Assembly: GCA_049515895.1 (NCBI GenBank)
Contig: JBEKTQ010000020.1
Span: 11,387 to 75,386, forward strand
From: Candidatus Bathyarchaeia archaeon
GTDB lineage: Archaea > Thermoproteota > Bathyarchaeia > Bathyarchaeales > Bathycorpusculaceae
DNA: 64,000 bases
Direction of reading: 5' to 3'
Under the pieces are notes generated by a model. That model saw nothing but the letters and a program-made list of their open reading frames with translations, had not been told where the DNA came from and did not search any database. Shown here one piece after another: positions 1 to 64,000 of the stretch; within the stretch, counting starts at the first letter, position 1; every line of letters begins with the position of its first letter. Made by a program: the position numbers and the translations under genes.

Positions 1-1667
1 GTCTTGGGCTCTTCAGGCTTTGTTTCACCCGACGATTTTGCAGCGAGCGAATAGTCAATTCTTAAGATCACTTCAACAGTTTCAAAAGCTGAATTCAAAG
101 CCTGCAACTTAATGCGCACGGGTTCAAGAACACCAAGTTTCTCCATATCATCGAGAATTTTCTTGTAGGGTTCAATTCCGATTGTTTTTTCACCGTTCTC
201 ATGTCTTAGTTTCAGTTCAGAAATCATATCAAGTGGATCGACGCCTGCGTTCTTGCACAGTATTTTGCATAGCTCTTCAAGCGCTTCTGCAAAAGCTGTT
301 ATGGCAAGCTGCTCTTTCGTACGAATCTCGTTGGCGAATTTTTTGAGTTGAGAAGCAACCTCAATTTCTAAAGCGCCACCGCCGTAGACAGCACGAGGAT
401 CTTTGTAGATTTCTCTGATAGCTGACAAACCATCCTTTATTCCGCGGGCGGCTTCATCAACAAATAGTTTTGAACCCCCATGCAAAATTATCGCTTTGGC
501 TCGAGAATCATATTTGCCGGTGAAAAAAACGTATTCTTTTTCATACATCTTTTGCGTGTACACTAGTTCACTTGATCCCAAGAATTCTGAGGTTAACTCA
601 TCCAAGTTATCAGTTAAGATACCGCCGGTTACCTTCTGTATTCCCATCAGATCAGGCATAAGGATTCGTTTAAAAGCTAAGACGCCTCTTTTTGAGAAGT
701 ATTCAAAGGCAACGTCATTAATATTCCAATTTGAGATTACCACATTGGCTCCAGAAGCAACAATTTTTTGAGCCATTTTTTGCGCTATTTCTTTTTCTTT
801 TTCGGCGAACCCATCAATGTTCTCTTTTTTCGTAACGTCTATCTTGATGAAGTCGCCGTATTTTGAGTATTGACCCATTGAGAAAGCTTCCATAGGGCGC
901 GTAATAAATGCGACTTGAGCGTTTTCTATGCGTTCGGGCATTTCGAAGCGGCTCATTGGAAAGGAAACAACCCAACCGTCAAAAAGGTAACTTTCTGATA
1001 AGAGCCCATTTTCTATTTTTTCAACTTTAATGTTTGCTATGTCAAGTTTTCGGTCTTTTTCTTGTTCTTCGGAGGCTTCTTCAGCCGCCTTGGTTATTAG
1101 ATCAATCATGTGTTGAATAGAATTGTGAGGAATTTTGTTTCTCATCGCCGTCGAAGCAATTTTTCTAATAGAAGCATTGTCATGAATGTTGCATAGAACA
1201 GTTTCGTTAGTAACTATTTCAACTGCTTTCTGGCACGCTTTCTGGTAGCCGTCAATTATTGTTCTTGGATGCAAGCCATTATCTAGTAATTTTTGAGCTT
1301 TGTCCAAGAGCTTGCCGATTAGGATGATTGTTGTCTTCACTCCGCCTCCGACTTCGTCACTAACGGCTTTGGCTGTCTCGGCGAACATTTGGCCAACTGG
1401 GTTTGTGAAGTTTGCTCCGTTAATGATTGTGTACCCGTCGCTTGTTAGATCATTTATGTCTGGAGCCCAACCGAGCTCATCTTGAACAACCGTCATAAGT
1501 TTCTTTGAACCTTGAGGCCCAAATCCCGGTTCTAACATTTCACCTATAACAGATGACAAAGCGATATTAGTCACTCGTACTTCTTTTGCGCCAGTCTTAT
1601 CTGAATCATTCAGTTGTCTACTTGGAGCAAAGCCGCCTTTTTGTTTTGCATTAGGGATGTTTTTCAA
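1..1667 (-). CDS. Divergent thermosome (group II chaperonin) subunit, 3' end runs off the window
   Basis: Not in ORF track. Manual translation from TTG at 1667 gives GPQGSKKLM, TSDGYTII, DEVGGGVKTT, LHPRTIIDGYQKA, VYGGGALEIE and GVLEPVRIKLQAL...ILRID. Confidence 0.9.
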   Translation of the reverse strand, partial: MKNIPNAKQKGGFAPSRQLNDSDKTGAKEVRVTNIALSSVIGEMLEPGFGPQGSKKLMTVVQDELGWAPDINDLTSDGYTIINGANFTNPVGQMFAETAKAVSDEVGGGVKTTIILIGKLLDKAQKLLDNGLHPRTIIDGYQKACQKAVEIVTNETVLCNIHDNASIRKIASTAMRNKIPHNSIQHMIDLITKAAEEASEEQEKDRKLDIANIKVEKIENGLLSESYLFDGWVVSFPMSRFEMPERIENAQVAFITRPMEAFSMGQYSKYGDFIKIDVTKKENIDGFAEKEKEIAQKMAQKIVASGANVVISNWNINDVAFEYFSKRGVLAFKRILMPDLMGIQKVTGGILTDNLDELTSEFLGSSELVYTQKMYEKEYVFFTGKYDSRAKAIILHGGSKLFVDEAARGIKDGLSAIREIYKDPRAVYGGGALEIEVASQLKKFANEIRTKEQLAITAFAEALEELCKILCKNAGVDPLDMISELKLRHENGEKTIGIEPYKKILDDMEKLGVLEPVRIKLQALNSAFETVEVILRIDYSLAAKSSGETKPEEPK

Positions 1668-1947
1668 AGCCTATTCATCTCATATTTGATTTGGGTGTAG
1701 AGCTAGTATCGTCGCTATATATTATTTGTTTGATAACTTATTTTTTCATGTTATATTAGGCTTCATAATAAGGTTTGCATTTTATTAGCGTTGATCTTGT
1801 CTTTTTGTAACTAACTGACCTTATGATTTTGCCTTCTAAACCCTTAAAGTCATTTATTCTAAAGCGCTTCCTTATTGTTCTATTTACTTTAGCGAGAAAA
1901 AATTACTTATTATCAATCTTCGATTAAGAATTGTTTCAGAGCAATGG

Positions 1948-2328
1948 TTGCAAAGAGTGTGCGCAATGGCTCCAGAAGCGCCTCTAACCACGATGGAGGT
2001 CGTATGTCAAGTTGCATCTGAGAACCTTGGTTGTAACGGTATTTTAGGACACGCAGAGTCGCCGCCTATTGAGGAGTGGTACAAAATGACCCGAAAATTC
2101 GATAACGTAGTAGCACTATGTGGACCTGACGTGAAAACTATTTTGGATGGTCCTAAAAAGAAGATTCTTGAAATGTGGAAACGGCAGGCAAAAATATTTG
2201 CACAGTATCCCACACAAGGATTTAGAACTAAACATGCATTAGGCTTTGATCCTACCACACCACTGGAAAACATGGAATATACAGTCAAGGCATATCTTGA
2301 AACCTTTAAGATACCGCTACCAGCGTAA
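1948..2328 (+). pseudogene. 5'-truncated paralog of the UroD/MtaA-family protein at 25563-26834
   Basis: PEAP/PEGP, EEWYKMTRKFDN/DEWYNNTRKYDN, QYPTQGFRT/KYPTQGHRT and DPTTPL/DPTIPL align only to the last ~120 aa of that protein. Confidence 0.75.
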
Positions 2329-2439
2329 ATCAGAAAAAATACAATCAAGAATTTTTTTCCTTTTTTATTGTAAACTTCTCGTACCTTAGTGTGGCGCGCT
2401 TAAGCTCTAACCAAAACAAAAAGAAAAAAAGGCGCTTGA

Positions 2440-3744
2440 TCATGGCTGTTGGATCGCTTTTAGAGTGTTTAGTGTATCCTCAAGGATGGTTAGTACACCG
2501 TTAAAGCCGATTAACGGTCGAAAAGTCAAACTGACTTGATCATAGTAGGGGTATGTGAATGGGATGAAACCGAATTTAGCGTCAGGAACCCCTCTTGATA
2601 CTCGATCTTCAACATTGCTTCCATAAATCAGGTCAGGCTTCTTATCGGACAGTGCTTCGCGTATGTCGTATTGATCTGGGCTATAAAGTATGGTTGTATC
2701 TAAAGAGTTTTCAGCAATGTATTGGTTTAGCAGTTTCTGGTTCTCGGGTCCAACTTCTCTTAAGCCAATGACATCAGGGTACAACCCCAAGTACTTATGA
2801 AGGAAAGATATCAACGGCACAGCTGTGGAGGAGTCACCAAAGTAGCCAAATCTTATACCTCGCAGACCACCCATCAAAACAGATATCCGGTCAAGTGTAC
2901 GATAACACTTCATCTTCACCTTATTAGATTCCTCATTAATCATTGTTTTGGGCAAATTGAAAAAATCTGCAATCTTTCCGAACCAGATCTCAGAGGAAAC
3001 GAAACCGTAAGGTGAAGACTCTTTAATGCCCATGTATGGGGTGCCATAGTCATGTTCAAGTTGCTGTGCTATTGTGTTGCCATATTCCTCGTATAGGACA
3101 ACGTTGAGCTCGGCTCTATTTGCCATTTTAAGGTTCTCAAGGGTTTCTCCAGCGCATATTTTGGAGATGACTTTTATGCCTATTAGTTCAAGTGTTCTTT
3201 TGATTTCGGCAGTGTCGCTTTCCCAGTTGTACTGAAAAATGTTCGCTCCGATCAAGTTCACACTTTTGGGGATTTTTGGGCCATCATTTTCTATTACTGC
3301 TTTCAGTATTTCGTTCGATGCTCTCTTAAAGCCATCAACGAAGGTTCCCGTGAAACAGGAGCTTTCAATCGGAACGGTCTTGTATTTGGGAGAAGATTTT
3401 TTTAGGATAGCAATGAGATCGTCCCCGATTAAAGAAGTTCCGGGAGAGTTAATTATGCCTACGAGGTCATAATCGAAATTTGATATCTGATTAATTGCGG
3501 TTGTAAGTTTTTCTTCTGCACTGTTAACATAATCATATTCATCCAGAAAGGTACTGGGCACTCGCTGAAAATAGATGTCAGTGAAATATTTATCCAATCC
3601 AAGCGGTGTAGTCTGGGCATCCTGTATTCCCGTAAGATAAGAAAGATAAGTTCTGCAGCCATTAGGACCATTAACTAACGCGGCGGAGTTCTTTATGCCT
3701 TCAAACGCTGTAACCGCTCCAGCGAGAGAGTCAGGTCTATGCAT
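2440..3744 (-). CDS. Nitrogenase component-1-like oxidoreductase subunit (NifK/NifN/BchB-like)
   Basis: GAVTAFEGIKNSAALVNGPNGC, SLIGDD, VNLIG, GFNGVLTILE. Likely start is ATG at 3744, overlapping the upstream stop. Confidence 0.85.
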   Translation of the reverse strand: MHRPDSLAGAVTAFEGIKNSAALVNGPNGCRTYLSYLTGIQDAQTTPLGLDKYFTDIYFQRVPSTFLDEYDYVNSAEEKLTTAINQISNFDYDLVGIINSPGTSLIGDDLIAILKKSSPKYKTVPIESSCFTGTFVDGFKRASNEILKAVIENDGPKIPKSVNLIGANIFQYNWESDTAEIKRTLELIGIKVISKICAGETLENLKMANRAELNVVLYEEYGNTIAQQLEHDYGTPYMGIKESSPYGFVSSEIWFGKIADFFNLPKTMINEESNKVKMKCYRTLDRISVLMGGLRGIRFGYFGDSSTAVPLISFLHKYLGLYPDVIGLREVGPENQKLLNQYIAENSLDTTILYSPDQYDIREALSDKKPDLIYGSNVEDRVSRGVPDAKFGFIPFTYPYYDQVSLTFRPLIGFNGVLTILEDTLNTLKAIQQP

Positions 3745-5959
3745 TGAGATTGAAAAGTTTTCGGTCATATTTCCAGCCTTCACTAAAGGGTACTTTAAGT
3801 CTCGTTGTCCATTTGCGGACGTATTCCATTCCACTCAAGAAGCCGTAGGATGGACAGAACGGAAAGACATCGTGAATGATCTTGGTATTTGTCAGGTTTT
3901 TAGGCATGAAATTGTACAGAACTAGGTCTGGCTGATGTTCCAGAATGTCTTTTTCTCGGTTATCAAAAGGGTAATCGTTGACCACTTGCACTTTATCCGC
4001 AAATCGTGAGCAAAAGTTCTCGGTCTCATAATAAAATTTTGATACACACACCTTTTGCACGTTTGCATGCAGATCAAGCAGGGTCGCAATTAACCAGTCT
4101 ATGTATATGACGAAGCCGAAGATCATTACTTTTTTAGCTTCCCAGAAGGGTTGGTAATGAGCGATCTGAGCATCATACTTAAGTCTGGCTTGATTGATTA
4201 ACGTTTCAGCTTCGCTTTCCCGGTGGAACATCTTTCCCAATGCCCTTGTAAACTCTACTGTTTGCTCAAAAGCCAATGGAAGTGGAGCCTTCAAGTATGG
4301 AACGTTGAAATCCTTATCAAAGTAATCTAAAAGATTTTGAACAACTATTTCGTTGGTCGCGGGGATATTTACGGTTGCTAATTTAAAGTTCTTGATCGAT
4401 TGCACAGTTGTTTTTCTGATGAACCTGCAGTTAATCGTGAGCTCGAGAGCGTTAAGAACGTTTGTTAATTCGTTAAAGTTCTTATCGGCAACCGTGGAAA
4501 GCCCTTGTTCACCGATGATGTTTATCATGTCGCCGCTAGGAGTTAGGTTTCTGTTGATAAAATGTTCAGCAATAATTTTGTAAGAATTTTGGACACCCGC
4601 ATTGAAGTCACCGCTCATAGCACCGTCGCTTTTAAGATCAACAACGTCCAAGCCTTCTTTTCGCAGCTGCTCAATTATGTGGGCTGAGTCTTCTCCGATT
4701 ATGCCTGAGGGACAAGAAGTAATCACAAAGGTGACAGCTGGCGAGACACGTTTGTTCGCGTCCAAGATTACCTGTTTTAGTTTTTTTTCAGCGCCAAAGA
4801 TCACTTCTTTCTCGCGCATATCGGTGCAAACTAGGTTCGGCAGGATCGTTTTTTCAGATGGTTGAGGAGTATTCAACGTGGTGTAAAAAGTATTGAATGC
4901 ACAAGCTATAGGCGAATCCATAACGGCTACTGCATCCTCGATTTGGCTGACAACAGCATAAGCCCCAGCCAGTGAGCAGCCATAAAGAAGCGCCCTCGGT
5001 TTTAAGGAAGTAACCTTTGCGCTGGCCCAATCAATACTGGTCTCTTTAGCATCTTTCACCGGATCGCATGTCTGGCAATCAGCCGTTTTCAAATTTTTTT
5101 TGACGCTATAGGTATTGGGAAAATTTTTTCTTACGGGTTTTTTGCAGTAGCAGAATTCGCTGATGAAGTCTTCAAGCGCTGAATCCTCCATAGGCGTTGG
5201 AACAACAGGAGTCTTGTTTTGTTCGATTTTCTGGGCTAATGACCGATAAATTCCTGCCAACTCAGAGTTAGGCGCATATTCAATAACGGTTTGCGATTCA
5301 AGCTCAGCCTGTTGAACAATTTCGCTTCGAGGGATAAAAGCAACCATTTCTGTTCCGAGTTTTTGTGCAAAAGCCGCGATTAGTTCACGCTCTTTTTTGG
5401 TACCCCTTTCATTGCCGATTATGCCAGCCAGTTTGCCTTTGACTGAAGAATGACTTCTTAAGCCTTTAGCAATATTATTAGCAGCGTATAAGGAAGCTAA
5501 TTCGCCTGAAGTTACAATGTATATGGATTGAGCAAAACCTTCGCGCATGGGAACGGCAAAACCGCCACAAACCACATCGCCTAAAACATCAAAAAACACG
5601 TACTCAAAATCAGACATGTTTAAACCTTGATTATTGAGCAGGTTAATCATCTGGATAATGCCTCTTCCGGCACAGCCAACACCAGGTTCTGGACCTCCGG
5701 CTTCAATGCATTTGGTGCCTTTGTACCCAGTTAACATAACATCAGCAAGTTTTACCGTATCAGAATGATTTAATTGTTCAAGAACAGTAGCTTGCTGAAA
5801 ACCGCCTAGCAGTAATCGTGTAGAATCATGCTTAGGGTCACAACCTATCTGCAGTACTTTGTATCCTTTCTCCGCTAAGGCAGCAGAAACATTTGAGATT
5901 GCAGTAGATTTTCCGATACCTCCTTTACCGTAGAAGGCAATTTTAACCATATCGCTCAT
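3737..5959 (-). CDS. NifH-like reductase fused to a NifD/NifE-like component-1 domain
   Basis: N-terminal GKGGIGKS, GCDPKHDST, GGPEPGVGCAGRG, DVLGDVVCGGFA; C-terminal YGCSLAGA, SPIAC, TSCPSGIIGED. Confidence 0.92.
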   Translation of the reverse strand: MSDMVKIAFYGKGGIGKSTAISNVSAALAEKGYKVLQIGCDPKHDSTRLLLGGFQQATVLEQLNHSDTVKLADVMLTGYKGTKCIEAGGPEPGVGCAGRGIIQMINLLNNQGLNMSDFEYVFFDVLGDVVCGGFAVPMREGFAQSIYIVTSGELASLYAANNIAKGLRSHSSVKGKLAGIIGNERGTKKERELIAAFAQKLGTEMVAFIPRSEIVQQAELESQTVIEYAPNSELAGIYRSLAQKIEQNKTPVVPTPMEDSALEDFISEFCYCKKPVRKNFPNTYSVKKNLKTADCQTCDPVKDAKETSIDWASAKVTSLKPRALLYGCSLAGAYAVVSQIEDAVAVMDSPIACAFNTFYTTLNTPQPSEKTILPNLVCTDMREKEVIFGAEKKLKQVILDANKRVSPAVTFVITSCPSGIIGEDSAHIIEQLRKEGLDVVDLKSDGAMSGDFNAGVQNSYKIIAEHFINRNLTPSGDMINIIGEQGLSTVADKNFNELTNVLNALELTINCRFIRKTTVQSIKNFKLATVNIPATNEIVVQNLLDYFDKDFNVPYLKAPLPLAFEQTVEFTRALGKMFHRESEAETLINQARLKYDAQIAHYQPFWEAKKVMIFGFVIYIDWLIATLLDLHANVQKVCVSKFYYETENFCSRFADKVQVVNDYPFDNREKDILEHQPDLVLYNFMPKNLTNTKIIHDVFPFCPSYGFLSGMEYVRKWTTRLKVPFSEGWKYDRKLFNLNA

Positions 5960-6022
5960 TCCTTTTCTCTGATTATTCTATGTTTGTGATATTGTGAACC
6001 TGAGGGCAACAGACAGGGGGAA

Positions 6023-7210
6023 TTATGCAGGGCTGATTATTCTGCTCATCAATTCTGGAAAATCCAAAATGTTGTCAACAGTAACCATTTGACATCCTGA
6101 ATCAGCCAGCAGTTTACTCCCGTCTTTATAATAATGTTCGAATGGTTTAAACCTGAGAAAGGTTATCCGAACATCCATATTCTGCATTTTAGTGATTTCG
6201 TCCAGTGATGCCTCGACATCTTCTGTTTCAAAGCCCATGTCAGAGAAAATTAGGCAAAAGTTGGCTTGATTACAACCTCCTTGACTGAATTCTGTTCTCG
6301 CCCATTTGACCGCTTGGTGAAGGTTTGTGCCTCCCGAAGACTCCATTGATAGTAGCTTATCAGTTATTTTCATTATGTCTTCTTTGACGCCAAATCTTTT
6401 GATTACATCAAGTTTATCTGAAAAAAGGGAAATAGCGCTTTGATCGTCTCTTGGCAAGCCATGTACAAGAATTGATCCACAGACCGCGCTGGAAACAAGT
6501 ACTCGATAATCGAAACTAGCGCTCATATCTTGAAGATATAAGACGTTTCTTCGTTGTCTTCTGACTTCCCGGGTAAGAAAGTCCTCGTACGAGAGCTGAC
6601 GCAGGTCTTTTCCATCGGCCATTGCGTTTTCCAGGGATAGCTCAAAATCAATTGCTGAAGAATCATCATTACCCGGCATGTACTGACGAACTGAGTAGCC
6701 TTTTTCCGGACCGGTACCGGAAACGTAGAAATTGTTAATGAAGTGGCGAGCATAATACATCCCTGTTTTAGCCAAAGCTTGTCTCGCTCTGGCTAACAAA
6801 GCCTTCTTTTCTTCTTCGTCGTACTCATCTCGATTTTTAAACCAATCATTGAGCACTTTTTCGTCGCCGTCCTTACCAGTTATGGCTTCGACTAGCTGAA
6901 CTATTACATCCTTAAATTTTTCTTCACGTGTATAAGCGAGGTAACTATAAGTTTGAACTGCCAAGGATTCCGCTTCAGATCTTATTTCTATATGTGATGT
7001 GACAACTGCGGCTTCAACGTAATCTTGTTGGTTCAAAATACTCTTTTGTCTCATCTGCTTTGCCATTAATAGTTTTGCGATCGCAATTGGTTGCCGTGAG
7101 CTAGGTTTGAAAGCTTCAGGAATAATTTGTGAACTGCGAATTGCGCCGCAGAATTCGCCGGCAAACTCTACTGGATCAACATTTTTGCTTGAACTCAATT
7201 TTTCTCTCAC
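6023..7210 (-). CDS. vWA (MIDAS) domain protein with N-terminal AAA-lid-like domain
   Basis: DMSAS, GGTNL and IFSD motifs. Probable GTG start at 7210. Lies downstream of a MoxR gene. Confidence 0.85.
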   Translation of the reverse strand: MREKLSSSKNVDPVEFAGEFCGAIRSSQIIPEAFKPSSRQPIAIAKLLMAKQMRQKSILNQQDYVEAAVVTSHIEIRSEAESLAVQTYSYLAYTREEKFKDVIVQLVEAITGKDGDEKVLNDWFKNRDEYDEEEKKALLARARQALAKTGMYYARHFINNFYVSGTGPEKGYSVRQYMPGNDDSSAIDFELSLENAMADGKDLRQLSYEDFLTREVRRQRRNVLYLQDMSASFDYRVLVSSAVCGSILVHGLPRDDQSAISLFSDKLDVIKRFGVKEDIMKITDKLLSMESSGGTNLHQAVKWARTEFSQGGCNQANFCLIFSDMGFETEDVEASLDEITKMQNMDVRITFLRFKPFEHYYKDGSKLLADSGCQMVTVDNILDFPELMSRIISPA

Positions 7211-7211
7211 G

Positions 7212-7493
7212 TTAGTTAGATGTATTTTGTTTGGCCAATTTTCTAATGGTGTCTTTGGCAATTTCTTCTGCAATTTTTTGAACTCGGGGGTAGGATGTCA
7301 CAACGGCAGCATCTACAAAGTCAGCTTCGAGTAGCTCACGGTTTTTGATGTATTTTGCTGAAAGAAGCCTCGCAATTGCAATGGATTGTCTGGTGCTTGG
7401 AGCAGCAATTTCTTTAACTTTCTCGAGCTCACGAAAGCTCGCCACAAAATCTGCCGCGAATTGCCCAATTAAAGCATGTGTGTCTACTTGCAC
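7212..7493 (-). CDS. Small protein paralogous to the N-terminal domain of the adjacent vWA protein
   Basis: PSTRQSIAIARLLSAK...DFVDAAVVTS vs PSSRQPIAIAKLLMAK...DYVEAAVVTS. Tightly packed between moxR and vWA genes. Confidence 0.8.
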   Translation of the reverse strand: MQVDTHALIGQFAADFVASFRELEKVKEIAAPSTRQSIAIARLLSAKYIKNRELLEADFVDAAVVTSYPRVQKIAEEIAKDTIRKLAKQNTSN

Positions 7494-8407
7494 GTTAAAC
7501 TCTTCCTTATAAGACCTTTGAGTTTATTTTCCTTCCATCGGGCATTACGTTCAGTTACGGATCCAAGAAGTGATTGATATGCGATGTCGACAAGAACAGA
7601 ATCAGTTAGGAGATCCATCTCGGCATAACGCGACGCTATTCGAGCAATCGAAATGCCAGTTCTTACAGAAACAAGCTTTGAGAATTCTTCGCTTTGCCTG
7701 GACTGATCAATAATGTTGTAAATTTTCTGCATCGTCTCAGGATCAAGCTTGTTTTCGGGGGTGTTAGCGGCGATGATTTTGAGTTCAGTTTCTTTGGTAG
7801 GATATGATAAGCTTATCCAAACATGAAGACGGTCCCTTAAAGCTTCAGAGATTCTGTGAGCACCAGAGAATTCGTAGGGATTGGCCACAGCTATGAAAAC
7901 GAAGTTATCGTTTGCCCTAATTTTGCCAAGTCTGGGAATATACAGCGTCTTCTCTTCAAGAGGCTCCAAGAAACTATTTTGGCAAAACTCAGAGGCTCTG
8001 TTTAGTTCTTGTGCAACAAAAACTCCGCCGCCAACCATCGCAAGCAATAAAGGCCCGGGCTCGAATGCCTCCATACAGTAGCCTTTGCTAACCAGAACTG
8101 CAGGGTTAAAGGTCCCTATGAGATGACTTGGACTCATGAGTTCATCAAAAAATAATTCATAAAATGGACGCTGAGTATCATATGCGAATTTCCTAGCCAA
8201 AAGCGATTTGCCCACACCGGGTGGACCAACAATTATTGGAGTTAGTCTTGCTGAAACTGCATCATCTAAAAGTTCATAAGCTTTCTTGTATTGCCCGTCT
8301 AAAACAATTTTTACTTCAGAAGGTCTGGAAGCTATTTGGCGAGCAAATTGTTCTTTGAACTCTCTGGTGCTGTCGCATTGATTTTCTGTCAATCCATTTT
8401 CCCTCAT
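7484..8407 (-). CDS. MoxR-family AAA+ ATPase
   Basis: Walker A GPPGVGKS, atypical Walker B FVAQELNR, AVANP, SEALRDR. Confidence 0.9.
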   Translation of the reverse strand: MRENGLTENQCDSTREFKEQFARQIASRPSEVKIVLDGQYKKAYELLDDAVSARLTPIIVGPPGVGKSLLARKFAYDTQRPFYELFFDELMSPSHLIGTFNPAVLVSKGYCMEAFEPGPLLLAMVGGGVFVAQELNRASEFCQNSFLEPLEEKTLYIPRLGKIRANDNFVFIAVANPYEFSGAHRISEALRDRLHVWISLSYPTKETELKIIAANTPENKLDPETMQKIYNIIDQSRQSEEFSKLVSVRTGISIARIASRYAEMDLLTDSVLVDIAYQSLLGSVTERNARWKENKLKGLIRKSLTCK

Positions 8408-8440
8408 GTCTTTACTATGTTTTTGTTCGTTGCAGTGTGT

Positions 8441-8689
8441 TTAGGGGTAAAGTTTCTTTTTAATTAGATAGCTTTGCGTTTTTTTAAGTATCTCGCCCTT
8501 ATCGATTACGCATTTTTCTTTATCAGGGCAGCCGTCACATATTGTTGTATCAGTTGTCACCTCAAAAAGTCGCACACCGCTCATTGTTAATGAATTGTCT
8601 GAGGGTATTACGCTTGTGGCTATGTTAATGCCATAGCACATGTTGATTTCTTTGCCGTTTAAACCGTAGACTTTTCCAAGTTCTTTCAA
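8441..8689 (-). CDS. Small Cys-containing hypothetical protein
   Basis: Fills the operon gap on the same strand; CDGC...C motif. Confidence 0.55.
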   Translation of the reverse strand: MKELGKVYGLNGKEINMCYGINIATSVIPSDNSLTMSGVRLFEVTTDTTICDGCPDKEKCVIDKGEILKKTQSYLIKKKLYP

Positions 8690-8738
8690 TCTCTCTTCTC
8701 CCTCACTTTAGTAATGAGGATATCTTTCGTCACTTTAT

Positions 8739-10400
8739 TTACCACGCTTTCTTCCATGGAGCAAACTCTAAATCGTCAAATCGAAATACTTTTGCAGGAC
8801 AGGTCGACTCACATTTTCTGCAAACTTGGCCAGTGCAGCTCTCACTAGATACTCGTATCAGATGTTGTCCACTGTTTTCTTCAACCCTGAGTGCCTGTGA
8901 CATACAATTCTTTTCGCATATTCCACACCCTGTGCATCCTTCAAAAGTTGCATTCAAAATAATGCCGGCATGCTCGGTTATGTGTAAACCCTTTGGCCCA
9001 AAGTCCGCGATATCTCTGATAACTACTTTATGCACCTTAGCCTCGGTTCTTTGCTCAGGATAACTTGGAACCCTAAATCTCTTTGCAACAAACATTCTTT
9101 TTTCAGGCGTTAAACCATGTTCCCAATGGTCCATTTCAATAATGTATGCTTTCTTGAAAGTTTCGTCTTGGATGAAGGCAAAATATGTTGGCTTCATTGA
9201 ATCAGCCATTTCCTGCATTTTGTCAAGGCATTCTGGATCCACAGCGCAGTCGTTTGCCATAGCTAGGGAAGTGTTTCCAACTTGGTATATGTCGCTGACT
9301 GTAGGCAATGCTAGACCCATTTTTTGCGCTTTCACAGCATCCACATATGTTCCGCTTGCCCCACAAAGATACATGGATTTAATGTCTTCGAATGCTACTC
9401 CGCTTTTCTCAACTAATGCTGTATGTCCAGCTTTGAAAGCGGCAAAGCAACGGGTCGAATTTAAGTAGTCTTTTGGTGTGAAAACAATGTTTTGGTTTTT
9501 AGTTATGTGAAGGCAATGATCTGGCGTCTTTATATATGGAGGTAAACGTTGTAGCAAACCAGAATCGAAGCCTGTAGCCATTGTTGCAATGGTTCCTGTC
9601 CCAGTTATTCCTCTTGGTTCAAAATAAGTCGAAAGTTTCTCTTGCACTTCGCCCGTCTGAGAATTTGCAGTGAAGCTGTCTTGAGAAATCATGTCGTCGT
9701 TAAGAACTTGCATTTTCCAGTTGCCATTTTCCAATAGTGTTATATCGGAAATCGCCCCAGGCGATGCTAAGACACCTTTGTCTATTTCGCCACCTTCAAT
9801 GGCAGGCCCCGCTGCACATGAACCGGTATATAGTGTATCTCCGACTTTAAGTCCAATTTCAGCGTTTGTTCCGTAATCAGTGACCATACACGGCTTTTTT
9901 TGATCAAGAATTCCTGATTTGATGATCATTGCTAATGCGTCTGCGCCAATTTGCTGTTGAATAGTTGGAGGAATAAATACTTCAGCTTCAGGATTAATGG
10001 CTAAACCTAAGGAGCCGGCATCCATAACAGTAACTCTTCTATCGAGCCTTTTAACGCCAAGTCTCCGAAGCATATTGTCTCCGCCAAAAACTAGATCGCG
10101 AACTTCCATGCCTTGAAAAATTGACATTTGCGTTGGGTTTCCGCATAGAGCCATACGTTTTACAGCTTTAAGGTCAATTTCCAAAGAGTTTAGCAAAGTA
10201 TTTATTGTGTCTGTAATGATGCCATGAGCTACCGCCGAGCCTGCTTTGACTGCAAAGTGCAGATGGTCAATAACATTACTTCCAGGAAGAGGATTATGCA
10301 GAGATATGGCTGTTGATATTATTTTCTTGGTCTCGGCATCCAGAGCTTGTAGCCGGACGCCGCTGGTTCCGATATCTAAGCCAATTACTAACTCCGTAAT
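8739..10400 (-). CDS. ramA: Corrinoid protein reductive activase (RamA-like; ASKHA plus C-terminal 2x[4Fe-4S])
   Basis: Frame extends 5' of the track ORF to GLDIGTSG...HNPLPGSNVIDHLHFA; DYGTNAEI, AAGPAIEG, CTGCGICEKNC, CTGQVCRKCESTCP. Start appears non-canonical (about 10397-10412). Confidence 0.88.
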   Translation of the reverse strand: MTELVIGLDIGTSGVRLQALDAETKKIISTAISLHNPLPGSNVIDHLHFAVKAGSAVAHGIITDTINTLLNSLEIDLKAVKRMALCGNPTQMSIFQGMEVRDLVFGGDNMLRRLGVKRLDRRVTVMDAGSLGLAINPEAEVFIPPTIQQQIGADALAMIIKSGILDQKKPCMVTDYGTNAEIGLKVGDTLYTGSCAAGPAIEGGEIDKGVLASPGAISDITLLENGNWKMQVLNDDMISQDSFTANSQTGEVQEKLSTYFEPRGITGTGTIATMATGFDSGLLQRLPPYIKTPDHCLHITKNQNIVFTPKDYLNSTRCFAAFKAGHTALVEKSGVAFEDIKSMYLCGASGTYVDAVKAQKMGLALPTVSDIYQVGNTSLAMANDCAVDPECLDKMQEMADSMKPTYFAFIQDETFKKAYIIEMDHWEHGLTPEKRMFVAKRFRVPSYPEQRTEAKVHKVVIRDIADFGPKGLHITEHAGIILNATFEGCTGCGICEKNCMSQALRVEENSGQHLIRVSSESCTGQVCRKCESTCPAKVFRFDDLEFAPWKKAW

Positions 10401-10408
10401 TATTCCCT

Positions 10409-10894
10409 TCAGTCCGGCTTGATTGTTACTTCCGTTTTCAATTCTATTTTTGTCCCTGCCTGCAGGGCGCGCAAGGCGAAACTGTATGACTTAACAAAGT
10501 TTCCGCAGCGAATGGCTTTCTCCTTGTTCGCTTCGCTATTTGTTGTAACGTAAATTATTGCATTAACATTGTCTAAGGAGTATCCGCCGACCATAGATGA
10601 TTTAACTTCCGCCTCAATATTTACTTTTAAGTCGCTTATTTCAAGACGCATACGTTCTTTAGCGTACAAGAATGTAGTTAGAATGCAGCCGCCAAAGCCA
10701 TTAAAGAAAATTGAACAAGGACTTGGCAAATCTCCTTTTCCTCCAAATTCCGTGGGCTTATCCAGACTTAGAGTATATTTCAAGCCTTGAACAGAATCTC
10801 CGAAACGACAGTTTCCACCGGTTTTTTTGTCCCAAGCCACTTCTGCAAGATATTTTAAATCGCTCGGAACGGCACTTTGAATTTTAGCATTCAT
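10409..10894 (-). CDS. OsmC/Ohr-family protein
   Basis: DKPTEFGGKGDLPSP...GGC pattern and size. Confidence 0.8.
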   Translation of the reverse strand: MNAKIQSAVPSDLKYLAEVAWDKKTGGNCRFGDSVQGLKYTLSLDKPTEFGGKGDLPSPCSIFFNGFGGCILTTFLYAKERMRLEISDLKVNIEAEVKSSMVGGYSLDNVNAIIYVTTNSEANKEKAIRCGNFVKSYSFALRALQAGTKIELKTEVTIKPD

Positions 10895-10922
10895 TTTTTA
10901 CCCACTTCATTTTTGCCTTGTT

Positions 10923-12377
10923 TTATCGTCGGATGAGATTCACGATTTTTTGATCAGAGTCGTAAACATGGATTTCAAGAGGCATCTGCCCCACAGCAAA
11001 ATGCGTCGCACAACCAAAACAAGGGTCATATGCCCTAAAAGCCATCTCAATCTTGTTCAACACGCCTTGGTCGTAGCTACCCTTGTGAATGAGCCCTTTA
11101 GCTGCATCACGAATAGACATGCAGATGGCAGGGTAGTTGTTGGTTGTCGCCACAATCATGTTTACACTTTTAATCAACGCATCTTTGTCTAAAGTGTAGT
11201 GATGGAATAAGGTTCCTCTTGCAGCTTCTACCACACCAACGCCTTCTCCAGGTTCACCTGGTTTTGCGCGCAAGTTAGTGCTCGTTATCTCGGAATCCTT
11301 AGATAGCTCCAAAGTCCGCTCTGTAGCATAAAGTAGCTCGATCAGTCTAGCCCAGTGGAAAGCAAGCGTACTGTGGACAGGTTTGCCACCTAACGTCTTA
11401 TACATGACCTCGTATTCTGATTGGGCTAACGGAGTAGCCATGCCGCTAGAAGCATTTAGTCGCGCAAGTGGACCCACTCGGTAAATGCCGCTTCCAAGGC
11501 CAGCTGTCAACCCTTTCCAACCAACCTTTTTCAGGTACGGGAATTTCGCGTATGACCATTCCTCAACGTGCTCACCTATCTGATTCGCATAATCGCTTCC
11601 TGCAAATTTTAAGAGCTCCTGACCTAATGGGTCTACAACGCGGATTTTTCCGTCGTAAAAATTAACCTTGTTGTTGCTGTCAACCATGCCCATGTAATAG
11701 GTTTTCTCGGTGAACGCGTCGCTCATAATCATGTCAACATATTTGCTGTTTCCAAGCACAATGTCATGGAATATCTTCAGTGTAAATTGAGCGAAGCCAA
11801 TTGAAGACTCTGCCATGCGCTCGATTTCTTTCCTATTTTCCTCACTTAGTGCTTTAGAAATTCCACCAGGTAATCCGCATACAGGATGAGTTGCCTTTCC
11901 ACCGATGATTTCAGTTATTTTTTGGCCGTAAGCTCGGTGTTTGATTACTTCCTTTGCCACATCTAAGCCAGCCTTCTCAATTACACCCAGAATATTGCGT
12001 TTTTCTGGCGGAGCATCAGGACCAACTATGAAGTCTGGGCCGCCTAGGAAGTAGAAATGTAATGTGTGATCATAAATGTAATATGCAGAATTCATTAGTT
12101 CTCGAAGTTTCTTCGCAGCAGACGGCGGCTCTACATTAAAAGCCTGATCTAAGGCCTTCACTGAAGCAAAATGGTGAGCAACCGGGCAGACTCCGCAGAT
12201 TCTTGTCGTAAGCTGAGGCATAAGTTCAGCTCTTCTTCCAACACAGAACTGTTCAAAACCGCGAAGTTCTGGAACTTTGAGGTAGGCGTTTTCAACTTCG
12301 CCTGCGTCATCGAGGAATATAGAGATGTTTCCGTGACCTTCAAGTCGTGTGATTGGGTCTATCACTATTTCCTTCAT
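10923..12377 (-). CDS. mvhA: F420-non-reducing [NiFe] hydrogenase large subunit (group 3c)
   Basis: TRLEGHG, RICGVC, DPCFGCATH. Confidence 0.96.
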   Translation of the reverse strand: MKEIVIDPITRLEGHGNISIFLDDAGEVENAYLKVPELRGFEQFCVGRRAELMPQLTTRICGVCPVAHHFASVKALDQAFNVEPPSAAKKLRELMNSAYYIYDHTLHFYFLGGPDFIVGPDAPPEKRNILGVIEKAGLDVAKEVIKHRAYGQKITEIIGGKATHPVCGLPGGISKALSEENRKEIERMAESSIGFAQFTLKIFHDIVLGNSKYVDMIMSDAFTEKTYYMGMVDSNNKVNFYDGKIRVVDPLGQELLKFAGSDYANQIGEHVEEWSYAKFPYLKKVGWKGLTAGLGSGIYRVGPLARLNASSGMATPLAQSEYEVMYKTLGGKPVHSTLAFHWARLIELLYATERTLELSKDSEITSTNLRAKPGEPGEGVGVVEAARGTLFHHYTLDKDALIKSVNMIVATTNNYPAICMSIRDAAKGLIHKGSYDQGVLNKIEMAFRAYDPCFGCATHFAVGQMPLEIHVYDSDQKIVNLIRR

Positions 12378-13363
12378 TGTTTAGTCACCTTTCGTCTTAA
12401 GATTGAGCTTGGTAGCGAATACATATAGAACGTTCCAAGTGGATCTTTGATTTGATCCATAAGCTTGTCCACGTCGTCTTGAGTGTAATGTTTCTGCTCA
12501 TCATTTAGGTCAAAGATAGATGCCAATGCACTCATCATCGCTGCTCCTTGCTCCAATACGTTTGGACAAGGACCTCCGCAGCCCGTGCAGGGCATGTCAA
12601 CAGTTAAACATTGAGCGCCACAGCCACTTCTAGTAGCTACACCCATGCAGAGTATTCCCTGCTCGAGCAGACATTTCTCCGGCTCTGGAGCTTTTTCGTA
12701 AACCCGATAAATCTTGTCTACGCTCTTGTTTTCTTTCTTCCGCGGGCATTCAAAGCAAACTGACTCCAAAGGAGCCAAGACTGAACCTTTGGGCGGCAAC
12801 TGGTTCTTCGCTATCGCATCGACTGCTTTTAGGATCAGTTTAACGGGTGGAGGACAACCAGGCAGATAATAGTCCACATCAACTGTTTGACCCAAAGTCT
12901 TTACAGTATCGTACAGTTCTGGGAGTTTTAAGGTGCCCTCTTTCGCCTTAAAAGAGGTCAAAGGGACCACACCAGTTTGATTTAATGTGGATGGATTCTT
13001 TAGGTAAACTGTTTCAAAGATTTCTTGCCGAGTGTGCAAGTTAGCCAGACCTGGTATGTCTCCTTCATGAGCGCAAGAACCGAATGCTATAAGTGTTTTA
13101 GACTTCTGTCTCATCAGTTTGGCCATGTGCTCTTGCTCTTCGCTGCGGATTGAACCGTTGAAAAAGCAAACATCGATGTATTTGTCAGGCATTGCTTCCA
13201 CGGCTTTATACTTGATGTCCATTGCTACTGGCCAAAACACTATGTCCGCAATTCCTACGAAATCAAGAATTTTTTCATTCATGTCCAAAACGGCTATTTC
13301 GCATCCGCCACAACTTGCAGCCCAGTAAAACGCCACTTTGAGCTTTTGTGCACTCATTTTCAA
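12374..13363 (-). CDS. mvhG: [NiFe] hydrogenase small subunit
   Basis: SCGGC, GSCA, PGCPP, CTGCGGP. Confidence 0.95.
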   Translation of the reverse strand: MKMSAQKLKVAFYWAASCGGCEIAVLDMNEKILDFVGIADIVFWPVAMDIKYKAVEAMPDKYIDVCFFNGSIRSEEQEHMAKLMRQKSKTLIAFGSCAHEGDIPGLANLHTRQEIFETVYLKNPSTLNQTGVVPLTSFKAKEGTLKLPELYDTVKTLGQTVDVDYYLPGCPPPVKLILKAVDAIAKNQLPPKGSVLAPLESVCFECPRKKENKSVDKIYRVYEKAPEPEKCLLEQGILCMGVATRSGCGAQCLTVDMPCTGCGGPCPNVLEQGAAMMSALASIFDLNDEQKHYTQDDVDKLMDQIKDPLGTFYMYSLPSSILRRKVTKQ

Positions 13364-13809
13364 TTCACCTTATTTAAGTCGCCGCCATTTTTTAGAGGGC
13401 TTGGACCTAGTTTCCTAATCTGTTCTGTAATTTCGATCATGGTCTTAGCAAAGCGATCTCCTTCAGAAGCTGAAATCCACTCTATTCTGAGCCGTTCAGG
13501 CTCTAAGCCAAACTGAGCCAAAACTTTCTTCAGAAGAGCGATTCTTCGCTGTGCCTTGAAATTTCCGGAAATGTAGTGACAGTCAGAGGGTAAATGACAT
13601 CCTGCTATCAACACTCCATCCGCGCCGCTTTTGAAAGCTTCAAGCACAAAAGCTGGATCAACCCGCCCGCTACACATAACGCGGATTATTCGTACGTTTG
13701 TCGGGTACTGCATTCTGCTAATTCCTGCGAGGTCTGCACCCGCGTAACTGCACCAGTTGCAGAGAAAACCAACAATCTTAGGTTCGAAAGCCAACTCAGT
13801 CTCAGTCAT
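13360..13809 (-). CDS. mvhD: Hydrogenase [2Fe-2S] subunit D
   Basis: FLCNWCSYAGADLAG, VMCSGRV, GCH..DCHY. Confidence 0.96.
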   Translation of the reverse strand: MTETELAFEPKIVGFLCNWCSYAGADLAGISRMQYPTNVRIIRVMCSGRVDPAFVLEAFKSGADGVLIAGCHLPSDCHYISGNFKAQRRIALLKKVLAQFGLEPERLRIEWISASEGDRFAKTMIEITEQIRKLGPSPLKNGGDLNKVN

Positions 13810-13810
13810 T

Positions 13811-14677
13811 TTAGGTCGCTCCTATCATTTCAACTACATTATCAGTTGAAACTCTGTTTTCACCTAGCCCAAGTTCATTTGGACTCAGACCTTGAGCAAG
13901 CCCTAACAGCTGTGTGTAATGGAGCACCGGAATCGCCAAATCCCGAAGCTTAGCACCCGCAACCAAATCAAATTGCATATGGCAAGCCGGACAAACGGTA
14001 ACCATGGCGTCAGCTCCTGCTTTCTTGATGCTTTTTAGTTTCGCCTTCCCGAGATTCAAAGATAATTCTTCGTCAACGCCGCCTGCAGACTGACCACAGC
14101 AGAGCTTTTTCTCGCCATAATCAACGACTTTTGCTCCAGTCAACGCTATTAGAGAGTCAAGTAGCTGTGGATCTTCAGGGTTGTCTGTGTTTATCTCATA
14201 TGAAGGTTTTAAAATATGGCAACCATAATGAGGCGCCACTTTCAAGTTGGTAAGCGGTTTGACAATGCTAGCCTTAATTTTTTCCATTCCTACTTCATCG
14301 ATTAAAACGTTCATGAAGTGCTTAATTTCGGAAGTACCAGTGAATTTTCTGTTGATTCTCTTCAGGATGCTGTTCACTTGGTCATACAATTTCTTATTTG
14401 TAAGTAACTCTTTTTTGACTCGATTTAGTTGTCCGTAGCATGCTGGACATGGAGTGACGGCGTTTAATCCACTTGCGTCAAATAGCGCGAGATCTCTTGC
14501 AGCCATTACTGTTGCACTCAGGTGATCCACTGGATCCACAAAAAAACCACAACAGTTCTGCTCTTCTAGAGCAACCAACTCGATATCCAGTTTTGCAGCT
14601 ACTTTTCTCATGGAAAGCTCGTAAGCATTTTCTTTTTGCGGGGTTGTGCAACCTTGGAAAAACACGTACTTCATCAT
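13811..14677 (-). CDS. hdrB: Heterodisulfide reductase subunit B
   Basis: Two intact CCG domains: GC..CCG..CPAC and GCH..CCG..CPAC. Confidence 0.95.
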   Translation of the reverse strand: MMKYVFFQGCTTPQKENAYELSMRKVAAKLDIELVALEEQNCCGFFVDPVDHLSATVMAARDLALFDASGLNAVTPCPACYGQLNRVKKELLTNKKLYDQVNSILKRINRKFTGTSEIKHFMNVLIDEVGMEKIKASIVKPLTNLKVAPHYGCHILKPSYEINTDNPEDPQLLDSLIALTGAKVVDYGEKKLCCGQSAGGVDEELSLNLGKAKLKSIKKAGADAMVTVCPACHMQFDLVAGAKLRDLAIPVLHYTQLLGLAQGLSPNELGLGENRVSTDNVVEMIGAT

Positions 14678-15195
14678 ATCACCTTTTTGCTTTGATTCTC
14701 CTTTGATTTCAGAGTTTTTACTTCGTCTATGATTTTCGCGATCTCCTGTCTATCTAAGGATGTGACGGGAGGAAGCCCCAGGTCGCCACGCATTTCGTTA
14801 ATAAAGTCCGGCGAATCGAAAGTCTTTCCGTATTGAACGATGGCTTCAGCGACTTTCTTGTAGTACGGATTAATTTTCCCTTGCTCAACAGCCATGTTCC
14901 GGAGAACACGCATTATGTCAGTAAAGTGCACTCCCTGTGGGCAACGCTCGCTGCAGGAATAGCAAGTTGCGCAGAGCCAAATCGTGGGACTATCTAATGC
15001 AAATTCACGAAGACCTAACATCACCGCTCTGATTACTTGGGCTGGACGATATTGATTCTTGAAGCGCTCTATAGGGCAGGTGGCTTCGCATTTCCCGCAT
15101 TGAAAACACTGCCGCAAGGTTTCCCCGCCGGATTGCGCTGAAACTTCATATTTGAACGAGGGATCAATTCTAAAACTGTTCTCAACTGATTGCAT
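14674..15195 (-). CDS. hdrC: Heterodisulfide reductase subunit C
   Basis: CFQCGKCEATCP and CATCYSCSERCPQG. Confidence 0.95.
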   Translation of the reverse strand: MQSVENSFRIDPSFKYEVSAQSGGETLRQCFQCGKCEATCPIERFKNQYRPAQVIRAVMLGLREFALDSPTIWLCATCYSCSERCPQGVHFTDIMRVLRNMAVEQGKINPYYKKVAEAIVQYGKTFDSPDFINEMRGDLGLPPVTSLDRQEIAKIIDEVKTLKSKENQSKKVI

Positions 15196-15197
15196 GA

Positions 15198-17222
15198 TTA
15201 TGCTTCCTCCTGAATCTTAATTGGTTCTGTCTTACCCGTGCAATTGCTCGCTTCTGGTGCCAATGCTCTTATCTGAGCCAAGATTTGTTGATCCGTGAAA
15301 TGCCGCAGCGATATCGATTTTGTTGGACATGCTGAAGCACAAACACCACATCCCATGCAGGTTATCTCAGATACTGATGCCACTTGCTTGCCTTTCTTCT
15401 CCTCCATCTTTATCGCATCATACTTGCACAGTGAAACGCAAACTCGGCAACCGCTACAAAAATCTTCATTCACTACGGCAATTGAAGACTCGGTTCTTAT
15501 TTTTCCTTTAGAGAGGAGTGATGCAACGCCTGAGGCGGCTGCTTTCGCCTGCGCGACACTAGCAGGTATGTCCTTTGGCCCTTGACAGGCACCAGCGAGA
15601 AATACACCCATTGTGGGCGTGTCAACAGGTCTAAGCTTCGGATGAGTCTCCAACAGGAACCCATCTGCTCCCCGCGGAATTCTTAGAATTCGGGTTAGGT
15701 CTGCAATTCCTTTTGGCGGGATCATTCCTATAGATAGAATTACCATGTCAAGGTCTACTTCCACCATTTTTCCCAAGACAAGATCTACCACTCTCACGGT
15801 CAAGTTCTTCGTTTCAGGGTCTTCGGTTAGTTCAGCCGGTATTCCTTTTACAAAGGTAACCCAAAGGTCACGCGCCCGTTGGTAGAACTCTTCAAATCCT
15901 TTTCCAAATGCTCGAATATCATTGTAGAAAATATAAACTTCATATTCGGGGTGCTTTTCCTTTATCAAGACAGCTTGTTTGATGGCGCTCATACAGCAGA
16001 TGTTTGAGCAGTAGATATTTCCTGTTCTTTCATCTCTGGAGCCTACGCATTGAATGAAAGCAATCCTGTGTGGTTCTTTGCCATCCGATGGACGCAAAAG
16101 TTTGCCTTCTTGCGGACCAAATGCACTGATCAATCTTTCAAAATCCAAGCTTGTAACAACGTTTTTGTATTTTCCATATTGGAACTCCTTCAGCGTGGAT
16201 GGGTCGAAGGGCTCAAAACCAGTGGCAACGATGACAGCGCCTACATCTAGTTCGACGATTTGGTCTTTTTGTTCATAGTCAATTGCTTTGGCTTCGCAGA
16301 ATTTTTCGCATAATTTGCAGACACCCTTGGTGAAGTACAGGCAGTGTTCTTTGTCAATTGTGTAGATTGCTGGAACTCCCTGGGGAAACGGTATGTAGAC
16401 TGCTTTTCGCATTCCCAGATTCATGTCAAACTCGTTAGGCGTTTTTACTGGACATTTTGATGCACAAACTCCGCAACCGACACATTTCTTCTCGTTAACG
16501 AATCTAGCCTTTTTCAGGACCTTTACGTGAAAGTTTCCTGCAACGCCTGAAACCTCTTGAACCTCGCTGTTTGTTAGAAGGGTAACATTTGGGTTCTTGG
16601 CTACATCCACCATTTTCGGCGCAAAAATGCAAATCGAACAGTCCATGGTTGGGAAGGTCTTATCGAGTTGAGCCATATGCCCGCCTATTGTAGGTTGTCT
16701 TTCGACCAGACATACTTTGTAGTCTTGTTCTGCAAGGTCAAGAGCTGATTGAATACCGGCTATACCTCCACCGATGACTAATACTGATTTGAGTGCGGGA
16801 ACCTCTTTTACTTCCAAGGGCTCTAGAAGCCGGCTTCTGGCAACAGCCATGCTTACCAATTCTTTGGCTTTTTGGGTGGCCTTGGCGGGTTCCTTCATGT
16901 GAACCCATGAGGATTGCTCTCTTATGTTGACCATTTCGAAAAGGTAGGGATTGAGCCCTGCCTGCTCCATTAATTTTCTGTATGTTGGTTCATGCATTCG
17001 AGGCGAACATGCTGCGACGATTACTCTGTTGAGCTTTTGTTCTTTAACATCCTTTTTGATCATTTCTTGACCGGGGTCGGAACATGTGTATTTATAATCT
17101 TTAGACACAACAACATCCGGAAGAGTTTTCGCAAATTCTGCCACTGCTTTCGCGTCCACTGTGGCAGCAATGTTCAAACCACAGTGACAAATGTAGACAC
17201 CTATTCTTGGTTTCTCAGTCAT
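15198..17222 (-). CDS. hdrA: Heterodisulfide reductase subunit A
   Basis: IGVYICHCG, AACSP, GGGIAG, LDKTFPTMDC, QCVGSR, ferredoxin motifs. Confidence 0.97.
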   Translation of the reverse strand: MTEKPRIGVYICHCGLNIAATVDAKAVAEFAKTLPDVVVSKDYKYTCSDPGQEMIKKDVKEQKLNRVIVAACSPRMHEPTYRKLMEQAGLNPYLFEMVNIREQSSWVHMKEPAKATQKAKELVSMAVARSRLLEPLEVKEVPALKSVLVIGGGIAGIQSALDLAEQDYKVCLVERQPTIGGHMAQLDKTFPTMDCSICIFAPKMVDVAKNPNVTLLTNSEVQEVSGVAGNFHVKVLKKARFVNEKKCVGCGVCASKCPVKTPNEFDMNLGMRKAVYIPFPQGVPAIYTIDKEHCLYFTKGVCKLCEKFCEAKAIDYEQKDQIVELDVGAVIVATGFEPFDPSTLKEFQYGKYKNVVTSLDFERLISAFGPQEGKLLRPSDGKEPHRIAFIQCVGSRDERTGNIYCSNICCMSAIKQAVLIKEKHPEYEVYIFYNDIRAFGKGFEEFYQRARDLWVTFVKGIPAELTEDPETKNLTVRVVDLVLGKMVEVDLDMVILSIGMIPPKGIADLTRILRIPRGADGFLLETHPKLRPVDTPTMGVFLAGACQGPKDIPASVAQAKAAASGVASLLSKGKIRTESSIAVVNEDFCSGCRVCVSLCKYDAIKMEEKKGKQVASVSEITCMGCGVCASACPTKSISLRHFTDQQILAQIRALAPEASNCTGKTEPIKIQEEA

Positions 17223-17303
17223 TATGTTCACTCTAACCTTTGCGCTCTCGAACGTAGCTCTTTCTAGATTTGAATTGCTCTTAGTGCTTATAGACTCTGG
17301 TTA

Positions 17304-17317
17304 GTTGCAAAAGCGAC
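17304..17317 (-). promoter_or_regulatory. Putative operator upstream of the hdrA operon
   Basis: Minus strand reads GTCGCTTTTGCAAC, 11 nt, TATAAG. Confidence 0.7.
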
Positions 17318-17592
17318 AAACAGAGAATCAAAACATCCATTTGTCGACCCAAGTTGTATGAAAGGTCTTGAAAAGCTGAGAGCAACATCTGGATTTTTGA
17401 GCTCCAAGACTTAATTCAGTTTCGTGTTTTTCTCCAAAAATGAAATCGGCGGCTACAAAACGTACAAATGAATGTCGAAGCCAAAATTCCCGCCAAGACT
17501 TTGATGCAGCGCGCGCGAAACCAATTTTAAAAGGAAGAAAAACAAGCTCCAAACTAAAGTCTTCTATTAACTTACGGATTTCAAGAAGATTT

Positions 17593-17919
17593 TTACTCTT
17601 TTACTACTTCATATGTAAGGTTTTTCTTCAATCCAATTCCCATTTCCATCTCACAAGCTTTTACCACGCCTAAGGGAATAGGACAAATACAGTGAGGTAT
17701 AGTCTCTTTCATCATATCGGGATAAGTGCGCATACTTGCGGTTTTAAATTTCATCTTGAAGACATCCAGATTTTTGCATTCGCTCTCAAGACAAACGTCA
17801 ACTTCCATTCGGGGATTCTGTCTTTCGTTGGACTGTTTTTGAACTGTTACCACAGCTTTCATCATGCAATTACCTGGATCAATCCTGATTTTTGTTACCA
17901 TTGAAAAGGCTCCTCTCAC
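17593..17919 (-). CDS. Small Cys protein resembling DUF6951
   Basis: IDPGNC...ESEC...HCICPIP.GVVKACEME pattern. Confidence 0.6.
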   Translation of the reverse strand: MRGAFSMVTKIRIDPGNCMMKAVVTVQKQSNERQNPRMEVDVCLESECKNLDVFKMKFKTASMRTYPDMMKETIPHCICPIPLGVVKACEMEMGIGLKKNLTYEVVKE

Positions 17920-18614
17920 TTTGCTCGCTTTTCGGGCTTTTTAGGACTTGTCGTTATGTTAAACCCAACCAACAAGGTTCCAAGTCGGACGTCTTCCATG
18001 GAGAGATTAAACGTCTTCTTAAAATACTGATCAACTGACCGGGAAGGCCAACCACATGTCAAGTCTTTAATCCCATCGGTGTTTTCCAACCCCTTCTTAA
18101 ATCCGTCATGTGGAAGCGAGAACGGAAGCGTTGTGAACTTCACCGGTACACCTCTCTTACCTCTTAGTTTATACGTGTAGATTACGAATGGCCGTGAGCT
18201 CTTCCCGGTAAATAAGTAGCCTGGCTTTCCCCTAATCTCTTCCAACTTTACTGGGTCAGATATTTCTTCGCCGACGATTTCGCCGTTGGCCTTAAGGAGT
18301 ATTGTCGGATCTCTATACTCAAAGGTCTCGTCGTTAGTTATGAGAAGTACGACATCTCTTGTTAAGACTTCCTTTACGCCTTGATTTTCGATGCCTGCGC
18401 CGAATTGCACGAGTTTACTTTCTTCAGCAGTTTCCAACTCAAGTACTTTCTTTCGTTGGGAATCATCGAGCTCTTGTAAAATTGAACAAACACCCTTGCA
18501 TTCCTTTACAATAGAACAGACTCTTTCAGTGCATTTGGCAGACGTCAAATCGGCGCGACGGCCACTTTTTGTTTTTCTATTGTCAGTCTGATTTGTTTTA
18601 GTTGACAATTTCAA
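17916..18614 (-). CDS. Hypothetical protein
   Basis: 232 aa ORF overlapping both neighbours by 4 nt. Confidence 0.7.
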   Translation of the reverse strand: MKLSTKTNQTDNRKTKSGRRADLTSAKCTERVCSIVKECKGVCSILQELDDSQRKKVLELETAEESKLVQFGAGIENQGVKEVLTRDVVLLITNDETFEYRDPTILLKANGEIVGEEISDPVKLEEIRGKPGYLFTGKSSRPFVIYTYKLRGKRGVPVKFTTLPFSLPHDGFKKGLENTDGIKDLTCGWPSRSVDQYFKKTFNLSMEDVRLGTLLVGFNITTSPKKPEKRAK

Positions 18615-19681
18615 GCTACCTTGCCTATTGCTTTGACTATTGCTGTTATGAAATCTTCTGGTGAAGCGCCAGGGGTTGTAACATTTCCCTTAGAGTAGAA
18701 GGAGGTTACAGCTTGACGAACTGATGTCTCATCAGCTCTGACTCCTCTGAGCATGGCTTCAAGGGCGACTATTGCTTCTACAGGATGCATTAGATAGTCA
18801 CCTGTTATCATTATCTCTATTATCCTGTTGTCAGTAATGTAAGCGTTTATTCTGATTACTCCTTTTTTGGCTTTGTGAATGTATGTTGCGTTGACTCGTT
18901 TGAACAAACGTGGGTTAATGTTCCATGTGTCTTGCTCGAACCTTTCATCAAAGACTGTGGGTTCGAGCTCTCTATCTGTCAAATCCCCTTCGAGAAGAGT
19001 GATATTCAACGCTTTTTCAAATCCTGTTCGAATAGCCTTCTTTATCTGGTCCAAACTAAACGGATCCTTGCCGGATTTCAAAGTCTCTTTATTTATCCAA
19101 GTAATTCGATCTTCGATCTTTGTTAAGCCTTTGTCTTGAAGTTTCTCTTTGGGAGCCTTTATCAACAAAGCCAATGTTGGAAGATCTATTTCGGTGGTGA
19201 TGAAGCCATGTTGAATTATCATTCCAAAACTCCTGTGCTGAGAACTGCCAGAGAACTTCTTCCCTCCGATCAGAACGTCGTTGATCGGGACAAAAGTTGC
19301 ATCTAGCCCCAATTCCTTAAGACCGAGGGTAACACCGTTGCAGATTACTTTGTAGGTTTCCTCAACATTTTTGGGCATTGATTTGCTCCTTTCGTCTGCA
19401 ATTATTGAATATGCCAAAACGGTCGGTGTAAGATATCCTGTTCCGCCGCCACCCATGCGCCGTATAATTGGAACCCCAAGTTCTTTGGCCGCTTGAACAT
19501 CTACTTCTTCATAGACGTTCTGGAAGTAGCCTAATGTAAGATACGGCTTGTCTGCCCTCCAAAGTAGTAAGGTATTCTTGACCTTTTTTTCAGCAACGGC
19601 TTCTTCGATGGCATGAAGAAAAGGAAGCTCTATCACGTCTAAATCAACAAATCTCCACTTATCCAAAGATTTCACGCTCAC
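18611..19681 (-). CDS. lplA: Lipoate-protein ligase (catalytic plus C-terminal domain)
   Basis: WRFVD, LGYFQ, RRMGGGGTGY, NDVLIGGKKFSGSSQ, C-terminal ITGDY. Confidence 0.9.
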   Translation of the reverse strand: MSVKSLDKWRFVDLDVIELPFLHAIEEAVAEKKVKNTLLLWRADKPYLTLGYFQNVYEEVDVQAAKELGVPIIRRMGGGGTGYLTPTVLAYSIIADERSKSMPKNVEETYKVICNGVTLGLKELGLDATFVPINDVLIGGKKFSGSSQHRSFGMIIQHGFITTEIDLPTLALLIKAPKEKLQDKGLTKIEDRITWINKETLKSGKDPFSLDQIKKAIRTGFEKALNITLLEGDLTDRELEPTVFDERFEQDTWNINPRLFKRVNATYIHKAKKGVIRINAYITDNRIIEIMITGDYLMHPVEAIVALEAMLRGVRADETSVRQAVTSFYSKGNVTTPGASPEDFITAIVKAIGKVA

Positions 19682-19828
19682 TCACAACTGTACGCAGCAA
19701 TCATTACACAGTTTAACTATTGCGGCCTTTAACATTCTTTTCATCATTTCTTGACCGAAACTTAAGGTTGCGCCTAAACATCTTATTTTCAGTTTCTCAT
19801 TGTCTTTAGAGTTAATAGAGTGTAGTAA

Positions 19829-19842
19829 GTTGCAAAAGCTAC
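19829..19842 (-). promoter_or_regulatory. Putative operator upstream of the lplA unit
   Basis: Minus strand reads GTAGCTTTTGCAAC, 11 nt, TATTAA. Confidence 0.65.
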
Positions 19843-19887
19843 AAACATGTTGAAACACACGCTAACCAAGTCACTCAGACATGCAGG

Positions 19888-20922
19888 TTATTTTAGTTGT
19901 GATTCGTCCACTGAGCAGCACATTATATCGTTGTATGATTTGATGTCGAGTCCAAGATTCCGGGCTGTTCGAAGTGAATTTTCTGTAGGAATTGCCAATT
20001 TGCCAATTCCAGCCCGGATAGCCAGCTCGTCTATCTTTTCACGATAGTCTTTTCCAGGTCGCACACAACCCAGCGAGACGGAAGTGTTTGGAAACATCAA
20101 ATTGGCAATCGAAATGACCTTTGCTACATCCTCAGGGGAAGAAGGAAGAATATCAGCCATCGCTGTCTCTTTGGTAGGAATAAGAACCACAATGGCGATT
20201 GTAGATACTTTAGCATGTGACACTATCTCGAGAGCTTTGGCTTCTCCTTTTAATTGTCCAAAGTGAAGTCCGACACAAATATGAGGAGAAATATTTGGAA
20301 TTCCTGCAGCGTTCAGTGCTGACAGAGTTTTTGAGTAGTCATCAGGAGTAATTTCAACACCATAAACACCTCGAGTGGTTTCAGCAGATCCAACAACGTC
20401 GAGCAAGGCAATGTCTAAGCCAGCCTCAACGAGCATCTTTGCTTTTTCGTAATCTACTGGACCCGTATGAGCAGAGATAATTAAGCCTGTCTCTCGCTTG
20501 ATTTTGCGTATCGTGTCTGCAAATTGATCCAATGGAATAGTCCCGTCTTTTCTGCTTCCTCCGCTTAGAAGCACGCCTGGAGCATGGTTTGCAGCCAATT
20601 TTTTGCAGACTCGAAGCAGTTTTTCAGGATCACTCGCAGGAAGCATGTGCCTCAAGTAATGTTGACTGCAGTGCTTACAGTTTAGACTGCAGGATCGACC
20701 CGTAATAGATACAGGCTGGAAAGCTTTATGATATACAGTAAGGGTCTTACCAGTTTTTTTGTCTGAAACATGTCTAGATTCAGATAATAATTCGGGGAGT
20801 TGATCGTTGCAAATCGACATTAGCAGTTGGGCTTCATCGCCATTAATAGGCGTGCCTTTGTGCGCTTTGTCATGTATTTGGCTTAAGTCTTGTTTTGTCA
20901 GATCAGGGAACTCCCAGGTCAA
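19888..20922 (-). CDS. lipS1: Radical SAM lipoyl synthase component, LipS1-like
   Basis: CSLNCKHC, C-terminal GCVR and CC motifs. Confidence 0.8.
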   Translation of the reverse strand: MTWEFPDLTKQDLSQIHDKAHKGTPINGDEAQLLMSICNDQLPELLSESRHVSDKKTGKTLTVYHKAFQPVSITGRSCSLNCKHCSQHYLRHMLPASDPEKLLRVCKKLAANHAPGVLLSGGSRKDGTIPLDQFADTIRKIKRETGLIISAHTGPVDYEKAKMLVEAGLDIALLDVVGSAETTRGVYGVEITPDDYSKTLSALNAAGIPNISPHICVGLHFGQLKGEAKALEIVSHAKVSTIAIVVLIPTKETAMADILPSSPEDVAKVISIANLMFPNTSVSLGCVRPGKDYREKIDELAIRAGIGKLAIPTENSLRTARNLGLDIKSYNDIMCCSVDESQLK

Positions 20923-20934
20923 AACATTAAGGGG

Positions 20935-21390
20935 TCATGGTTCGTCATAATCGCCGAATTTCTCTTTTTCCTCGTCAATTATAGTCTTGTAGTATTTGGC
21001 CGCCTTCTTAGAATCCATAAGTTCTTTCAGTTCAAGCTTCGGGTCATTCACGGCAATCACAAATAACCAGCCTTTGCCGTATGGCTCCTCGTTAATCATG
21101 TCCGGTTGCTTGTAGAGGGCATTATTTGTCTTAGTAACTTTCCCACTCAAAGGAGCATGAATCCTAAACACTGCCTTTATTGTTTCGAAAGAACCTATTT
21201 CTTCCCCCTGTTTCCTTTGATCCCCTTCAAGCGGCAAATCGACATGTACAATTTCTTTGCAGAGAGCCTCTCCAAGACTTGTAAAGCCAACTTTTGCTTC
21301 ACTTCCCGTTAGGTCTATCCACAAATGATCCTTGCTGTAGTATAGGTTTGGTGGAAAATTAAAGCCTTCAACTTTAACCATATATTTCAT
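20935..21390 (-). CDS. gcvH: GcvH-like lipoyl carrier protein
   Basis: YSKDHLW, ETIKA (lipoyl Lys), APLSG, PYGKGW. Confidence 0.9.
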   Translation of the reverse strand: MKYMVKVEGFNFPPNLYYSKDHLWIDLTGSEAKVGFTSLGEALCKEIVHVDLPLEGDQRKQGEEIGSFETIKAVFRIHAPLSGKVTKTNNALYKQPDMINEEPYGKGWLFVIAVNDPKLELKELMDSKKAAKYYKTIIDEEKEKFGDYDEP

Positions 21391-22367
21391 CTCTTTCCTT
21401 TTTTAGATTTTTTTCGTTCATGCTTTTCACTTTTTTTAATACTTATGGTTTGACCAACTTCAAGTTTGATTTGGCCGACCTTCAACGGGATGAGCTTGAT
21501 TTCGCAGACGTTGCCCAAACACAGCCTGCTGGAAATTCCCTGATATTCGAAATCGTTAACAGTTGTTTTGAAAGGGGTAATTTCCATCTTGGTTAATCCA
21601 TTAAGGCTTTCATTTACAGTCCCTATTTGTGTATGGTTAAGGTACACTGGGGAGCCAATGTTCATTTTCTCATTAGTCACCAAAGCTCCGTAACCTAGGA
21701 AGGGAATTCCCCCGTCAAGAAGCCCAAAAGTCTCGTCGACTCTTGCTTGTAAACCCGAAAAATTGCCTATAGTTGCCCAATGTTCAGGACTTGGTCGGAT
21801 AGTCGCGTAGCGAGCCTCCACCTTTGTCACGACGCCTGTCAAGTTCTCTTCAGCTTGGGTTTTTGGTGCAACAGGGCCTTTGTTGTCTGATTCATTTAGA
21901 ACCGAAAGGCGATGGGAACCTAGAGCCCTTAAGGATTCGTTAGGGTCGCGGAGTTCAACATGAATATGTGGCTCTACCCAGAAAGGATAATACCCACTTC
22001 GAATAAGCACAGCAATTTTTTCCCCGACGCTAACGCTTTTGCCTAATCCAACTTTTGGACATGCATGAATAATTTTCACGTATACTGAAGGGTTCTCGGC
22101 AGATTCAATGAGGGTCAGATACTCATAGATGGGGGGTTTATCGGAAAATGGACTGGGCGAGGAGTACTTCTTCACGTCTCTGACTATGCCGTTTACTGGG
22201 CAAGCAACCTCGTCGTTGAATTTGGCGCCAGCTGGATAAATATCCAATGCTCCAAACGCTCGATGTGCTGGATAAGGACTGCTACAAAAGGAAACGTAAC
22301 TCTCTTTCGGAGCATAAATTTTTACACCAAGTGTGCCTGCAACCGGAGTAAATATCGCCTCGCTCAT
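21387..22367 (-). CDS. Hypothetical protein with M23/LytM-like His motifs
   Basis: PAH...ALDIYP, CPVNG, IIH, PHIHVELR. Confidence 0.55.
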   Translation of the reverse strand: MSEAIFTPVAGTLGVKIYAPKESYVSFCSSPYPAHRAFGALDIYPAGAKFNDEVACPVNGIVRDVKKYSSPSPFSDKPPIYEYLTLIESAENPSVYVKIIHACPKVGLGKSVSVGEKIAVLIRSGYYPFWVEPHIHVELRDPNESLRALGSHRLSVLNESDNKGPVAPKTQAEENLTGVVTKVEARYATIRPSPEHWATIGNFSGLQARVDETFGLLDGGIPFLGYGALVTNEKMNIGSPVYLNHTQIGTVNESLNGLTKMEITPFKTTVNDFEYQGISSRLCLGNVCEIKLIPLKVGQIKLEVGQTISIKKSEKHERKKSKKGKR

Positions 22368-23392
22368 TTTACACCGGCTCCTTTTGAAACGTTGACCTGT
22401 TTCTTTATCTCCCTCAACTCTTCCTCTGAAGGAAGGACAGGAAAATTATAAATCTTCTTTTCAGGAGTCTCATTAGCGAATGGCCGGTTGCAGTCAGGAC
22501 ATCCTGATGTAAGGAAAGGTTCACCGTGAGCGATTGTCTTCTCCACCTCTTCTTTGGCTATTCCGAAATCTTTGATTTCGCCAGATTCGTTGAATAGCAT
22601 TTTTTCTGCTCGAGTTAGATTTTGGTAAATTAGGTAGTTAGCTAATTTTATCCGTCGATAACTCTCAATTGACGGAGGCTGACCGCCCGCCAACCGTGTG
22701 CCGGCAATAGGGGTGAAAGCGAAAAGCGCACTGTAAACACCCTCATCGTTAAGTTTCGCCAATAAATCCACTGCTTCATGCTCAGTTTCGCCTAAGCCCA
22801 CCATCAAATGTGTGCCGACGTTGCCTTTGCCCATTATTTCGACCGCGTCGTGTATCGCTTTAAGGTGGCTTTCCCATCTGTAAGGACCTGCAGCCTTAGC
22901 GCCTTTAATATCATCAAATATTTCTTCGTTCGCCGCATCCAGAGGAATTATTATTTTTTGAACACCACTGTCCCTTAGACGCTTAATCTGCTCCGCCGGA
23001 ACTGAAAAAATAGAGACTGATATTGGCGCGGCAACCTCGGCATTCAATCTGTTGACCACCCAGAGCAATTCGTTCATGAGGTTAGAATAATTCAGGGTTT
23101 GGATGCATATCCGTTTAATGAATTTGCGTTTAGCCGCTTTTTTCAGCCGAGTGATTACCAATTCCGCATCGTATGGCAAGTACAGCCCCCTTGCGATCTT
23201 GTCAACCTTAGCTTCAGAAGTTTTCGCTTGAGCACAAAACTTGCAGTTGGCGGCACATCTGCCAGGGTAGTAAGTCTGTAAATACGCTGTAGTTGGAGCA
23301 TTATCGCGATTCATAAAAGCCATTTCAAGCCCTAAAATAACTGCAGTACCGATGGAAACACGTATTTTTTTAACAGGTTGATTGAGTGTCAC
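22364..23392 (-). CDS. lipS2: Radical SAM lipoyl synthase component, LipS2-like
   Basis: CAANCKFC and C-terminal TSGCPDCNRP. Confidence 0.85.
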   Translation of the reverse strand: MTLNQPVKKIRVSIGTAVILGLEMAFMNRDNAPTTAYLQTYYPGRCAANCKFCAQAKTSEAKVDKIARGLYLPYDAELVITRLKKAAKRKFIKRICIQTLNYSNLMNELLWVVNRLNAEVAAPISVSIFSVPAEQIKRLRDSGVQKIIIPLDAANEEIFDDIKGAKAAGPYRWESHLKAIHDAVEIMGKGNVGTHLMVGLGETEHEAVDLLAKLNDEGVYSALFAFTPIAGTRLAGGQPPSIESYRRIKLANYLIYQNLTRAEKMLFNESGEIKDFGIAKEEVEKTIAHGEPFLTSGCPDCNRPFANETPEKKIYNFPVLPSEEELREIKKQVNVSKGAGVK

Positions 23393-23395
23393 TTC

Positions 23396-24433
23396 TCAGG
23401 GTTCCTCCGTTGATGTTAGTCTAAGATAAGACGCGGGGGGCACTGCACAACACACGGCATAGGATTCAGTCGTCAACCCAATAGACTCCGATTGCTTGAG
23501 AGCAAAGTCAGACGGGGTTGCAATGCTCGTTACACCTGCTTGAATTGCCAGTTTCTCAATAAGTGCCCTGTCAGCTCCTTTAGACCTTGCGCACCCTAAA
23601 GTTATGGGAACGTTAGGAAACATCAACCGAGAGACTGAAACAACCTTGGCAACATCATAAGGGTTCACAGTTACTTTTTCCAACGGAGTACCTCTCAGCG
23701 GCATTAGCGCAGTTATTACAACCGTTGTGGGTTTGATGCCGGAGATTATTTCTAGAGATGTTAATTCATGTTTAAGGTTGCCAAAATTGAGCCCAACGCA
23801 AACATGTGGAGATATTATCGGTATTTTGGCCTTTTCGAGAGCTTTCAGAGTTCTGGTGTAGGTTTTGGGTTTTATTTCGATTCCGTAGACAGCTTTTGTC
23901 GTTTCGGGTGAACCAACAACATCTACGGCGGCGCCATCTAATCCAGTTGACGCCAATTTTTCTGCTTCTTGAAAATCCACAATTCCAGTGTGGGCGATTA
24001 CTATGAGATTAGTCTTCTTCTTAACTGAAGATATAGCATCTAAGAAGTTGCCAAGGGGAACCTTGCCGCTTGGCAGACAGCCCCCAGTGATTAGAACGCC
24101 TTTAGCGCCTTTCTTTGCTAGTTTTTCACAAATTTCTACGAGTTTTGTAGGAGATGGAGCAGCCGTCAAGTTTTGCAGGAGTTTGGTCTGGCAGTGTTTA
24201 CATCTTAAAGCACATTCGCTGCCGGTCACGGATAATGCGGGGAAGTATCGTGATGTATAGTAGAAGTTGATTTTTCGACCCATCTGCTTATCAGACAGGG
24301 CTCTTGTGGTTGCCGATAGAGACAATATTTGGGTTGCGTCCTTTAGCTCTAAGAGTTCTTTTGCTTCGTGAATGGATATTGCCTTGTTCTCGAACCCTTT
24401 TTCTCGTAACTCCGTAAATTTGTTTGTTAACAC
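23396..24433 (-). CDS. lipS1: Radical SAM lipoyl synthase component, LipS1-like (second copy)
   Basis: CALRCKHC, GCAR and CC motifs; paralog of 19888-20922. Confidence 0.82.
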   Translation of the reverse strand: MLTNKFTELREKGFENKAISIHEAKELLELKDATQILSLSATTRALSDKQMGRKINFYYTSRYFPALSVTGSECALRCKHCQTKLLQNLTAAPSPTKLVEICEKLAKKGAKGVLITGGCLPSGKVPLGNFLDAISSVKKKTNLIVIAHTGIVDFQEAEKLASTGLDGAAVDVVGSPETTKAVYGIEIKPKTYTRTLKALEKAKIPIISPHVCVGLNFGNLKHELTSLEIISGIKPTTVVITALMPLRGTPLEKVTVNPYDVAKVVSVSRLMFPNVPITLGCARSKGADRALIEKLAIQAGVTSIATPSDFALKQSESIGLTTESYAVCCAVPPASYLRLTSTEEP

Positions 24434-25258
24434 TTACGCACCATCTACGTTGTCATAAGGCATGAGTTTGTCGGTTTTGATGTCCATGTTATAGGTCCAT
24501 TCTTTTGATGCGAACTTCGGTTCTAGACTTTTGATTAGTTCGGTTTCTTTTCTGGTGAGTGTTTCATATTTTATTTCGGTGTTTAGCACTTTTTCGAAGC
24601 CTGACTTTATTGTTTTCTTGACTTCGGACAGTTCGATTCTTCTCGATAGTTCTCTGTTGATGCAGGTCAAACCTTCTTCGATTGAATTTATTCCGGGCTT
24701 CAAATTCTTGAATGGATTCCTAAAAACTTTCGACATTGTTTCAAAGTCAAAGTCGACGAGTAGACTGCCACCCACTATTTGAGCGCCGGTTAGGCCAGTA
24801 GAGGAATTTCCGGATACTTTCTTCCCGTTAATCCAAATTGCGTTGTTGTAGTCCGACACCAAAGTAACGTCGTTGAAACCAAGGTCTCGCAGACCCTGCA
24901 AGACTCCACGGAGAGCGTAGTTATACATTCTTTGAATAATTGATGAAATTGGCGCAATAGGGTGGTCAGTGCCGATAACAATGTCATATAGAAGCTGGTT
25001 TTTGTCAACATATCCTGTTCCGCCACCGAGGATTCGGCGAACGATACTTACGCCCAATTTCTCGCATACGTCTGCATAAACCTCTTCTTTCACAAGTTGA
25101 AAATAGCCCAAGCAGACAAACGGCTTCGTCGGTCTCCAGAAAATAATTGTGTTAGGAACCAGATTCCTTGATCGGGCAATGCCAACTGCTTCTACAGTAG
25201 CAACTCCGGTCACTGGATCCACTAAATCTGTATCTATGAGCCTCCATTGTTCAACCGT
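24434..25258 (-). CDS. Lipoate ligase/octanoyltransferase catalytic domain (LipM/LplA-N type)
   Basis: RRILGGGTGY, GKKVSG. Frame extends to the conserved WRLID motif, implying an ACG/GTT start near 25258. Confidence 0.85.
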   Translation of the reverse strand, partial: TVEQWRLIDTDLVDPVTGVATVEAVGIARSRNLVPNTIIFWRPTKPFVCLGYFQLVKEEVYADVCEKLGVSIVRRILGGGTGYVDKNQLLYDIVIGTDHPIAPISSIIQRMYNYALRGVLQGLRDLGFNDVTLVSDYNNAIWINGKKVSGNSSTGLTGAQIVGGSLLVDFDFETMSKVFRNPFKNLKPGINSIEEGLTCINRELSRRIELSEVKKTIKSGFEKVLNTEIKYETLTRKETELIKSLEPKFASKEWTYNMDIKTDKLMPYDNVDGA

Positions 25259-25562
25259 TTACGATTCCTCGTCAATGTTCTTTCTTAACTTATTTCATTG
25301 CCAAATAATAATCGTTATTAAGTACACCTGGCTAGCGCACGCAGAGGCTAAGGACGCGAACCTAACTAATAAATTCCAGTTAATAACAAAGAGAACAAAC
25401 CGAAACTGAGCAATTAATTGCGTTTTAGGATTTATGAAGCTTAGACACTGCACGAAACCCTAATGTTGGCTAAAAGTGACATTGAAAATGCAAATTCTAT
25501 TGTGCAAACCTAGAGAAAAATAAAAAGTTTGGGCGCGATTGTACACGCGCTTTTTGATGTTT

Positions 25563-26834
25563 TTAGGCTTGAAGTGGGTATTTGAAGACTTCAAGTATTG
25601 TCTTGACTGCAAATTCGATTGCAGGTAGCGGAATTGTTGGATCTCCAGTGGGAACTGATACGTAGGTTCTGTGGCCTTGAGTTGGATATTTCATAAATAG
25701 TTTTGCGTGCCTTGTAAAGTCGTTTCGGATAGCGTTTTGGTAGTCTGGGGAGAACATCGCTACGTTGTCAAATGCATCGTGAGCCCAAATGTTGTCGTAT
25801 TTGCGGGTGTTGTTATACCATTCGTCGACGTTTGGATGTTCACTGAAGCCTAGCATTCCTCCGCCGCCGTTTTCACTGAGGCACTTTGCAATTGGCACGT
25901 GCGCGGTCATTGGTCCTTCAGGGATTACTTCAGGTTGCCATCCTTTCTTTGCACAGTATTTTATGGCATCGGTATAGGTTATGTCGAAGACTTTTGCAAA
26001 TTCTTCGCCCGTTAGGTAGCTTGTTGAGTCGCACCAGGTTATCCAGTTGCCTTCTCCGGTGTCATCTATTTGTTGTCCAAGTATTTCGGTTTGTTTGTCA
26101 ATCTTCTTTTTCAGAAGAGCGGTTGTACCTTTGAGGCATAACTCAGCCAATTCCATGTTCTTTCGAATATCCATAACGAAATCTTTGATACCTCTTAGGA
26201 AACCAGCCATAGTTATTGGACCGCCACAGCAAGATGCTACTATAGGCATCTCTGGCACTAGTTTCATGAGTGCTTTGACTTCCCAGAAGTATATTGGCCA
26301 AGTTCCAGCTCTTAGTGCAGGCTCAGGAACGTTGTCTAAGAAGAATAGTGCATCTTCTTTGGTTCTGACAAATGGCTCTACGGCGAGCGGTGGACCGTTT
26401 TCGATGAATCTGAATTTTCTTGTTACAAGCTCTTCTCCGAATCCATAGTTGTACAGCCAATTCATGTCGGTAGTGCTTGCAAATTTTGCATACCACAGCA
26501 TTTGCCCTATTGCGTCCAAGTTAGGATGATTAATCATGTCTTTTGTGAAGAGTATCGATGGTGGATCCGCGAAGCCATCAAATATTCGTGTCATGGTTTG
26601 ATGCAGTCCACTGCAGTGACTGGGTAACCGGTCCAGTGGTTCATTAGTGAATAGAGCTTTGGCCCATCTTTGGCGAGGCATCATTTGTTCTTCTTTCTTG
26701 GTGTCAAGCCACTTTGCTTTTGCTTTCTCCAGCATAACCTCTTCCGTAGCAGTAAATTGGTAACTGAACGGCCCTTTGTTCCACCACAATGGATAATCGC
26801 GGTTGACTTCTTCAGAATTCCATTCTATATTCAT
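25563..26834 (-). CDS. Uroporphyrinogen decarboxylase/MtaA-family corrinoid methyltransferase
   Basis: GPITMAGFLRGIKDFVMDIRKN..LAE, EEFAKV, DPTIP; coupled to a corrinoid protein gene. Confidence 0.75.
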   Translation of the reverse strand: MNIEWNSEEVNRDYPLWWNKGPFSYQFTATEEVMLEKAKAKWLDTKKEEQMMPRQRWAKALFTNEPLDRLPSHCSGLHQTMTRIFDGFADPPSILFTKDMINHPNLDAIGQMLWYAKFASTTDMNWLYNYGFGEELVTRKFRFIENGPPLAVEPFVRTKEDALFFLDNVPEPALRAGTWPIYFWEVKALMKLVPEMPIVASCCGGPITMAGFLRGIKDFVMDIRKNMELAELCLKGTTALLKKKIDKQTEILGQQIDDTGEGNWITWCDSTSYLTGEEFAKVFDITYTDAIKYCAKKGWQPEVIPEGPMTAHVPIAKCLSENGGGGMLGFSEHPNVDEWYNNTRKYDNIWAHDAFDNVAMFSPDYQNAIRNDFTRHAKLFMKYPTQGHRTYVSVPTGDPTIPLPAIEFAVKTILEVFKYPLQA

Positions 26835-27547
26835 TACTTCACCCCCTTCTTAAGTCTCTCTTCTTTAAGTACTCGCATTAGTTCATCAGTTTTTTTAACC
26901 GCGTCAACCATGTCTGCGCCCCAACCGTCTAAGCCATATGTAGGTACGTCAGTTTCGAAGGTTGATTGTCCGCCTGCAACTACTTTCACGTTGTCTCGAA
27001 TTCCTAATTTCTGCAATTCTTTGACGACTTTAGGCATTGATGTTTTGCACATAGACATAGAGCAGCTGATTCCGACTATGTCTGCTTTCGATCTTTTTGC
27101 TTCTATCGCAAAGTTTTTGGCTGGAACGTCTAAGCCAATATCGTTGATAACATATCCAGCTGATTCGTACATTGTTGAAACGAGGCTTTTTCCAATATCA
27201 TGTACGTCGCCCTCAATAGTTCCCAAGACTATCTTTCCCGGAAGCTCGGCCTTCTTTGCACCAGCTAACAATAGAGGTTTTAAGATGCTTGTGCTTTTTA
27301 CGAGGCATTCGCCTATCACAATCAGATCTGATAAAAGTAAGGCTTCGCTTTCGGAAACATTACTTACTCCTTCTGTTCCGCCAGCCCACCAGCTTTTCGA
27401 AGTAAGCTCTTTTGCATATCCCACAATTTTGTTTAGCAAATCAAAAGGTTCGGCGCCAGCATCCAAAGCTTTTTGGGTTAATTCTCCAAACTTATCTGGA
27501 TCTTGTGCCTTAAGAGTTTCTTTAAGCTCAGTATATATTGCTTCCAA
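26834..27547 (-). CDS. Corrinoid (B12-binding) methyl-carrier protein
   Basis: GDVHDIGK, DIGLDVP, VGIS, VAGG. Confidence 0.93.
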   Translation of the reverse strand: MEAIYTELKETLKAQDPDKFGELTQKALDAGAEPFDLLNKIVGYAKELTSKSWWAGGTEGVSNVSESEALLLSDLIVIGECLVKSTSILKPLLLAGAKKAELPGKIVLGTIEGDVHDIGKSLVSTMYESAGYVINDIGLDVPAKNFAIEAKRSKADIVGISCSMSMCKTSMPKVVKELQKLGIRDNVKVVAGGQSTFETDVPTYGLDGWGADMVDAVKKTDELMRVLKEERLKKGVK

Positions 27548-27605
27548 ATGTTTACCTCCGACGTCTGAACCGAATTAATCAAAAAAACCTTATAGCTTGT
27601 AGGTA

Positions 27606-27619
27606 GTTGCAAAAGTAAC
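27606..27619 (-). promoter_or_regulatory. Putative operator between the corrinoid gene and the divergent trmB
   Basis: Minus strand reads GTTACTTTTGCAAC, 11 nt, TATAAG. Confidence 0.75.
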
Positions 27620-27726
27620 CACCATCTATGTTACAGATCATAAAAAATTTTGATTCTACAATGGTTGTGGATTACCAAAAAGATCATATATATTATAATT
27701 TGATAAGAAGAGGATGAGGAATTAGA

Positions 27727-28545
27727 TTGAGCCAGAATCTGATATTGGCGAAACTAATTGAGTTGGGATTTACAGATCAAGAAGCACGAATATACATATT
27801 GTTAGCAAAAACAGGAACTCTAAAGGCGAAAGACATTTCGAGAACTTTAAAAATAAACAAAGTCCAAGTTTACCGTAGCCTGAGAAACCTTCAGAACAGA
27901 GATTTTGTTGAATCATCGCTTGGGTGCCCGGCGTTTTTTTCTGCAACGCCATTTGACAAGCTAATAGACCTCGTGGCGGAATCTAAAAGTTCAGAGGCCA
28001 TGTTGCTCAAAAGCAACAAAGGAGCATTGCTATCCCTGCTGGGAAGAATGGAACAGCTGACGCCAAATGAAATGGACAAGTTTACGGTCGTGGAAAACGC
28101 TAATACGATTTACTCATTAATCGATCAGTTTTTTAAGAAAGCCCAAAAAGAAATCGTGGTAATGGTTGATGATGCATACAAGGCAGTACCGAATTTTGAC
28201 GAGAATCATCGCATAACAAAAGCTAACCTCAAACGAGGAGTCAAATATAGATGCATTGGCAAAGATAACGAGCAAAATCATGAGTCTACAAAAAGAATCA
28301 TGAACGATGGATGGATCTTAAGAAATTTTGAGAATAGATACAGTAAAATAATTAATAACAACTTTCCGTGCTTTTTCATGAGAGACGAAAAAGAGCTAAT
28401 ACTATCAATGGAAAAAGACGCTTTCGGATACATCAAGAAAATAATGATCACTAACAACCAAGCACTAATCAGTCTAGTAAAACTGTTCTTTGAAAAAACA
28501 TGGTGTGACTCAGAAATTTCAGAAATTGCCAAACTATCACTCTAA
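27727..28545 (+). CDS. TrmB-family transcriptional regulator
   Basis: LGFTDQEARIYILL...KVQVYRSLRNL HTH, plus RDEKEL effector-type domain. Confidence 0.9.
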   Translation: MSQNLILAKLIELGFTDQEARIYILLAKTGTLKAKDISRTLKINKVQVYRSLRNLQNRDFVESSLGCPAFFSATPFDKLIDLVAESKSSEAMLLKSNKGALLSLLGRMEQLTPNEMDKFTVVENANTIYSLIDQFFKKAQKEIVVMVDDAYKAVPNFDENHRITKANLKRGVKYRCIGKDNEQNHESTKRIMNDGWILRNFENRYSKIINNNFPCFFMRDEKELILSMEKDAFGYIKKIMITNNQALISLVKLFFEKTWCDSEISEIAKLSL

Positions 28546-28770
28546 ACAGAAGTCACAAAAAAAGTCAAACTGTATCTCTAAGACTCTTTCAGTCGTTAAT
28601 TCAAGAGCTACTCTCATGTAAGCTTTTCTTCAGCGTTTAATCAGCAATTGACGCTAGGCATGTTCTGGATTGAATAAGAAATTGGAAAACAAATCAGATT
28701 TAGTTCTCGGTACACAGGGCAATTTTATGTGAAATTACAAATAGTTTCCGCCCAACATCCTTACTAGGGA

Positions 28771-28784
28771 GTAACAAAAGTAGC
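28771..28784 (+). promoter_or_regulatory. Putative operator upstream of the SCP2 gene
   Basis: GTAACAAAAGTAGC followed by TGACCACATTTTAAAA; spacer nearly matches the gcvH site (TGACCACTTTA). Confidence 0.6.
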
Positions 28785-28847
28785 TGACCACATTTTAAAA
28801 CCAAATTGCATCATAAAGGAAACACAAAAAGGAGTTAAAGACAAAAA

Positions 28848-29198
28848 TTGTCAACTCAAGAAAAAGCTGATGAACTGATAAAAACTCTGACAGATAGAGT
28901 AAATGCAAAACCCGATGGGTCAAAAGGCTGGGGCGGAGCCATAATCATTAATTTCACAAATGCTGAAGAAGTTTATTTTCTGAAATTCGGCATGGACGGC
29001 AAAGTCGAAAAAGTTGATAAAGGATACCTTAAAGTAATGCAGAAAAAAGGCCCTAAAGCTACAATCAACACTACAACCGACACCGTAGACGCCATATACA
29101 GTGGAATGATTGATGGAATGGGGGCAATGATGAGCGGCGCAATAAAAGTCGACGGCCCGTTAGATGTCGTGATGAAGCTGGCGCCCGCATTTATGTAG
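28848..29198 (+). CDS. SCP2 sterol/lipid-binding domain protein
   Basis: ATINTT...SGMIDGMGAMMSGAIKVDG. Confidence 0.8.
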   Translation: MSTQEKADELIKTLTDRVNAKPDGSKGWGGAIIINFTNAEEVYFLKFGMDGKVEKVDKGYLKVMQKKGPKATINTTTDTVDAIYSGMIDGMGAMMSGAIKVDGPLDVVMKLAPAFM

Positions 29199-29242
29199 AA
29201 GCGAAACGCATTCAACAACTAAAGTCGGCGAGATGAAAAAGT

Positions 29243-29428
29243 GTGCTGCCAGAACTTGTCCCAATAATGCTAGCTATTAGCGCAATCACTCTATTGGCAA
29301 GTGTCGCTGCAATAAAGGTCGGGGCAAAAAAAATGCAGCTTTTCATGAAAGTCATGAAAGCAGTCTCGATTTTGAGCATAGTTGAGGGCATAGTCGACGT
29401 AGTAGCACTAATCACATATTTTATTTAA
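29243..29428 (+). CDS. Small membrane protein
   Basis: Two hydrophobic segments; follows SCP2 gene on the same strand. Confidence 0.4.
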   Translation: MLPELVPIMLAISAITLLASVAAIKVGAKKMQLFMKVMKAVSILSIVEGIVDVVALITYFI

Positions 29429-29586
29429 ACGCTACCACATGACGCTTAACACAAAGCGAGGCAAGCATCCTCATTTTTCCTCTGCTTTTCAAAAGCAAGC
29501 GTTTCATTTTAGTCCATAATTAATTCATATAAAAAAAACAATTAATGAAAAATCATCCTTTCTTTTTCTCAATTAAACCCGTTCAG

Positions 29587-29640
29587 GTTGGCATCAACTT
29601 TACCACAAAAAACTTTTACAGCGCCCCTAGCTGCGATTGC
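29587..29640 (-). repeat. Imperfect copy of an internal gcvH segment (29941-29993)
   Basis: gttggcatcaactttacca...ttttacagcgcc.ctagct occurs at both places. Confidence 0.75.
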
Positions 29641-30122
29641 TAGAGACCCTTGTATTCTCCACCTGTTATATCGTCCTTTGATTTTTCTGCTTCTTTCTTG
29701 AACCAATCTACAGCAGCGTCGCCGAAGAATATGTTCTTTAACTCGGCCTCGAGGTTGGATGGCTTTATAATACATAGCCACCCTGCTCCATATGGATCAT
29801 CTTTAAACGCGTTTGCTCCTCGTTTTCGAACTTCTTCGTTTACAGAAATAATTGTCCCAGACACTGGAGCAACAATCGGTCCGGTATACTTTATTGACTC
29901 TAATATCCCAAGCTTCTTTTTCTGAATTAACACTGTTCCAGTTGGCATCAACTTTACCATGAAGATTTTTACAGCGCCTCTAGCTACAATGTCATCAAAG
30001 CCTACACGGACATTTCCGTCATTCTCTTTTTTAGCCCAAACATGCTCATTATAGTATAAGTCTGGTCGAAACTTGAAACCGAAAACTTCTTCCACAGACA
30101 TCAATCTAACCTCATTTCGCAT
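29640..30122 (-). CDS. gcvH: GcvH-like lipoyl carrier protein (second copy)
   Basis: EHVW, ESIK (lipoyl Lys), APVSG, DPYGAGW. Confidence 0.9.
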   Translation of the reverse strand: MRNEVRLMSVEEVFGFKFRPDLYYNEHVWAKKENDGNVRVGFDDIVARGAVKIFMVKLMPTGTVLIQKKKLGILESIKYTGPIVAPVSGTIISVNEEVRKRGANAFKDDPYGAGWLCIIKPSNLEAELKNIFFGDAAVDWFKKEAEKSKDDITGGEYKGL

Positions 30123-30172
30123 TCGTTTACAATTTTAGAAAGAGCGTGTTTTGTCCTTATATAAAGTGGTCA

Positions 30173-30186
30173 ATTGCAAAAGTAAC
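30173..30186 (-). promoter_or_regulatory. Putative operator upstream of the second gcvH
   Basis: Minus strand reads GTTACTTTTGCAAT, 11 nt, TATAAG. Confidence 0.7.
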
Positions 30187-30228
30187 ACCCAGCAATTTTG
30201 CCCGTTGTGATTGCGGTCTGAACCCATT

Positions 30229-30347
30229 GCGGTTCAAATCCCGCCCAATCCACTTCAAACAGTTTCGAGCCTCTGCGCAAGAGTAAAATTATACATTTGA
30301 CAGCGTGCGGATTCGCTTAAATAATTAAGCGAGTCCCACCGGACCCG
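30229..30347 (+). other. tRNA 3'-half-like remnants and a 12-bp hairpin
   Basis: GGTTCAAATCCCGCCCAATCCA and CGAGTCCCACCGGACCCG resemble T-arm/acceptor ends. Hairpin GGATTCGCTTAA-ATAA-TTAAGCGAGTCC. Confidence 0.4.
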
Positions 30348-30629
30348 AACCTTGTCTAGTATGGGTCTCTATGGGAATTTGGCTCCAAATGAGGTTGGAG
30401 CTTGGCTTCAGATGTCGAGGACCCATTCCGTTTTCCACTAACGTGATTAGCATAATGCTCTGCCTCAAGAGGGCATACAACAGGTTTTAGACGGCAGAGA
30501 AAGGCATCGACTCAACGGACGTTTATAAGCACTTGTGTAATGATTTGTAAGAAGAAGAATTTGCCTGCGTCATTTTTCTGTCAGCTAAGACGGTTTAGAA
30601 CTCAAAATAAGCCCGGTTAGCGAATGCCA

Positions 30630-30790
30630 AGACCCGCGGCCTCCCCCCAAAATTACACAAAACTGTGTAATGGCCATGAGTGTTTTCGCTCTACCTGGCA
30701 TCTAGGCGGAAAACCGTCAACCCCGGACGGTCTATAACCAGTTAAACGCAAGTTCCCCCGGCTTTTCGCGCCTTCCTCCGAAGCATTAAA
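30630..30790. mobile_element. Structured non-coding segment, possible IS end or ncRNA
   Basis: Several stems (ATTACACA/TGTGTAAT, GTTTTC/GAAAAC, CCGTC/GACGG); abuts a 5'-truncated gene. Confidence 0.35.
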
Positions 30791-30800
30791 GTCGGTTGCG

Positions 30801-31019
30801 TTGGGAACAGTTGAAAGGGTTTCTTCAATTCTAATGCATTTCGCTTGGGGTTACTTGTGCTTCATGTCAGTCATCTTCCACAAAAAGCGGTTATTTCTCA
30901 TTGCATTGCCAATGGGGTTTGTTGACTTTTTAGTTCCTTTTGCCTCAAACATGGGCATTGTAGTTTTCGAAGTTGTTGTGTTCACGTTGGCTGTTCTTAC
31001 ACTTCTTGTAGCTTGGTAA
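30801..31019 (+). pseudogene. 3' fragment of a YhfC/PrsW-like intramembrane protease
   Basis: ERVSSILMHFAWG motif with transmembrane segments; N-terminal part missing. Confidence 0.6.
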
Positions 31020-31138
31020 GCAGTGAAGCATGTACCAAAGAGCTCCGAAGACAACACCTTAACTCCCAAAGTTTGCATTAAAAATGCACAAAGCTTATCC
31101 ATAACTCGACACGAAATAGCCTTCGAGAGAGGGTCAAC

Positions 31139-31930
31139 TTGTCGTTTGAATCAGGAAGAAAACTAGGGTTAACAGCCAGCTTGATAGCAGTCGCTGTGCC
31201 AGTCATCACGGTTATTTTGTACGGTTTTCTTTTCTTGTCCTTCTTTCGAATAGGTACTCCGGCTACAAGTGGAGGGACCTATGGCGGCTCACTCCTTCCC
31301 GCTGGAATATTCTTTGCCTTTATCGCTATCGGAATTATCGGTTTCATTGGAATCATACTGTTTCTCGTTGCGATGCACAGGTTAAGCCAGTATTACAGTG
31401 AACCCGGCATCTTCAAAAATGCACTTTATGGCTTTCTGATAAATATAGTGGGTATAGCGGTCTTAATTGTGATCTTGTTTGCGCTTCTATTTGCGGCGAT
31501 TTTCTCTCTTGCTGCCAGACCCACGCTGAACTTCTCTCCTTTTGGATTTATCTTCGGGTTTTTGGGGCTCTTTGCTGCGATTTTTGTTGTAGCGATAGTT
31601 AGTGCCGTATTTTACATGCGCGCTTTCCATAAACTGGGCGAAAAATCAGGAGTCAGCAACTTCAATACCGCAGGGACATTGTATTTAGTCGGTACCGCTC
31701 TGACAATTGTTTTGGTTGGTGGTTTAGTAGCATGGATCGCCTGGATTTTTGCGTCGTTAGGGTTCAATTCGCTGAAACCTAAAACTGCGGAATCTTCTTC
31801 TGTTTCCTATCCCACAACACAGCCGTTTCAACCAATTAGACTAGGAGAAAAGAAGTTCTGCAACCACTGCGCAGCAGAAATCAGCATTGATTCGGTGTAC
31901 TGTCCAAACTGCGGAAAAGTTCAGCAATAA
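31139..31930 (+). CDS. DUF996-like membrane protein with C-terminal zinc ribbon
   Basis: LSQYYSEPGIFKNALYG, FNTAGTLYLVG, FCNHC...YCPNCG. Confidence 0.8.
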   Translation: MSFESGRKLGLTASLIAVAVPVITVILYGFLFLSFFRIGTPATSGGTYGGSLLPAGIFFAFIAIGIIGFIGIILFLVAMHRLSQYYSEPGIFKNALYGFLINIVGIAVLIVILFALLFAAIFSLAARPTLNFSPFGFIFGFLGLFAAIFVVAIVSAVFYMRAFHKLGEKSGVSNFNTAGTLYLVGTALTIVLVGGLVAWIAWIFASLGFNSLKPKTAESSSVSYPTTQPFQPIRLGEKKFCNHCAAEISIDSVYCPNCGKVQQ

Positions 31931-32018
31931 AAACATGGCTTCTGCCTGAATTTGTCAACGACAACAAATTTTATATCTTGGTGCCCGCTCCTTTTCCGAG
32001 TAGAAGTTGTGATGCTTT

Positions 32019-32999
32019 ATGGCTGTTAAAACAACACCAGATTATATCGACTTGCTGAACCAAGCGGTTGAACGCGAATTCGGAGTTGCAGTCCAATACT
32101 TCCTTCAACACGCTAAAATGGAAAAAATCATCAAAAAACAAATCCCCGAAAACATCCTTCTAGATAAGACCACATACGACGCCGTTGGGAAAATGCTTCA
32201 TGAAATCTCCATTCAAGAAATGAAGCATGCCGCATCCATAATGGAGAGAATTTATTACCTCGGCGGCGAAGCAACCACTAAAGGCGACAAACCTGTCATC
32301 GGCGACACAATAAGTGAATTTGCCAAACTAGGCGTCGTCGCAGAGGAAGAAGCTTTGAACCTATACCGAAAAATAATCACGAAAGCGGCCGAAATGGGGG
32401 ATTGGGAAACACGGGAAATGTTCGAAAAAATCTACGGCGAAGAAGAAGATCACCTATTCAAGTTCCAAGAGTACACCGCCTTCCAGGATGAAAAAGAAGA
32501 ACCCGACAAGGTGCCCCTGTCAGAGTGGCGCAAAATATTCACTCCAGACTACTATGAACTGCTGAATAAAGCAGTTGCAGCTGAAATCGCTGGAATAATC
32601 CAGTACACTAACCAACATGAAAAAGCCGCTTTGCTGGAGCTCAGGATGAAGAAGACCCCGTTGGAAACCGTTCAAGGCACGAACTATCAGGGCGTCGTCA
32701 GCAAACTCCTCAAAGACATCTTCATACAGGAAATGCAGCATCTTGAAAAAATAAGCGAACGCATCTATCTCGTCGACGGCGAAGCAGTAACAAAGCCAAA
32801 TCCACTTCCAGTCGTGGGAAAAACAACTCTTGAGATTCTTCGGCTCGACCATCAACTTGAAGCCGACACTATCGCTCTATACCGACAGATCGTCGCTGAA
32901 GCCATGAAACGCGGCGACACAACGACAAGAAAAATCTTTGAAGACATAATTCTGCAAGAAGAAGACCATTACTGGACATTCGACGACTACGTCAGATAA
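32019..32999 (+). CDS. Ferritin-like (bacterioferritin-type) protein with two tandem domains
   Basis: Twice LLN.AV..E....QY..EM.H...I.ERI..EEDH. Confidence 0.88.
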   Translation: MAVKTTPDYIDLLNQAVEREFGVAVQYFLQHAKMEKIIKKQIPENILLDKTTYDAVGKMLHEISIQEMKHAASIMERIYYLGGEATTKGDKPVIGDTISEFAKLGVVAEEEALNLYRKIITKAAEMGDWETREMFEKIYGEEEDHLFKFQEYTAFQDEKEEPDKVPLSEWRKIFTPDYYELLNKAVAAEIAGIIQYTNQHEKAALLELRMKKTPLETVQGTNYQGVVSKLLKDIFIQEMQHLEKISERIYLVDGEAVTKPNPLPVVGKTTLEILRLDHQLEADTIALYRQIVAEAMKRGDTTTRKIFEDIILQEEDHYWTFDDYVR

Positions 33000-33100
33000 A
33001 CCCCACTTCCTTTTTTATCTTTAGGTAAAACCTGGGACATAGGTTATCCGAAAACTTAATTCCGAAGGCTATGCAACATACATATGGCAGAGGCGAAGCT

Positions 33101-33238
33101 ATGAAAGAAGAAAAACTGCCTCGTTGCATAAACTGCGGAAATTTTATCGATGATTGCAAATGCGTATGCCCATACTGCGGAGAAACTGCAAAATGCATTT
33201 GCTGCGTAGGCATCGAAAAAGCATCGGGCGGCGGGTAA
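33101..33238 (+). CDS. 45-aa Cys-rich microprotein
   Basis: Below the ORF-track cutoff. MKEEKLPRCINCGNFIDDCKCVCPYCGETAKCICCVGIEKASGGG, with GAGG upstream of the ATG. Confidence 0.75.
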   Translation: MKEEKLPRCINCGNFIDDCKCVCPYCGETAKCICCVGIEKASGGG

Positions 33239-33274
33239 CCGCTCCAAAATAAATGAAAAATTATTCGAGAGAAG

Positions 33275-36164
<2,890 letters not shown>

Positions 36165-36308
36165 AATCTTTTCCTTTTCAAAAATAGAGACGGATTAGAA
36201 GCCTTCTCCCTTTCTCCTCGATCCTTCTCCTCAACCTTTCCTTGAACAATAAACTCAAAGAAACCATATAAGCGATATTGCTGCCCTTGATATATTCCAA
36301 TTATTGCT

Positions 36309-36683
36309 TTATTCCGTTTTGTTTTCGTTTTCTTCATCGCCGTAGCATTCTGCACTGAATTTTGGTGTACAGATGCAGTAAAACACCAAGTCTGTTTTCC
36401 CGATGTTGCTTATTCTTTGGGATACCCCTGCTGGAATAACAACTAGGTCTCCATGTGTTACCTTAGTTGGCTTTATATTGCCGACATCAACTTGGGCTTC
36501 TCCACTGGTTATTAGGTATATTTCGTTGACGCCTACCAGGTGATGCGCAATCGTTGTTATTCCTGGTTTTATCCGAGCCTGTTCAATTGAAATCCCTTCG
36601 GTGCTATAGTTTTCTGTTATTAGAACGCGTTCAGGTGTGGGTGTCTCTTTCAGAGAGTTAGCTTTTACAATTTTGGGCTTCAA
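36309..36683 (-). CDS. Cupin domain protein
   Basis: HHL...EIYLI.SG...GDLVVIPAG..QRISN. Confidence 0.85.
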   Translation of the reverse strand: MKPKIVKANSLKETPTPERVLITENYSTEGISIEQARIKPGITTIAHHLVGVNEIYLITSGEAQVDVGNIKPTKVTHGDLVVIPAGVSQRISNIGKTDLVFYCICTPKFSAECYGDEENENKTE

Positions 36684-36927
36684 ATACTAACCTCAGATTT
36701 CGTTCGCATTTGGCTAAATAAAAAGTAACTATAGCTGTATATTCATATTTTGATTATGTTCCTATCGCAAAGTTTAACCCAACTATTATTTACTTAAAAA
36801 ATGGCTTTTTTCCCAAACAAGGGCGTTTTTAGATTTTTTTATTTGGAATTTTTTGTTTATTTTTCATGGTGTAGACTTTCGGATTTCATGCTATATTGCG
36901 AGATTGATGTGGAAATAACTTATATAT

Positions 36928-36975
36928 GCGCTAAATGTAGTGTGTTGTCAAGACCGTCGACACTACGTATATATC
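36928..36975 (+). promoter_or_regulatory. Tandem NrdR boxes downstream of TATA (36920-36927)
   Basis: GCGCTAAATGTAGTGT (36928) and weaker ACACTACGTATATATC (36960), 32 bp apart, resemble acaCwAtATaTwGtgt. Confidence 0.65.
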
Positions 36976-36998
36976 AAAGCATGGAACATGTATAAGGT

Positions 36999-37448
36999 AT
37001 GAGATGTCCATACTGCAACTCTGAGAACTCCAAAACTTTGGAAACGCGTGATTCTCCAGAAAACACTACGCGCAGGCGAAGAGAATGTGTCAGCTGTGGA
37101 AAACGCTTCACAACTTACGAGTACGTTGAAACCGTTGAGCTTATGGTCAGGAAAAAAGATGACAGGCTTGAACGATTCGATGTTAACAAAATAATCCGTG
37201 GCTTGCAGAAAGCGTGCGAGAAGAGGCCTGTTACAATGAGCCAAATCAACGTGTTAGCCGAACAGGTGAGGCAAGACTTGATGCTTAAAGACGTACAAGA
37301 AGTTGAGTCGCAGGAAATCGGCGACTTAATCATGATGCATCTGAAGAAAGTCGACCGTATAGCGTACATTCGGTTTGCGTCGGTTTACAAGCAATTTGAG
37401 GAGCCTGAAGATTTCAGGCGGTTACTACTTGAGGTGAAAAAACAATGA
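36999..37448 (+). CDS. nrdR: Transcriptional repressor NrdR
   Basis: MRCPYC, RRRREC..CGKRFTTYE, ATP cone, YIRFASVY. Confidence 0.97.
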   Translation: MRCPYCNSENSKTLETRDSPENTTRRRRECVSCGKRFTTYEYVETVELMVRKKDDRLERFDVNKIIRGLQKACEKRPVTMSQINVLAEQVRQDLMLKDVQEVESQEIGDLIMMHLKKVDRIAYIRFASVYKQFEEPEDFRRLLLEVKKQ

Positions 37449-39571
37449 AGTTCGTCTTAAAACGTGATAGTAAATTAGAACCCTTCGATCAAGAGCGCAT
37501 AACGACCGCTATTTGGAAAGCGGCAAAAGCATGCGGCGGAAGGGACAAAGAGCAAGCGAAGCGCGTAAGCGATGAAGTAGTCGCGGAACTCCAAAAGACC
37601 TACGGGGACGACGGCGTACCAACGGTTGAGGAAATCCAGGACGTCGTTGAAAAACGTTTGATCGAAAACGGACATGCGCAAACGGCGAAAGCCTACATTT
37701 TGTACCGTAAACAGCATAGTGACATGCGTGAGTTGGCTGCGCTTCTGAGTTCTTCAGATATGGTTGATCAGTACCTTGAGGTTGAGGATTGGCGTGTTAA
37801 AGAGAACAGCAACATGAGCTATTCACTACAGGGGCTGAACAATTATTTGTCATCCACAGTGATAGCAAAATATTGGATATCAAGAATTTACCCGCAAAAT
37901 ATTGCTGACGCTCACTTTTCAGGCGACATGCACATCCACGACTTAGGCGTCTTAGGCGCTTACTGCGTCGGCTGGGACGTAAGCGAGTTGTTGATGGCTG
38001 GATTCGGAGGTGTTCCAGGCAAAATTGAGAGCAAGCCAGCAAAACACTTCCGTACTGCGCTGGGTCAAGTAGTGAATTTCTTCTATACGCTGCAGGGCGA
38101 AGCAGCTGGCGCGCAAGCGTTCAGCAACTTTGACACTTATCTTGCTCCGTTCATACGGTACGACCATCTCAACCAAAAGGATGTGGAGCAAGCGCTTCAG
38201 GAGTTCTTCTTCAACATGAATGTGCCGACCCGTGTAGGTTTCCAGACGCCATTCACCAATTTAACGTTGGATTTGGTTGTGCCGGACTTCATGAAAAATG
38301 AGGCTGTACTATTCAACGGCAAGGTAACACAGGACACTTACGGTGACATGACTAAGGAAATGGAAATGTTCAATTTAGCCTTCGCTGAAGTCATGTGTCA
38401 AGGCGACTCGAAAGGCAGAGTCTTCACCTTTCCCATTCCCACGTACAACATAACCAAAGACTTCACTTGGGATTCGCCGGTGGCACAGGCAATCTTCGAA
38501 GTTACTGCAAAGTACGGTGTACCCTACTTCTCAAACTTCGTTAACAGCGACATGAAACCCGAGGATGTACGAAGCATGTGCTGCCGCCTGCGCATAGACA
38601 ACCGTGAACTACGCAAGCGGGGTGGGGGATTCTTCGGCGCTAACCCATTAACTGGCAGCATAGGCGTTGTAACCCTAAACATTCCCAGAATCGGCTACTT
38701 GTCCAAGGATGAGGACGACTTCTTTGAACGTTTAGAGAAGCTAATGGAAACTGCTAAAGAAAGCTTGGAAATTAAACGCAAGGTGCTTGAAGCATTCACA
38801 GACAACGGCTTGTACCCATATTCCCGCCGTTACCTGAGGCATATAAAAGAGGGGTATGGCAAGTACTGGAAGAACCATTTTTCGACCATAGGCATAGTCG
38901 GTGTCAACGAAGCAATCATAAACCTGCTTGGGCAAAACATTGCGTCGCGTGATGGGCAAGCCTTCGCCGTTAAAATGTTAGATTTCATGCGTAACCGTTT
39001 AGCAGATTATCAGGAGGATACCGGCTGCATCTATAATCTTGAGGCAACCCCTGCTGAAGGCACCTCTTACCGGCTTGCCCGCATAGATAAACGCCGATAC
39101 AAAGACATCATATTCGCCAACCAAAGACAAGTAGTGGCTGACCATGCAGAACCGTTCTACACGAATTCGTCCCAGTTGCCAGTTGATTTTGCAGGCGACC
39201 TCTTCGAAGCTTTAGAGCACCAGGAAAGTTTGCAGACACTCTACACTGGAGGCACAGTCTTCCACATCTTCCTCGGTGAGAGGCTTAACTCTTGGAAATC
39301 TGCCGCTGAACTCATCAAGAAAGTAGCTTGGAACTCAAAGCTGCCGTACTTCACGTTAACGCCGACTTTCAGTGTTTGCCCAACCCACGGCTACACAAAC
39401 GGCGAGCACAAGATTTGCCCAACCTGCGGAGCAAACTGCGAAGTCTACTCAAGAGTAGTCGGCTACCTACGGCCAGTTGACCAATGGAACGATGGAAAAC
39501 AGGCCGAATTCGCAATGCGCAAAACCTTCGACCGATCAACAATAATGTCTTCAGCGCCCTTAACAAGTTAG
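37445..39571 (+). CDS. nrdD: Class III anaerobic ribonucleotide reductase
   Basis: ATP cone, HIHDL, SMCCRL, EATPAEG, YSRVVGY glycyl-radical motif. Confidence 0.97.
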   Translation: MKFVLKRDSKLEPFDQERITTAIWKAAKACGGRDKEQAKRVSDEVVAELQKTYGDDGVPTVEEIQDVVEKRLIENGHAQTAKAYILYRKQHSDMRELAALLSSSDMVDQYLEVEDWRVKENSNMSYSLQGLNNYLSSTVIAKYWISRIYPQNIADAHFSGDMHIHDLGVLGAYCVGWDVSELLMAGFGGVPGKIESKPAKHFRTALGQVVNFFYTLQGEAAGAQAFSNFDTYLAPFIRYDHLNQKDVEQALQEFFFNMNVPTRVGFQTPFTNLTLDLVVPDFMKNEAVLFNGKVTQDTYGDMTKEMEMFNLAFAEVMCQGDSKGRVFTFPIPTYNITKDFTWDSPVAQAIFEVTAKYGVPYFSNFVNSDMKPEDVRSMCCRLRIDNRELRKRGGGFFGANPLTGSIGVVTLNIPRIGYLSKDEDDFFERLEKLMETAKESLEIKRKVLEAFTDNGLYPYSRRYLRHIKEGYGKYWKNHFSTIGIVGVNEAIINLLGQNIASRDGQAFAVKMLDFMRNRLADYQEDTGCIYNLEATPAEGTSYRLARIDKRRYKDIIFANQRQVVADHAEPFYTNSSQLPVDFAGDLFEALEHQESLQTLYTGGTVFHIFLGERLNSWKSAAELIKKVAWNSKLPYFTLTPTFSVCPTHGYTNGEHKICPTCGANCEVYSRVVGYLRPVDQWNDGKQAEFAMRKTFDRSTIMSSAPLTS

Positions 39572-39588
39572 GGAGGAAATTATGCAGA

Positions 39589-40266
39589 ATGAAGTTTAGC
39601 GGATTACAAAAAACAAGCTTAGTTGATTACCCCGATAAAGTCGCCAGCGTACTCTTCACACCTGGCTGCAACCTCCGCTGCCCATTCTGCCATAACTGGC
39701 GCGTAGCCGTTGATCCGCAACCCCCGTTTCTGCAGGAAGCTGCTGCTCTGGAAATCTTGGAAAGCCGCAAACGATACGTGGACGCCGTCGTGGTAACTGG
39801 TGGCGAACCATGCATGCACAAAGAACTACCCAAATTCCTCGCTAAACTCAAGGAACGCGGCTTTGCAGTAAAGTTGGATACGAACGGTTTCTTCCCTGAT
39901 ATCCTTGAGGAATGCTTGGGAAGCGTTGATTACGTGGCTATGGATGTGAAGACGTGCAGGGACAAATACCGGCTTCTTGGTGCACAGAACACGGATGGGT
40001 TAATGCGAACCATGGAGATCCTAAAGACGGGAAAAGTCCCTTATGAGTTTCGGACAACCGTGGTGCCGCAGATAGTCACCGCCCAAGACGCTAATGGCAT
40101 TGGGGAGATGGTAAAGGGCTCGAAAACTCATGCTCTCCAACAATTCATCCCCGAGGACACGCTTGACAAAAAATTTCAGACGCTGAAGCCTTACACGCCC
40201 GAGACAATAGGTGAGTTCGCCGAGGTCCTTCGCAAATACACGGAGAATGTTCAGCTAAGAATCTAA
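39589..40266 (+). CDS. nrdG: Class III RNR activating enzyme
   Basis: GCNLRCPFCHN, TGGEP, LDTNG; start taken at ATG 39589. Confidence 0.93.
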   Translation: MKFSGLQKTSLVDYPDKVASVLFTPGCNLRCPFCHNWRVAVDPQPPFLQEAAALEILESRKRYVDAVVVTGGEPCMHKELPKFLAKLKERGFAVKLDTNGFFPDILEECLGSVDYVAMDVKTCRDKYRLLGAQNTDGLMRTMEILKTGKVPYEFRTTVVPQIVTAQDANGIGEMVKGSKTHALQQFIPEDTLDKKFQTLKPYTPETIGEFAEVLRKYTENVQLRI

Positions 40267-40377
40267 CAGGAAGTCGTTTGCGAGTTTATTTTAGCATGGC
40301 AAAAAATTTGTAAACTTTTTTGTTGTTTGTTTTTGGGTTGGTTTTTTGGTTTGGGGTTTGGATTAGCTGCAGGTTGC

Positions 40378-40472
40378 GTCAACTAAAGTCAACTATCGTC
40401 TGCTAAAGTCAACTAAAGTCAACAAAAGTCAATAGAAGTCTGAAAAAGTCAATAAACGTCTTAAAAAGTCAA
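40378..40472 (+). repeat. 10-bp-period tandem repeat (about AACTAAAGTC)
   Basis: GTC recurs ten times at exact 10-bp spacing from 40378 to 40468. Confidence 0.9.
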
Positions 40473-40510
40473 AAATAGTGAGAGAATTAACAATATAAGA
40501 CGGTGGGGAT

Positions 40511-40560
40511 TCTTCAAAATTCTCCCAAAATCTCCTTAAATCTCCCCAAATCTCCCCAGA
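40511..40560 (+). repeat. Second 10-bp-period repeat (about TCTCCCCAAA, five units)
   Basis: TCTYC at 40511, 40521, 40531, 40541 and 40551. Confidence 0.8.
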
Positions 40561-40698
40561 AGTCAACAAGTCTGCGCCGATTCGAGTGAAAAAAAAGATC
40601 CAGAGTTAAGTAAAGGTTAGAATTGGCCCAGATATAGGGTAACTAAGTTTGGAATATTCCAAGATTTGAAATATCAAAGATATTCCTGAAAACCATTT

Positions 40699-41121
40699 GT
40701 GACCATGAGAAAGGAGAGGAAAACTTTGAGGCTGATTACAAGAAATCCTTCAGAACTTGTTAAAAGATCTGTAATCAGTCCGAAGTGGATTTATTTTTCC
40801 TATGGGTTCTTGATTTTCTGGCAGCTTTTGGATGGTTTAACGACTAAGATTGGCTTGGATTTGGGGCTTGCCGAAGTTGGGACCTACGCGAAAGGAGTTT
40901 TAGCTGACTACGGCTTTTGGGGTTTGATGGCTTGGAAATACAGTATAGTGGCTTCTGTGGGGGCGATGTTTTTTTTGATCTACTATGTGGTTCATAGGTA
41001 TGCTCCTACACGTTTAAACTCTGTGTGTAAGATTCTAACCGTTGGTGGCTTACTCGGGGGAATGGTTTCAGCCCAAGTTGTTCTCTCCAACATCTCACAG
41101 CTTCAACTTCTTCTGCATTAA
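40699..41121 (+). CDS. Membrane protein (DUF5658-like)
   Basis: LLDGLTTKIGL..G..E motif and three hydrophobic helices. Confidence 0.65.
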   Translation: MTMRKERKTLRLITRNPSELVKRSVISPKWIYFSYGFLIFWQLLDGLTTKIGLDLGLAEVGTYAKGVLADYGFWGLMAWKYSIVASVGAMFFLIYYVVHRYAPTRLNSVCKILTVGGLLGGMVSAQVVLSNISQLQLLLH

Positions 41122-41555
41122 CCTTAAAAGCCGCTCTAACATCAGCATTTGCTCATAACCGACAACAGTGTGTATCCCAATTGGACATACAAATGCTATT
41201 CAAGACCAAACTATTATCCTTCTAATGGCGGTATATTAGTCCAGCCGCTCAGAACCCACTTAACCCGGTATTTGTCCCACGGTTTGCATTTCCCCCTCTT
41301 TTCTCCTAATCGCGGGTTAAGGGGGCTCTGGATGACTCTCTTTTCAATTATAAATTAAATAGTGGCGAAGTTTAAATGCCATTTCCCAGAACGGGCTAAG
41401 ATTCTGCGGGGGCAAGAAAGTTCAAATGAAAAAAGTGTCAGAATTGATGCCGAATAGAAACTTGATGGAAGAATTTTCGATCGCATGTTATTAATGTTAA
41501 ATCACGAAGGTTGGGAAATTCGATCAGTTTGAAGTCGATTACTTTCCAACAATTA

Positions 41556-42068
41556 CTAGCCCGATACCTGTTTGTCTGCAGGTAATGCGGGTGAAACAGC
41601 TGCAGTCGCCACGGGGGCTGTTTCTTCTGGAGGCATTTGCTTTTGGGGTTTATCTGATAATATTTGTATTTTTTCCGCCATCGGATGGAGAAGATCTGGA
41701 GGCGGATACGGAGTGTTGAGGTTGGATGACAGAATGTAGATTGAATTGAAAACATGCTGGTAGATCGTAAAGAGTATTTGTGGAATTTTTGTTTTAGGGT
41801 TCACTTCAAGTTTTTTCTTTATGTCGTCAGGTTTTCCAGCCAAAGTTACCGAACCTGCAATATTGTATTTAACAACATTTGGTTTAGTGGAGATCGCCAG
41901 ACTAAATGCAAGTGTTACTTCGTTTGTTCCTTTTTTCTGTTCTTCCAGCTTTGCGTTGACGTCAAAGAACAGCTCATCTTTTGTGAGGTACTCACCGGTT
42001 CGTTCAGCCTGTAAACTATTGAGTTTTATTGAAACAGTGACCCCGGAAACAGAATATTGTGGATTTAC
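41556..42068 (-). CDS. Hypothetical protein, longer than the track ORF
   Basis: Frame is open from about 42084 through the 41556-41843 ORF with no ATG/GTG/TTG upstream of 41843; GAGGA precedes a GTA at 42068. Confidence 0.6.
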   Translation of the reverse strand, partial: VNPQYSVSGVTVSIKLNSLQAERTGEYLTKDELFFDVNAKLEEQKKGTNEVTLAFSLAISTKPNVVKYNIAGSVTLAGKPDDIKKKLEVNPKTKIPQILFTIYQHVFNSIYILSSNLNTPYPPPDLLHPMAEKIQILSDKPQKQMPPEETAPVATAAVSPALPADKQVSG

Positions 42069-42157
42069 GTCTGATTCCTCTCTTCACATCATTCTTGTCA
42101 TTTTAGTATTTAACTTTTGTATTTCGATTTGAGTTCAACTAGCAAATGTCGGATTGA

Positions 42158-42730
42158 CTATTCTGTTGGGGTGTAAAATGCTGGCACTGAAAGTTCTCCC
42201 ATGAAATTGAAAGTTTCATTCCCTTTGGTATTTGTTTTTGGTTTTAACACTATTTTTTTCGGAATGTCATCTTCAAAGTAAACAACGTAGTTGACGGTTG
42301 CTCCTAGTCCGAGGCGAGCAAGCTGTTGTACTGATAATTTGAATTTCTCGTTTTCTTGAATTTTTATGCTGATTTTTTCGATTGCTTCAAACAAAATTTC
42401 GGTTTGTCCTTGCTCAGTAAATGAAATCTCAATGTCACCTGATTGAACCCAGCATGAGGCTTCTTCTTTGCCTTTTTTAGATCCATTTTTTCCTTTATCC
42501 GCTTTCTCGGGAGGTTTCTTTGATTGGCTACGCATATTTTTTTGTAAAGCTGCAGATTTTTGGTACCATTCGTCATTCTTGTGAGTGACTTCGAAGTCTC
42601 GCAATAATGTGCCAAGCCATTGGCTATAATCTTCGTATGTTGCTTTGTATTGGCTCGTTTGATTTGTTATGAATTCTGTCAATTCTTTAAGTGAGGTGAA
42701 AGTTTGAATTTCTGTTCCCAATTTTTTCAA
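42158..42730 (-). CDS. Hypothetical protein
   Basis: 190 aa ORF with protein-like composition. Confidence 0.7.
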   Translation of the reverse strand: MKKLGTEIQTFTSLKELTEFITNQTSQYKATYEDYSQWLGTLLRDFEVTHKNDEWYQKSAALQKNMRSQSKKPPEKADKGKNGSKKGKEEASCWVQSGDIEISFTEQGQTEILFEAIEKISIKIQENEKFKLSVQQLARLGLGATVNYVVYFEDDIPKKIVLKPKTNTKGNETFNFMGELSVPAFYTPTE

Positions 42731-43322
42731 CTCAGTACATATTATTTTTATTGAACTGTTCTATTCAGATAATAAGATCTGAGTTTTTCAGATAATAGGA
42801 TTTGTCTATTGCAGAAATTACATACTTTTTTCTAAGCTGAAATCTGGCAAATCTCGTTCTTGTATCGGGTGATGGAAGAGGCTCGTCTGGCTTATAACAG
42901 ATTGTTGGGAATAGCAATTGAGTTAACCCCCTCATCCCTATGCTTTAGATCGATCAAGCTCATCGCTTAAGCGATCCAATATTTTACAAATAACTCAATT
43001 TAGTTGCTTTCATTTTCTGCACACGCTTTTTTCCTCGCGAACCTCTTCCAAGGTTGGACTTATTTTTCGCAAAGGTCTTGATTTTGATTATTGCTTGTTA
43101 CGGATAAAAGTATTGTGTAGTAATAAATAATATTCTCTAATAATATGAAAAATGTTGTTTGAATTGACTTTAGCGTTCTAAAAGTCTTCATTGCACGTTA
43201 GAATAACTTGAAAAACCTTTTTGAAGAATGTCTTTATCCAAAATCTTTTATTTCTTTGAACAGCATAGAAAGACACAAAATGAATGGATTTAGCAAACAT
43301 TAGTGGTGAGTTGGTTTAAGGT

Positions 43323-43976
43323 TTGGGCGAAGACATAGATATTTTAATTCAGAGAGAAGAGACCAAGCTTTTACCTTTTTGCTCACGCATGGAAGAATTC
43401 AAAACAGAATTTATTAAAGAAACAATAGATTTTGCATCTGAATGGTTCGGAAAAACCACGAAAGAATACATTACCAAGTACCCTGAAGTCACTTTAAACA
43501 TGAGTGAAGAAAAAATAGCTAGAATGAAACTTAAAATCACTGAATTAATTGGAAACTCGGAAAAAATAGTGAAGGGCGAGTTAGAAAATCCTGATTTATG
43601 GTGGCACCAAAAGCCACATCTGCATGACTCAATCGAGCAATACACTCAAGTTGCAGACAAATACCCAGAAATCCTTGATCGGTCAGTAAGACATGCATTG
43701 GGACAATTGGGTGTAGTGCTTGAAGAATTTAGGTTCCGCGTCACAGCTAGCGGAAACACAGGTTCATATGAAGAATTCTGGTTCGAACATCCGGTTGATA
43801 GTGACAAAACGATTCCAATGTACCCCCATCTTCTTAAATGGACAGAAGAGATGCAAGATACAATAAGAAAATACAATTCCCAATTCGTTCAAGCAATGAA
43901 GTTATATGATGAAATCCAAAACCTCAAAGAACAGAAGAAGAAGCAACAAGCCATGGCACGCTGGGAATCCATTTAG
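43323..43976 (+). CDS. Hypothetical helical protein
   Basis: 217 aa ORF with GGTGAG upstream. Confidence 0.75.
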   Translation: MGEDIDILIQREETKLLPFCSRMEEFKTEFIKETIDFASEWFGKTTKEYITKYPEVTLNMSEEKIARMKLKITELIGNSEKIVKGELENPDLWWHQKPHLHDSIEQYTQVADKYPEILDRSVRHALGQLGVVLEEFRFRVTASGNTGSYEEFWFEHPVDSDKTIPMYPHLLKWTEEMQDTIRKYNSQFVQAMKLYDEIQNLKEQKKKQQAMARWESI

Positions 43977-44174
43977 AAACAACTACCTTTCAAACTGGCA
44001 TGTTCCAGTTTAAGTTCGTAAACTAAAGGTCACTTCGAAGAAATATCACCAATCTTTCCGTTCTAGAATTCTTTGGAGCGCGAACGTTCAGGTAGCGCTG
44101 ACTGGAAAGAACCCACAAAAAATCACCGACGACAATATCCTCTTTAGGATAAGTGAAGATAGGTTAGTTTATTG

Positions 44175-45848
44175 TTAACTTTCTCTGAACTTAAGAAAAT
44201 AAACTACCCCGCTAACCGCTAAAGCAGCAATTAGCGCGGCGACAATGAACAGAGAATATTTAACGTAAATTGGAGGTTCAGCGACGTTTATGCTTAATTC
44301 CTGGCTGTCTGTTCTGAAAGACGTTCGAGTTTCAGGTACGGTTGCAAAAACAGCCCAAAGCCCCGAAGAGTTGGGTCGGAAACTCGCCACAAAAGTGCCA
44401 TTGCTACTCACTATGCAATCCACTGTTTTGGTTAAGTTAGACCTGCTAAACTGCACCTCAACCATGGAACTATTATAGTCTGGAACAGCTACAGAGTCAT
44501 TATTGTCCAGAGTTAGGATCCCATTGATTGTGATGTTTTCGCCAAGGCGTATTTTATTTTCTACTGGAGTAATGTTAAGTGTAGACTGTTCCTTTACGGT
44601 GTAGTTGCCTTTTGCATACACACCGTTTTCCAGAACATCTGTTGCATTAATTTTGTATTGAACTAATGTTCCTGCATTTTGGCCTGGAATTGTTGCCATG
44701 CATGTTTGGTTGCTGATATCCATATCCAAAGTATTAGTACTGTTCCAATTGTCGGTAGTGTATGATAATTTTGCTGTTTCCAACTGTGTATTGTTCGAGG
44801 TAAACTTGAGTTGGGCTGAATCGCCAGGACATACCCTGCTTGGAATTGTTAAGGGTATCAAGGAAGAATTTTCGAAATTAGTCTTCAACATAAACTGAAT
44901 ATTTCCTGAACCTACCTCTCCGATAAGTGCCAAATGATAAAGATTTGGTCCATGATTAGGCGAAGTGTAATTTAGAGACATTGATTCGCCCATGTATTCG
45001 CAGCTTGCATAGGCTGCGCCTCTGTAGCTATTAGGTTCAAAATTGTAACCACCAACTGAACCTGTCAGATTACCATAAAGGCCGGGTTCCCACGCTAATG
45101 GAAACTTGTCTAAGCTTGGCGATGCAGCATTATTCATTAAGTAAAGCCTAGCTTCATACATGTCTAAAGTATCTGGAACTTTTACGTATAATTGAACGTA
45201 TGAGGCGTTGGTTTCGAATTCATACGCCCAGTTTGTGTAAAAATTTGCCTCACCGCCGTTTGTACCTTCAACAAAACTACTATACCATTGGTCGCATGGG
45301 AGATTTTCAATGATCATGAAAGTGGCTTCTTGAGTACCTTTGCTGTCTACTGGATTATTATTTATGACAAATGTATAGTTGCCTGATTGTGTCGGTGTAA
45401 AAAGCGCGGTATTAACAGTTGTGCCTAGGTGTTCTGGAAGACCCGCTGATTGAGTATGTGTGCTCTCCAAGTTTCCGTCTGGGGTATAGACATAGACGTC
45501 GTAGTCCGTTATTGCCGCGGTTGAGGTGTTTATGTACGCTCCATAAAAGTAAATGTGGTAGTTATGGCCTTCCTGCAATGGGCAAATGATGGTCCAGCTT
45601 TCGCCGATCGGTATTTGCTCGCTCTTAATTAACACCGGGAACACTGGTTTTTCAACGTAGGTGCAGTTTCCTTCAGCGCTAACGAAGTTATGTACGTAGT
45701 TCGTATATTCTGAAGTTGCAGTTAATTGAACGGTTGACGTCTTAGTCTGCGTTGTGGAAGCTTGAGCCGTCAATAATGGACTGAAAACTAAGACAACGAT
45801 TACGATTAGTGAAAGGATTTTGGTTTCGTGATTGATTTTCAGATGCAT
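44175..45848 (-). CDS. Secreted, C-terminally anchored cell-surface protein
   Basis: Signal peptide, Asn/Thr-rich beta-type body, C-terminal transmembrane helix. Confidence 0.8.
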   Translation of the reverse strand: MHLKINHETKILSLIVIVVLVFSPLLTAQASTTQTKTSTVQLTATSEYTNYVHNFVSAEGNCTYVEKPVFPVLIKSEQIPIGESWTIICPLQEGHNYHIYFYGAYINTSTAAITDYDVYVYTPDGNLESTHTQSAGLPEHLGTTVNTALFTPTQSGNYTFVINNNPVDSKGTQEATFMIIENLPCDQWYSSFVEGTNGGEANFYTNWAYEFETNASYVQLYVKVPDTLDMYEARLYLMNNAASPSLDKFPLAWEPGLYGNLTGSVGGYNFEPNSYRGAAYASCEYMGESMSLNYTSPNHGPNLYHLALIGEVGSGNIQFMLKTNFENSSLIPLTIPSRVCPGDSAQLKFTSNNTQLETAKLSYTTDNWNSTNTLDMDISNQTCMATIPGQNAGTLVQYKINATDVLENGVYAKGNYTVKEQSTLNITPVENKIRLGENITINGILTLDNNDSVAVPDYNSSMVEVQFSRSNLTKTVDCIVSSNGTFVASFRPNSSGLWAVFATVPETRTSFRTDSQELSINVAEPPIYVKYSLFIVAALIAALAVSGVVYFLKFRES

Positions 45849-46160
45849 GGCTGAATCAGATTACAAGTGTTGTTTATTGCGGAAGCTTGACATATTGGTT
45901 ATGACGGCTGAATCCGTATTTTCGATAAGAATTGTTAATCTGAAACTATTTTGTTCCAGAACCAATTGGCGGCTGATTTTCTAAAATGGTAAGTTTTCCT
46001 GAAAGAATTGCTCGTTTTTCATTCCCGTATTGTGGGAGTATTGTTTTGTGTTGTTGAGTTCGTTTCCTTGTTTTTAATCATGATGATGTATATTGAGTCT
46101 TGCTACGGAAGATATTTATAAGGAATTGTCTGTTCTTTTTGCTAAAGGTGAAATAAAGCA

Positions 46161-46748
46161 ATGATCAGACTCTTAAAAAACCGTTACGCACTCGCCACAG
46201 TAATAACAACACTCATAATCCTAGTAGTAGCAGTATTGCTCGCAGGTGTCGTATGTTACTTTGCTATTAACGTTGTTAGCACCAGGGTTCAACAGGAAAG
46301 TCTTAAGGTTTCGAACGTACATGCCTGGGTTGACGGAGCTGGTACCGCAGAAGCTGCATTAATGATAACGAATATTGGCGGTCGCGATGTCGTCGTTAGC
46401 CAGATTCAAGTTCGTGGACAATCATCCGCATTTAGTACTGGTGGTAACGTATACTACGCCGTAAAAGGAACAGGCGATACAATACCCAGCACCTTAAGCC
46501 CCATTGCCTTTACTACTCCCGCCAACATTGTCGGCGCTATTCCTTTTCCTGCCCCAAGCACCACTGCCTTAGCCTTATCTGGAGTTGACTTAGTGTTGTC
46601 TTCTGGTGGTACTATGATCGTATACATCACTAGTCCTGACAGTGTTACAATCAACGATGTCGGCTTAACCATTGGGTTAACAGTCTTCTCGGCTCAAGCG
46701 ATGTACTATCAAGAGACGAACATTCAAGCAACAACCGTAACCCTTTAG
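46161..46748 (+). CDS. Archaeal type IV pilin/archaellin-like major subunit
   Basis: Class III signal-like KNRYA|LATVITTLIILVVAVLLAG; lies upstream of pilus ATPase and platform genes. Confidence 0.85.
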   Translation: MIRLLKNRYALATVITTLIILVVAVLLAGVVCYFAINVVSTRVQQESLKVSNVHAWVDGAGTAEAALMITNIGGRDVVVSQIQVRGQSSAFSTGGNVYYAVKGTGDTIPSTLSPIAFTTPANIVGAIPFPAPSTTALALSGVDLVLSSGGTMIVYITSPDSVTINDVGLTIGLTVFSAQAMYYQETNIQATTVTL

Positions 46749-46929
46749 GTACTTAAGATTAAGTGACCTAAAAGTATCCCTCTACTCTCTTCTTTCTATT
46801 TTATAAAAAATATTTTAAGATGCATCATTCTTTTGCTTTCTTTTCTCTCCAATTTTTTAGATGCGTATTTTTTTTTACGCACAAGCTTACTTATGCGGTA
46901 TTCACGTAATGTTTTTTCAGGAATTTAAA

Positions 46930-47336
46930 ATGAGAAAAATGAGAAATATATTGAAGAATCGTTTGGCTCTTAGTACGGTCATTACTACGCTGATTATTCT
47001 TGTGGTTTCAGTGCTTCTCGCGGGTGTCGTAACTTACTTTGCTATTAACGTGGGCAATCAGCAACCTTTGGTACCGGTGGTAACGTGTACTATGCCACGG
47101 CAGGAACAGGCGCTACAATACCCAGCACCTTAGCACCCATTGCGACAACGGGCACAGGCGCTCCCGGCTTTGCAGGTACTTATCCTTTTGGTGGCACCAC
47201 CAATAATTTAGCCCTATCTGGAACTGACTTAGTGTTGTCTTCTGGTGGTACTATGGTCATATACATCACTAGTCCTGACAGTGTAACCATTAACGACATA
47301 GGCTTAACCATTGGGTTAACAGTCTTCTCGGCTCAA
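46930..47336 (+). pseudogene. Pilin copy 2, internally deleted, frameshifted and 3'-truncated
   Basis: About 142 bp missing after GCTATTAACGT relative to copy 1; homology stops at TTCTCGGCTCAA. Confidence 0.75.
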
Positions 47337-47508
47337 AAATCATTTCGAATTTGCGCAGCTTGCCGAGGCCATTTTGGCAATACCTCTTATTTTTCTTTGT
47401 TTTTATCAACGTTTCCCGGGTCCCTTTTTTGTTATGTGTCGCATCCCTCTACGCACAAGTTTACTTATCGAGTTTTTGTGTAATGTTTTTTCAGGAGTTT
47501 AAAAGTAA

Positions 47509-47891
47509 ATGAGAAAAATGAGAAATATATTGAAGAATCGTTTGGCTCTTAGTACGGTCATTACTACGCTGATTATTCTTGTGGTTTCAGTGCTTCTCGC
47601 GGGTGTCGTAACTTACTTTGCTATTAACCTACTGGTAACGTATACTATGCCTTGAAAGGAACAGGCGATACAATACCCAGCGCTTTAAGCCCCATTGCTC
47701 CCACTGGTACCCCCGCCACCATTGCAGGCACTGATCCTTTTACTGGAGGGGGTCCCGCTGCCTTAGCCTTATCTGGAACTGACTTAGTGTTGTCTTCTGG
47801 TGGTACTATGGTCATATACATCACTAGTCCTGACAGTGTAACCATTAACGACATAGGCTTAACCATTGGGTTAACAGTCTTCTCGGCTCAA
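47509..47891 (+). pseudogene. Pilin copy 3, internally deleted, frameshifted and 3'-truncated
   Basis: About 166 bp missing after GCTATTAAC; homology again stops at TTCTCGGCTCAA. Confidence 0.75.
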
Positions 47892-48000
47892 GTTTCCAAA
47901 GTTATTTTTTAGATAATATGTGAATTGTTTATACACACAAATGGCTTAATCCATTCTTCCAGCTTTTCTAGAGTAAATGCACATTTACGAGAGGTTGTAA

Positions 48001-48840
48001 TTGACGGTAACCTTGCACAGTCGACTCTTCAGGAGGTTTGTTCGATCTAGAGGTGCCCTAGCATTGCCGGTTACATTCCTTATACTGCTCGTGTCAACGT
48101 TAGCCATCATAACAGTTACCTATGCCTTAGCCGTTGAAAACATCAAAACACAAAGCGAAAGTCTCAAAGTTTCCACCGCACAACAAGACTTTCTATCTCT
48201 AGATAACGTTATTCTTTCAACTTTGGGTCAGCCTGGCTCCTCCGGTACCATTGACCTGAGTGATTCAGGCGGATCAACAAACATCCAGCCCACAGGCAAT
48301 TATCTTACCATCAACGTTATGGATAATTCAGGTATCGACGCAACAATCTTTAACTCGTCAGTAGGCCAAGTCAACTATGAACTTCCAAGTTCAGGCTCAA
48401 TTGACACAGGACTTTACCTAGCTGGAGACAGCCAAACAATAACCAACCAAAGCGGTTCCTCACCGAGTCAGCTTTACATAACAGCTGGGCTTAACGGGCC
48501 TGAGATCCAGCTGCAATATAGGCCAACAGTGACGTATGCGACGGCTGGATTACAAAATGGTCAAGTCGTCAACGATATTCGCATCTACATTGTAAACTTG
48601 AATTCTTCAGACTCAATAACATTGCAAGGCCAGCTTCCTCTACAAATTTCCTGCACAAGTACAAAATTGACAACTGTAACTTACCAAATTCCCCGCCAAA
48701 CTCAAAACTTAGAGATAACTTCGCAATTGAACGGAGCCAATGGCAGCGTTTCCATTCCGATTTCAAGCACATCTGCCGGCTCAATAATCAACATAGAAAC
48801 AGTAATTTCTAATGTGTCAATCGAGAGGGGAATATCGTAA
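48001..48840 (+). CDS. Pilin-like accessory protein
   Basis: RSRGA|LALPVTFLILL class III-like signal. Confidence 0.7.
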   Translation: MTVTLHSRLFRRFVRSRGALALPVTFLILLVSTLAIITVTYALAVENIKTQSESLKVSTAQQDFLSLDNVILSTLGQPGSSGTIDLSDSGGSTNIQPTGNYLTINVMDNSGIDATIFNSSVGQVNYELPSSGSIDTGLYLAGDSQTITNQSGSSPSQLYITAGLNGPEIQLQYRPTVTYATAGLQNGQVVNDIRIYIVNLNSSDSITLQGQLPLQISCTSTKLTTVTYQIPRQTQNLEITSQLNGANGSVSIPISSTSAGSIINIETVISNVSIERGIS

Positions 48841-48843
48841 ACA

Positions 48844-49284
48844 ATGGTGACGATAATTCCAAGTTACGTGTATTCGATTTTTGCAGCACTTATAGTCGGT
48901 ACAATCATAGTTTCGAGTTGCAGCCTTTCAATGGTAAATATAAGAACGGAAGCTGAAAATCAACAGTTAGCTAATGTTGACCAATATGTAGCAGCCCAAA
49001 GCCTAAATCTTATAGCGCAAGTAACCGAAGACGGCCAAAACATTACTCAATTTCTAGATCTTCCTTCACAGATCGGGAACCAAGAATACTCTTTATGCCT
49101 CGCAAACGACTCGTATAGTGCGTGGGTTGGATCCGGCTTCGGAACAACTGTCCAAGATCAACCACAAATATGGATACCTGCCCAAATTGATGCCTCTGGC
49201 ACTTTTACAAGTGGTTGGGGAAGACCTTTTTTGCAATGTAACTGCGAGAATCAAACTGTTACTTTAAAATTATCGAGTGAGTGA
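48844..49284 (+). CDS. Pilus-associated protein
   Basis: N-terminal hydrophobic helix; inside the pilus operon. Confidence 0.65.
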   Translation: MVTIIPSYVYSIFAALIVGTIIVSSCSLSMVNIRTEAENQQLANVDQYVAAQSLNLIAQVTEDGQNITQFLDLPSQIGNQEYSLCLANDSYSAWVGSGFGTTVQDQPQIWIPAQIDASGTFTSGWGRPFLQCNCENQTVTLKLSSE

Positions 49285-50867
49285 TCGAAATGAAATTTGG
49301 TAAAAAGAAAGAAGAAGTCCAAGAAAAAGAAAAAACCTCAGACGAAGAGATGATTGCTTACTTAGGCATTCAGGGCTACCAAGTGCCTGAAGGGTATACT
49401 CAAGTTGAAAGTTATCCACTTAATCCTCCTTTCTCTTATGCGTGGATATTCCAAGATGATTCTGAAGGAAGTTACTTCTACGTTGTCGATGAGCTTCCTA
49501 TGTCAAGAGAAGAAAGAGAATCCTACAAACGCCTAAAGAGTATTCTAGAATACGAGCTTAAAGCCCCAAGGATAGATGAAACGCTTGTTGAATCGTTCCA
49601 TAGACAGGTTCCATCTATACTGGAAGAGCACGTCAAGGCTCTTGAAGGAATTGACCAGGTTGGTCTAAGAAAAATCACTTACTACATTGAAAAGGACTTG
49701 ATAGGTTATGGAAAAATCGAAGGCCTCATAAATGATCCGTTAATAGAAGATATAAGCTGTTTAGGCATAAACAAATCCGTTTTCATTTATCATAGAAAAT
49801 ATGCTAATGCACGGACCAACATTATTTTTAGTGATGAGGAAGAATTAGACGATTTTATGACAAGAATAGTGCATAGACAAGGCAAACACGTGAGCATTGC
49901 TCATCCAATAGTGGACTTAACCCTACCGGGAAAACACAGACTTGCAATATCTTTCGGAAAAGAAACGACCCCCGCCGGAACAAGCTTCACTATAAGAAAA
50001 TTCAGAGATGACCCCTTAACCATCGTGGACTTAATAATCAATGAGACAATTGACGAGTCAATCGCGGCGTACCTTTGGATGCTAATGGAAAACAAAATGT
50101 CAGTAATGATTGTAGGACCAACTGGTGCTGGAAAGACAACCGCGTTGAATGCTATTGCATGTCTGGTGCGACCGGATTTTAAGATGATTTCGATTGAAGA
50201 AGTTCAAGAAATTAACTTGCCACAGGAAAACTGGGTGTCGACCGTTGCACGCGAGGGTTTCGGAGGAGACAGCGAAGGCGAAGTCACCCTCTACGACTTG
50301 ATAAAGTCAGCCGTTAGGCACAGACCTGCATTAATCCTAGTAGGCGAAATCAGAGGCGAAGAAGCATACGTTCTCTTCCAAGCCCTGGCTACGGGACACG
50401 GCGGATTATGTACAATGCACGCTGACGATGTTGAAACAGTCATTAAACGACTAACCCAACCACCCATGAACATCCCGCAAAACATACTTTCACTGATGAA
50501 CTGTGTAATAGTTGTTAAGCAAGTAAAAACTTCAAGTATCTACCCGACGGAACGAAAAATGTCTTTCAGAAAATTTGTCAGCGTCGGGGAAATCGATAAC
50601 AACGGTGTCCCAATCGAAGTTTTCAATTGGAACATGTCCTCAGACACTTTCCATCAAAACCTAGATAAAAGCTACTTGCTATCAAAAATAGCCAAAAACC
50701 TCGACGCTCCCCTAAGCGTTGTTCAACAAGAGTTTGAACGAAGAAAACAGATTATGCTAAAAATGGTCGAGCAAAACCTGAGAGACTTCAGAAGCGTCCA
50801 CAAAGCATTAAACAGCTCACTTGTCCTCTCGGATTTAGCCGCTAAAGAACAATCTAAGGTGCCATAA
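49281..50867 (+). CDS. Type II/IV secretion (pilus assembly) ATPase
   Basis: FTIRKF, GPTGAGKTT, VGEIRGEEA, TGHGG..TMHA. Confidence 0.95.
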   Translation: MIEMKFGKKKEEVQEKEKTSDEEMIAYLGIQGYQVPEGYTQVESYPLNPPFSYAWIFQDDSEGSYFYVVDELPMSREERESYKRLKSILEYELKAPRIDETLVESFHRQVPSILEEHVKALEGIDQVGLRKITYYIEKDLIGYGKIEGLINDPLIEDISCLGINKSVFIYHRKYANARTNIIFSDEEELDDFMTRIVHRQGKHVSIAHPIVDLTLPGKHRLAISFGKETTPAGTSFTIRKFRDDPLTIVDLIINETIDESIAAYLWMLMENKMSVMIVGPTGAGKTTALNAIACLVRPDFKMISIEEVQEINLPQENWVSTVAREGFGGDSEGEVTLYDLIKSAVRHRPALILVGEIRGEEAYVLFQALATGHGGLCTMHADDVETVIKRLTQPPMNIPQNILSLMNCVIVVKQVKTSSIYPTERKMSFRKFVSVGEIDNNGVPIEVFNWNMSSDTFHQNLDKSYLLSKIAKNLDAPLSVVQQEFERRKQIMLKMVEQNLRDFRSVHKALNSSLVLSDLAAKEQSKVP

Positions 50868-50871
50868 CAAA

Positions 50872-52389
50872 ATGGGCGTTTCCGGCGGTTTTATCGGCAA
50901 AATCTTCGGCTCAATATCTAAAGCGAGCAGTGAAGAAAAAGAAAAAACCGAGCGGGAACTTCCATTCGCAGTAATGATTTTCACGCTTATGGCTGCAAGC
51001 GGAATATCCCCGTACGACAGCTGGAAGAGAATGCGAAAGCTTGACTTCCTACCCGCATTCAAAAAAGAAGCCGACGAAGTCGTGCGTCAAGTCGAAGTTT
51101 TAGGCAAAGACCCTTTGACCGTCTTGCAAATGCGGGCTGAAGCGACAGGGTCCAAACTTTATAGAAATTTTCTGGGCGGTTTTGTTTCATCAATCAGAAG
51201 CGGCGGAAAAATGGTTGATTATATGAAAAGTCAGCTGAAAGCGATCTTTGAGCTGCGATTCATTAATCTGAACCGATCAATTGAGAAAATCGCCACTTTG
51301 GTTGAAGCTTACTCAGTTATGCTGATTGTTGTGTTGTGCTCGTACATTCTTTTTGTTGTTTTATCATCAACCAACGTTATGTCTCTAGTGGTAGGCTCTT
51401 CGCTCTCTGCTTCGCCTTTGCTGTCTTACGTGATTGCTTTTGTTATAATGCCAGTGGGATCGTGCATTTTCATTTTGATGGCTCATAATTTGCAACAAAG
51501 CGCTTTTCCTGACTTGAAAGACCTCTACAAAAGAGCCCTATTCTTCATACCACCTGTATTCGTCGTAATAGCCTTATTCGCGTTGATTCCTCAGCTATCA
51601 CAAGCAATAAGCCAGATAGGCTTACCTGCAATCGCCACCATATGCCTCGTTGCAGCTTCACTGCCAATTGCACTTCAATACAGGAAGATCTCAAAAATCA
51701 ACTATAACGCAGAAGAATCACTTCCCAACTTCATAAGAGACATAACAGAATCACAAAAAACCGGACTTTCCCCAGAAAAAAGTATAATACAAGCTACAAA
51801 ACGCAAAGATTACGGACCCTTCTCCAAATTTTTAGAATTAATGCGTAGCCAAATAGAATGGGGCATACCTTTAAGAAAAACTTTTGAAAACATCCGTAAA
51901 GAAATTCGAAGTTGGTTTGTAACGGTAAACTTCGCCATGATGGTGGAAACCATTGAAGTCGGCGGGAACCAAACCCAGTCGCTAGAGATACTTTCGGAAT
52001 ATAGCGAAAAAGAACACGAATTGCAAATCAATCGACGTGAACTCTTGAAGCCCTATATACTTCTTGCTTTTATGTGGAGCGGATTAATCGCGGTCACAAC
52101 TACAATAGTGGCTTTAACTACTAATTTAACCACCAGCATGATGACGACTGTTAACAAGTCAAGCCTCGCATCAGTGGCTTCAACACCCGTGTCCGGCCAA
52201 CTTAACATGTTCTCTGTGGGCATTATCATTCAGTGTTGGATCTCAGGGTTCTTCATCGGAAAAATCAGCGAAGGCAACCTGGGCGCTGGTTTTAAACATG
52301 CAGCATTGCTTGCAACGACAGCGTACGTGTCTTTGGTCGTTTCTCAAATTGTTCTTTCGAGACTTTTTGGAGGACTAATCGGCACATAG
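50872..52389 (+). CDS. Type II secretion F/TadC-like membrane platform protein
   Basis: ELPFA..MAASG, LPNFIRDITESQKTG, multiple transmembrane helices. Confidence 0.9.
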   Translation: MGVSGGFIGKIFGSISKASSEEKEKTERELPFAVMIFTLMAASGISPYDSWKRMRKLDFLPAFKKEADEVVRQVEVLGKDPLTVLQMRAEATGSKLYRNFLGGFVSSIRSGGKMVDYMKSQLKAIFELRFINLNRSIEKIATLVEAYSVMLIVVLCSYILFVVLSSTNVMSLVVGSSLSASPLLSYVIAFVIMPVGSCIFILMAHNLQQSAFPDLKDLYKRALFFIPPVFVVIALFALIPQLSQAISQIGLPAIATICLVAASLPIALQYRKISKINYNAEESLPNFIRDITESQKTGLSPEKSIIQATKRKDYGPFSKFLELMRSQIEWGIPLRKTFENIRKEIRSWFVTVNFAMMVETIEVGGNQTQSLEILSEYSEKEHELQINRRELLKPYILLAFMWSGLIAVTTTIVALTTNLTTSMMTTVNKSSLASVASTPVSGQLNMFSVGIIIQCWISGFFIGKISEGNLGAGFKHAALLATTAYVSLVVSQIVLSRLFGGLIGT

Positions 52390-52405
52390 TAGGAGAAAAA
52401 GTGCG

Positions 52406-53458
52406 TTGCCTTCAACATCCATTGACACCTTCTTCGCGTGCACAATCATTGTAGCAGTAGCTTTGATAGCAACTGCTTTTCTAACCTCAACGATGCAGAC
52501 TAGTATTAACAGCACACAAGATATCAACAAAGAAAGTTACCTGCAATCAATAGCCGATCACATCATAACAAGTCCTGGAGCCCCCGTTAATTGGGGAAGC
52601 AGTAGCATTGTTCCTGCAGACTTTGGGTTAGCAGCAGGCTCATCCAAAACACCTTACCAACTTGATATAGATAAAATCACTCGGTTAAACAATCTCAACA
52701 CCTACTCGTTATCCTACGCTGACATGGAAAACGCTGCTAAACTAAACAATATTGCTTTGGGCATAACAGTCTCTCAAGTCATGTCTATAAGCCTTGAACA
52801 GACAGGCAACAGCACCATAGACAACGGCAACAAGGTATCTTTTAGCTTCGCGATCTTAACAAGCATTAATTCCGAACCCACAAGAACCAGTCTAAACTGC
52901 TACGTCGTGGCAAACAACTACCTGAGCAACCTAACCGGCAGCACTTCAACTATTGGAGTAGGCGCTGTTACCTTTCAAATCCCCAGCTCAGAAACGGGCA
53001 ACGCTATGCTTATCGTTTTTGCACGAGCGTCTTTTGACGACAGAATAACTTCTTACGCAATCTACAATTTTCTTAACTCAACCCAGGAATCAGCCCCGAG
53101 CAACACCATATTAACTTTAACTCCGCTCAATTACATTCTAAGTTTTAGCACAAATTTCACTGACATAATAATTCAAAGAGTCTACATCTTCACCTACATG
53201 CATCAACAGAATCTCACTCCAGTGCAAAGCGCAACTCAATACTCAATTCCAACATTAATTGACAAAAGTCCCTTTGTCATAGTTACATGCGGCTTCGATA
53301 ACGCCACTTATTTTCAAGAATGGACCTCTTATCCTCAAGTACCGTTTAAAGCAGGTTCAAGCTTTGAAGATTCAGAGCAAAACATCTTCACTTACATCGT
53401 AACAATAAACGGTGTCCTCTATAATGTGTACGTAAGTTTTGGAGATGTAGTTCCGTGA
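52406..53458 (+). CDS. Pilus-associated secreted protein
   Basis: N-terminal anchor; SPGAPVNWG and FGLA motifs. Confidence 0.65.
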   Translation: MPSTSIDTFFACTIIVAVALIATAFLTSTMQTSINSTQDINKESYLQSIADHIITSPGAPVNWGSSSIVPADFGLAAGSSKTPYQLDIDKITRLNNLNTYSLSYADMENAAKLNNIALGITVSQVMSISLEQTGNSTIDNGNKVSFSFAILTSINSEPTRTSLNCYVVANNYLSNLTGSTSTIGVGAVTFQIPSSETGNAMLIVFARASFDDRITSYAIYNFLNSTQESAPSNTILTLTPLNYILSFSTNFTDIIIQRVYIFTYMHQQNLTPVQSATQYSIPTLIDKSPFVIVTCGFDNATYFQEWTSYPQVPFKAGSSFEDSEQNIFTYIVTINGVLYNVYVSFGDVVP

Positions 53459-53883
53459 GTTTGTTTAAAGACAGGAAAGGGCAAGTGCGGACAATAGAAG
53501 CAATTTTCGCCACAATCCTTTTGATGTCTTGTCTGGCTCTTATTCCATCATCGTCAAGTGTGAAGGATACAACAAGGAATCTTATTTCAACCGCTCAAAA
53601 CATCTTGTTAAGTTTAGACAGTAATGGGTACCTGGCAACCTTAGTTAATAGTCAGAATTGGGCAGCGCTTAGAGATTGCTTGGAATCGTCTCTTCCGCTT
53701 ACCGTATGGTTTAATTTAACAGTGTTCAATCAAAACATGAATAGCCTCAATTCTTTCCCAATTTGCAACGCAGGTACTGCAAGTGCCAAAATCGTTTCAG
53801 TAGACTATGTTTGCGCTAGCCAAAACAGCACATATTCAATATACATTTTGAGGCTGCAATTGTCTGAGGTTGGACTAACATGA
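53455..53883 (+). CDS. Minor pilin-like protein
   Basis: DRKGQ|VRTIEAIFA class III signal. Confidence 0.75.
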   Translation: MSLFKDRKGQVRTIEAIFATILLMSCLALIPSSSSVKDTTRNLISTAQNILLSLDSNGYLATLVNSQNWAALRDCLESSLPLTVWFNLTVFNQNMNSLNSFPICNAGTASAKIVSVDYVCASQNSTYSIYILRLQLSEVGLT

Positions 53884-54656
53884 AAAAACGCAACCTAAGA
53901 CAAAACAGTTCGGGCCAAGTGATTATAATCGCAGCTTTACTAGTCGCGTCGCTTTTACTATCAACCGCTATCTACGTCATTGAAACCGAAAAAGAAGTAC
54001 CGACTGTTGGCTCTGGAGAAAATTACGTCTACCCCGCATATCAGCAAAGCACAATAAACACTCTGATTAGTGCACTAGCCAACGTAACGAACGGTGGCAC
54101 CTCTGGCGTTTTAGTAACTGACTTAAAAGAATTGACTGCGGCTATTGCTAACGATTCCTATCAAGCCATACTTCAAATAGATTATACTCCGCTAAACGCA
54201 GTTCCATACCAAAACGGCATTTGGATCTCTTGGGGCGCAAGTGGTCAAGGGGTCTCAAGTGTTTATGTCAGATTTGCTTTTAACTCTTCAGGGTCTTCAT
54301 CATCTTCCAATTTAGAATCTGACGTAAACGTAACTACAGAGGTCCATTTGAGCGGAAACTATCAACTCAACGGCAACTCAACGCAAATAAACCTATCAGT
54401 CAACATACTCAACGAAGGTAAACCAGCATTAGCACAAAACTTTACTTTTTACTATGAATATAATAGATCACCGTTAATAGAAAATTGGACAAAGGTAGAT
54501 TTGCCAAGGATAACCGATTTCGGAAATGGAACATACTCAGTATCATTTACGACTGAACCCGATCCGTCTAACTATCCTCTCCTCGTCTCCATGCTTTGCC
54601 AAGATCAACGCGGTATAGTTGTTGTAGCGAACGCAACCTGTACCTACACAAGGTAA
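53880..54656 (+). CDS. Minor pilin-like protein
   Basis: NSSGQ|VIIIAALL class III-like signal. Confidence 0.7.
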   Translation: MKKRNLRQNSSGQVIIIAALLVASLLLSTAIYVIETEKEVPTVGSGENYVYPAYQQSTINTLISALANVTNGGTSGVLVTDLKELTAAIANDSYQAILQIDYTPLNAVPYQNGIWISWGASGQGVSSVYVRFAFNSSGSSSSSNLESDVNVTTEVHLSGNYQLNGNSTQINLSVNILNEGKPALAQNFTFYYEYNRSPLIENWTKVDLPRITDFGNGTYSVSFTTEPDPSNYPLLVSMLCQDQRGIVVVANATCTYTR

Positions 54657-54724
54657 TGAAAAATGCTAAATCTGAAAACTGAAAGCTCGCGTCTATTGCT
54701 TAATAAGAGGAGTAGCCGTCGCAA

Positions 54725-56113
54725 ATGAGTCGGGATCGAGCAATTAAAGTTTTGAGTCTACTATTGGTAGCTTCAATTATTATGACTGCAAGCACAGTCC
54801 TGGTTGAGAATTCTTCTCCAAAGCTTGCAGGCACATCAGTTAACGTCTTGCCTGCGAACGTTATTTGGGAAAAAACTCACGGCGTTGTGGGAGATGACGA
54901 CCGTGCTTATTCCGTGTTACCCGTCGGCGACGGATATCTGGTTGTTGGGTCGTCAGAATCGAATAAGACAGGCATCACCGCTGGTTGGGCTTTAAAGCTT
55001 AACCAGGACGGGGGAGTAATTTGGAACCAAACATTCCTTGAAGGATTCGGCACTGAACTCAGAGTTGCTCTTAATTTGAATGATGGTTTCTTGCTTGTAG
55101 GCAACGAATTCCTGCCATCAGGGTCCGAAAGCGGTTATGTCGCAAAAATAAACAACCAAGGCACTTTGTTATGGCAGACCACTATAGGCAAAGGATATCT
55201 AAACAAGTTCTTTTCAGCGATCGCTACTCCTGGCGGGTTTGCACTTTTCGGGATAACTTATTCCAATGGAACTGGCAGCGGCTCCGCTGCTTGGGTAGTC
55301 AAAATTGACCCAACTGGCGACGTTATTTGGAACAAAGCCTACGGAAATGCAAGTGACACCGCCGCAACAACCGGCGTTTTAGCCAATGATGGCGATTACA
55401 TGGTTGCAGGTTACACGAATACTTCAGGAGAAAGCAACAATGATTTTCTACTCATGCAAATTGATTCGAGCGGAAACATGATATGGAATAAAACCTATGG
55501 TGAAACAGGTAGCCAAGAAGCTTCTGCAATGGCAAAAACGCTTGATGGATACATCATTGTTGGAGACATTCAAGCGCCAGATAGTAATATTCACGCGTGG
55601 GTTGTAAAGGTTGATTTTAACGGCGCGATGTTATGGGCTAAAACAGTGGGAGGCAAAAACGCTGATTCGCCATATTTTATTACTTCTTCGCAGGATGGCT
55701 GTTACCTAGTCGGCGGTTTCACATTTTCTTTCGGCGCAGGGAACAGGGATTTTTGGCTTTTCAAAATCGATGATTCCGGAAAAGTTCTATGGAGTTGCAC
55801 TCAAGGCAACGCTGGCTACCAAGAAGCTTACGGCGTTATCGAAGCCGGAAAAAACCAATATATTATGGTGGGGTGGACAGACCCACCGGGTCATCCTGTG
55901 TTAATCGGCAAGGCACGATACATGTTCTATGTTGTACGCTTCTCCTATCCGCAAGAAGGCAATTGGCTTTCAAGTTTACAGTTAATCTCTTACGTCTTTG
56001 CAGCGTTTGCGATTTTATTGACGGTTTTGCTTGCGGTGTCAATTCTTCGGAAAAAACCGAATAGTAATCAAGTAGTTGCAACTTACGAAAGAAAATCCAC
56101 AGCTTTTTCCTAA
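54725..56113 (+). CDS. Beta-propeller cell-surface protein
   Basis: Repeated K.D..G..IW.KTYG / DGY...G units, signal peptide and C-terminal transmembrane helix. Confidence 0.8.
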   Translation: MSRDRAIKVLSLLLVASIIMTASTVLVENSSPKLAGTSVNVLPANVIWEKTHGVVGDDDRAYSVLPVGDGYLVVGSSESNKTGITAGWALKLNQDGGVIWNQTFLEGFGTELRVALNLNDGFLLVGNEFLPSGSESGYVAKINNQGTLLWQTTIGKGYLNKFFSAIATPGGFALFGITYSNGTGSGSAAWVVKIDPTGDVIWNKAYGNASDTAATTGVLANDGDYMVAGYTNTSGESNNDFLLMQIDSSGNMIWNKTYGETGSQEASAMAKTLDGYIIVGDIQAPDSNIHAWVVKVDFNGAMLWAKTVGGKNADSPYFITSSQDGCYLVGGFTFSFGAGNRDFWLFKIDDSGKVLWSCTQGNAGYQEAYGVIEAGKNQYIMVGWTDPPGHPVLIGKARYMFYVVRFSYPQEGNWLSSLQLISYVFAAFAILLTVLLAVSILRKKPNSNQVVATYERKSTAFS

Positions 56114-56407
56114 AAAAAAATAAGTAAAAGTTTTAATAAAGCAGCTGGCTAACCAAACTCAACTGATTTCTTCTTCATATTGCAATTTGCCTGCCGAAAA
56201 ACTACTGAGCTTACCTGTTTTGAATGGTTTCCAAGTCAACAGTTCGCACATCGAAGATGAAACTTTCGTTAAGTTGATTCGCTTGTCAATCTTGTGTACC
56301 TGAGACGGGTGCAACCCCTCTTTATAGGCTGAAAGAGGTAATATGTCTGGAATGGAAAGCAAGGAAGAATCCAAAAAACTTGCTTGTTCGCTTGTTACCT
56401 TTTTTGT

Positions 56408-57283
56408 TCAACTAAGTTTAGTGAACAAGAGCTGGAGTATCTTGATAAAAGCACTGTAGTTTGTCCATATGGCCGCTGTTTTGTTCTTCTTCTTTACTTC
56501 ATCGTCATTTACGGCGTCTTCATGAAACGCAATCAATACTTCTTTATTATCAGAAATCATTATGCACGGCAAGTTTTGTTCATCTGCAATCCGATGAGAT
56601 TCACTTAGCCAGCGTAGTTGGCCCATAAAGTATGCGCTTTTCAGCGAATTGTCGGTAACTACGGTAACATGTACTTTGTCGGCGCGATTTTTAAGCTTGT
56701 CAGAGAAATCGCTGTAGTAAAGTTGCGCAAGGTAGTCGGCTGAGGCGAACACTTGGAACTCTTTTTCGGTTCTTTCGAGTAATTCATTAGCTTTCATGAT
56801 GACTTGCTGTTCACCTTCGAGCATTTGGAAAAGTTCTTTTTTCGCGTTTGCAACTTTCGGCTGAGGCATAGATTGCCAAAGTTCCACAAGGCTTGTTTTT
56901 TCTTGTTCCAGAAGCTTGATTTTTATTTTTTGTGCGTCCACAAGCAAATCGATAGCTTTGTCCAGAGGAACAGCTGTGAATTTTAGAGGTTTCTCGAAAA
57001 TAGAGAAAACTACTCCTCGCTTCTCTAAATCCCGCAAGATTCTGTAAGTTTCAGTTCTGTGTAGTGAAATTGCTTCCGCTATTTCTCCCGCTTTCATTTC
57101 ACCATTTCTTGCTAGATGCAAGTAAACTTTAATCTCGTTTTTAAGCAGCCCAAACCTTGAAAGAGTCTCCTCGATTGTGGATATTTGCTCACTGTATGAG
57201 CGATCTTTCATTATCAGTTTCCAAGATTCATTTTGCCTATCATACACTTTTGTTAATTGTTGTTTTTCCATAGATAATGCCAT
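56408..57283 (-). CDS. TrmB-family transcriptional regulator
   Basis: FGLLKNEIKVYLHL...RTETYRILRDLEKRG; start uncertain. Confidence 0.88.
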   Translation of the reverse strand: MALSMEKQQLTKVYDRQNESWKLIMKDRSYSEQISTIEETLSRFGLLKNEIKVYLHLARNGEMKAGEIAEAISLHRTETYRILRDLEKRGVVFSIFEKPLKFTAVPLDKAIDLLVDAQKIKIKLLEQEKTSLVELWQSMPQPKVANAKKELFQMLEGEQQVIMKANELLERTEKEFQVFASADYLAQLYYSDFSDKLKNRADKVHVTVVTDNSLKSAYFMGQLRWLSESHRIADEQNLPCIMISDNKEVLIAFHEDAVNDDEVKKKNKTAAIWTNYSAFIKILQLLFTKLS

Positions 57284-57666
57284 TAGTGTGTTCTCCCTGT
57301 TTCTCAATATTTGGGGTATTGCCATCCAATTCTGACTGTTTATATATAATATAATTACGACTTCGAAATCTGAATCCAAAATTCACATCCAAAATCCAAG
57401 CAAAATATCCTCTTTTTATGGGCGTTCTCTGCTCTGTTGAGTAGTTGGTTATTGACCAATCAGTAAAAGGTCCGAGTTTTCCGAGTGCCAACCCCTTTTT
57501 TGAAAATCCATGGGGCAACAAGGCGCGAATGTTCTGCTTTCCGATTCAAGAATGCTCGATTTAAAGAAAAAGCTTTCAAATAATTTTTTCCCGCTTACCC
57601 GAGTTTCCATTTCCAACTTTGGCGCTGATTCGAATGGCAAGTTCAAAGCAACTTGTTTTTCTTCCG

Positions 57667-58083
57667 CTACTTATGTAATTCTTTGTATTCATTTTCCAAG
57701 ATTCCCATTTCAACTTTATCGGCTTCAGCATCTTCAAAGCTCTTCCTTAATCTGCGCACGTGCTCTGAGAATGTTATTTGTGTAATAATTCCTTCAGATA
57801 AGGGCCATTGATATTTGGAACCTTTGAAAGTTAGTTCAAGTTTGTCGCGGAGATATTTCATAAACAATTTTTCAAGTTGTCGGGCGCTTGAACCTAAGAT
57901 TCGCTCTAGGGCATTAGAAAAATCACTTAGTTTATTGGGTAATTCCTGCTTTCTAATGTTGCAGCAGCGTTCGAGGTAAATATAAATTGAGGCTTTTCCC
58001 GCTTCGCCAAGTCCTGACAGTCCTTCATCTATGGCTTCTAATAGCAATTGATCAAAACTCTTATACTGATGATGACTTGACAA
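57667..58083 (-). CDS. Small archaeal protein (DUF3227/NitrOD5-like)
   Basis: LLEAIDEGLSGLGE...IY.YLE...F..ALE.ILG pattern. Confidence 0.6.
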   Translation of the reverse strand: MSSHHQYKSFDQLLLEAIDEGLSGLGEAGKASIYIYLERCCNIRKQELPNKLSDFSNALERILGSSARQLEKLFMKYLRDKLELTFKGSKYQWPLSEGIITQITFSEHVRRLRKSFEDAEADKVEMGILENEYKELHK

Positions 58084-58310
58084 CTTACTATTTTCCTTAA
58101 TGCCGCTAAAGGTTCTGTGCTGTCAATCGTGCAAACAGTGGTATAAGGCTGAAAAAACTAATAAAGCGTTATGAACCGTTAATATTGATTGATGACTGAA
58201 TCGTCAGGCGACACTGTGTTTTTTTGAGTCTGGAAGACAAAAGCTGCTTTCCAGGTTCGGTTGCCCATGCCAAAAACTAAACTGGGCGATGAGCAAATTT
58301 GTTTTTAGGC

Positions 58311-60029
58311 CTAGGTTTCGAGTCCTTTTGCGGAGGCGTTAGCATAGATAGATCCGAATTTGTTAACGAGGTCTTTCTGGGTGTAAACTGAGGCATGTAA
58401 GTGAAAGAATTTGTCCATTCTCTTCGTATCGACACCAATACCGATGACAATGACTCCTTTTCGAAGCAGATCCTCAACACATTCTTTTAAGGCAGTAGGC
58501 ATGTCGGGGTAGCCATACGGCCAGCCGTCGGAAATAACTATTAAGCAGCGTTGTTCTTCAAACCGTTTGGCAAGCATTTTCCCCGCCATCTGAATCGCAT
58601 CAGGAATGTATGTGAGCCCTTCAAATTTCAACCCCCCAATTCTACCCCTAACTTTCTTTGAATATGATTCCGAGCTGTCCTTTACTATGTAGAGTTTGTC
58701 GCTGAAAGCGAAGAATGTCCAAGATGTCGGGTCGGTCATCAACTCTTTAGCTGCCTCAGCAACAGCTATAGCTAGTGCTCGACCATATTCTCCTTTTACT
58801 TGCATGCTATTGCTAACGTCAAAAACTAGTGACCAGGCGAAATTAGGTTTAAGATACTCATCAAGGACAAAAACGTCTGTCGCTGGCTTGTTGCTTGCCA
58901 AGGACTGAATTACTGAAGTTAAATCAAGTTGACCCATTTCTTGCCTTGGGTCCTCATCAAGGTAATTAAAGGCTGATCTGAGAATGTCGAGAAGTCGCCG
59001 ACTTGCCCCTTGAACCAATTTTCTTGCTCTCAGATATTGAGTATAATCTTCTTCCGGAATAGAGACTGACTTGAATCTTGTCAAAGTTGCATAAGGGCTA
59101 ATTTTTGAAAGTATTTTTTCTTCACGTTGTTTTTGGTAATTGTCAGAATTAAATGCTTGCAATGCCTCTGCTTCCTGTTCCGGTCTCCAATATTGGTCTA
59201 TATGAGCTGCGGCAGGTACATTGCCTCCTAGACTCTTGAGGGATTGGATGAGCAGATTTTCAAAATCGTTATCTAATGATGTCTGTGCTTCGCTGTAAAT
59301 GCTGCAGCTCCCGTTGCTTTCGGTATGTCTGAGCGAGGGTGCTTCTAAAAATGGGCCAAAAGGCTCAATTAGACGCTTTATTTTTTTAACTTTTTCATCG
59401 AATAAATCGTCGAGTCTAGTCTGTTCGTCGGCTATCGATACTAGGAAAGTTTTCTTTAAGGCTGTTAGGTCATCGAATATTTGATTTACTACTTGCATTT
59501 CCTCTGTTCCTGGAGAATTCTTGATTAAGCCTATGTTAAGTTTTGTAAGTAAAGCCGCCATCAGCCTTGTGGAAGCTGTAAAGATTCTTTCGGAAGATTT
59601 TATTTTCTGGTAAGCTAACGCATTAGCATAAGCAACGTCGAGAAATTTATCTGGGTACCATGCTTGAATGTAAGCATTGATGTAGGTATCATTAATTAGC
59701 GACTTTGCAAACGCATCAATTATTGCGTCTGAATCTTTTGGAACAATTTTTTCTTTTTGAAATGGCGCTAAAGTGTGAGTTGTCAGGTGCAGAACGGATG
59801 CTCTAAATAATCGTCCAATTTTGGATTTGCCTTCATTGCTTCCCTCAAATTTGTATCCGAGGAACGAAATATTTCCGCTTTCCAACATGCTAGCTGTTGG
59901 CAGCTTGATTGTAAACCCGAAATTGTCACTTTGCAACACAGGCTGAACTAATGTTGAGTCCTGCAGTATCTTTACTTTAGTGTCGTCTTTTTGTAAAGAA
60001 ACTGACCAAGCGTAATCAACAAATCCCAA
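58311..60029 (-). CDS. vWA domain protein (CbbO/NorD-like)
   Basis: GQLDL, DVSNSM, GLT, ISDGWP, IGIG. Confidence 0.88.
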   Translation of the reverse strand: MGFVDYAWSVSLQKDDTKVKILQDSTLVQPVLQSDNFGFTIKLPTASMLESGNISFLGYKFEGSNEGKSKIGRLFRASVLHLTTHTLAPFQKEKIVPKDSDAIIDAFAKSLINDTYINAYIQAWYPDKFLDVAYANALAYQKIKSSERIFTASTRLMAALLTKLNIGLIKNSPGTEEMQVVNQIFDDLTALKKTFLVSIADEQTRLDDLFDEKVKKIKRLIEPFGPFLEAPSLRHTESNGSCSIYSEAQTSLDNDFENLLIQSLKSLGGNVPAAAHIDQYWRPEQEAEALQAFNSDNYQKQREEKILSKISPYATLTRFKSVSIPEEDYTQYLRARKLVQGASRRLLDILRSAFNYLDEDPRQEMGQLDLTSVIQSLASNKPATDVFVLDEYLKPNFAWSLVFDVSNSMQVKGEYGRALAIAVAEAAKELMTDPTSWTFFAFSDKLYIVKDSSESYSKKVRGRIGGLKFEGLTYIPDAIQMAGKMLAKRFEEQRCLIVISDGWPYGYPDMPTALKECVEDLLRKGVIVIGIGVDTKRMDKFFHLHASVYTQKDLVNKFGSIYANASAKGLET

Positions 60030-60049
60030 AGGGCAATGGCTCCAGAATA

Positions 60050-61072
60050 TTACGATTTATTAAAAACTGCTTCTAATATTCTTCTCACGTCTGCTTGGAC
60101 TTCGACATTGTCGCTGGTTAACCCAACAATAGTTTCTTCCGCTGCACCCATAGGTGTATTTCCATCTTTGACTAAAGTAGCCCAGTTGATTAAATCGCCC
60201 AAGGATGGACCATAAGGCAGGTCACCCACTTTGTATTGTCTTCTTAATTCAGCGCCGGCTTGAATGATTTTATAAGCGATATCTTGGTCAATCTTCGTTC
60301 TCTTGCGCAGCATATCTACCTCATCAGGAGAAATAGTTTCTCCAACGCTCAAGAAATCAAAGTTTATCCATACTGCCATGCGTCGTCTCATCGCAGCGTT
60401 TAATGGTTTCGTACCTGAGAATTCGGCTGTGGCAGGGTTCATGCTAATGATCATGTAACCATATTTATGGCGCTCGATAACCTCGCTATCTTTTTCGTTT
60501 AGCACCAAGTGCCCCCTTGTGTCCAAAACTGGGTTTAATCTTGTAGCGACATCCTGTTTCATCATGTTTGCTTCGTCGAGGTACATGATCCCGCCTTTCC
60601 TAAGCCACTGCGTTAATAATCCATCCACCCAGTTTTCTTTGCCCAGTCCGATGAATCGTCCGATAAGGTCGAATGACGATGTTGATAAGCCACAGTTGAC
60701 TTCCCAGATTGGCAAGCCTGTTAATTCAGCCACTAGGTATACGATGTGAGTTTTGCCTGTTCCTGATGGTCCGATTAAGCTGCATTGCTTGAAATAATAG
60801 AGTGCTCGAACAATGCGTTCAACGTAGTTAAATCCATGGTCAAGATATTCCGGCGTGTTTTTTGGGATCATGTCGTCTAAATGAGAAAAGCTGAAATTTG
60901 GGTGAAGGTCGTATCTTTGTATGTTGTATTTTTCGTATAAGGGTGATCTGGACATAGGGCGCTCTTTGTCGAGTGATACTGTTACTTTGAAATTGTTTTC
61001 TTTAAGCGATGAAATCTCTTGGACTCTACTTGTTTCACTTTTTTCTTTGACCCCTTGATGTCCATAACTCAT
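60050..61072 (-). CDS. MoxR-family AAA+ ATPase (CbbQ/NorQ-like)
   Basis: GPSGTGKT, YLDEAN, SMNP, LNAAMRRR. Confidence 0.92.
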   Translation of the reverse strand: MSYGHQGVKEKSETSRVQEISSLKENNFKVTVSLDKERPMSRSPLYEKYNIQRYDLHPNFSFSHLDDMIPKNTPEYLDHGFNYVERIVRALYYFKQCSLIGPSGTGKTHIVYLVAELTGLPIWEVNCGLSTSSFDLIGRFIGLGKENWVDGLLTQWLRKGGIMYLDEANMMKQDVATRLNPVLDTRGHLVLNEKDSEVIERHKYGYMIISMNPATAEFSGTKPLNAAMRRRMAVWINFDFLSVGETISPDEVDMLRKRTKIDQDIAYKIIQAGAELRRQYKVGDLPYGPSLGDLINWATLVKDGNTPMGAAEETIVGLTSDNVEVQADVRRILEAVFNKS

Positions 61073-61278
61073 TCGGCATCGCCCCTACTTGGTTAATACA
61101 GTTTTGAAATTAGATAATTAAGTATTATGAATTACTACTTGATATACACTGTACATGACTATTCCATCTTTTGATTCCTACACCTCATCACCTCAGAACT
61201 CTAAACTTTCTGTGCGTAGAGTCTAAGACATACAAGCCCTTTTCTTTCTAAAACACGGTATCATCATTTTGATTAGCA

Positions 61279-61809
61279 ATGACTCAAGAAACGGTAGTTA
61301 AGGAAGAACCTGCCGAACTCCTCAACTCACAAGATCTTAAGCAATTTGAGAAGAGGAAGCAGATTTCAGTCCAAGAAGTTATTGAATCTCTAAAAAGTAT
61401 ATCAGACGATATAGGACAAATAAGCGAATTAAATTCAGAAGAAAAGATATTGGTAGCACAGTTTTTCGCATCCTTTTTTAAACTTATGCAACCCCTTGCT
61501 TCCTCAATAGTCGTCAGCCAACTAGTTCTTCCAACTCAACTTGGCAATGTGATCCACGCGTATATCGACCCAACGGGACATTTGCTATTACAATTTGATG
61601 ACAACCACGTCGAACTCAAGGACTTAAGCGAAATCAAAAACCGCGATCTCATGATGACAGTTATCGGCGATGTCATGCCAAAGTTCAAGAGTTTAACAAG
61701 CAACCAAAAGCACAAGATAGAGAACCGGATAAAACTTCTCTCAAGTGTAACAAAAGAAATTCAGAAGAGTTCAGAAGCTCTTTCGGCAGCTTTACCCACA
61801 GGACAATAG
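61279..61809 (+). CDS. Hypothetical coiled-coil protein
   Basis: 176 aa ORF divergent from moxR. Confidence 0.7.
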   Translation: MTQETVVKEEPAELLNSQDLKQFEKRKQISVQEVIESLKSISDDIGQISELNSEEKILVAQFFASFFKLMQPLASSIVVSQLVLPTQLGNVIHAYIDPTGHLLLQFDDNHVELKDLSEIKNRDLMMTVIGDVMPKFKSLTSNQKHKIENRIKLLSSVTKEIQKSSEALSAALPTGQ

Positions 61810-62350
61810 ATTTTCTTCTTCATTGTCAGCCAGGAACTAAATGAATTTGAATTAGCAGACGTAAAAAGATGAAACTGAAATTACATAGTACTTTGACTAG
61901 AGAATTATGATTCAGAACAAAGCAACCAGCGAGATAGTTTCCAGGTTTTGGCAAACGATATTAAGAAATTGATCCTGATTCACTTGCTTATGGACATCAT
62001 CCTGCTCTCTGTGTTAACTTTGAAGAAGGCAAGAAGTATACCAATTCTGTAGTACTGATCGAGGAAGTTATGTCTCTTATCAAGAAGAAATCAATCACTT
62101 TTTCGAAAAAGGAATAGTGAGAGCGTTATGACGGAAGATTTTGTAACTGAGGTTATGGGACATAATTTCTCGAGCATGAAATACGATGGAAAACAGCTCA
62201 AAGTCTGGTTGAATCATATGGCAACTTAGTATTGCCTGTAACGATAAAATAAGGCGCGCGCTTTAGCCGTGAAAAAGTACGTTAGAGGACCGATTACGAG
62301 ACCTTTAATAGTTATTTAACGCTAAGGGATAAAATGGTGCCTATGCAAAC

Positions 62351-64000
62351 ATGAACAGATTGTGTGCGGCAGCAGCATTAGTCGGCACGATTTTTCTTTT
62401 CAGCTTAGTTTTGATTCCGCTTGCAAACGCGCTCCCGACTGTTTCTGTGTCGCCTTCTTCGTGGACTTTGGATGTTGGTCAGTCTAAGACGTTTACTGCG
62501 ACTGCTTCTGGTGGTTCAGGTAGTTACTCGTCTTATCAGTGGTATGTTGGTGGGGTATCTCAGAGTGGCGCAACTGCGTCAACGTTTAGTTATTCTCCTG
62601 CTTCTTCGGGTTCCCCCTTGATTACTGTGACGGTTACTGATACTTTAGGTGCGACTTCGGCTCAGTCCACTGCGCCTTCGGTTACGGTGCACTCGGCTTT
62701 GGTTGCTCCGACTGCTTCTGCTTCCAAGAGCACGGTTGATCAGGGTCAGACTTCTATTTTGACTTCCACTGCTGTGTCGACGGGTACTTCGCCTTACTCG
62801 TATCAGTGGTTCAGTGAGGCTCCTGGCGCTGGCTCTTACTCGTTGATTAGTAGTGCGACTTCGTCTAGCTATTCTTTTGTTACTTCTGGTTCTACGACTA
62901 TCGGGTCCTGGAGTTTTGAGCTTCAAGTGACAGACAGCGCTAGTACGCCTGTTGTGGTTGTGTCTTCAGCGGTGTTTGTTTTGGTGAATTCTGGTCCAAC
63001 TGATTCTATAACGCCTTCTTCGTGGACTTTGGATGTTGGTCAGTCTAAGACGTTTACTGCGACTGCTTCTGGTGGTTCAGGTAGTTACTCGTCTTACGCG
63101 TGGTATGTGGATTCTACTCTTCAGAGTGGTCAGACTGCAGCAACTTTTAGTTATTCTACTGGTTCCTCGGGGTCCCATTCTATTACTGCGACGGTTACTG
63201 ACAACTTAGGTGCGACTTCTCCTCAGTCCACTGTTGTTTCGGTTACGGTGAATTCTGCTTTGGTTCCTCCATCCGTGTCTGCTTCTCTGGGCACGGTTGA
63301 TCAGGGTCAGACTAGCAGTTTGACTTCTACCGCTGTATCAACCGGTACTTCGCCCAACGGTTATGGTGAATGCTGCTCCGACTGTAAGTGTGTCGCCTTC
63401 TATGTGGACTATGGACATTGGTCAGAATAAGACGTTCTCTGCTACTTCTTTTGGTGGTTCGGGGTCTTACAAGAGTTACCAATGGTTGGTGAGTGGGGCT
63501 GCTCAGAGTGGTCAAACTGCATCAACGTTTAATTTTTCTCTTTCTTCTTCGGGTTCTTACTCGGTTACTGTGACGGTTACAGACAGTTTAGGTGCGACTT
63601 CGGTTCCGTCTACTGCCGCGACGGTTACGGTGAACATTGCTCCGACTGTTTCTGTCTCTTCTGGAGCTACTACTTTGGATGTTGGTCAGGTTCAGACGTT
63701 TTCGGCTACCCCTAGCGGCGGGTCAGGTACGGTTCATTATCAGTGGTATTTAGGCGGTACTACGTCTGTTGGCAACGATAGTTCGACTTATTCTTTCAGC
63801 GGGCCGGTCGGTTCGTACTCGGTTACTTGCAAGGTGACTGATAGCGCTTCTACTCCAGTTACGTCTCCTGCCTCTAACGTTGTTTCGGTTACGGTGAATT
63901 CTGCTTTGGTTCCTCCATCCGTGTCTGCTTCTCTGGGCACGGTTGATCAGGGTCAGACTAGCAGTTTGACTTCTACCGCTGTATCAACCGGTACTTCGCC
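62351..64000 (+). CDS. Ser/Thr-rich Ig/PKD-like repeat surface protein, frameshifted near 63355, runs off the window
   Basis: Repeated LDVGQ..TFTA..YQW..VTVTD units; coding resumes in another frame (PTVMVNAAPTVSVSP) after 63354. Confidence 0.85.
63233..64000 (+). repeat. Exact 122-bp direct repeat (63233-63354 and 63879-64000)
   Basis: Identical sequence ending ACCGGTACTTCGCC at both positions. Confidence 0.9.

Follow-up and report, generated by a model that had tools for sequence, protein, structure and literature searches.

A NifH–NifD/E-like fusion and its beta-type partner in a Bathyarchaeia archaeon: an uncharacterised nitrogenase-like gene pair, predicted not to fix N2

Architecture of the locus

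The window analysed here is a stretch of 64,000 nucleotides from the genome of a Candidatus Bathyarchaeia archaeon (contig JBEKTQ010000020.1), in which seven open reading frames (ORFs) of the same strand, from a RamA-like gene to the partner of a nitrogenase-like fusion gene, follow one another with gaps or overlaps of at most 72 nt. Its features are the following:

2411..2435, minus strand: oligo-T run directly after the partner stop codon, read from the sequence
2440..3768, minus strand: beta-type partner gene, 442 aa, ATG at 3766-3768
3737..5959, minus strand: NifH–NifD/E-like fusion gene (ORF list, Pfam, NCBIfam)
3797..4978, minus strand: alpha-type (NifE/NifD-like) component-1 domain of the fusion, residues 328-721 (Pfam, alignments, AF2)
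4979..5152, minus strand: flexible linker between the alpha and Fe-protein domains, about residues 270-327
5153..5944, minus strand: NifH-type Fe-protein domain of the fusion, residues 6-269 (Fer4_NifH)
6023..7210, minus strand: VWA-domain protein gene, about 395 aa, GTG at 7208-7210
7212..7493, minus strand: candidate ORF of 93 aa between the AAA+ and VWA genes
7484..8407, minus strand: MoxR-class AAA+ ATPase gene (AAA_5), 307 aa (Pfam)
8441..8689, minus strand: ORF of 82 aa, which may not be a gene
8739..10412, minus strand: RamA-like corrinoid reductive-activase gene, with an ASKHA domain and a 2x[4Fe-4S] ferredoxin domain

The fusion ORF encodes 740 aa from the ATG at 5957-5959 to the TAG stop at 3737-3739, and its residues are numbered accordingly; a database protein that is 100% identical to it (P0001) has 737 aa and starts from the ATG at 5948-5950. 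Pfam assigns Fer4_NifH to residues 6-269 (E 1e-106) and Oxidored_nitro to residues 328-721 (E 1e-60). The partner ORF overlaps the fusion gene by 32 nt and is open to a GTG at 3834 (2440..3834, 464 aa), its start being set at the ATG at 3766-3768 because the partner's homologues in the database have 442 aa; in the 464-aa numbering, Oxidored_nitro covers its residues 37-458 (E 7e-64). The coordinates of both ORFs in the minus-strand list are exactly those given in an earlier note on this DNA, and the motifs quoted there are present in the translations (YGCS, SPIAC, TSCP and VNIPATNE in the fusion; PDSL, GPNGC and SPGT in the partner). Judging by its sequence, the oligo-T run is likely an archaeal terminator marking the end of the operon.

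The P-loop of the Fe-protein domain reads GKGGIGKS and its switch II motif DVLGDVVCGGF; these and the [4Fe-4S] ligands C96 (5672-5674) and C131 (5567-5569) are invariant in 92 of 92 fused homologues. In a MAFFT L-INS-i alignment, the identity of the domain amounts to 54.7% with Rhizobium NifH, 50.8% with a CfbC and 38% with BchL and BchX. The linker varies in sequence as well as in length (33-87 residues, median 54, across the 92 fused homologues), and the pLDDT stays below 50 over the first 30 residues of the AF2 model of the D domain. The alpha-domain model (pLDDT 86.7) finds its best Foldseek TM-scores with NifE (0.69-0.70 on the query, 0.72-0.73 on the target), and the partner model (pLDDT 88.0) finds them with BchB of DPOR (0.80-0.82 and 0.84-0.86, with an rmsd of about 3 A).

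Cluster and cofactor ligands

The ligand positions were read from HMMER alignments to solved NifD and NifD/NifEN, and from MAFFT L-INS-i alignments to annotated NifD/K/E/N, BchN/B/Y/Z, MarD-like and CfbD references. C328 (4976-4978), C353 (4901-4903) and C416 (4712-4714) of the fusion, the three cluster cysteines that the earlier note had recognised, align with Cys62, Cys88 and Cys154 of NifD and, together with both NifH cluster cysteines, are invariant in all 92 fused homologues (700-800 aa). The single cluster cysteine claimed for the partner, in GPNGC, is equally well founded: C60 (3655-3657, 464-aa numbering) aligns with Cys95 of NifK and Cys44 of NifN and is Cys in 63 of 63 partner-family rows. 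The other two beta-subunit cluster positions are taken by D35 (3730-3732) and P131/G132; the former is Cys in none of the 63 partner rows (Asp 59, Asn 1, gap 3), and the latter is Gly in 57, a Cys standing one residue earlier in nine. On these alignments, the pair has the "3+1" ligand pattern of the NifEN/COR type, unlike NifD/NifK and MarD/K-like proteins. Of the precedents named for it beforehand, NifEN stands and BchNB does not, since the fourth ligand of BchB is an Asp (D at that column); the exact precedents for three cysteines plus one are therefore NifEN and COR (BchYZ).

A counterpart of the FeMoco ligand Cys275, reported missing from the fusion, is indeed absent: T535 (4355-4357) occupies that column, where Cys occurs in 0 of 92 fused homologues. 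The loop bearing His442 is deleted too, being a gap in nine of nine fused rows aligned. Taken with the intact NifH motifs and the 3+1 pattern, these absences agree with the proposal of a non-N2-fixing, ATP-driven enzyme with a tethered Fe protein, and by its sequence the pair is to be regarded as non-diazotrophic and unable to fix N2. We infer that it is a reductase, as opposed to a scaffold or maturase.

Two residues had escaped the earlier note, namely the family-specific C511 of the fusion (motif NCRF, 4427-4429) and the conserved Asp of the partner. C511 is Cys in 39 of 48 representatives with E<=1e-30, the others having Thr (7), Ala (1) or a gap (1); the Thr variant is also that of the Thermoplasmata locus L032. 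As it is not universal, an obligatory role as a metal ligand is argued against. The strand topology of the AF2 model would place C511 in the alpha pocket, on what we take to be the corresponding structure of NifD.

Placement in the superfamily

Equivalog scoring by NCBIfam profile search leaves the pair far under the cut-offs of nifD, nifE, BchN, BchB and CfbD. The CfbD equivalog gives 38.7 bits to the fusion alpha domain and 25.4 to the partner (cut-off 268.4), the nifD and nifK equivalogs give 88 and 37 bits (cut-offs 654 and 427), and the Bch equivalogs 32-96 bits (cut-offs 420-490); the top component-1 match for both proteins is nifE (113.2 and 101.6 bits, cut-off 505).

In a FastTree phylogeny of 120 rows, the fused proteins form a FusD clade of 27 rows (SH-like support 89), with one Thermoplasmata row (L032_FusD) outside, and the partners a PartK clade (support 99). 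With IQ-TREE under LG+C20 (59 rows), a core FusD clade of 13 rows and a PartK clade of 8 rows receive 99 and 98, respectively. Both trees set FusD and PartK apart from NifD plus NifE (100), from NifK/NifN (100), from Group IV NflD including the MAR locus of R. hungatei (100) and from Bch; the pair thus lies outside NifDK, NifEN, MAR-type Group IV and BchNB/YZ. The findings which the earlier note had named as fatal to its reading are not observed, for neither the P-cluster ligands nor those of FeMoco are intact, the pair falls outside the characterised clades tested, and the CfbD scores are low.

Homologue names place the fused family in Bathyarchaeia, Thermoplasmatota, Desulfocicer vacuolatum, Treponema primitia, Acidobacteria and others; the pair belongs to a widespread family of an uncharacterised, nitrogenase-like reductase kind. 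Such a fusion is already in print. Dos Santos et al. (2012, BMC Genomics 13:162, PMC3464626) noted a NifH fusion in Archaea, Firmicutes and Deltaproteobacteria as 'data not shown', filtered the fused sequences from their tree, and described an ABC-transporter linkage for related NifHEN-like genes, which they read as metal supply for cofactor assembly; a gene of Ca. Methanomassiliicoccus intestinalis has been labelled 'fused nifH/nifE' (PMC4153887). Gene order, fusion and taxa match the present pair, which is thus the same kind of gene, a real one, left unstudied since that mention of 2012. Because the fusion was kept as data not shown and out of the tree, several features go beyond the text of that article: the pattern of its ligands, its standing as a clade, the fourth Cys, the Asp of the partner, the link to AAA+/VWA genes and the triple fusions.

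Gene context

Directly upstream of the pair in the window stand the MoxR-AAA+, VWA and RamA-like corrinoid activase genes. The VWA gene, whose ORF is open to 7273, lies 72 nt upstream of the fusion gene; its product matches VWA_2 at E 5e-4, below the cut-off, and its homologues, found in only 18 clusters, carry PF13519 and PF05762 (VWA_CoxE). The AAA+ protein matches AAA_5 (E 1e-19) and AAA_3 (E 3e-13); its best NCBIfam match, GvpN, reaches 67.9 bits and is far under the cut-off, and its PDB sequence matches are midasin, CbbQ and NorQ. Neither the 93-aa nor the 82-aa ORF has a family match in profile searches; by eye, the former is like the N-terminal region of the VWA protein.

The RamA-like gene is the first of the same-strand cluster. 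Its listed ORF starts at a TTG at 10196, and the frame continues upstream to a stop at 10491-10493, ATG, GTG and TTG being absent from that interval; the 72 codons upstream of the ORF match positions 3-67 of Raco_middle (E 0.005), and the gene start near 10412, where no start codon is called, is an estimate. The protein scores 499.4 bits on TIGR04270 (Rama_corrin_act) against a cut-off of 500, the match beginning at model position 66. The gene may belong to a methyltransferase system, with the corrinoid protein encoded at 26834-27547.

Homologues of the window's AAA+, VWA and RamA-like proteins were found in none of 80 genome loci, which confines their association with the pair to a subclade. 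There, the AAA+/VWA link would follow from contig sizes: in four of the 18 VWA clusters the longest contig has the same size (63315, 48345, 33887 and 3053889 nt) as in fusion or partner clusters, the last match being genome-sized and hence saying little on linkage. A second AAA_5/CbbQ_C plus VWA pair is seen in the window at 58311-61072; such pairs are common in this genome.

Besides the window, only two fused loci have readable flanks (L001 and L032), a further one (L070) being 4 kb long. In the Bathyarchaeia locus L001, fusion and partner genes are translationally coupled to those of a Peripla_BP_2/FecCD/ABC importer, which NCBIfam matches best to BtuF, BtuC and 'corrinoid ABC transporter ATPase'; an importer of the same type, divergently transcribed, is found in the Thermoplasmata locus L032. 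A FecCD-type permease occurs within 10 kb of a NifH-like gene in only three of the 80 genome loci, two of them being the fused ones and the third an F430 cfb cluster (CfbD 393.8 bits, cut-off 268.4) with ChlI/ChlD-like AAA+/VWA genes. Genes for a CobN/Mg-chelatase large subunit of 1316 aa and for a radical SAM protein come after an unfused relative in Dialister (L021). The window itself contains no BtuFCD-like importer. Altogether, the gene context hints at a metallo-tetrapyrrole substrate.

Proposed mechanism

The reading favoured here, held with slightly better than even confidence, is that of a two-component, ATP-driven, low-potential reductase of the NFL superfamily, which does not fix N2 and for which a metallo-tetrapyrrole is the best-guess substrate. 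The NifH-type ATPase would have to dimerise, its [4Fe-4S] cluster being held between two copies, and a linker of about 55 residues would tether the Fe protein to the N-terminus of the alpha-type subunit, which in turn would pair with the beta-type (BchB/NifN-like) subunit made from the overlapping downstream gene. A single [4Fe-4S] cluster would be bound at the alpha/beta interface by three alpha cysteines and one beta cysteine, as in NifEN and COR. Hydrolysis of MgATP in the tethered Fe-protein dimer would send electrons to this cluster and from there to a substrate in the alpha pocket, the site of FeMoco in nitrogenase, here free of cofactor ligands and marked by C511 ('NCRF'), E383, Y595 and W622 and by D35 of the partner. 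Since the fusion supplies a single Fe-protein domain to each alpha/beta pair, only one Fe-protein dimer could form in an (H-alpha)2(beta)2 tetramer, and it would serve one half at a time.

The substrate itself, a metallo-tetrapyrrole or a related imported metal chelate of the corrinoid or porphyrinoid type, is a tentative proposal, rated somewhat short of even. It would be reduced as in DPOR, COR or CfbCD, and the adjacent MoxR-AAA+/VWA pair of the host's subclade may act as a chelatase-like or maturation motor. DPOR (BchLNB) and COR (BchXYZ) likewise join an ATP-driven Fe protein to an alpha/beta component with one interface [4Fe-4S] and no FeMoco ligands. The G/C/S pattern of BchZ is close to the D/C/P of the partner, the partner model being closest in structure to BchB. 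Nevertheless, identity of the Fe-protein domain to BchL and BchX is only 38%, BchB has an Asp at the second position where the partner has Cys, the Bch proteins sit on long separate branches, and photosynthesis genes are absent near the pair. The Group VI NFL described from Elusimicrobia (Méheust et al., bioRxiv 10.1101/765248) is similar in having no FeMoco ligands, no NifB, at most four Cys at the six P-cluster positions and a proposed tetrapyrrole substrate; by its description it would differ from the fused family, for its NflH, placed as sister to Group V, is reported to share about 40% identity with NifH (55% in the present domain), its genes are unfused and its context is one of radical SAM genes.

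Alternative readings

An unlikely alternative is a small-molecule reductive lyase for nutrient acquisition, which would cleave C-S, C-O, C-N or C-P bonds of an imported compound in the manner of MAR or isethionate reductase (ISR). The best PDB sequence matches of the alpha domain are MAR chains (9d9u_A and 9fmg_A, E 9e-22), and the overall fold is the same. Moreover, the Group IV-F ISR is described as divergent, too, where the ligands of P-cluster and FeMoco would stand (PMC13474568), and a tetrapyrrole need not be the substrate of an NFL with a simple cluster; sulfur genes are reported to adjoin most of the uncharacterised systems of Group IV (PMC13474568, PMC13753814), and in L001 the genes have the importer on one side and an ABC-2 exporter on the other, with genes for phosphodiesterase and polyphosphate functions close by. 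Against this, the neighbouring importers at fused loci belong to the type II (FecCD/BtuC) kind, their best matches having corrinoid, heme or siderophore as cargo, and genes for cysteine synthase and methionine synthase were seen in none of the window, L001 and L032. In both trees the MAR locus belongs to a Group IV clade (support 100) that does not include the fused family, and the Cys of the Cys275 column, kept in MarD-like proteins, is absent from this family. In R. hungatei (L018), the alpha subunit has this Cys and both subunits have Cys at all three P-cluster-type positions; MAR (MarBHDK) further requires MarB or NifB (PMC13753814).

Improbable, more so than the lyase, is a NifEN-like scaffold or maturase for metal cluster assembly or insertion, with the MoxR-AAA+/VWA pair as insertion chaperone. 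The VWA_CoxE and NorQ/CbbQ families both include metal-centre maturation factors; the VWA homologues carry the former domain, and the AAA+ protein resembles NorQ and CbbQ. The 3+1 pattern is common to NifEN, with three alpha Cys and one beta Cys in the same columns (S/C/A in NifN, D/C/P in the partner), nifE heads the NCBIfam component-1 matches (113.2 and 101.6 bits), the highest TM-scores of the alpha domain are those with NifE, and coupling of metal transport to cofactor assembly has been proposed (PMC3464626). What separates the pair from NifEN is that NifE keeps the Cys275-column Cys, which holds the cluster precursor, whereas 0 of 92 fused homologues have it, and that the fused family stands apart from NifE in both trees (support 100 vs 99 in IQ-TREE). 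NifEN systems have an unfused NifH, and the window is without nif context: no NifB was matched among its scanned ORFs of at least 150 aa. Nor is a client enzyme evident in the window, L001 or L032.

A second CfbCD isoenzyme, the reductive cyclase of F430 biosynthesis, is close to refuted. Its Fe-protein side is suggestive, for on the CfbC model the domain reaches 363.5 bits and exceeds the CfbC of L058 (338.2), which is verified by its context and to which the domain is 50.8% identical. CfbCD has no FeMoco ligands either, a lasting association of its Fe protein with the catalytic subunit has been reported (PMC13474568), and the cfb cluster of L058 is flanked by similar modules, a BtuFCD-like importer and ChlI/ChlD-like genes. 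CfbD, on the other hand, is a 363-aa homomer with no beta partner and without the first Cys (N/C/C); its branch has a length of 3.26, and its identity exceeds 21% with none of the rows. In addition to the CfbD scores of 38.7 and 25.4 bits (cut-off 268.4), cfbA, cfbB and cfbE were not found in the window, and the hosts of the family include organisms that are not methanogens, among them Desulfocicer vacuolatum, Treponema primitia and Acidobacteria.

An unusual but working nitrogenase is hardly credible, in spite of the 54.7% identity of the Fe-protein domain to Rhizobium NifH and of the many homologues named NifH by their sources, given that the partner has one of three beta-subunit P-cluster Cys, that Cys275 and His442 lack equivalents, that nifB, nifE and nifN were not found in the window ORFs scanned, and that the nifD and nifK scores are 88 vs 654 and 37 vs 427 bits.

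Consequences for nifH-based calls

The earlier note had warned that such genes would yield false nifH-based calls of diazotrophy, and this holds in part. It does not extend to the NCBI nifH model, on which the Fe-protein domain scores 373.2, under the cut-off of 394.35, nor to the inner primers, for nifH1 has two mismatches to the fusion gene and no nifH2 site lies in it within three mismatches. The outer primers nifH3 and nifH4, in the versions that we presume to be standard, match the fusion gene with 0 mismatches, and 34 of the 120 homologue clusters listed bear the source name "nitrogenase iron protein/NifH".

Architecture of the gene pair

Judged from its sequence, the fused gene and its partner form a genuine, intact member of a broad, unstudied clade of nitrogenase-like (NFL) enzymes in which the Fe protein is tethered and the alpha/beta core has a single cluster. 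The pair is not nitrogenase, NifEN, DPOR/COR, CfbCD or methylthio-alkane reductase (MAR), and the best-supported reading of its mechanism is that of an ATP-driven reductase carrying its own Fe protein on a tether. A NifH–NifD-like fusion with a partner gene had been described in the earlier note; both open reading frames are there with their domain matches, at exactly the coordinates then reported:

3737..5959, minus strand: fusion ORF, 740 aa
2440..3834, minus strand: partner ORF, 464 aa, overlapping the fusion ORF

The fusion matches Fer4_NifH over residues 6-269 (E 1e-106) and Oxidored_nitro over residues 328-721 (E 1e-60), and the partner matches nitrogenase component 1 over residues 37-458 (E 7e-64); all seven motifs quoted in the earlier note were found in the ORF translations. 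The public protein collection has an identical fusion protein of 737 aa, which starts at the second ATG, and the relatives of the partner are 442 aa long, which fits an ATG at 3766-3768 and a 32-nt overlap with the end of the fusion gene. The Fe-protein domain has the P-loop, the switch regions and the two cluster cysteines (Av Cys97 and Cys132) of the nitrogenase Fe protein, and these, like the three cysteines of the alpha domain, do not vary across the 92 fused homologues of 700-800 aa. Alpha and beta proteins of the nitrogenase type are a textbook pair, and the same arrangement, a single NifH + NifE/D-like ORF followed by a NifN/K-like gene, is present in the window and at the fused loci L001, L032 and L070 of a genome scan. 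The linker is variable across the fused homologues (33-87 residues, median 54); that of the window (residues ~270-298, ~5065-5152, minus strand) holds four cysteines (CxC + CxxC), unconserved even in the closest homologues.

Cluster-ligand positions

Ligand columns were read from HMMER alignments to solved structures and from MAFFT L-INS-i alignments with annotated references, namely Rhizobium NifD/K/E/N, Roseinatronobacter BchN/B/Y/Z (from plasmids), the R. hungatei MAR-type locus and a context-verified CfbD.

Residues at P-cluster columns 1/2/3
Fused alpha domain: C/C/C
NifD, NifE, BchN, BchY, MarD-like: C/C/C
CfbD: N/C/C
Partner: D / C / P, G or S
NifK: C/C/C
NifN: S/C/A
BchZ: G/C/S
BchB: P/D/C

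The C/C/C of the fused alpha domain and the D/C/(P, G or S) of the partner therefore make up the "3 Cys + 1 Cys" pattern of NifEN and COR. Across 63 partner rows, Cys occupies the second beta position in all 63 and the first and third in none (one residue before the third, Cys occurs in 9 of 63), and a P-cluster with six cysteines, three from alpha and three from beta, is not found, the partner having a single ligand Cys. This residue, C60 in the 464-aa numbering, is invariant in 63/63 rows of the partner family; D35, located 25 residues upstream at the position of NifK Cys70, is conserved in 59/63. The 3+1 assignment of the earlier note, three Cys from the fusion and one from the partner at the same columns as in NifE/NifN, is thereby borne out for a cluster predicted from sequence. 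As to the precedents invoked for it, NifEN matches exactly, as does COR, and BchNB (DPOR) departs from the pattern only in its fourth ligand, an Asp.

The lack of a FeMoco ligand had also been claimed, and the alignments agree: at the Cys275 column, which is Cys throughout the NifD, NifE and MarD-like rows, the window fusion has Thr, none of 92 fused homologues has Cys, and the His442-bearing loop of NifD is deleted in all nine fused rows aligned. Neither Cys275 nor His442 is present in the fusion according to these alignments, and neither the P-cluster nor the FeMoco ligand set is intact.

A fourth cysteine of the alpha domain, C511 of an NCRF motif (numbered C508 in the 737-aa entry), had been overlooked. 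It is invariant in 92 close homologues and absent from every reference family aligned; in the AF2 model it lies near the C-terminal end of the strand preceding the one that leads to the Cys275 position, which, given the topology of NifD, would put it at the rim of the cofactor pocket. Over 48 library representatives (E<=1e-30) the position is Cys in 39, Thr in 7, Ala in 1 and a gap in 1. A role as replacement cofactor ligand is weakened by the Thr or Ala in 8 of 47 distant representatives; since C511 is not universal, an obligatory metal ligand is less likely, and a proton donor or hydrogen bonder would be the more likely role.

Comparison with characterised families

On curated profiles, the cut-off of no characterised family is reached. 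The Fe-protein domain scores 373.2 on the nifH equivalog (cut-off 394.35) and 363 on the CfbC model (cut-off 402); a true CfbC, in a cfbCEDAB context, scores only 338 on the latter, so that function is not assignable from the Fe-protein domain alone. The nifD profile gives 88 against a cut-off of 654.

Tree placement, a check that the earlier note had called for, sets the pair in alpha and beta clades of its own, separate from NifD/E, NifK/N, MAR-type Group IV and Bch. Two trees were computed, with FastTree (120 rows) and with IQ-TREE under LG+C20 (59 rows), with one reference sequence per Bch protein and without named sequences of Group IV-A (Nfa), Group IV-F (isethionate reductase, ISR) and Group VI; alpha-type and beta-type proteins come apart in both. 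In the IQ-TREE phylogeny the window alpha domain belongs to a fused-only core clade (FusD, 13 rows, SH-aLRT 99) and the window partner to a partner-only clade (PartK, 8 rows, 98) together with the partners of two Thermoplasmatota fusions, the alpha domains of L032 and L070 being on long, unresolved branches. In FastTree the fused-alpha clade comprises 27 rows (SH-like support 89), the Thermoplasmata row L032 lying outside. NifD+NifE (100), Group IV including the MAR locus (100), NifK/NifN (100) and a clade of short NFL proteins of Methanomicrobiales (support 100) are all separate from the fused clades.

NifEN shares with the pair the columns of three Cys in NifE and one Cys in NifN, and the AF2 model of the alpha domain (pLDDT 86.7), about equally close to NifD, MarD and NifE, has its top TM-scores with NifE. 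NifE, however, has at the Cys275 column the cysteine that holds the L-cluster, which the FusD rows lack, and the pair is below the nifE cut-off (113.2 bits vs 505.1) and outside the NifE clade. DPOR and COR bind their tetrapyrrole substrate between the alpha and beta subunits, and the AF2 model of the beta protein (pLDDT 88.0) is closest to DPOR BchB; the pair is below the Bch cut-offs (BchB, fusion 70.2 and partner 95.8 bits vs 490; BchN, 32 vs 420; BchL, 218 vs 345), and the Bch rows branch apart, on long branches. The hallmarks of MAR (Group IV-C), as they appear in the accessible text of a 2026 survey, are six Cys that ligate the mar1 cluster, a Cys/His pair that ligates mar2 and an associated MarB (PMC13753814); the window pair lacks this full set of ligands, and the window has no NifB or MarB-like ORF. 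Nesting within a characterised clade such as CfbCD, the outcome that the earlier note had set against its own reading, is not observed: on the CfbD equivalog TIGR03282 the fusion scores 38.7 and the partner 25.4 bits, far under the cut-off of 268.4 (true CfbD, 393.8), and the clades of the pair are separate from those of Nif, MAR-type Group IV and Bch. CfbD is moreover a homomeric single catalytic subunit, whereas the window pair has a distinct beta partner; when added to the tree, CfbD takes a branch of length 3.26 with unresolved placement (support 36) and <=21% identity to any row. Membership of Group VI, compared by its description in partial text only, is judged unlikely, Group VI NflH being reported as ~40% identical to NifH vs 55% here.

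Breadth of the family and its record in the literature

Searched against the library, the alpha domain finds 48 representatives (clusters at 50% identity) with E<=1e-30; their number rises to 331 when the threshold is relaxed to E<=1e-10 and to 979 when it is E<=1e-3. Among the 48, 27 are >=680 aa with a match starting near residue 300, and 24 have an intact P-loop; the remainder are fragments and six apparently complete stand-alone alpha proteins. Source names of the homologue clusters listed include Bathyarchaeia, Desulfocicer vacuolatum, Treponema primitia, Acidobacteria, Actinomycetota and Coriobacteriales; the closest fusions (P0002-P0008) are 60-65% identical, and the closest named fused homologues among the clusters listed are from Bathyarchaeia. 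The genome scan, which used NifH motifs as patterns and whose set of 80 loci excludes the genome of the window, added fusions in Bathyarchaeia, Thermoplasmata and Methanomethylophilaceae (L001, L032 and L070 only, the other 77 loci being ordinary unfused nifH). Matches in the ESM Atlas were solely other component-1 clusters, among them a mostly archaeal fused one of 753 aa, with no functional lead.

Since each alpha/beta pair brings a single Fe-protein domain, the two domains of a tetramer would suffice for just one Fe-protein dimer. Some relatives of ~1080-1106 aa (P0060, P0066) have tandem NifH domains (~residues 10-260 and 332-595) ahead of the component-1 domain; in this form the Fe-protein dimer would be a single chain joined by a tether to the catalytic subunit, and the canonical 2:1 ratio would be restored. 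Single and tandem NifH fusions could guide engineered single-chain nitrogenase systems. Furthermore, a natural, permanent tether between Fe protein and catalytic subunit bears on whether the two components must dissociate at every turnover, an open question in the available part of a 2026 review of NFL enzymes (PMC13474568).

The architecture has been in print since 2012 and is therefore of a known but uncharacterised kind: the family is broad yet unstudied. The consulted sections of Dos Santos et al. 2012 report fused NifH–NifE-like / NifN-like genes, the fused sequences being removed before phylogeny, as well as an ABC-transporter linkage for related NifHEN-like genes (PMC3464626). The absence of the family from current NFL classifications goes back to that removal. 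Borrel et al. 2014, in the portion available, have only the label "fused nifH/nifE" (PMC4153887), and the words "fused" and "fusion" are absent from the same part of the 2026 Chem Rev review of NFL enzymes (PMC13474568). In the MAR survey text, "fusion" refers to MarB-NflX (PMC13753814), and in two evolution papers "fused" or "fusion" is used only for NifB SAM-NifX, not for NifH (PMC9447857, PMC8890362). A full-text literature search retrieved no functional study of the fused family, just two passing mentions of the fusion.

Consequences for nifH-based surveys

The earlier note had warned of false calls of diazotrophy based on nifH. The warning applies to loose annotation, as 34 of the 120 homologue clusters listed are source-named "nitrogenase iron protein/NifH", and to first-round PCR; curated cut-offs, such as that of NCBI for nifH, which would leave the fusion out, and nested PCR are less at risk. 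Of the four primers nifH1-nifH4, the outer primers nifH4 and nifH3 match the gene with 0 mismatches (5919-5935 and 5472-5488), nifH1 matches with 2 mismatches, and for nifH2 the fusion gene offers no site with 3 or fewer mismatches. The fusion is a clean example of a nifH-like gene unfit for scoring diazotrophy.

Gene neighbourhood and candidate substrate

Upstream of the fusion, the following ORFs share its strand, none separated from or overlapping its neighbour by more than 72 nt, and an oligo-T run directly follows the stop codon of the partner:

6023-7210, minus strand: VWA protein
7212-7493, minus strand: 93-aa ORF, between the AAA+ and VWA genes
7484-8407, minus strand: MoxR-class AAA+ ATPase
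8441-8689, minus strand: 82-aa ORF
8739-about 10412, minus strand: RamA-like corrinoid reductive activase

The VWA protein has 18 homologue clusters only, 4 of which share their longest-contig size with fusion or partner clusters (63315, 48345, 33887 and 3053889, the last genome-sized and hence uninformative on linkage); this suggests, indirectly, that the linkage of VWA and fusion is conserved in the subclade of the window. Homologues of the window AAA+, VWA and RamA-like proteins occur at 0 of the 80 genome loci. A second MoxR-type pair, AAA_5 + CbbQ_C (60050-61072) with a 572-aa VWA protein (58311-60029), is found at 58311-61072 on the minus strand, so that such pairs are not unique to the nitrogenase-like cluster here.

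At other loci, the context points to metal chelates. In L001 (Bathyarchaeia) translational coupling links fusion and partner to a Peripla_BP_2/FecCD/ABC importer upstream, whose top NCBIfam matches, all under cut-offs, are BtuF, BtuC and "corrinoid ABC transporter ATPase", and an ABC-2 exporter lies downstream; L032 (Thermoplasmata) has the same importer type, divergently transcribed. In the upstream region of L070 a transporter was not found, and the window lacks an importer of the L001/L032 type. A FecCD permease within 10 kb of a NifH-like gene is seen at 3 of 80 loci only: L001, L032 and the unfused L058 (Candidatus Methanarcanum hacksteinii, 3889-15196). The latter is a bona fide F430 cluster, ordered cfbC-cfbE-cfbD-cfbA-cfbB and divergent from a Peripla_BP_2/FecCD/ABC (BtuFCD-like) importer and from ChlI/ChlD-like AAA+/VWA genes ('putative cobaltochelatase' model). 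In L021 (Dialister succinatiphilus, 9983-18612) unfused NifH-like, alpha-like and beta-like genes lie directly ahead of genes for a CobN/Mg-chelatase large subunit of 1316 aa and a radical SAM protein.

Because metal-chelate importers and class-I-chelatase-type parts recur around this part of the superfamily, a metallo-tetrapyrrole-type substrate is favoured, tentatively and, with few loci sampled, with a little less than an even chance of being right. A far bolder and improbable extension is that the fused enzyme would catalyse the reduction in a metallo-tetrapyrrole pathway that has yet to be described. Such a pathway would be hosted by strict anaerobes, e.g. Bathyarchaeia, Methanomassiliicoccales, some Desulfobacterota and spirochaetes, and would serve either salvage of imported corrinoids or porphyrinoids or synthesis of a new cofactor. 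In the subclade of the window, the MoxR-AAA+/VWA pair would work directly on the alpha/beta body of the nitrogenase-like enzyme as its macrocycle-holding module, replacing CobN/ChlH, and the whole would be an ATP-driven 'reductive (de)chelatase'. Identifying the substrate would bring a new reaction into the nitrogenase superfamily.

Further observations at the scanned loci and in the window

The CfbA of L058 is of double length (268 aa, two CbiX stretches), and its CfbC is under the CfbC model cut-off. The alpha-like and beta-like proteins of L021 have C/C/C at the P-cluster columns, and the beta protein groups with a Sporomusa termitida protein. Five loci of Methanoregula, Methanoculleus and other Methanomicrobiales (L004, L005, L009, L062, L067) encode a NifH-like protein, then an alpha-like (350-406 aa) and a beta-like (374-403 aa) one; the four rows aligned, alpha and beta of both L004 and L005, have Cys at all three P-cluster columns. 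These short NFL proteins form their own clades (support 100), the beta clade near the partner clade, and the neighbours at L005 and L067 are uninformative (ODP lactamase, PRK, TrkH).

In the window, the frame of the RamA-like gene is open for 98 codons upstream of the listed TTG start (10197-10493, minus strand) with no ATG, GTG or TTG within, and the 72 nearest upstream codons match the start of Raco_middle (E 0.005); the start is probably a non-canonical codon near 10400-10412, just after the stop of the OsmC-like gene. The 93-aa ORF resembles, by eye, the N-terminal region of the VWA protein (ORF 6023-7273, minus strand) and may be a small paralogue or duplication remnant. Between the thermosome gene and the partner gene (1668-2439, ~770 nt) there are just two overlapping ORFs, 1948-2328 (plus strand) and 2007-2348 (minus strand), neither with a family match; at a loose threshold Pfam gave zero matches for the small ORFs 1948-2328 and 8441-8689.

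No mcr, nifB, nifEN or cfb genes were seen within the window, which also encodes a thermosome, an Mvh-type hydrogenase, HdrABC, LipS1/S2, a 2-oxoacid:ferredoxin oxidoreductase and an anaerobic RNR, and looks like that of a non-methanogen-type anaerobic archaeon. A lipoate cluster at 18611-25222 (minus strand) comprises three LipS genes (two of the LipS1 and one of the LipS2 type), two genes for lipoate-protein ligases and one for GcvH, and a second GcvH-like gene is located at 29640-30122.

Follow-up and report, generated by a model that had tools for sequence, protein, structure and literature searches.

A 14-bp element at a fixed distance from predicted TATA boxes shared by hdr-mvh, lplA, corrinoid/methyltransferase and gcvH promoters in a Bathyarchaeota-like archaeon

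A real, non-random promoter element of 14 bp was found at a fixed position in front of four neighbouring gene groups of an uncultured Bathyarchaeota-like archaeon, in the window (the whole 64-kb stretch of DNA analysed), and most likely the shared signal puts these groups under the joint control of a single regulator close by. Within the window the motif connects four units, hdr-mvh, lplA, corrinoid/methyltransferase and gcvH, and with them a hydrogen-driven redox enzyme, a module for vitamin-B12 methyl transfer and a protein that carries lipoate; the point of interest is that HdrABC-MvhADG is predicted to be co-regulated with an unnamed corrinoid methyltransferase and a GcvH-like protein.

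The element, its spacing and its conservation

The four sites (Table 1) were all intergenic and oriented toward the downstream gene, fitted GTnrCTTTTGCAAy and ended 11 nt before TATAAG or TATTAA. The element consensus GTTACTTTTGCAAC, written GTTAC-TTTT-GCAAC, had invariant positions G1, T2, C5, T6-9, G10, A12 and A13, and a T always came next after it. All five strings quoted in a preliminary description of this DNA were present where it had placed them, with the 11-nt gaps as claimed. The pattern GTWRCTTTTGCAAY gave 3 exact matches in the 64-kb window against 0.01 expected, and 3 were reached in 0 of 100 shuffles; the hdrA copy carries C at the W position and hence lies outside these matches. 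A motif scan, as had been suggested, with a weight matrix trained on the four window sites gave them 20.2-21.9 bits, while the next-best match in 64 kb (14.1 bits) lay within coding DNA. Of the 29 intergenic regions in the window that span 40 bp or more, only 4 contained a match of at least 20 bits, and CTTTTGCAA was the joint-top 9-mer by intergenic-region count (4/29), level with two A/T-rich words.

A TAWWAR word stood at +11 after 4/4 sites, for which chance is ~1e-9 at the background of 88 in 15,922 intergenic positions (~0.0055 per position); TATA and BRE were assigned here from the sequence alone. With the relatives and the SCP2 promoters included, the motif-TATA gap was 11 nt in 13/13 promoters, the spacer shared TnACyA in 10/13, and the orientation of the T4 tract was fixed in the nine corrinoid, gcvH, hdrA and lplA promoters. 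The lplA TATA word lies 136 nt before the start codon and the other three main ones, like the SCP2 box, 39-61 nt before it, the commonest distance bin of TATA-like words in the window being 41-60 nt. GGAGGT lies between the TATAAG box and the TTG start of the corrinoid operon, and a T-rich terminator-like stretch directly past the stop of that operon. The 5-bp arms were complementary at 3-4 of 5 positions around an asymmetric T4 centre, so that the element has dyad character and the word 'palindrome' is too strong, the arms of the SCP2 variants pairing at only 1-3 of 5 positions.

Table 1. Elements, predicted TATA boxes and gene units, with positions counted from the first letter of the window
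Feature	Position	Strand	Remarks
Operator copy 1 GTCGCTTTTGCAAC, before hdrA	17304..17317	-	21.8 bits; 33.5 bits with 39-nt model
TATAAG box, hdrA promoter	17287..17292	-	11 nt after copy 1; 61 nt before hdrA GTG at 17231
Operator copy 2 GTAGCTTTTGCAAC, before lplA	19829..19842	-	21.5 bits; 29.0 bits with 39-nt model
TATTAA box, lplA promoter	19812..19817	-	11 nt after copy 2; 136 nt before listed lplA start (long leader)
Operator copy 3 GTTACTTTTGCAAC, corrinoid/TrmB divergent intergenic region	27606..27619	-	21.9 bits
TATAAG box, corrinoid/methyltransferase operon	27589..27594	-	47 nt before TTG start
Operator copy 4 GTTACTTTTGCAAT, before gcvH2	30173..30186	-	20.2 bits
TATAAG box, gcvH2	30156..30161	-	11 nt after copy 4
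Variant element GTAACAAAAGTAGC, before SCP2 gene	28771..28784	+	conserved in 4/4 SCP2 promoters
TAAAAC, TATA-like box of SCP2 gene	28796..28801	+	11 nt after variant element
hdrA-hdrC-hdrB-mvhD-mvhG-mvhA-osmC, predicted regulated operon	10409..17231	-	genes abut or overlap; putative operon
LplA(+LplB domain) ligase, 232-aa protein and DUF6951, predicted regulated operon	17593..19681	-	
Corrinoid/methyltransferase operon, predicted regulated	25563..27547	-	corrinoid protein 26834..27547
423-aa unnamed methyltransferase, distantly MtaA/URO-D-like	25563..26834	-	
TrmB-family regulator gene, 272 aa, candidate cognate factor	27727..28545	+	Pfam PF01978
SCP2-fold protein gene	28848..29198	+	Pfam PF02036
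GcvH-like protein 2, predicted regulated gene	29640..30122	-	lipoyl-lysine retained

The shared motif was thus confirmed for the hdrA, lplA, corrinoid and gcvH copies, whereas the SCP2 copy, which had been counted with them, is a distinct variant. The latter was absent from the 22 matches with at most 3 mismatches to the ideal palindrome and scored -2.7 bits forward and 9.8 bits reversed with the weight matrix and 2.5 bits with a 39-nt promoter model. Although it has no statistical match to the main motif, it is conserved as a variant of its own, GTmACAAAAsTAGm-N11-TAAAAs being kept in 4/4 modules with the tract inverted (A4) and the spacing unchanged. Reversed, GTAACAAAAGTAGC matches GTTACTTTTGCAAC at 11 of 14 positions (counted by eye), and the element would read best as a reversed, weaker operator copy. 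The SCP2 gene always lies directly downstream of the TrmB gene, and the SCP2 proteins are 84-96% identical across the four modules.

Conservation upstream of orthologues was borne out, since two further Bathyarchaeota genomes keep motif and 11-nt spacing in front of their corrinoid and gcvH orthologues. The same corrinoid operator occurs in the related locus L002 (5901-5914); L001 has it with one mismatch (9876-9889) and carries the gcvH operator as an identical 14-mer (12003-12016). When the window-only matrix was applied to the 20.8 kb of L001, the two best matches were the corrinoid and gcvH orthologue promoters, both with a TATA word at +11. Between window and L001 the block from motif to TATA was identical at 21/31 and 27/31 positions, against 33/118 and 46/136 (28-34%) in the upstream flanks, which are not conserved. 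Of 300 shuffled versions of L001, 17 contained a match of at least 17.6 bits, so that for the weaker L001 site score alone is not decisive and the argument is carried by position and spacing. Over 101.6 kb (window, L001 and L002) the 39-nt model recovered its 7 training sites and 2 untrained L002 sites and nothing further at E <1, and it is for these 101.6 kb that the motif can be said to define a regulon, as had been proposed.

Two further claims did not hold. The degenerate copy at 1798-1811 (TGTCTTTTTGTAAC) scored 2.1 bits, has ATGATT instead of a TATA word at +11 and adjoins ORFs with no Pfam family in either; it was treated as chance. The six-gene LplA-like/LipS1/LipS2/GcvH1 lipoylation operon (19888..25222) follows a 340-bp gap without a site (best 6.3 bits), so that the motif does not extend to the whole cluster, contrary to the phrase 'all these units'.

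The candidate regulator

By its position, the TrmB-family protein encoded at 27727 is the best candidate for binding the operator, because its gene is divergent to the motif-bearing corrinoid operon in 4/4 modules (window, L001, L002a and L002b). The PF01978 winged-helix domain was identified at residues 12-76 (56.8 bits, E = 2e-15, cut-off 25.6); the best PDB matches were TrmB 3QPH (residues 9-73) and TrmBL2 5BPD, and among solved structures TrmBL2 aligned over the greatest length (residues 18-190; 18-259 with the NCBIfam TrmBL2 model). Tyr49 aligns with Tyr50 of P. furiosus TrmB (VQVYR vs NRVYD of 3QPH), whose DNA-contacting pair is Y50/D51 according to the accessible part of a review (PMC4158304), and the Y49/R50 pair of the protein at 27727 is invariant in 7/7 relatives. 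The C-terminal TrmB effector-binding domain (PF11495) gave no match at E <=1e-3 (the L002b paralogue, with 19.8 bits, stayed under the cut-off of 22.2), and the chain of the 27727 protein, at 272 residues, stops short of the positions G320 and E326 listed in the same part of the review (PMC4158304). Scores lay below the NCBIfam equivalog cut-offs for TrmB (24.6 vs 600 bits), TrmBL1 (32.6 vs 650) and TrmBL2 (20.7 vs 530), and the protein belongs to a separate small clade, with seven clusters by word search and HMMER scores dropping from 540 to 251, 232 and 203 bits.

Since HMMER returned 3,135 TrmB-like representatives in total, archaea hold many candidate factors, and a second paralogue (56408..57379, 26% identical) is encoded in the window. 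Regulator and operator do not co-vary cleanly, because the paralogous regulator of L002b is almost unchanged in its recognition helix but goes with an operator that deviates at 4/14 positions. Autoregulation of the TrmB gene via the operator is not evident, as its own TATA lies 64-70 bp away in the window and ~48 bp away in L001. The consensus GTTAC-TTTT-GCAAC matched none of the known TrmB-family motifs given in the accessible parts of the sources (TGM; TACT-N3-AGTA; TACT-N7-8-GAGTA), and the 14-mer was not found in either orientation in the literature searched.

Proposed action and alternative explanations

That the element is a transcription-factor site is very likely. Tentatively, and with slightly less than even confidence, it is read as an upstream operator for a putatively dimeric winged-helix regulator, with the TrmB-family protein of 27727 as the most likely factor; when bound, this protein would assist the recruitment of TFB/TBP and turn on four units at once, namely gcvH2 and the corrinoid/methyltransferase, lplA and hdrACB-mvhDGA operons, and the SCP2 gene would probably also be controlled through its reversed, weaker copy. 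From the dyad centre of the operator it is 18 bp downstream to the first T of the TATA box and ~21 bp (two helical turns) to the box middle, which would place a bound dimer on the TBP/TFB face, just past BRE. [quoted passage not shown] The statement that such sites are typical of archaeal activators agrees with the accessible parts of the literature, in which TrmB-family sites are inverted repeats (PMC4158304, PMC4706686) and sites upstream of BRE/TATA are associated with activation for TrmBL1/Tgr, Tar, Ptr2 and TFB-RF1 (PMC4158304, PMC4706686, PMC6737238); among the TrmBL1 templates described there, two of three with upstream sites were activated and one was unaffected, and 9/9 with downstream sites were repressed (PMC4706686).

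Using the same operator, the same protein might instead act as a repressor or dual regulator, blocking TFB or bending the promoter until a ligand releases it, which is considered unlikely. Archaeal regulators are mostly repressors according to the accessible part of the review, and P. furiosus TrmB, encoded within the cluster that it controls, represses the TM and MD operons from BRE/TATA sites (PMC4158304). With only 11 bp between site and TATA, a footprint of 20-25 bp, wider than the 14-bp site, would touch BRE, so that repression is conceivable, and the identical, strong-looking TATAAG of three of the four main promoters hardly suggests a weak core promoter in need of help. On the other hand, as far as those sources go, repression accompanies sites that overlap BRE/TATA or lie downstream and activation accompanies upstream sites, and the strict helical phasing in 13/13 promoters would suggest contact with the initiation complex over plain occlusion. 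A similarly low probability is given to a real operator bound by another transcription factor, encoded elsewhere, TrmB being a member of the regulon or a neighbour. Adjacency is the only link between TrmB and operator, the distance from the operator to the TrmB promoter is not fixed, another TrmB paralogue lies inside the window, and, with a source contig of only about 75 kb, most of the genome is unseen; however, the divergent arrangement extends to the duplicated L002 module, corrinoid modules without an adjoining TrmB (L001 12214..14482; L002 13125..15599) carry no site, and the cluster genes scanned contain no further DNA-binding domain beside TrmB.

Far less probable is an element that is no regulator site, being part of an extended core promoter for a specialised TFB/TBP paralogue or a bent T-tract with a constitutive boosting effect. 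The exact spacing, the TnACyA of the spacer and the fixed T4 orientation amount to a rigidity that is commoner in core-promoter modules than in many regulator sites, but the element is placed 12-25 bp ahead of TATA, past the BRE of 6-7 bp that TFB reads, has dyad character, occurs in none of the remaining 25 intergenic regions (of 29), and keeps its spacing with an inverted tract in the SCP2 promoters. Chance likeness, a recently duplicated promoter cassette and an RNA hairpin of upstream transcripts are already close to refuted: the hdrA and lplA promoter blocks are ~31/39 identical (counted by eye) and folding is stronger than in shuffled sequence for the hdrA and corrinoid sites (z = -2.8 and -2.2), but not for the other three sites (z = -0.2, +0.1 and -0.5), leaving no consistent fold; no Rfam family reached the gathering score in the window, the shuffle controls argue against chance, and the element is conserved amid diverged flanks.

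Comparison with known systems

TrmBL1 of P. furiosus and Tgr of T. kodakarensis, as described in the accessible parts of two sources, resemble the preferred reading in combining a TrmB-family winged-helix protein with an inverted-repeat site common to several promoters, the Thermococcales glycolytic motif TATCAC-N5-GTGATA (PMC4158304, PMC4706686). Sequence and geometry differ (6-N5-6 vs 5-N4-5 with a T4 centre here), the targets are sugar metabolism there and redox, methyl-transfer and lipoate genes here, and here every site lies upstream of TATA at one fixed distance; the protein at 27727 scores far under the TrmBL1 cut-off, has 272 aa and gave no sugar-binding EBD match. TrmB of P. furiosus/T. 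littoralis (trehalose/maltose cluster, TACT-N3-AGTA) likewise has its gene within the cluster and a palindromic operator, but in the available text its site overlaps BRE/TATA and represses (PMC4158304), whereas the site here is 11 bp upstream. TrmBL2 (5BPD, 5BOX) is similar in length (264 aa vs 272 aa), although the 27727 protein falls far under its family cut-off; in the same partial source TrmBL2 is a repressor and a chromosomal protein on coding and intergenic DNA (PMC4158304), in contrast to a specific site in only 4-5 promoters here.

Tar (TK0271) follows the same logic, a single palindrome being placed ahead of BRE/TATA in several operons that serve one pathway; its motif, TGGACA-N8-TGTCCA, serves three operons, with binding and activation shown experimentally in the accessible part of the report (PMC6737238). 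It differs in motif and pathway from the system described here, which is known from its DNA sequence.

The sHdr-LbpA clusters of sulfur oxidisers also combine Hdr-type proteins, GcvH-like lipoate-binding proteins, a dedicated lipoate ligase, sLpl(AB), and LipS1/LipS2, as far as the accessible parts of two papers describe them (PMC6067878, PMC10332631). DsrE, TusA and rhodanese domains were not found in Pfam scans of the listed window ORFs. Bacterial sHdr systems are controlled by ArsR-type repressors and are not known to be controlled by TrmB. Unlike in the sHdr-LbpA clusters, the Hdr proteins here best match methanogen HdrA/HdrA2 models, below their cut-offs, and the hdr genes share a single array with mvhDGA; this Hdr is linked with a corrinoid methyltransferase.

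Putative operator sites, promoter geometry and gene setting

The window (G+C content 42.5%) is archaeal and encodes a thermosome, and a TrmB-based genome scan returned two Candidatus Bathyarchaeota assemblies as its closest public relatives; their loci are called L001 and L002. A single long gene array occupies the minus strand between 27.5 and 10.4 kb, and its four units, the genes to its right and the other features are listed in the table. The 423-aa methyltransferase belongs to a family of only 11 clusters that has no Pfam entry and no name.

Coordinates of operator sites, genes and other features in the window and in the two related loci
Feature	Sequence	Coordinates	Strand	Description
hdrA operator	window	17304-17317	-	TATAAG, 61 nt 5' of the listed start codon
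lplA operator	window	19829-19842	-	TATTAA, 136 nt 5' of the listed start codon
corrinoid operator	window	27606-27619	-	TATAAG, 47 nt 5' of the listed start codon
gcvH operator	window	30173-30186	-	TATAAG, 39 nt 5' of the listed start codon
Array unit 1	window		-	corrinoid protein and 423-aa unnamed, weakly MtaA/URO-D-like methyltransferase; then 340-bp gap
Array unit 2 (lipoylation operon)	window	19888..25222	-	LplA-like ligase, LipS1, LipS2, DUF8155 protein, GcvH1, second LipS1; then 206-bp gap
Array unit 3	window		-	LplA(+LplB), 232-aa unknown, DUF6951; then 361-bp gap
Array unit 4	window		-	HdrA, HdrC, HdrB, MvhD, MvhG, MvhA, OsmC
TrmB-family gene	window	27727..28545	+	272 aa
SCP2 element	window	28771-28784	+	before SCP2 gene
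SCP2-fold gene	window	28848..29198	+
Second GcvH-like gene (gcvH2)	window	29640..30122	-	right of SCP2 gene
Inverted repeat	window	27656-27670		CTACAA-TGG-TTGTGG, 5' of the A/T-rich box that belongs to the TrmB gene itself
GC hairpin and T-rich stretch	window	25500-25562		directly after methyltransferase stop
lplA leader	window	19682-19811		estimated at ~105 nt before listed GTG
Hydrophobic ORF	window	29243-29428		61 codons, 3' of SCP2 gene, in gap shared with convergent gcvH2
Nif-like cluster	window	2440-5959		NifH-NifD fusion (740 aa) adjoining NifD/K-like protein (464 aa), then VWA and MoxR-type AAA genes
RACo/RamA-like activator	window	8739..10196		corrinoid activator with C-terminal ferredoxin domain, after the Nif/VWA/MoxR-type AAA genes
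Pilin cluster	window	46161-56113	+	type IV pilin-like protein, T2SSE-type ATPase, T2SSF-type membrane protein
Second TrmB-family gene	window	56408-57379		323 aa, weak TrmB effector-domain match, 26% identical to 27727 protein
SCP2 gene	L001	10926-11312
SCP2 genes	L002	7142-7489, 12065-12412
Second module (L002b)	L002	8965-12415		420-aa methyltransferase, corrinoid protein, divergent TrmB (58% identical), SCP2
Split methyltransferase orthologue	L001	7830-9105		counterpart of the 423-aa methyltransferase, as a pair of overlapping ORFs with 85% and 87% identity to its respective halves
Corrinoid modules without adjoining TrmB gene	L001; L002	12214..14482; 13125..15599		no site

The preliminary description had quoted five 14-nt strings, each followed by an 11-nt gap, and all five strings and gaps were present in the sequence. 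The four main sites are oriented with the downstream gene, and a gap of exactly 11 nt separates each from TATAAG (three sites) or TATTAA (one site); since TAWWAR words occupy 0.55% of intergenic positions (88/15,922), four hits in four would be expected by chance at about 1e-9. TATA-like words in the window fall most commonly in the bin 41–60 nt before starts; the antisense control for this is weak, its peak falling in that bin too, since many of these words are palindromic. The dyad centre precedes the initial T of the TATA word by 18 bp, which places it roughly two helical turns away from mid-box (geometry taken from the sequence). The palindrome first described is an imperfect dyad: the arms GTTAC/GCAAC pair at only 3–4 of 5 positions and flank a T4 centre of constant polarity. 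Among seven non-redundant sites G1, T2, C5, T6–9, G10, A12 and A13 are invariant and T always occupies position 15; in 10 of 13 promoters the spacer opens with TnACyA.

In an unbiased word count CTTTTGCAA, present in 4 intergenic regions, shared the top rank among 9-mers with two A/T-rich words; ATTTTGATTA, a second shared word suggested by the k-mer count, was dropped for lack of enrichment (12.4 matches expected, 16 observed). For the degenerate consensus GTWRCTTTTGCAAY there were three matches against 0.01 expected, the hdrA copy having C at the W position. With up to two mismatches the ideal palindrome had six matches, four of them the promoter sites and two intragenic; with up to three mismatches there were 22 against 12.3 expected. 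The four sites scored 20.2–21.9 bits under the weight matrix derived from them, and the next best 14-mer among 128,000 positions reached 14.1 bits and was coding.

Several features of the surrounding genes were recorded in addition. The lplA leader is far longer than those of the other three units, and a 58-codon ORF with its GTG start 5' of the TATA word overlaps it. The hydrophobic ORF may be an unannotated small membrane protein. The 212 bases 5' of the listed RACo start look coding (DNA read by eye), so that the gene may have a misplaced start or a frameshift. The pilin cluster is an archaeal pilus or archaellum-like system with no relation to the motif.

Conservation in related Bathyarchaeota

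Gene order in L001 is kept (methyltransferase-corrinoid divergent to TrmB-SCP2, then gcvH), with identities to the window of 68% for TrmB, 85–87% for the methyltransferase, 83% for GcvH2 and 84% for SCP2. L002 has the same gene order, a TrmB that is 93% identical, and the second, diverged module copy. With a matrix built from window sites only, the two best matches in L001 fell before the orthologous genes with the spacing kept, which bears out the expectation of conservation: GTTACTTTTGCAAT-N11-TATAAG at the gcvH promoter and GTTACTTTTGAAAC-N11-TAATAG at the corrinoid promoter. Of 300 shuffled versions of L001, 17 also held a match of at least 17.6 bits, and the argument therefore rests on both matches sharing orthologous promoter, orientation and spacing. 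Between window and L001, the 14-mer is identical at 13/14 (corrinoid) and 14/14 (gcvH) positions and the 31-nt block from motif to TATA at 21/31 and 27/31, against 33/118 and 46/136 for the DNA upstream of the block. A 39-nt nhmmer promoter model (seven sites) recovered its seven sites and two sites outside its training set, that of the L002 corrinoid promoter (33 bits) and that of L002b (13.1 bits, E = 0.011), and gave no further match with E < 1 in the 101.6 kb searched.

The L002b corrinoid promoter reads TTTACTTCTGTAAA-N11-TATAAG; its 5-bp arms are fully complementary, and 4/14 positions differ from the main operator. The third corrinoid module of L002 has no site upstream. The split L001 methyltransferase is an assembly frameshift or a pseudogene.

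The SCP2 element and units apparently outside the regulon

The string before the SCP2 gene, initially counted as a further copy of the motif, does not stand as such (the matrix gave −2.7 bits in forward and 9.8 bits in reverse orientation, the 39-nt model 2.5 bits); what holds is a conserved element at the N11 spacing. GTmACAAAAsTAGm-N11-TAAAAs precedes all four SCP2 genes, including those of L001 and of the diverged L002b, where the surrounding DNA is unalignable. Its reverse complement agrees with GTTACTTTTGCAAC at 10–11 of 14 positions (counted by eye), and we take it as a probable relative of the operator that is conserved, weaker and in reverse orientation, with the distance unchanged; binding of the same factor at both is plausible. 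An SCP2-fold protein is invariably encoded 3' of the TrmB gene, and these proteins are 84–96% identical across modules, against only 58–68% for the TrmB regulator between corresponding modules. This constraint is unusually strong for a small protein of unknown role; the protein may be a ligand carrier for the regulator.

The degenerate copy proposed at 1798-1811 was discarded as chance, with 2.1 bits, no TATA word at +11 and neighbouring ORFs without a Pfam family. A site before the lipoylation operon was sought in the gap 25223-25562, where the best match had 6.3 bits. The short GC hairpin in this gap is followed by TTTTTATTTTT (z = −1.9 only) and looks like a terminator that would part the methyltransferase operon from the lipoylation operon. 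Because of this terminator-like stretch and the site-free 340-bp gap, the LplA-like/LipS1/LipS2/GcvH1 operon seems to lie outside the regulon, which fits the description of lipS2-lplA-lplB-lipS1 as a standard archaeal lipoylation set in the available text of PMC10332631. The window contained no Rfam family at gathering score and no tRNA.

Candidate regulator and comparison with known systems

The 14-mer is best read as a putative operator for a dimeric winged-helix regulator. The protein encoded at 27727 has a TrmB wHTH domain with TrmB and TrmBL2 as best solved relatives, and carries a tyrosine where TrmB contacts DNA; it lies below every named equivalog cut-off and has no clear match to a sugar-binding domain. 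Its close relatives form seven clusters among 5.8 billion proteins (word search), HMMER scores drop from 540 to 251, 232 and 203 bits, and 3,135 representatives share the TrmB family at E ≤ 1e-3 (HMMER). The inverted repeat 5' of its gene is perfect in L002 (CCACAA-N3-TTGTGG), was not seen in L001 and could be a separate operator for the TrmB gene. Upstream of the second TrmB-family gene the best motif score was 4.2 bits and no operator was found. Two further ORFs of the cluster were set aside as regulators, the 326-aa ORF being DUF8155/M23-like and the 232-aa ORF giving no lead.

Published TrmB-family sites are inverted repeats, as described in part of PMC4158304. Sites of TrmBL1 upstream of BRE/TATA went with activation in two of three templates, and downstream sites with repression in nine of nine (excerpts of PMC4158304 and PMC4706686); Tar has the same layout, its site upstream of BRE/TATA going with activation (excerpt of PMC6737238). 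On the strength of the upstream placement and these precedents, the activation by the TrmB-like protein that the preliminary description had inferred is tentatively favoured, at somewhat less than even confidence. That the same protein is instead a repressor or a dual regulator, the former being the effect of TrmBL1 from downstream sites, is unlikely for sites that lie upstream of TATA. Binding of the operator by some other factor is likewise rather unlikely; the two corrinoid modules without an adjoining TrmB gene have no site. Co-variation of regulator and operator in the duplicated L002 module was too weak to use (the operators differ at 4/14 positions, the recognition helices are near-identical). 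A core-promoter or bent-DNA element would share the fixed distance to TATA, and is highly improbable where only 4 of 29 intergenic regions (≥40 bp) score at least 20 bits with a matrix from the seven non-redundant sites and the fifth-best, at 13.6 bits, has no TATA word at +11. Chance, duplication or an RNA element is a negligible explanation; read as an RNA hairpin or terminator, the dyad is not consistently stable (z = −2.8, −0.2, −2.2, +0.1 and −0.5).

With the TrmB-like activator tentatively retained, what is new is a TrmB-type operator with a new sequence; the kind of operator is already known and ordinary. The 14-mer is unlike every published TrmB motif compared (from part of PMC4158304) and does not occur in either orientation in the literature searched; nor is this regulon described there, papers on Bathyarchaeota and TrmB included, and in the mtgB study of Bathyarchaeia methyltransferases TrmB and GcvH do not occur. 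The value of the operator lies in what it connects, as its distribution indicates that hdr-mvh, the GcvH-like carrier, its ligase and the unnamed corrinoid methyltransferase would be switched together. In a possible scheme, electron-bifurcating HdrABC-MvhADG would work on the lipoyl group of the GcvH-like protein instead of on CoM-S-S-CoB, this carrier would be loaded by an LplA ligase dedicated to it, the MtaA-like corrinoid methyltransferase would transfer methyl groups onto or off the carrier thiols, and the TrmB-like regulator and the unusually conserved SCP2-fold protein would sense a (hydrophobic) substrate. As one joint claim this is quite unlikely; if true, it would identify what takes the place of the 'heterodisulfide' for Hdr in an archaeon that is not a methanogen. 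In the portions of the literature available, the disulfide that Hdr reduces in archaea without CoM and CoB is stated to be unknown. In the case of Culexarchaeia, gene adjacency alone had led to the proposal of a lipoyl disulfide bound to GcvH (part of PMC9723716); an operator that is both shared and conserved is a line of evidence that does not depend on adjacency, and co-regulation makes the GcvH-lipoyl/Hdr idea testable, with one small regulator and a 14-bp site as experimental handle.
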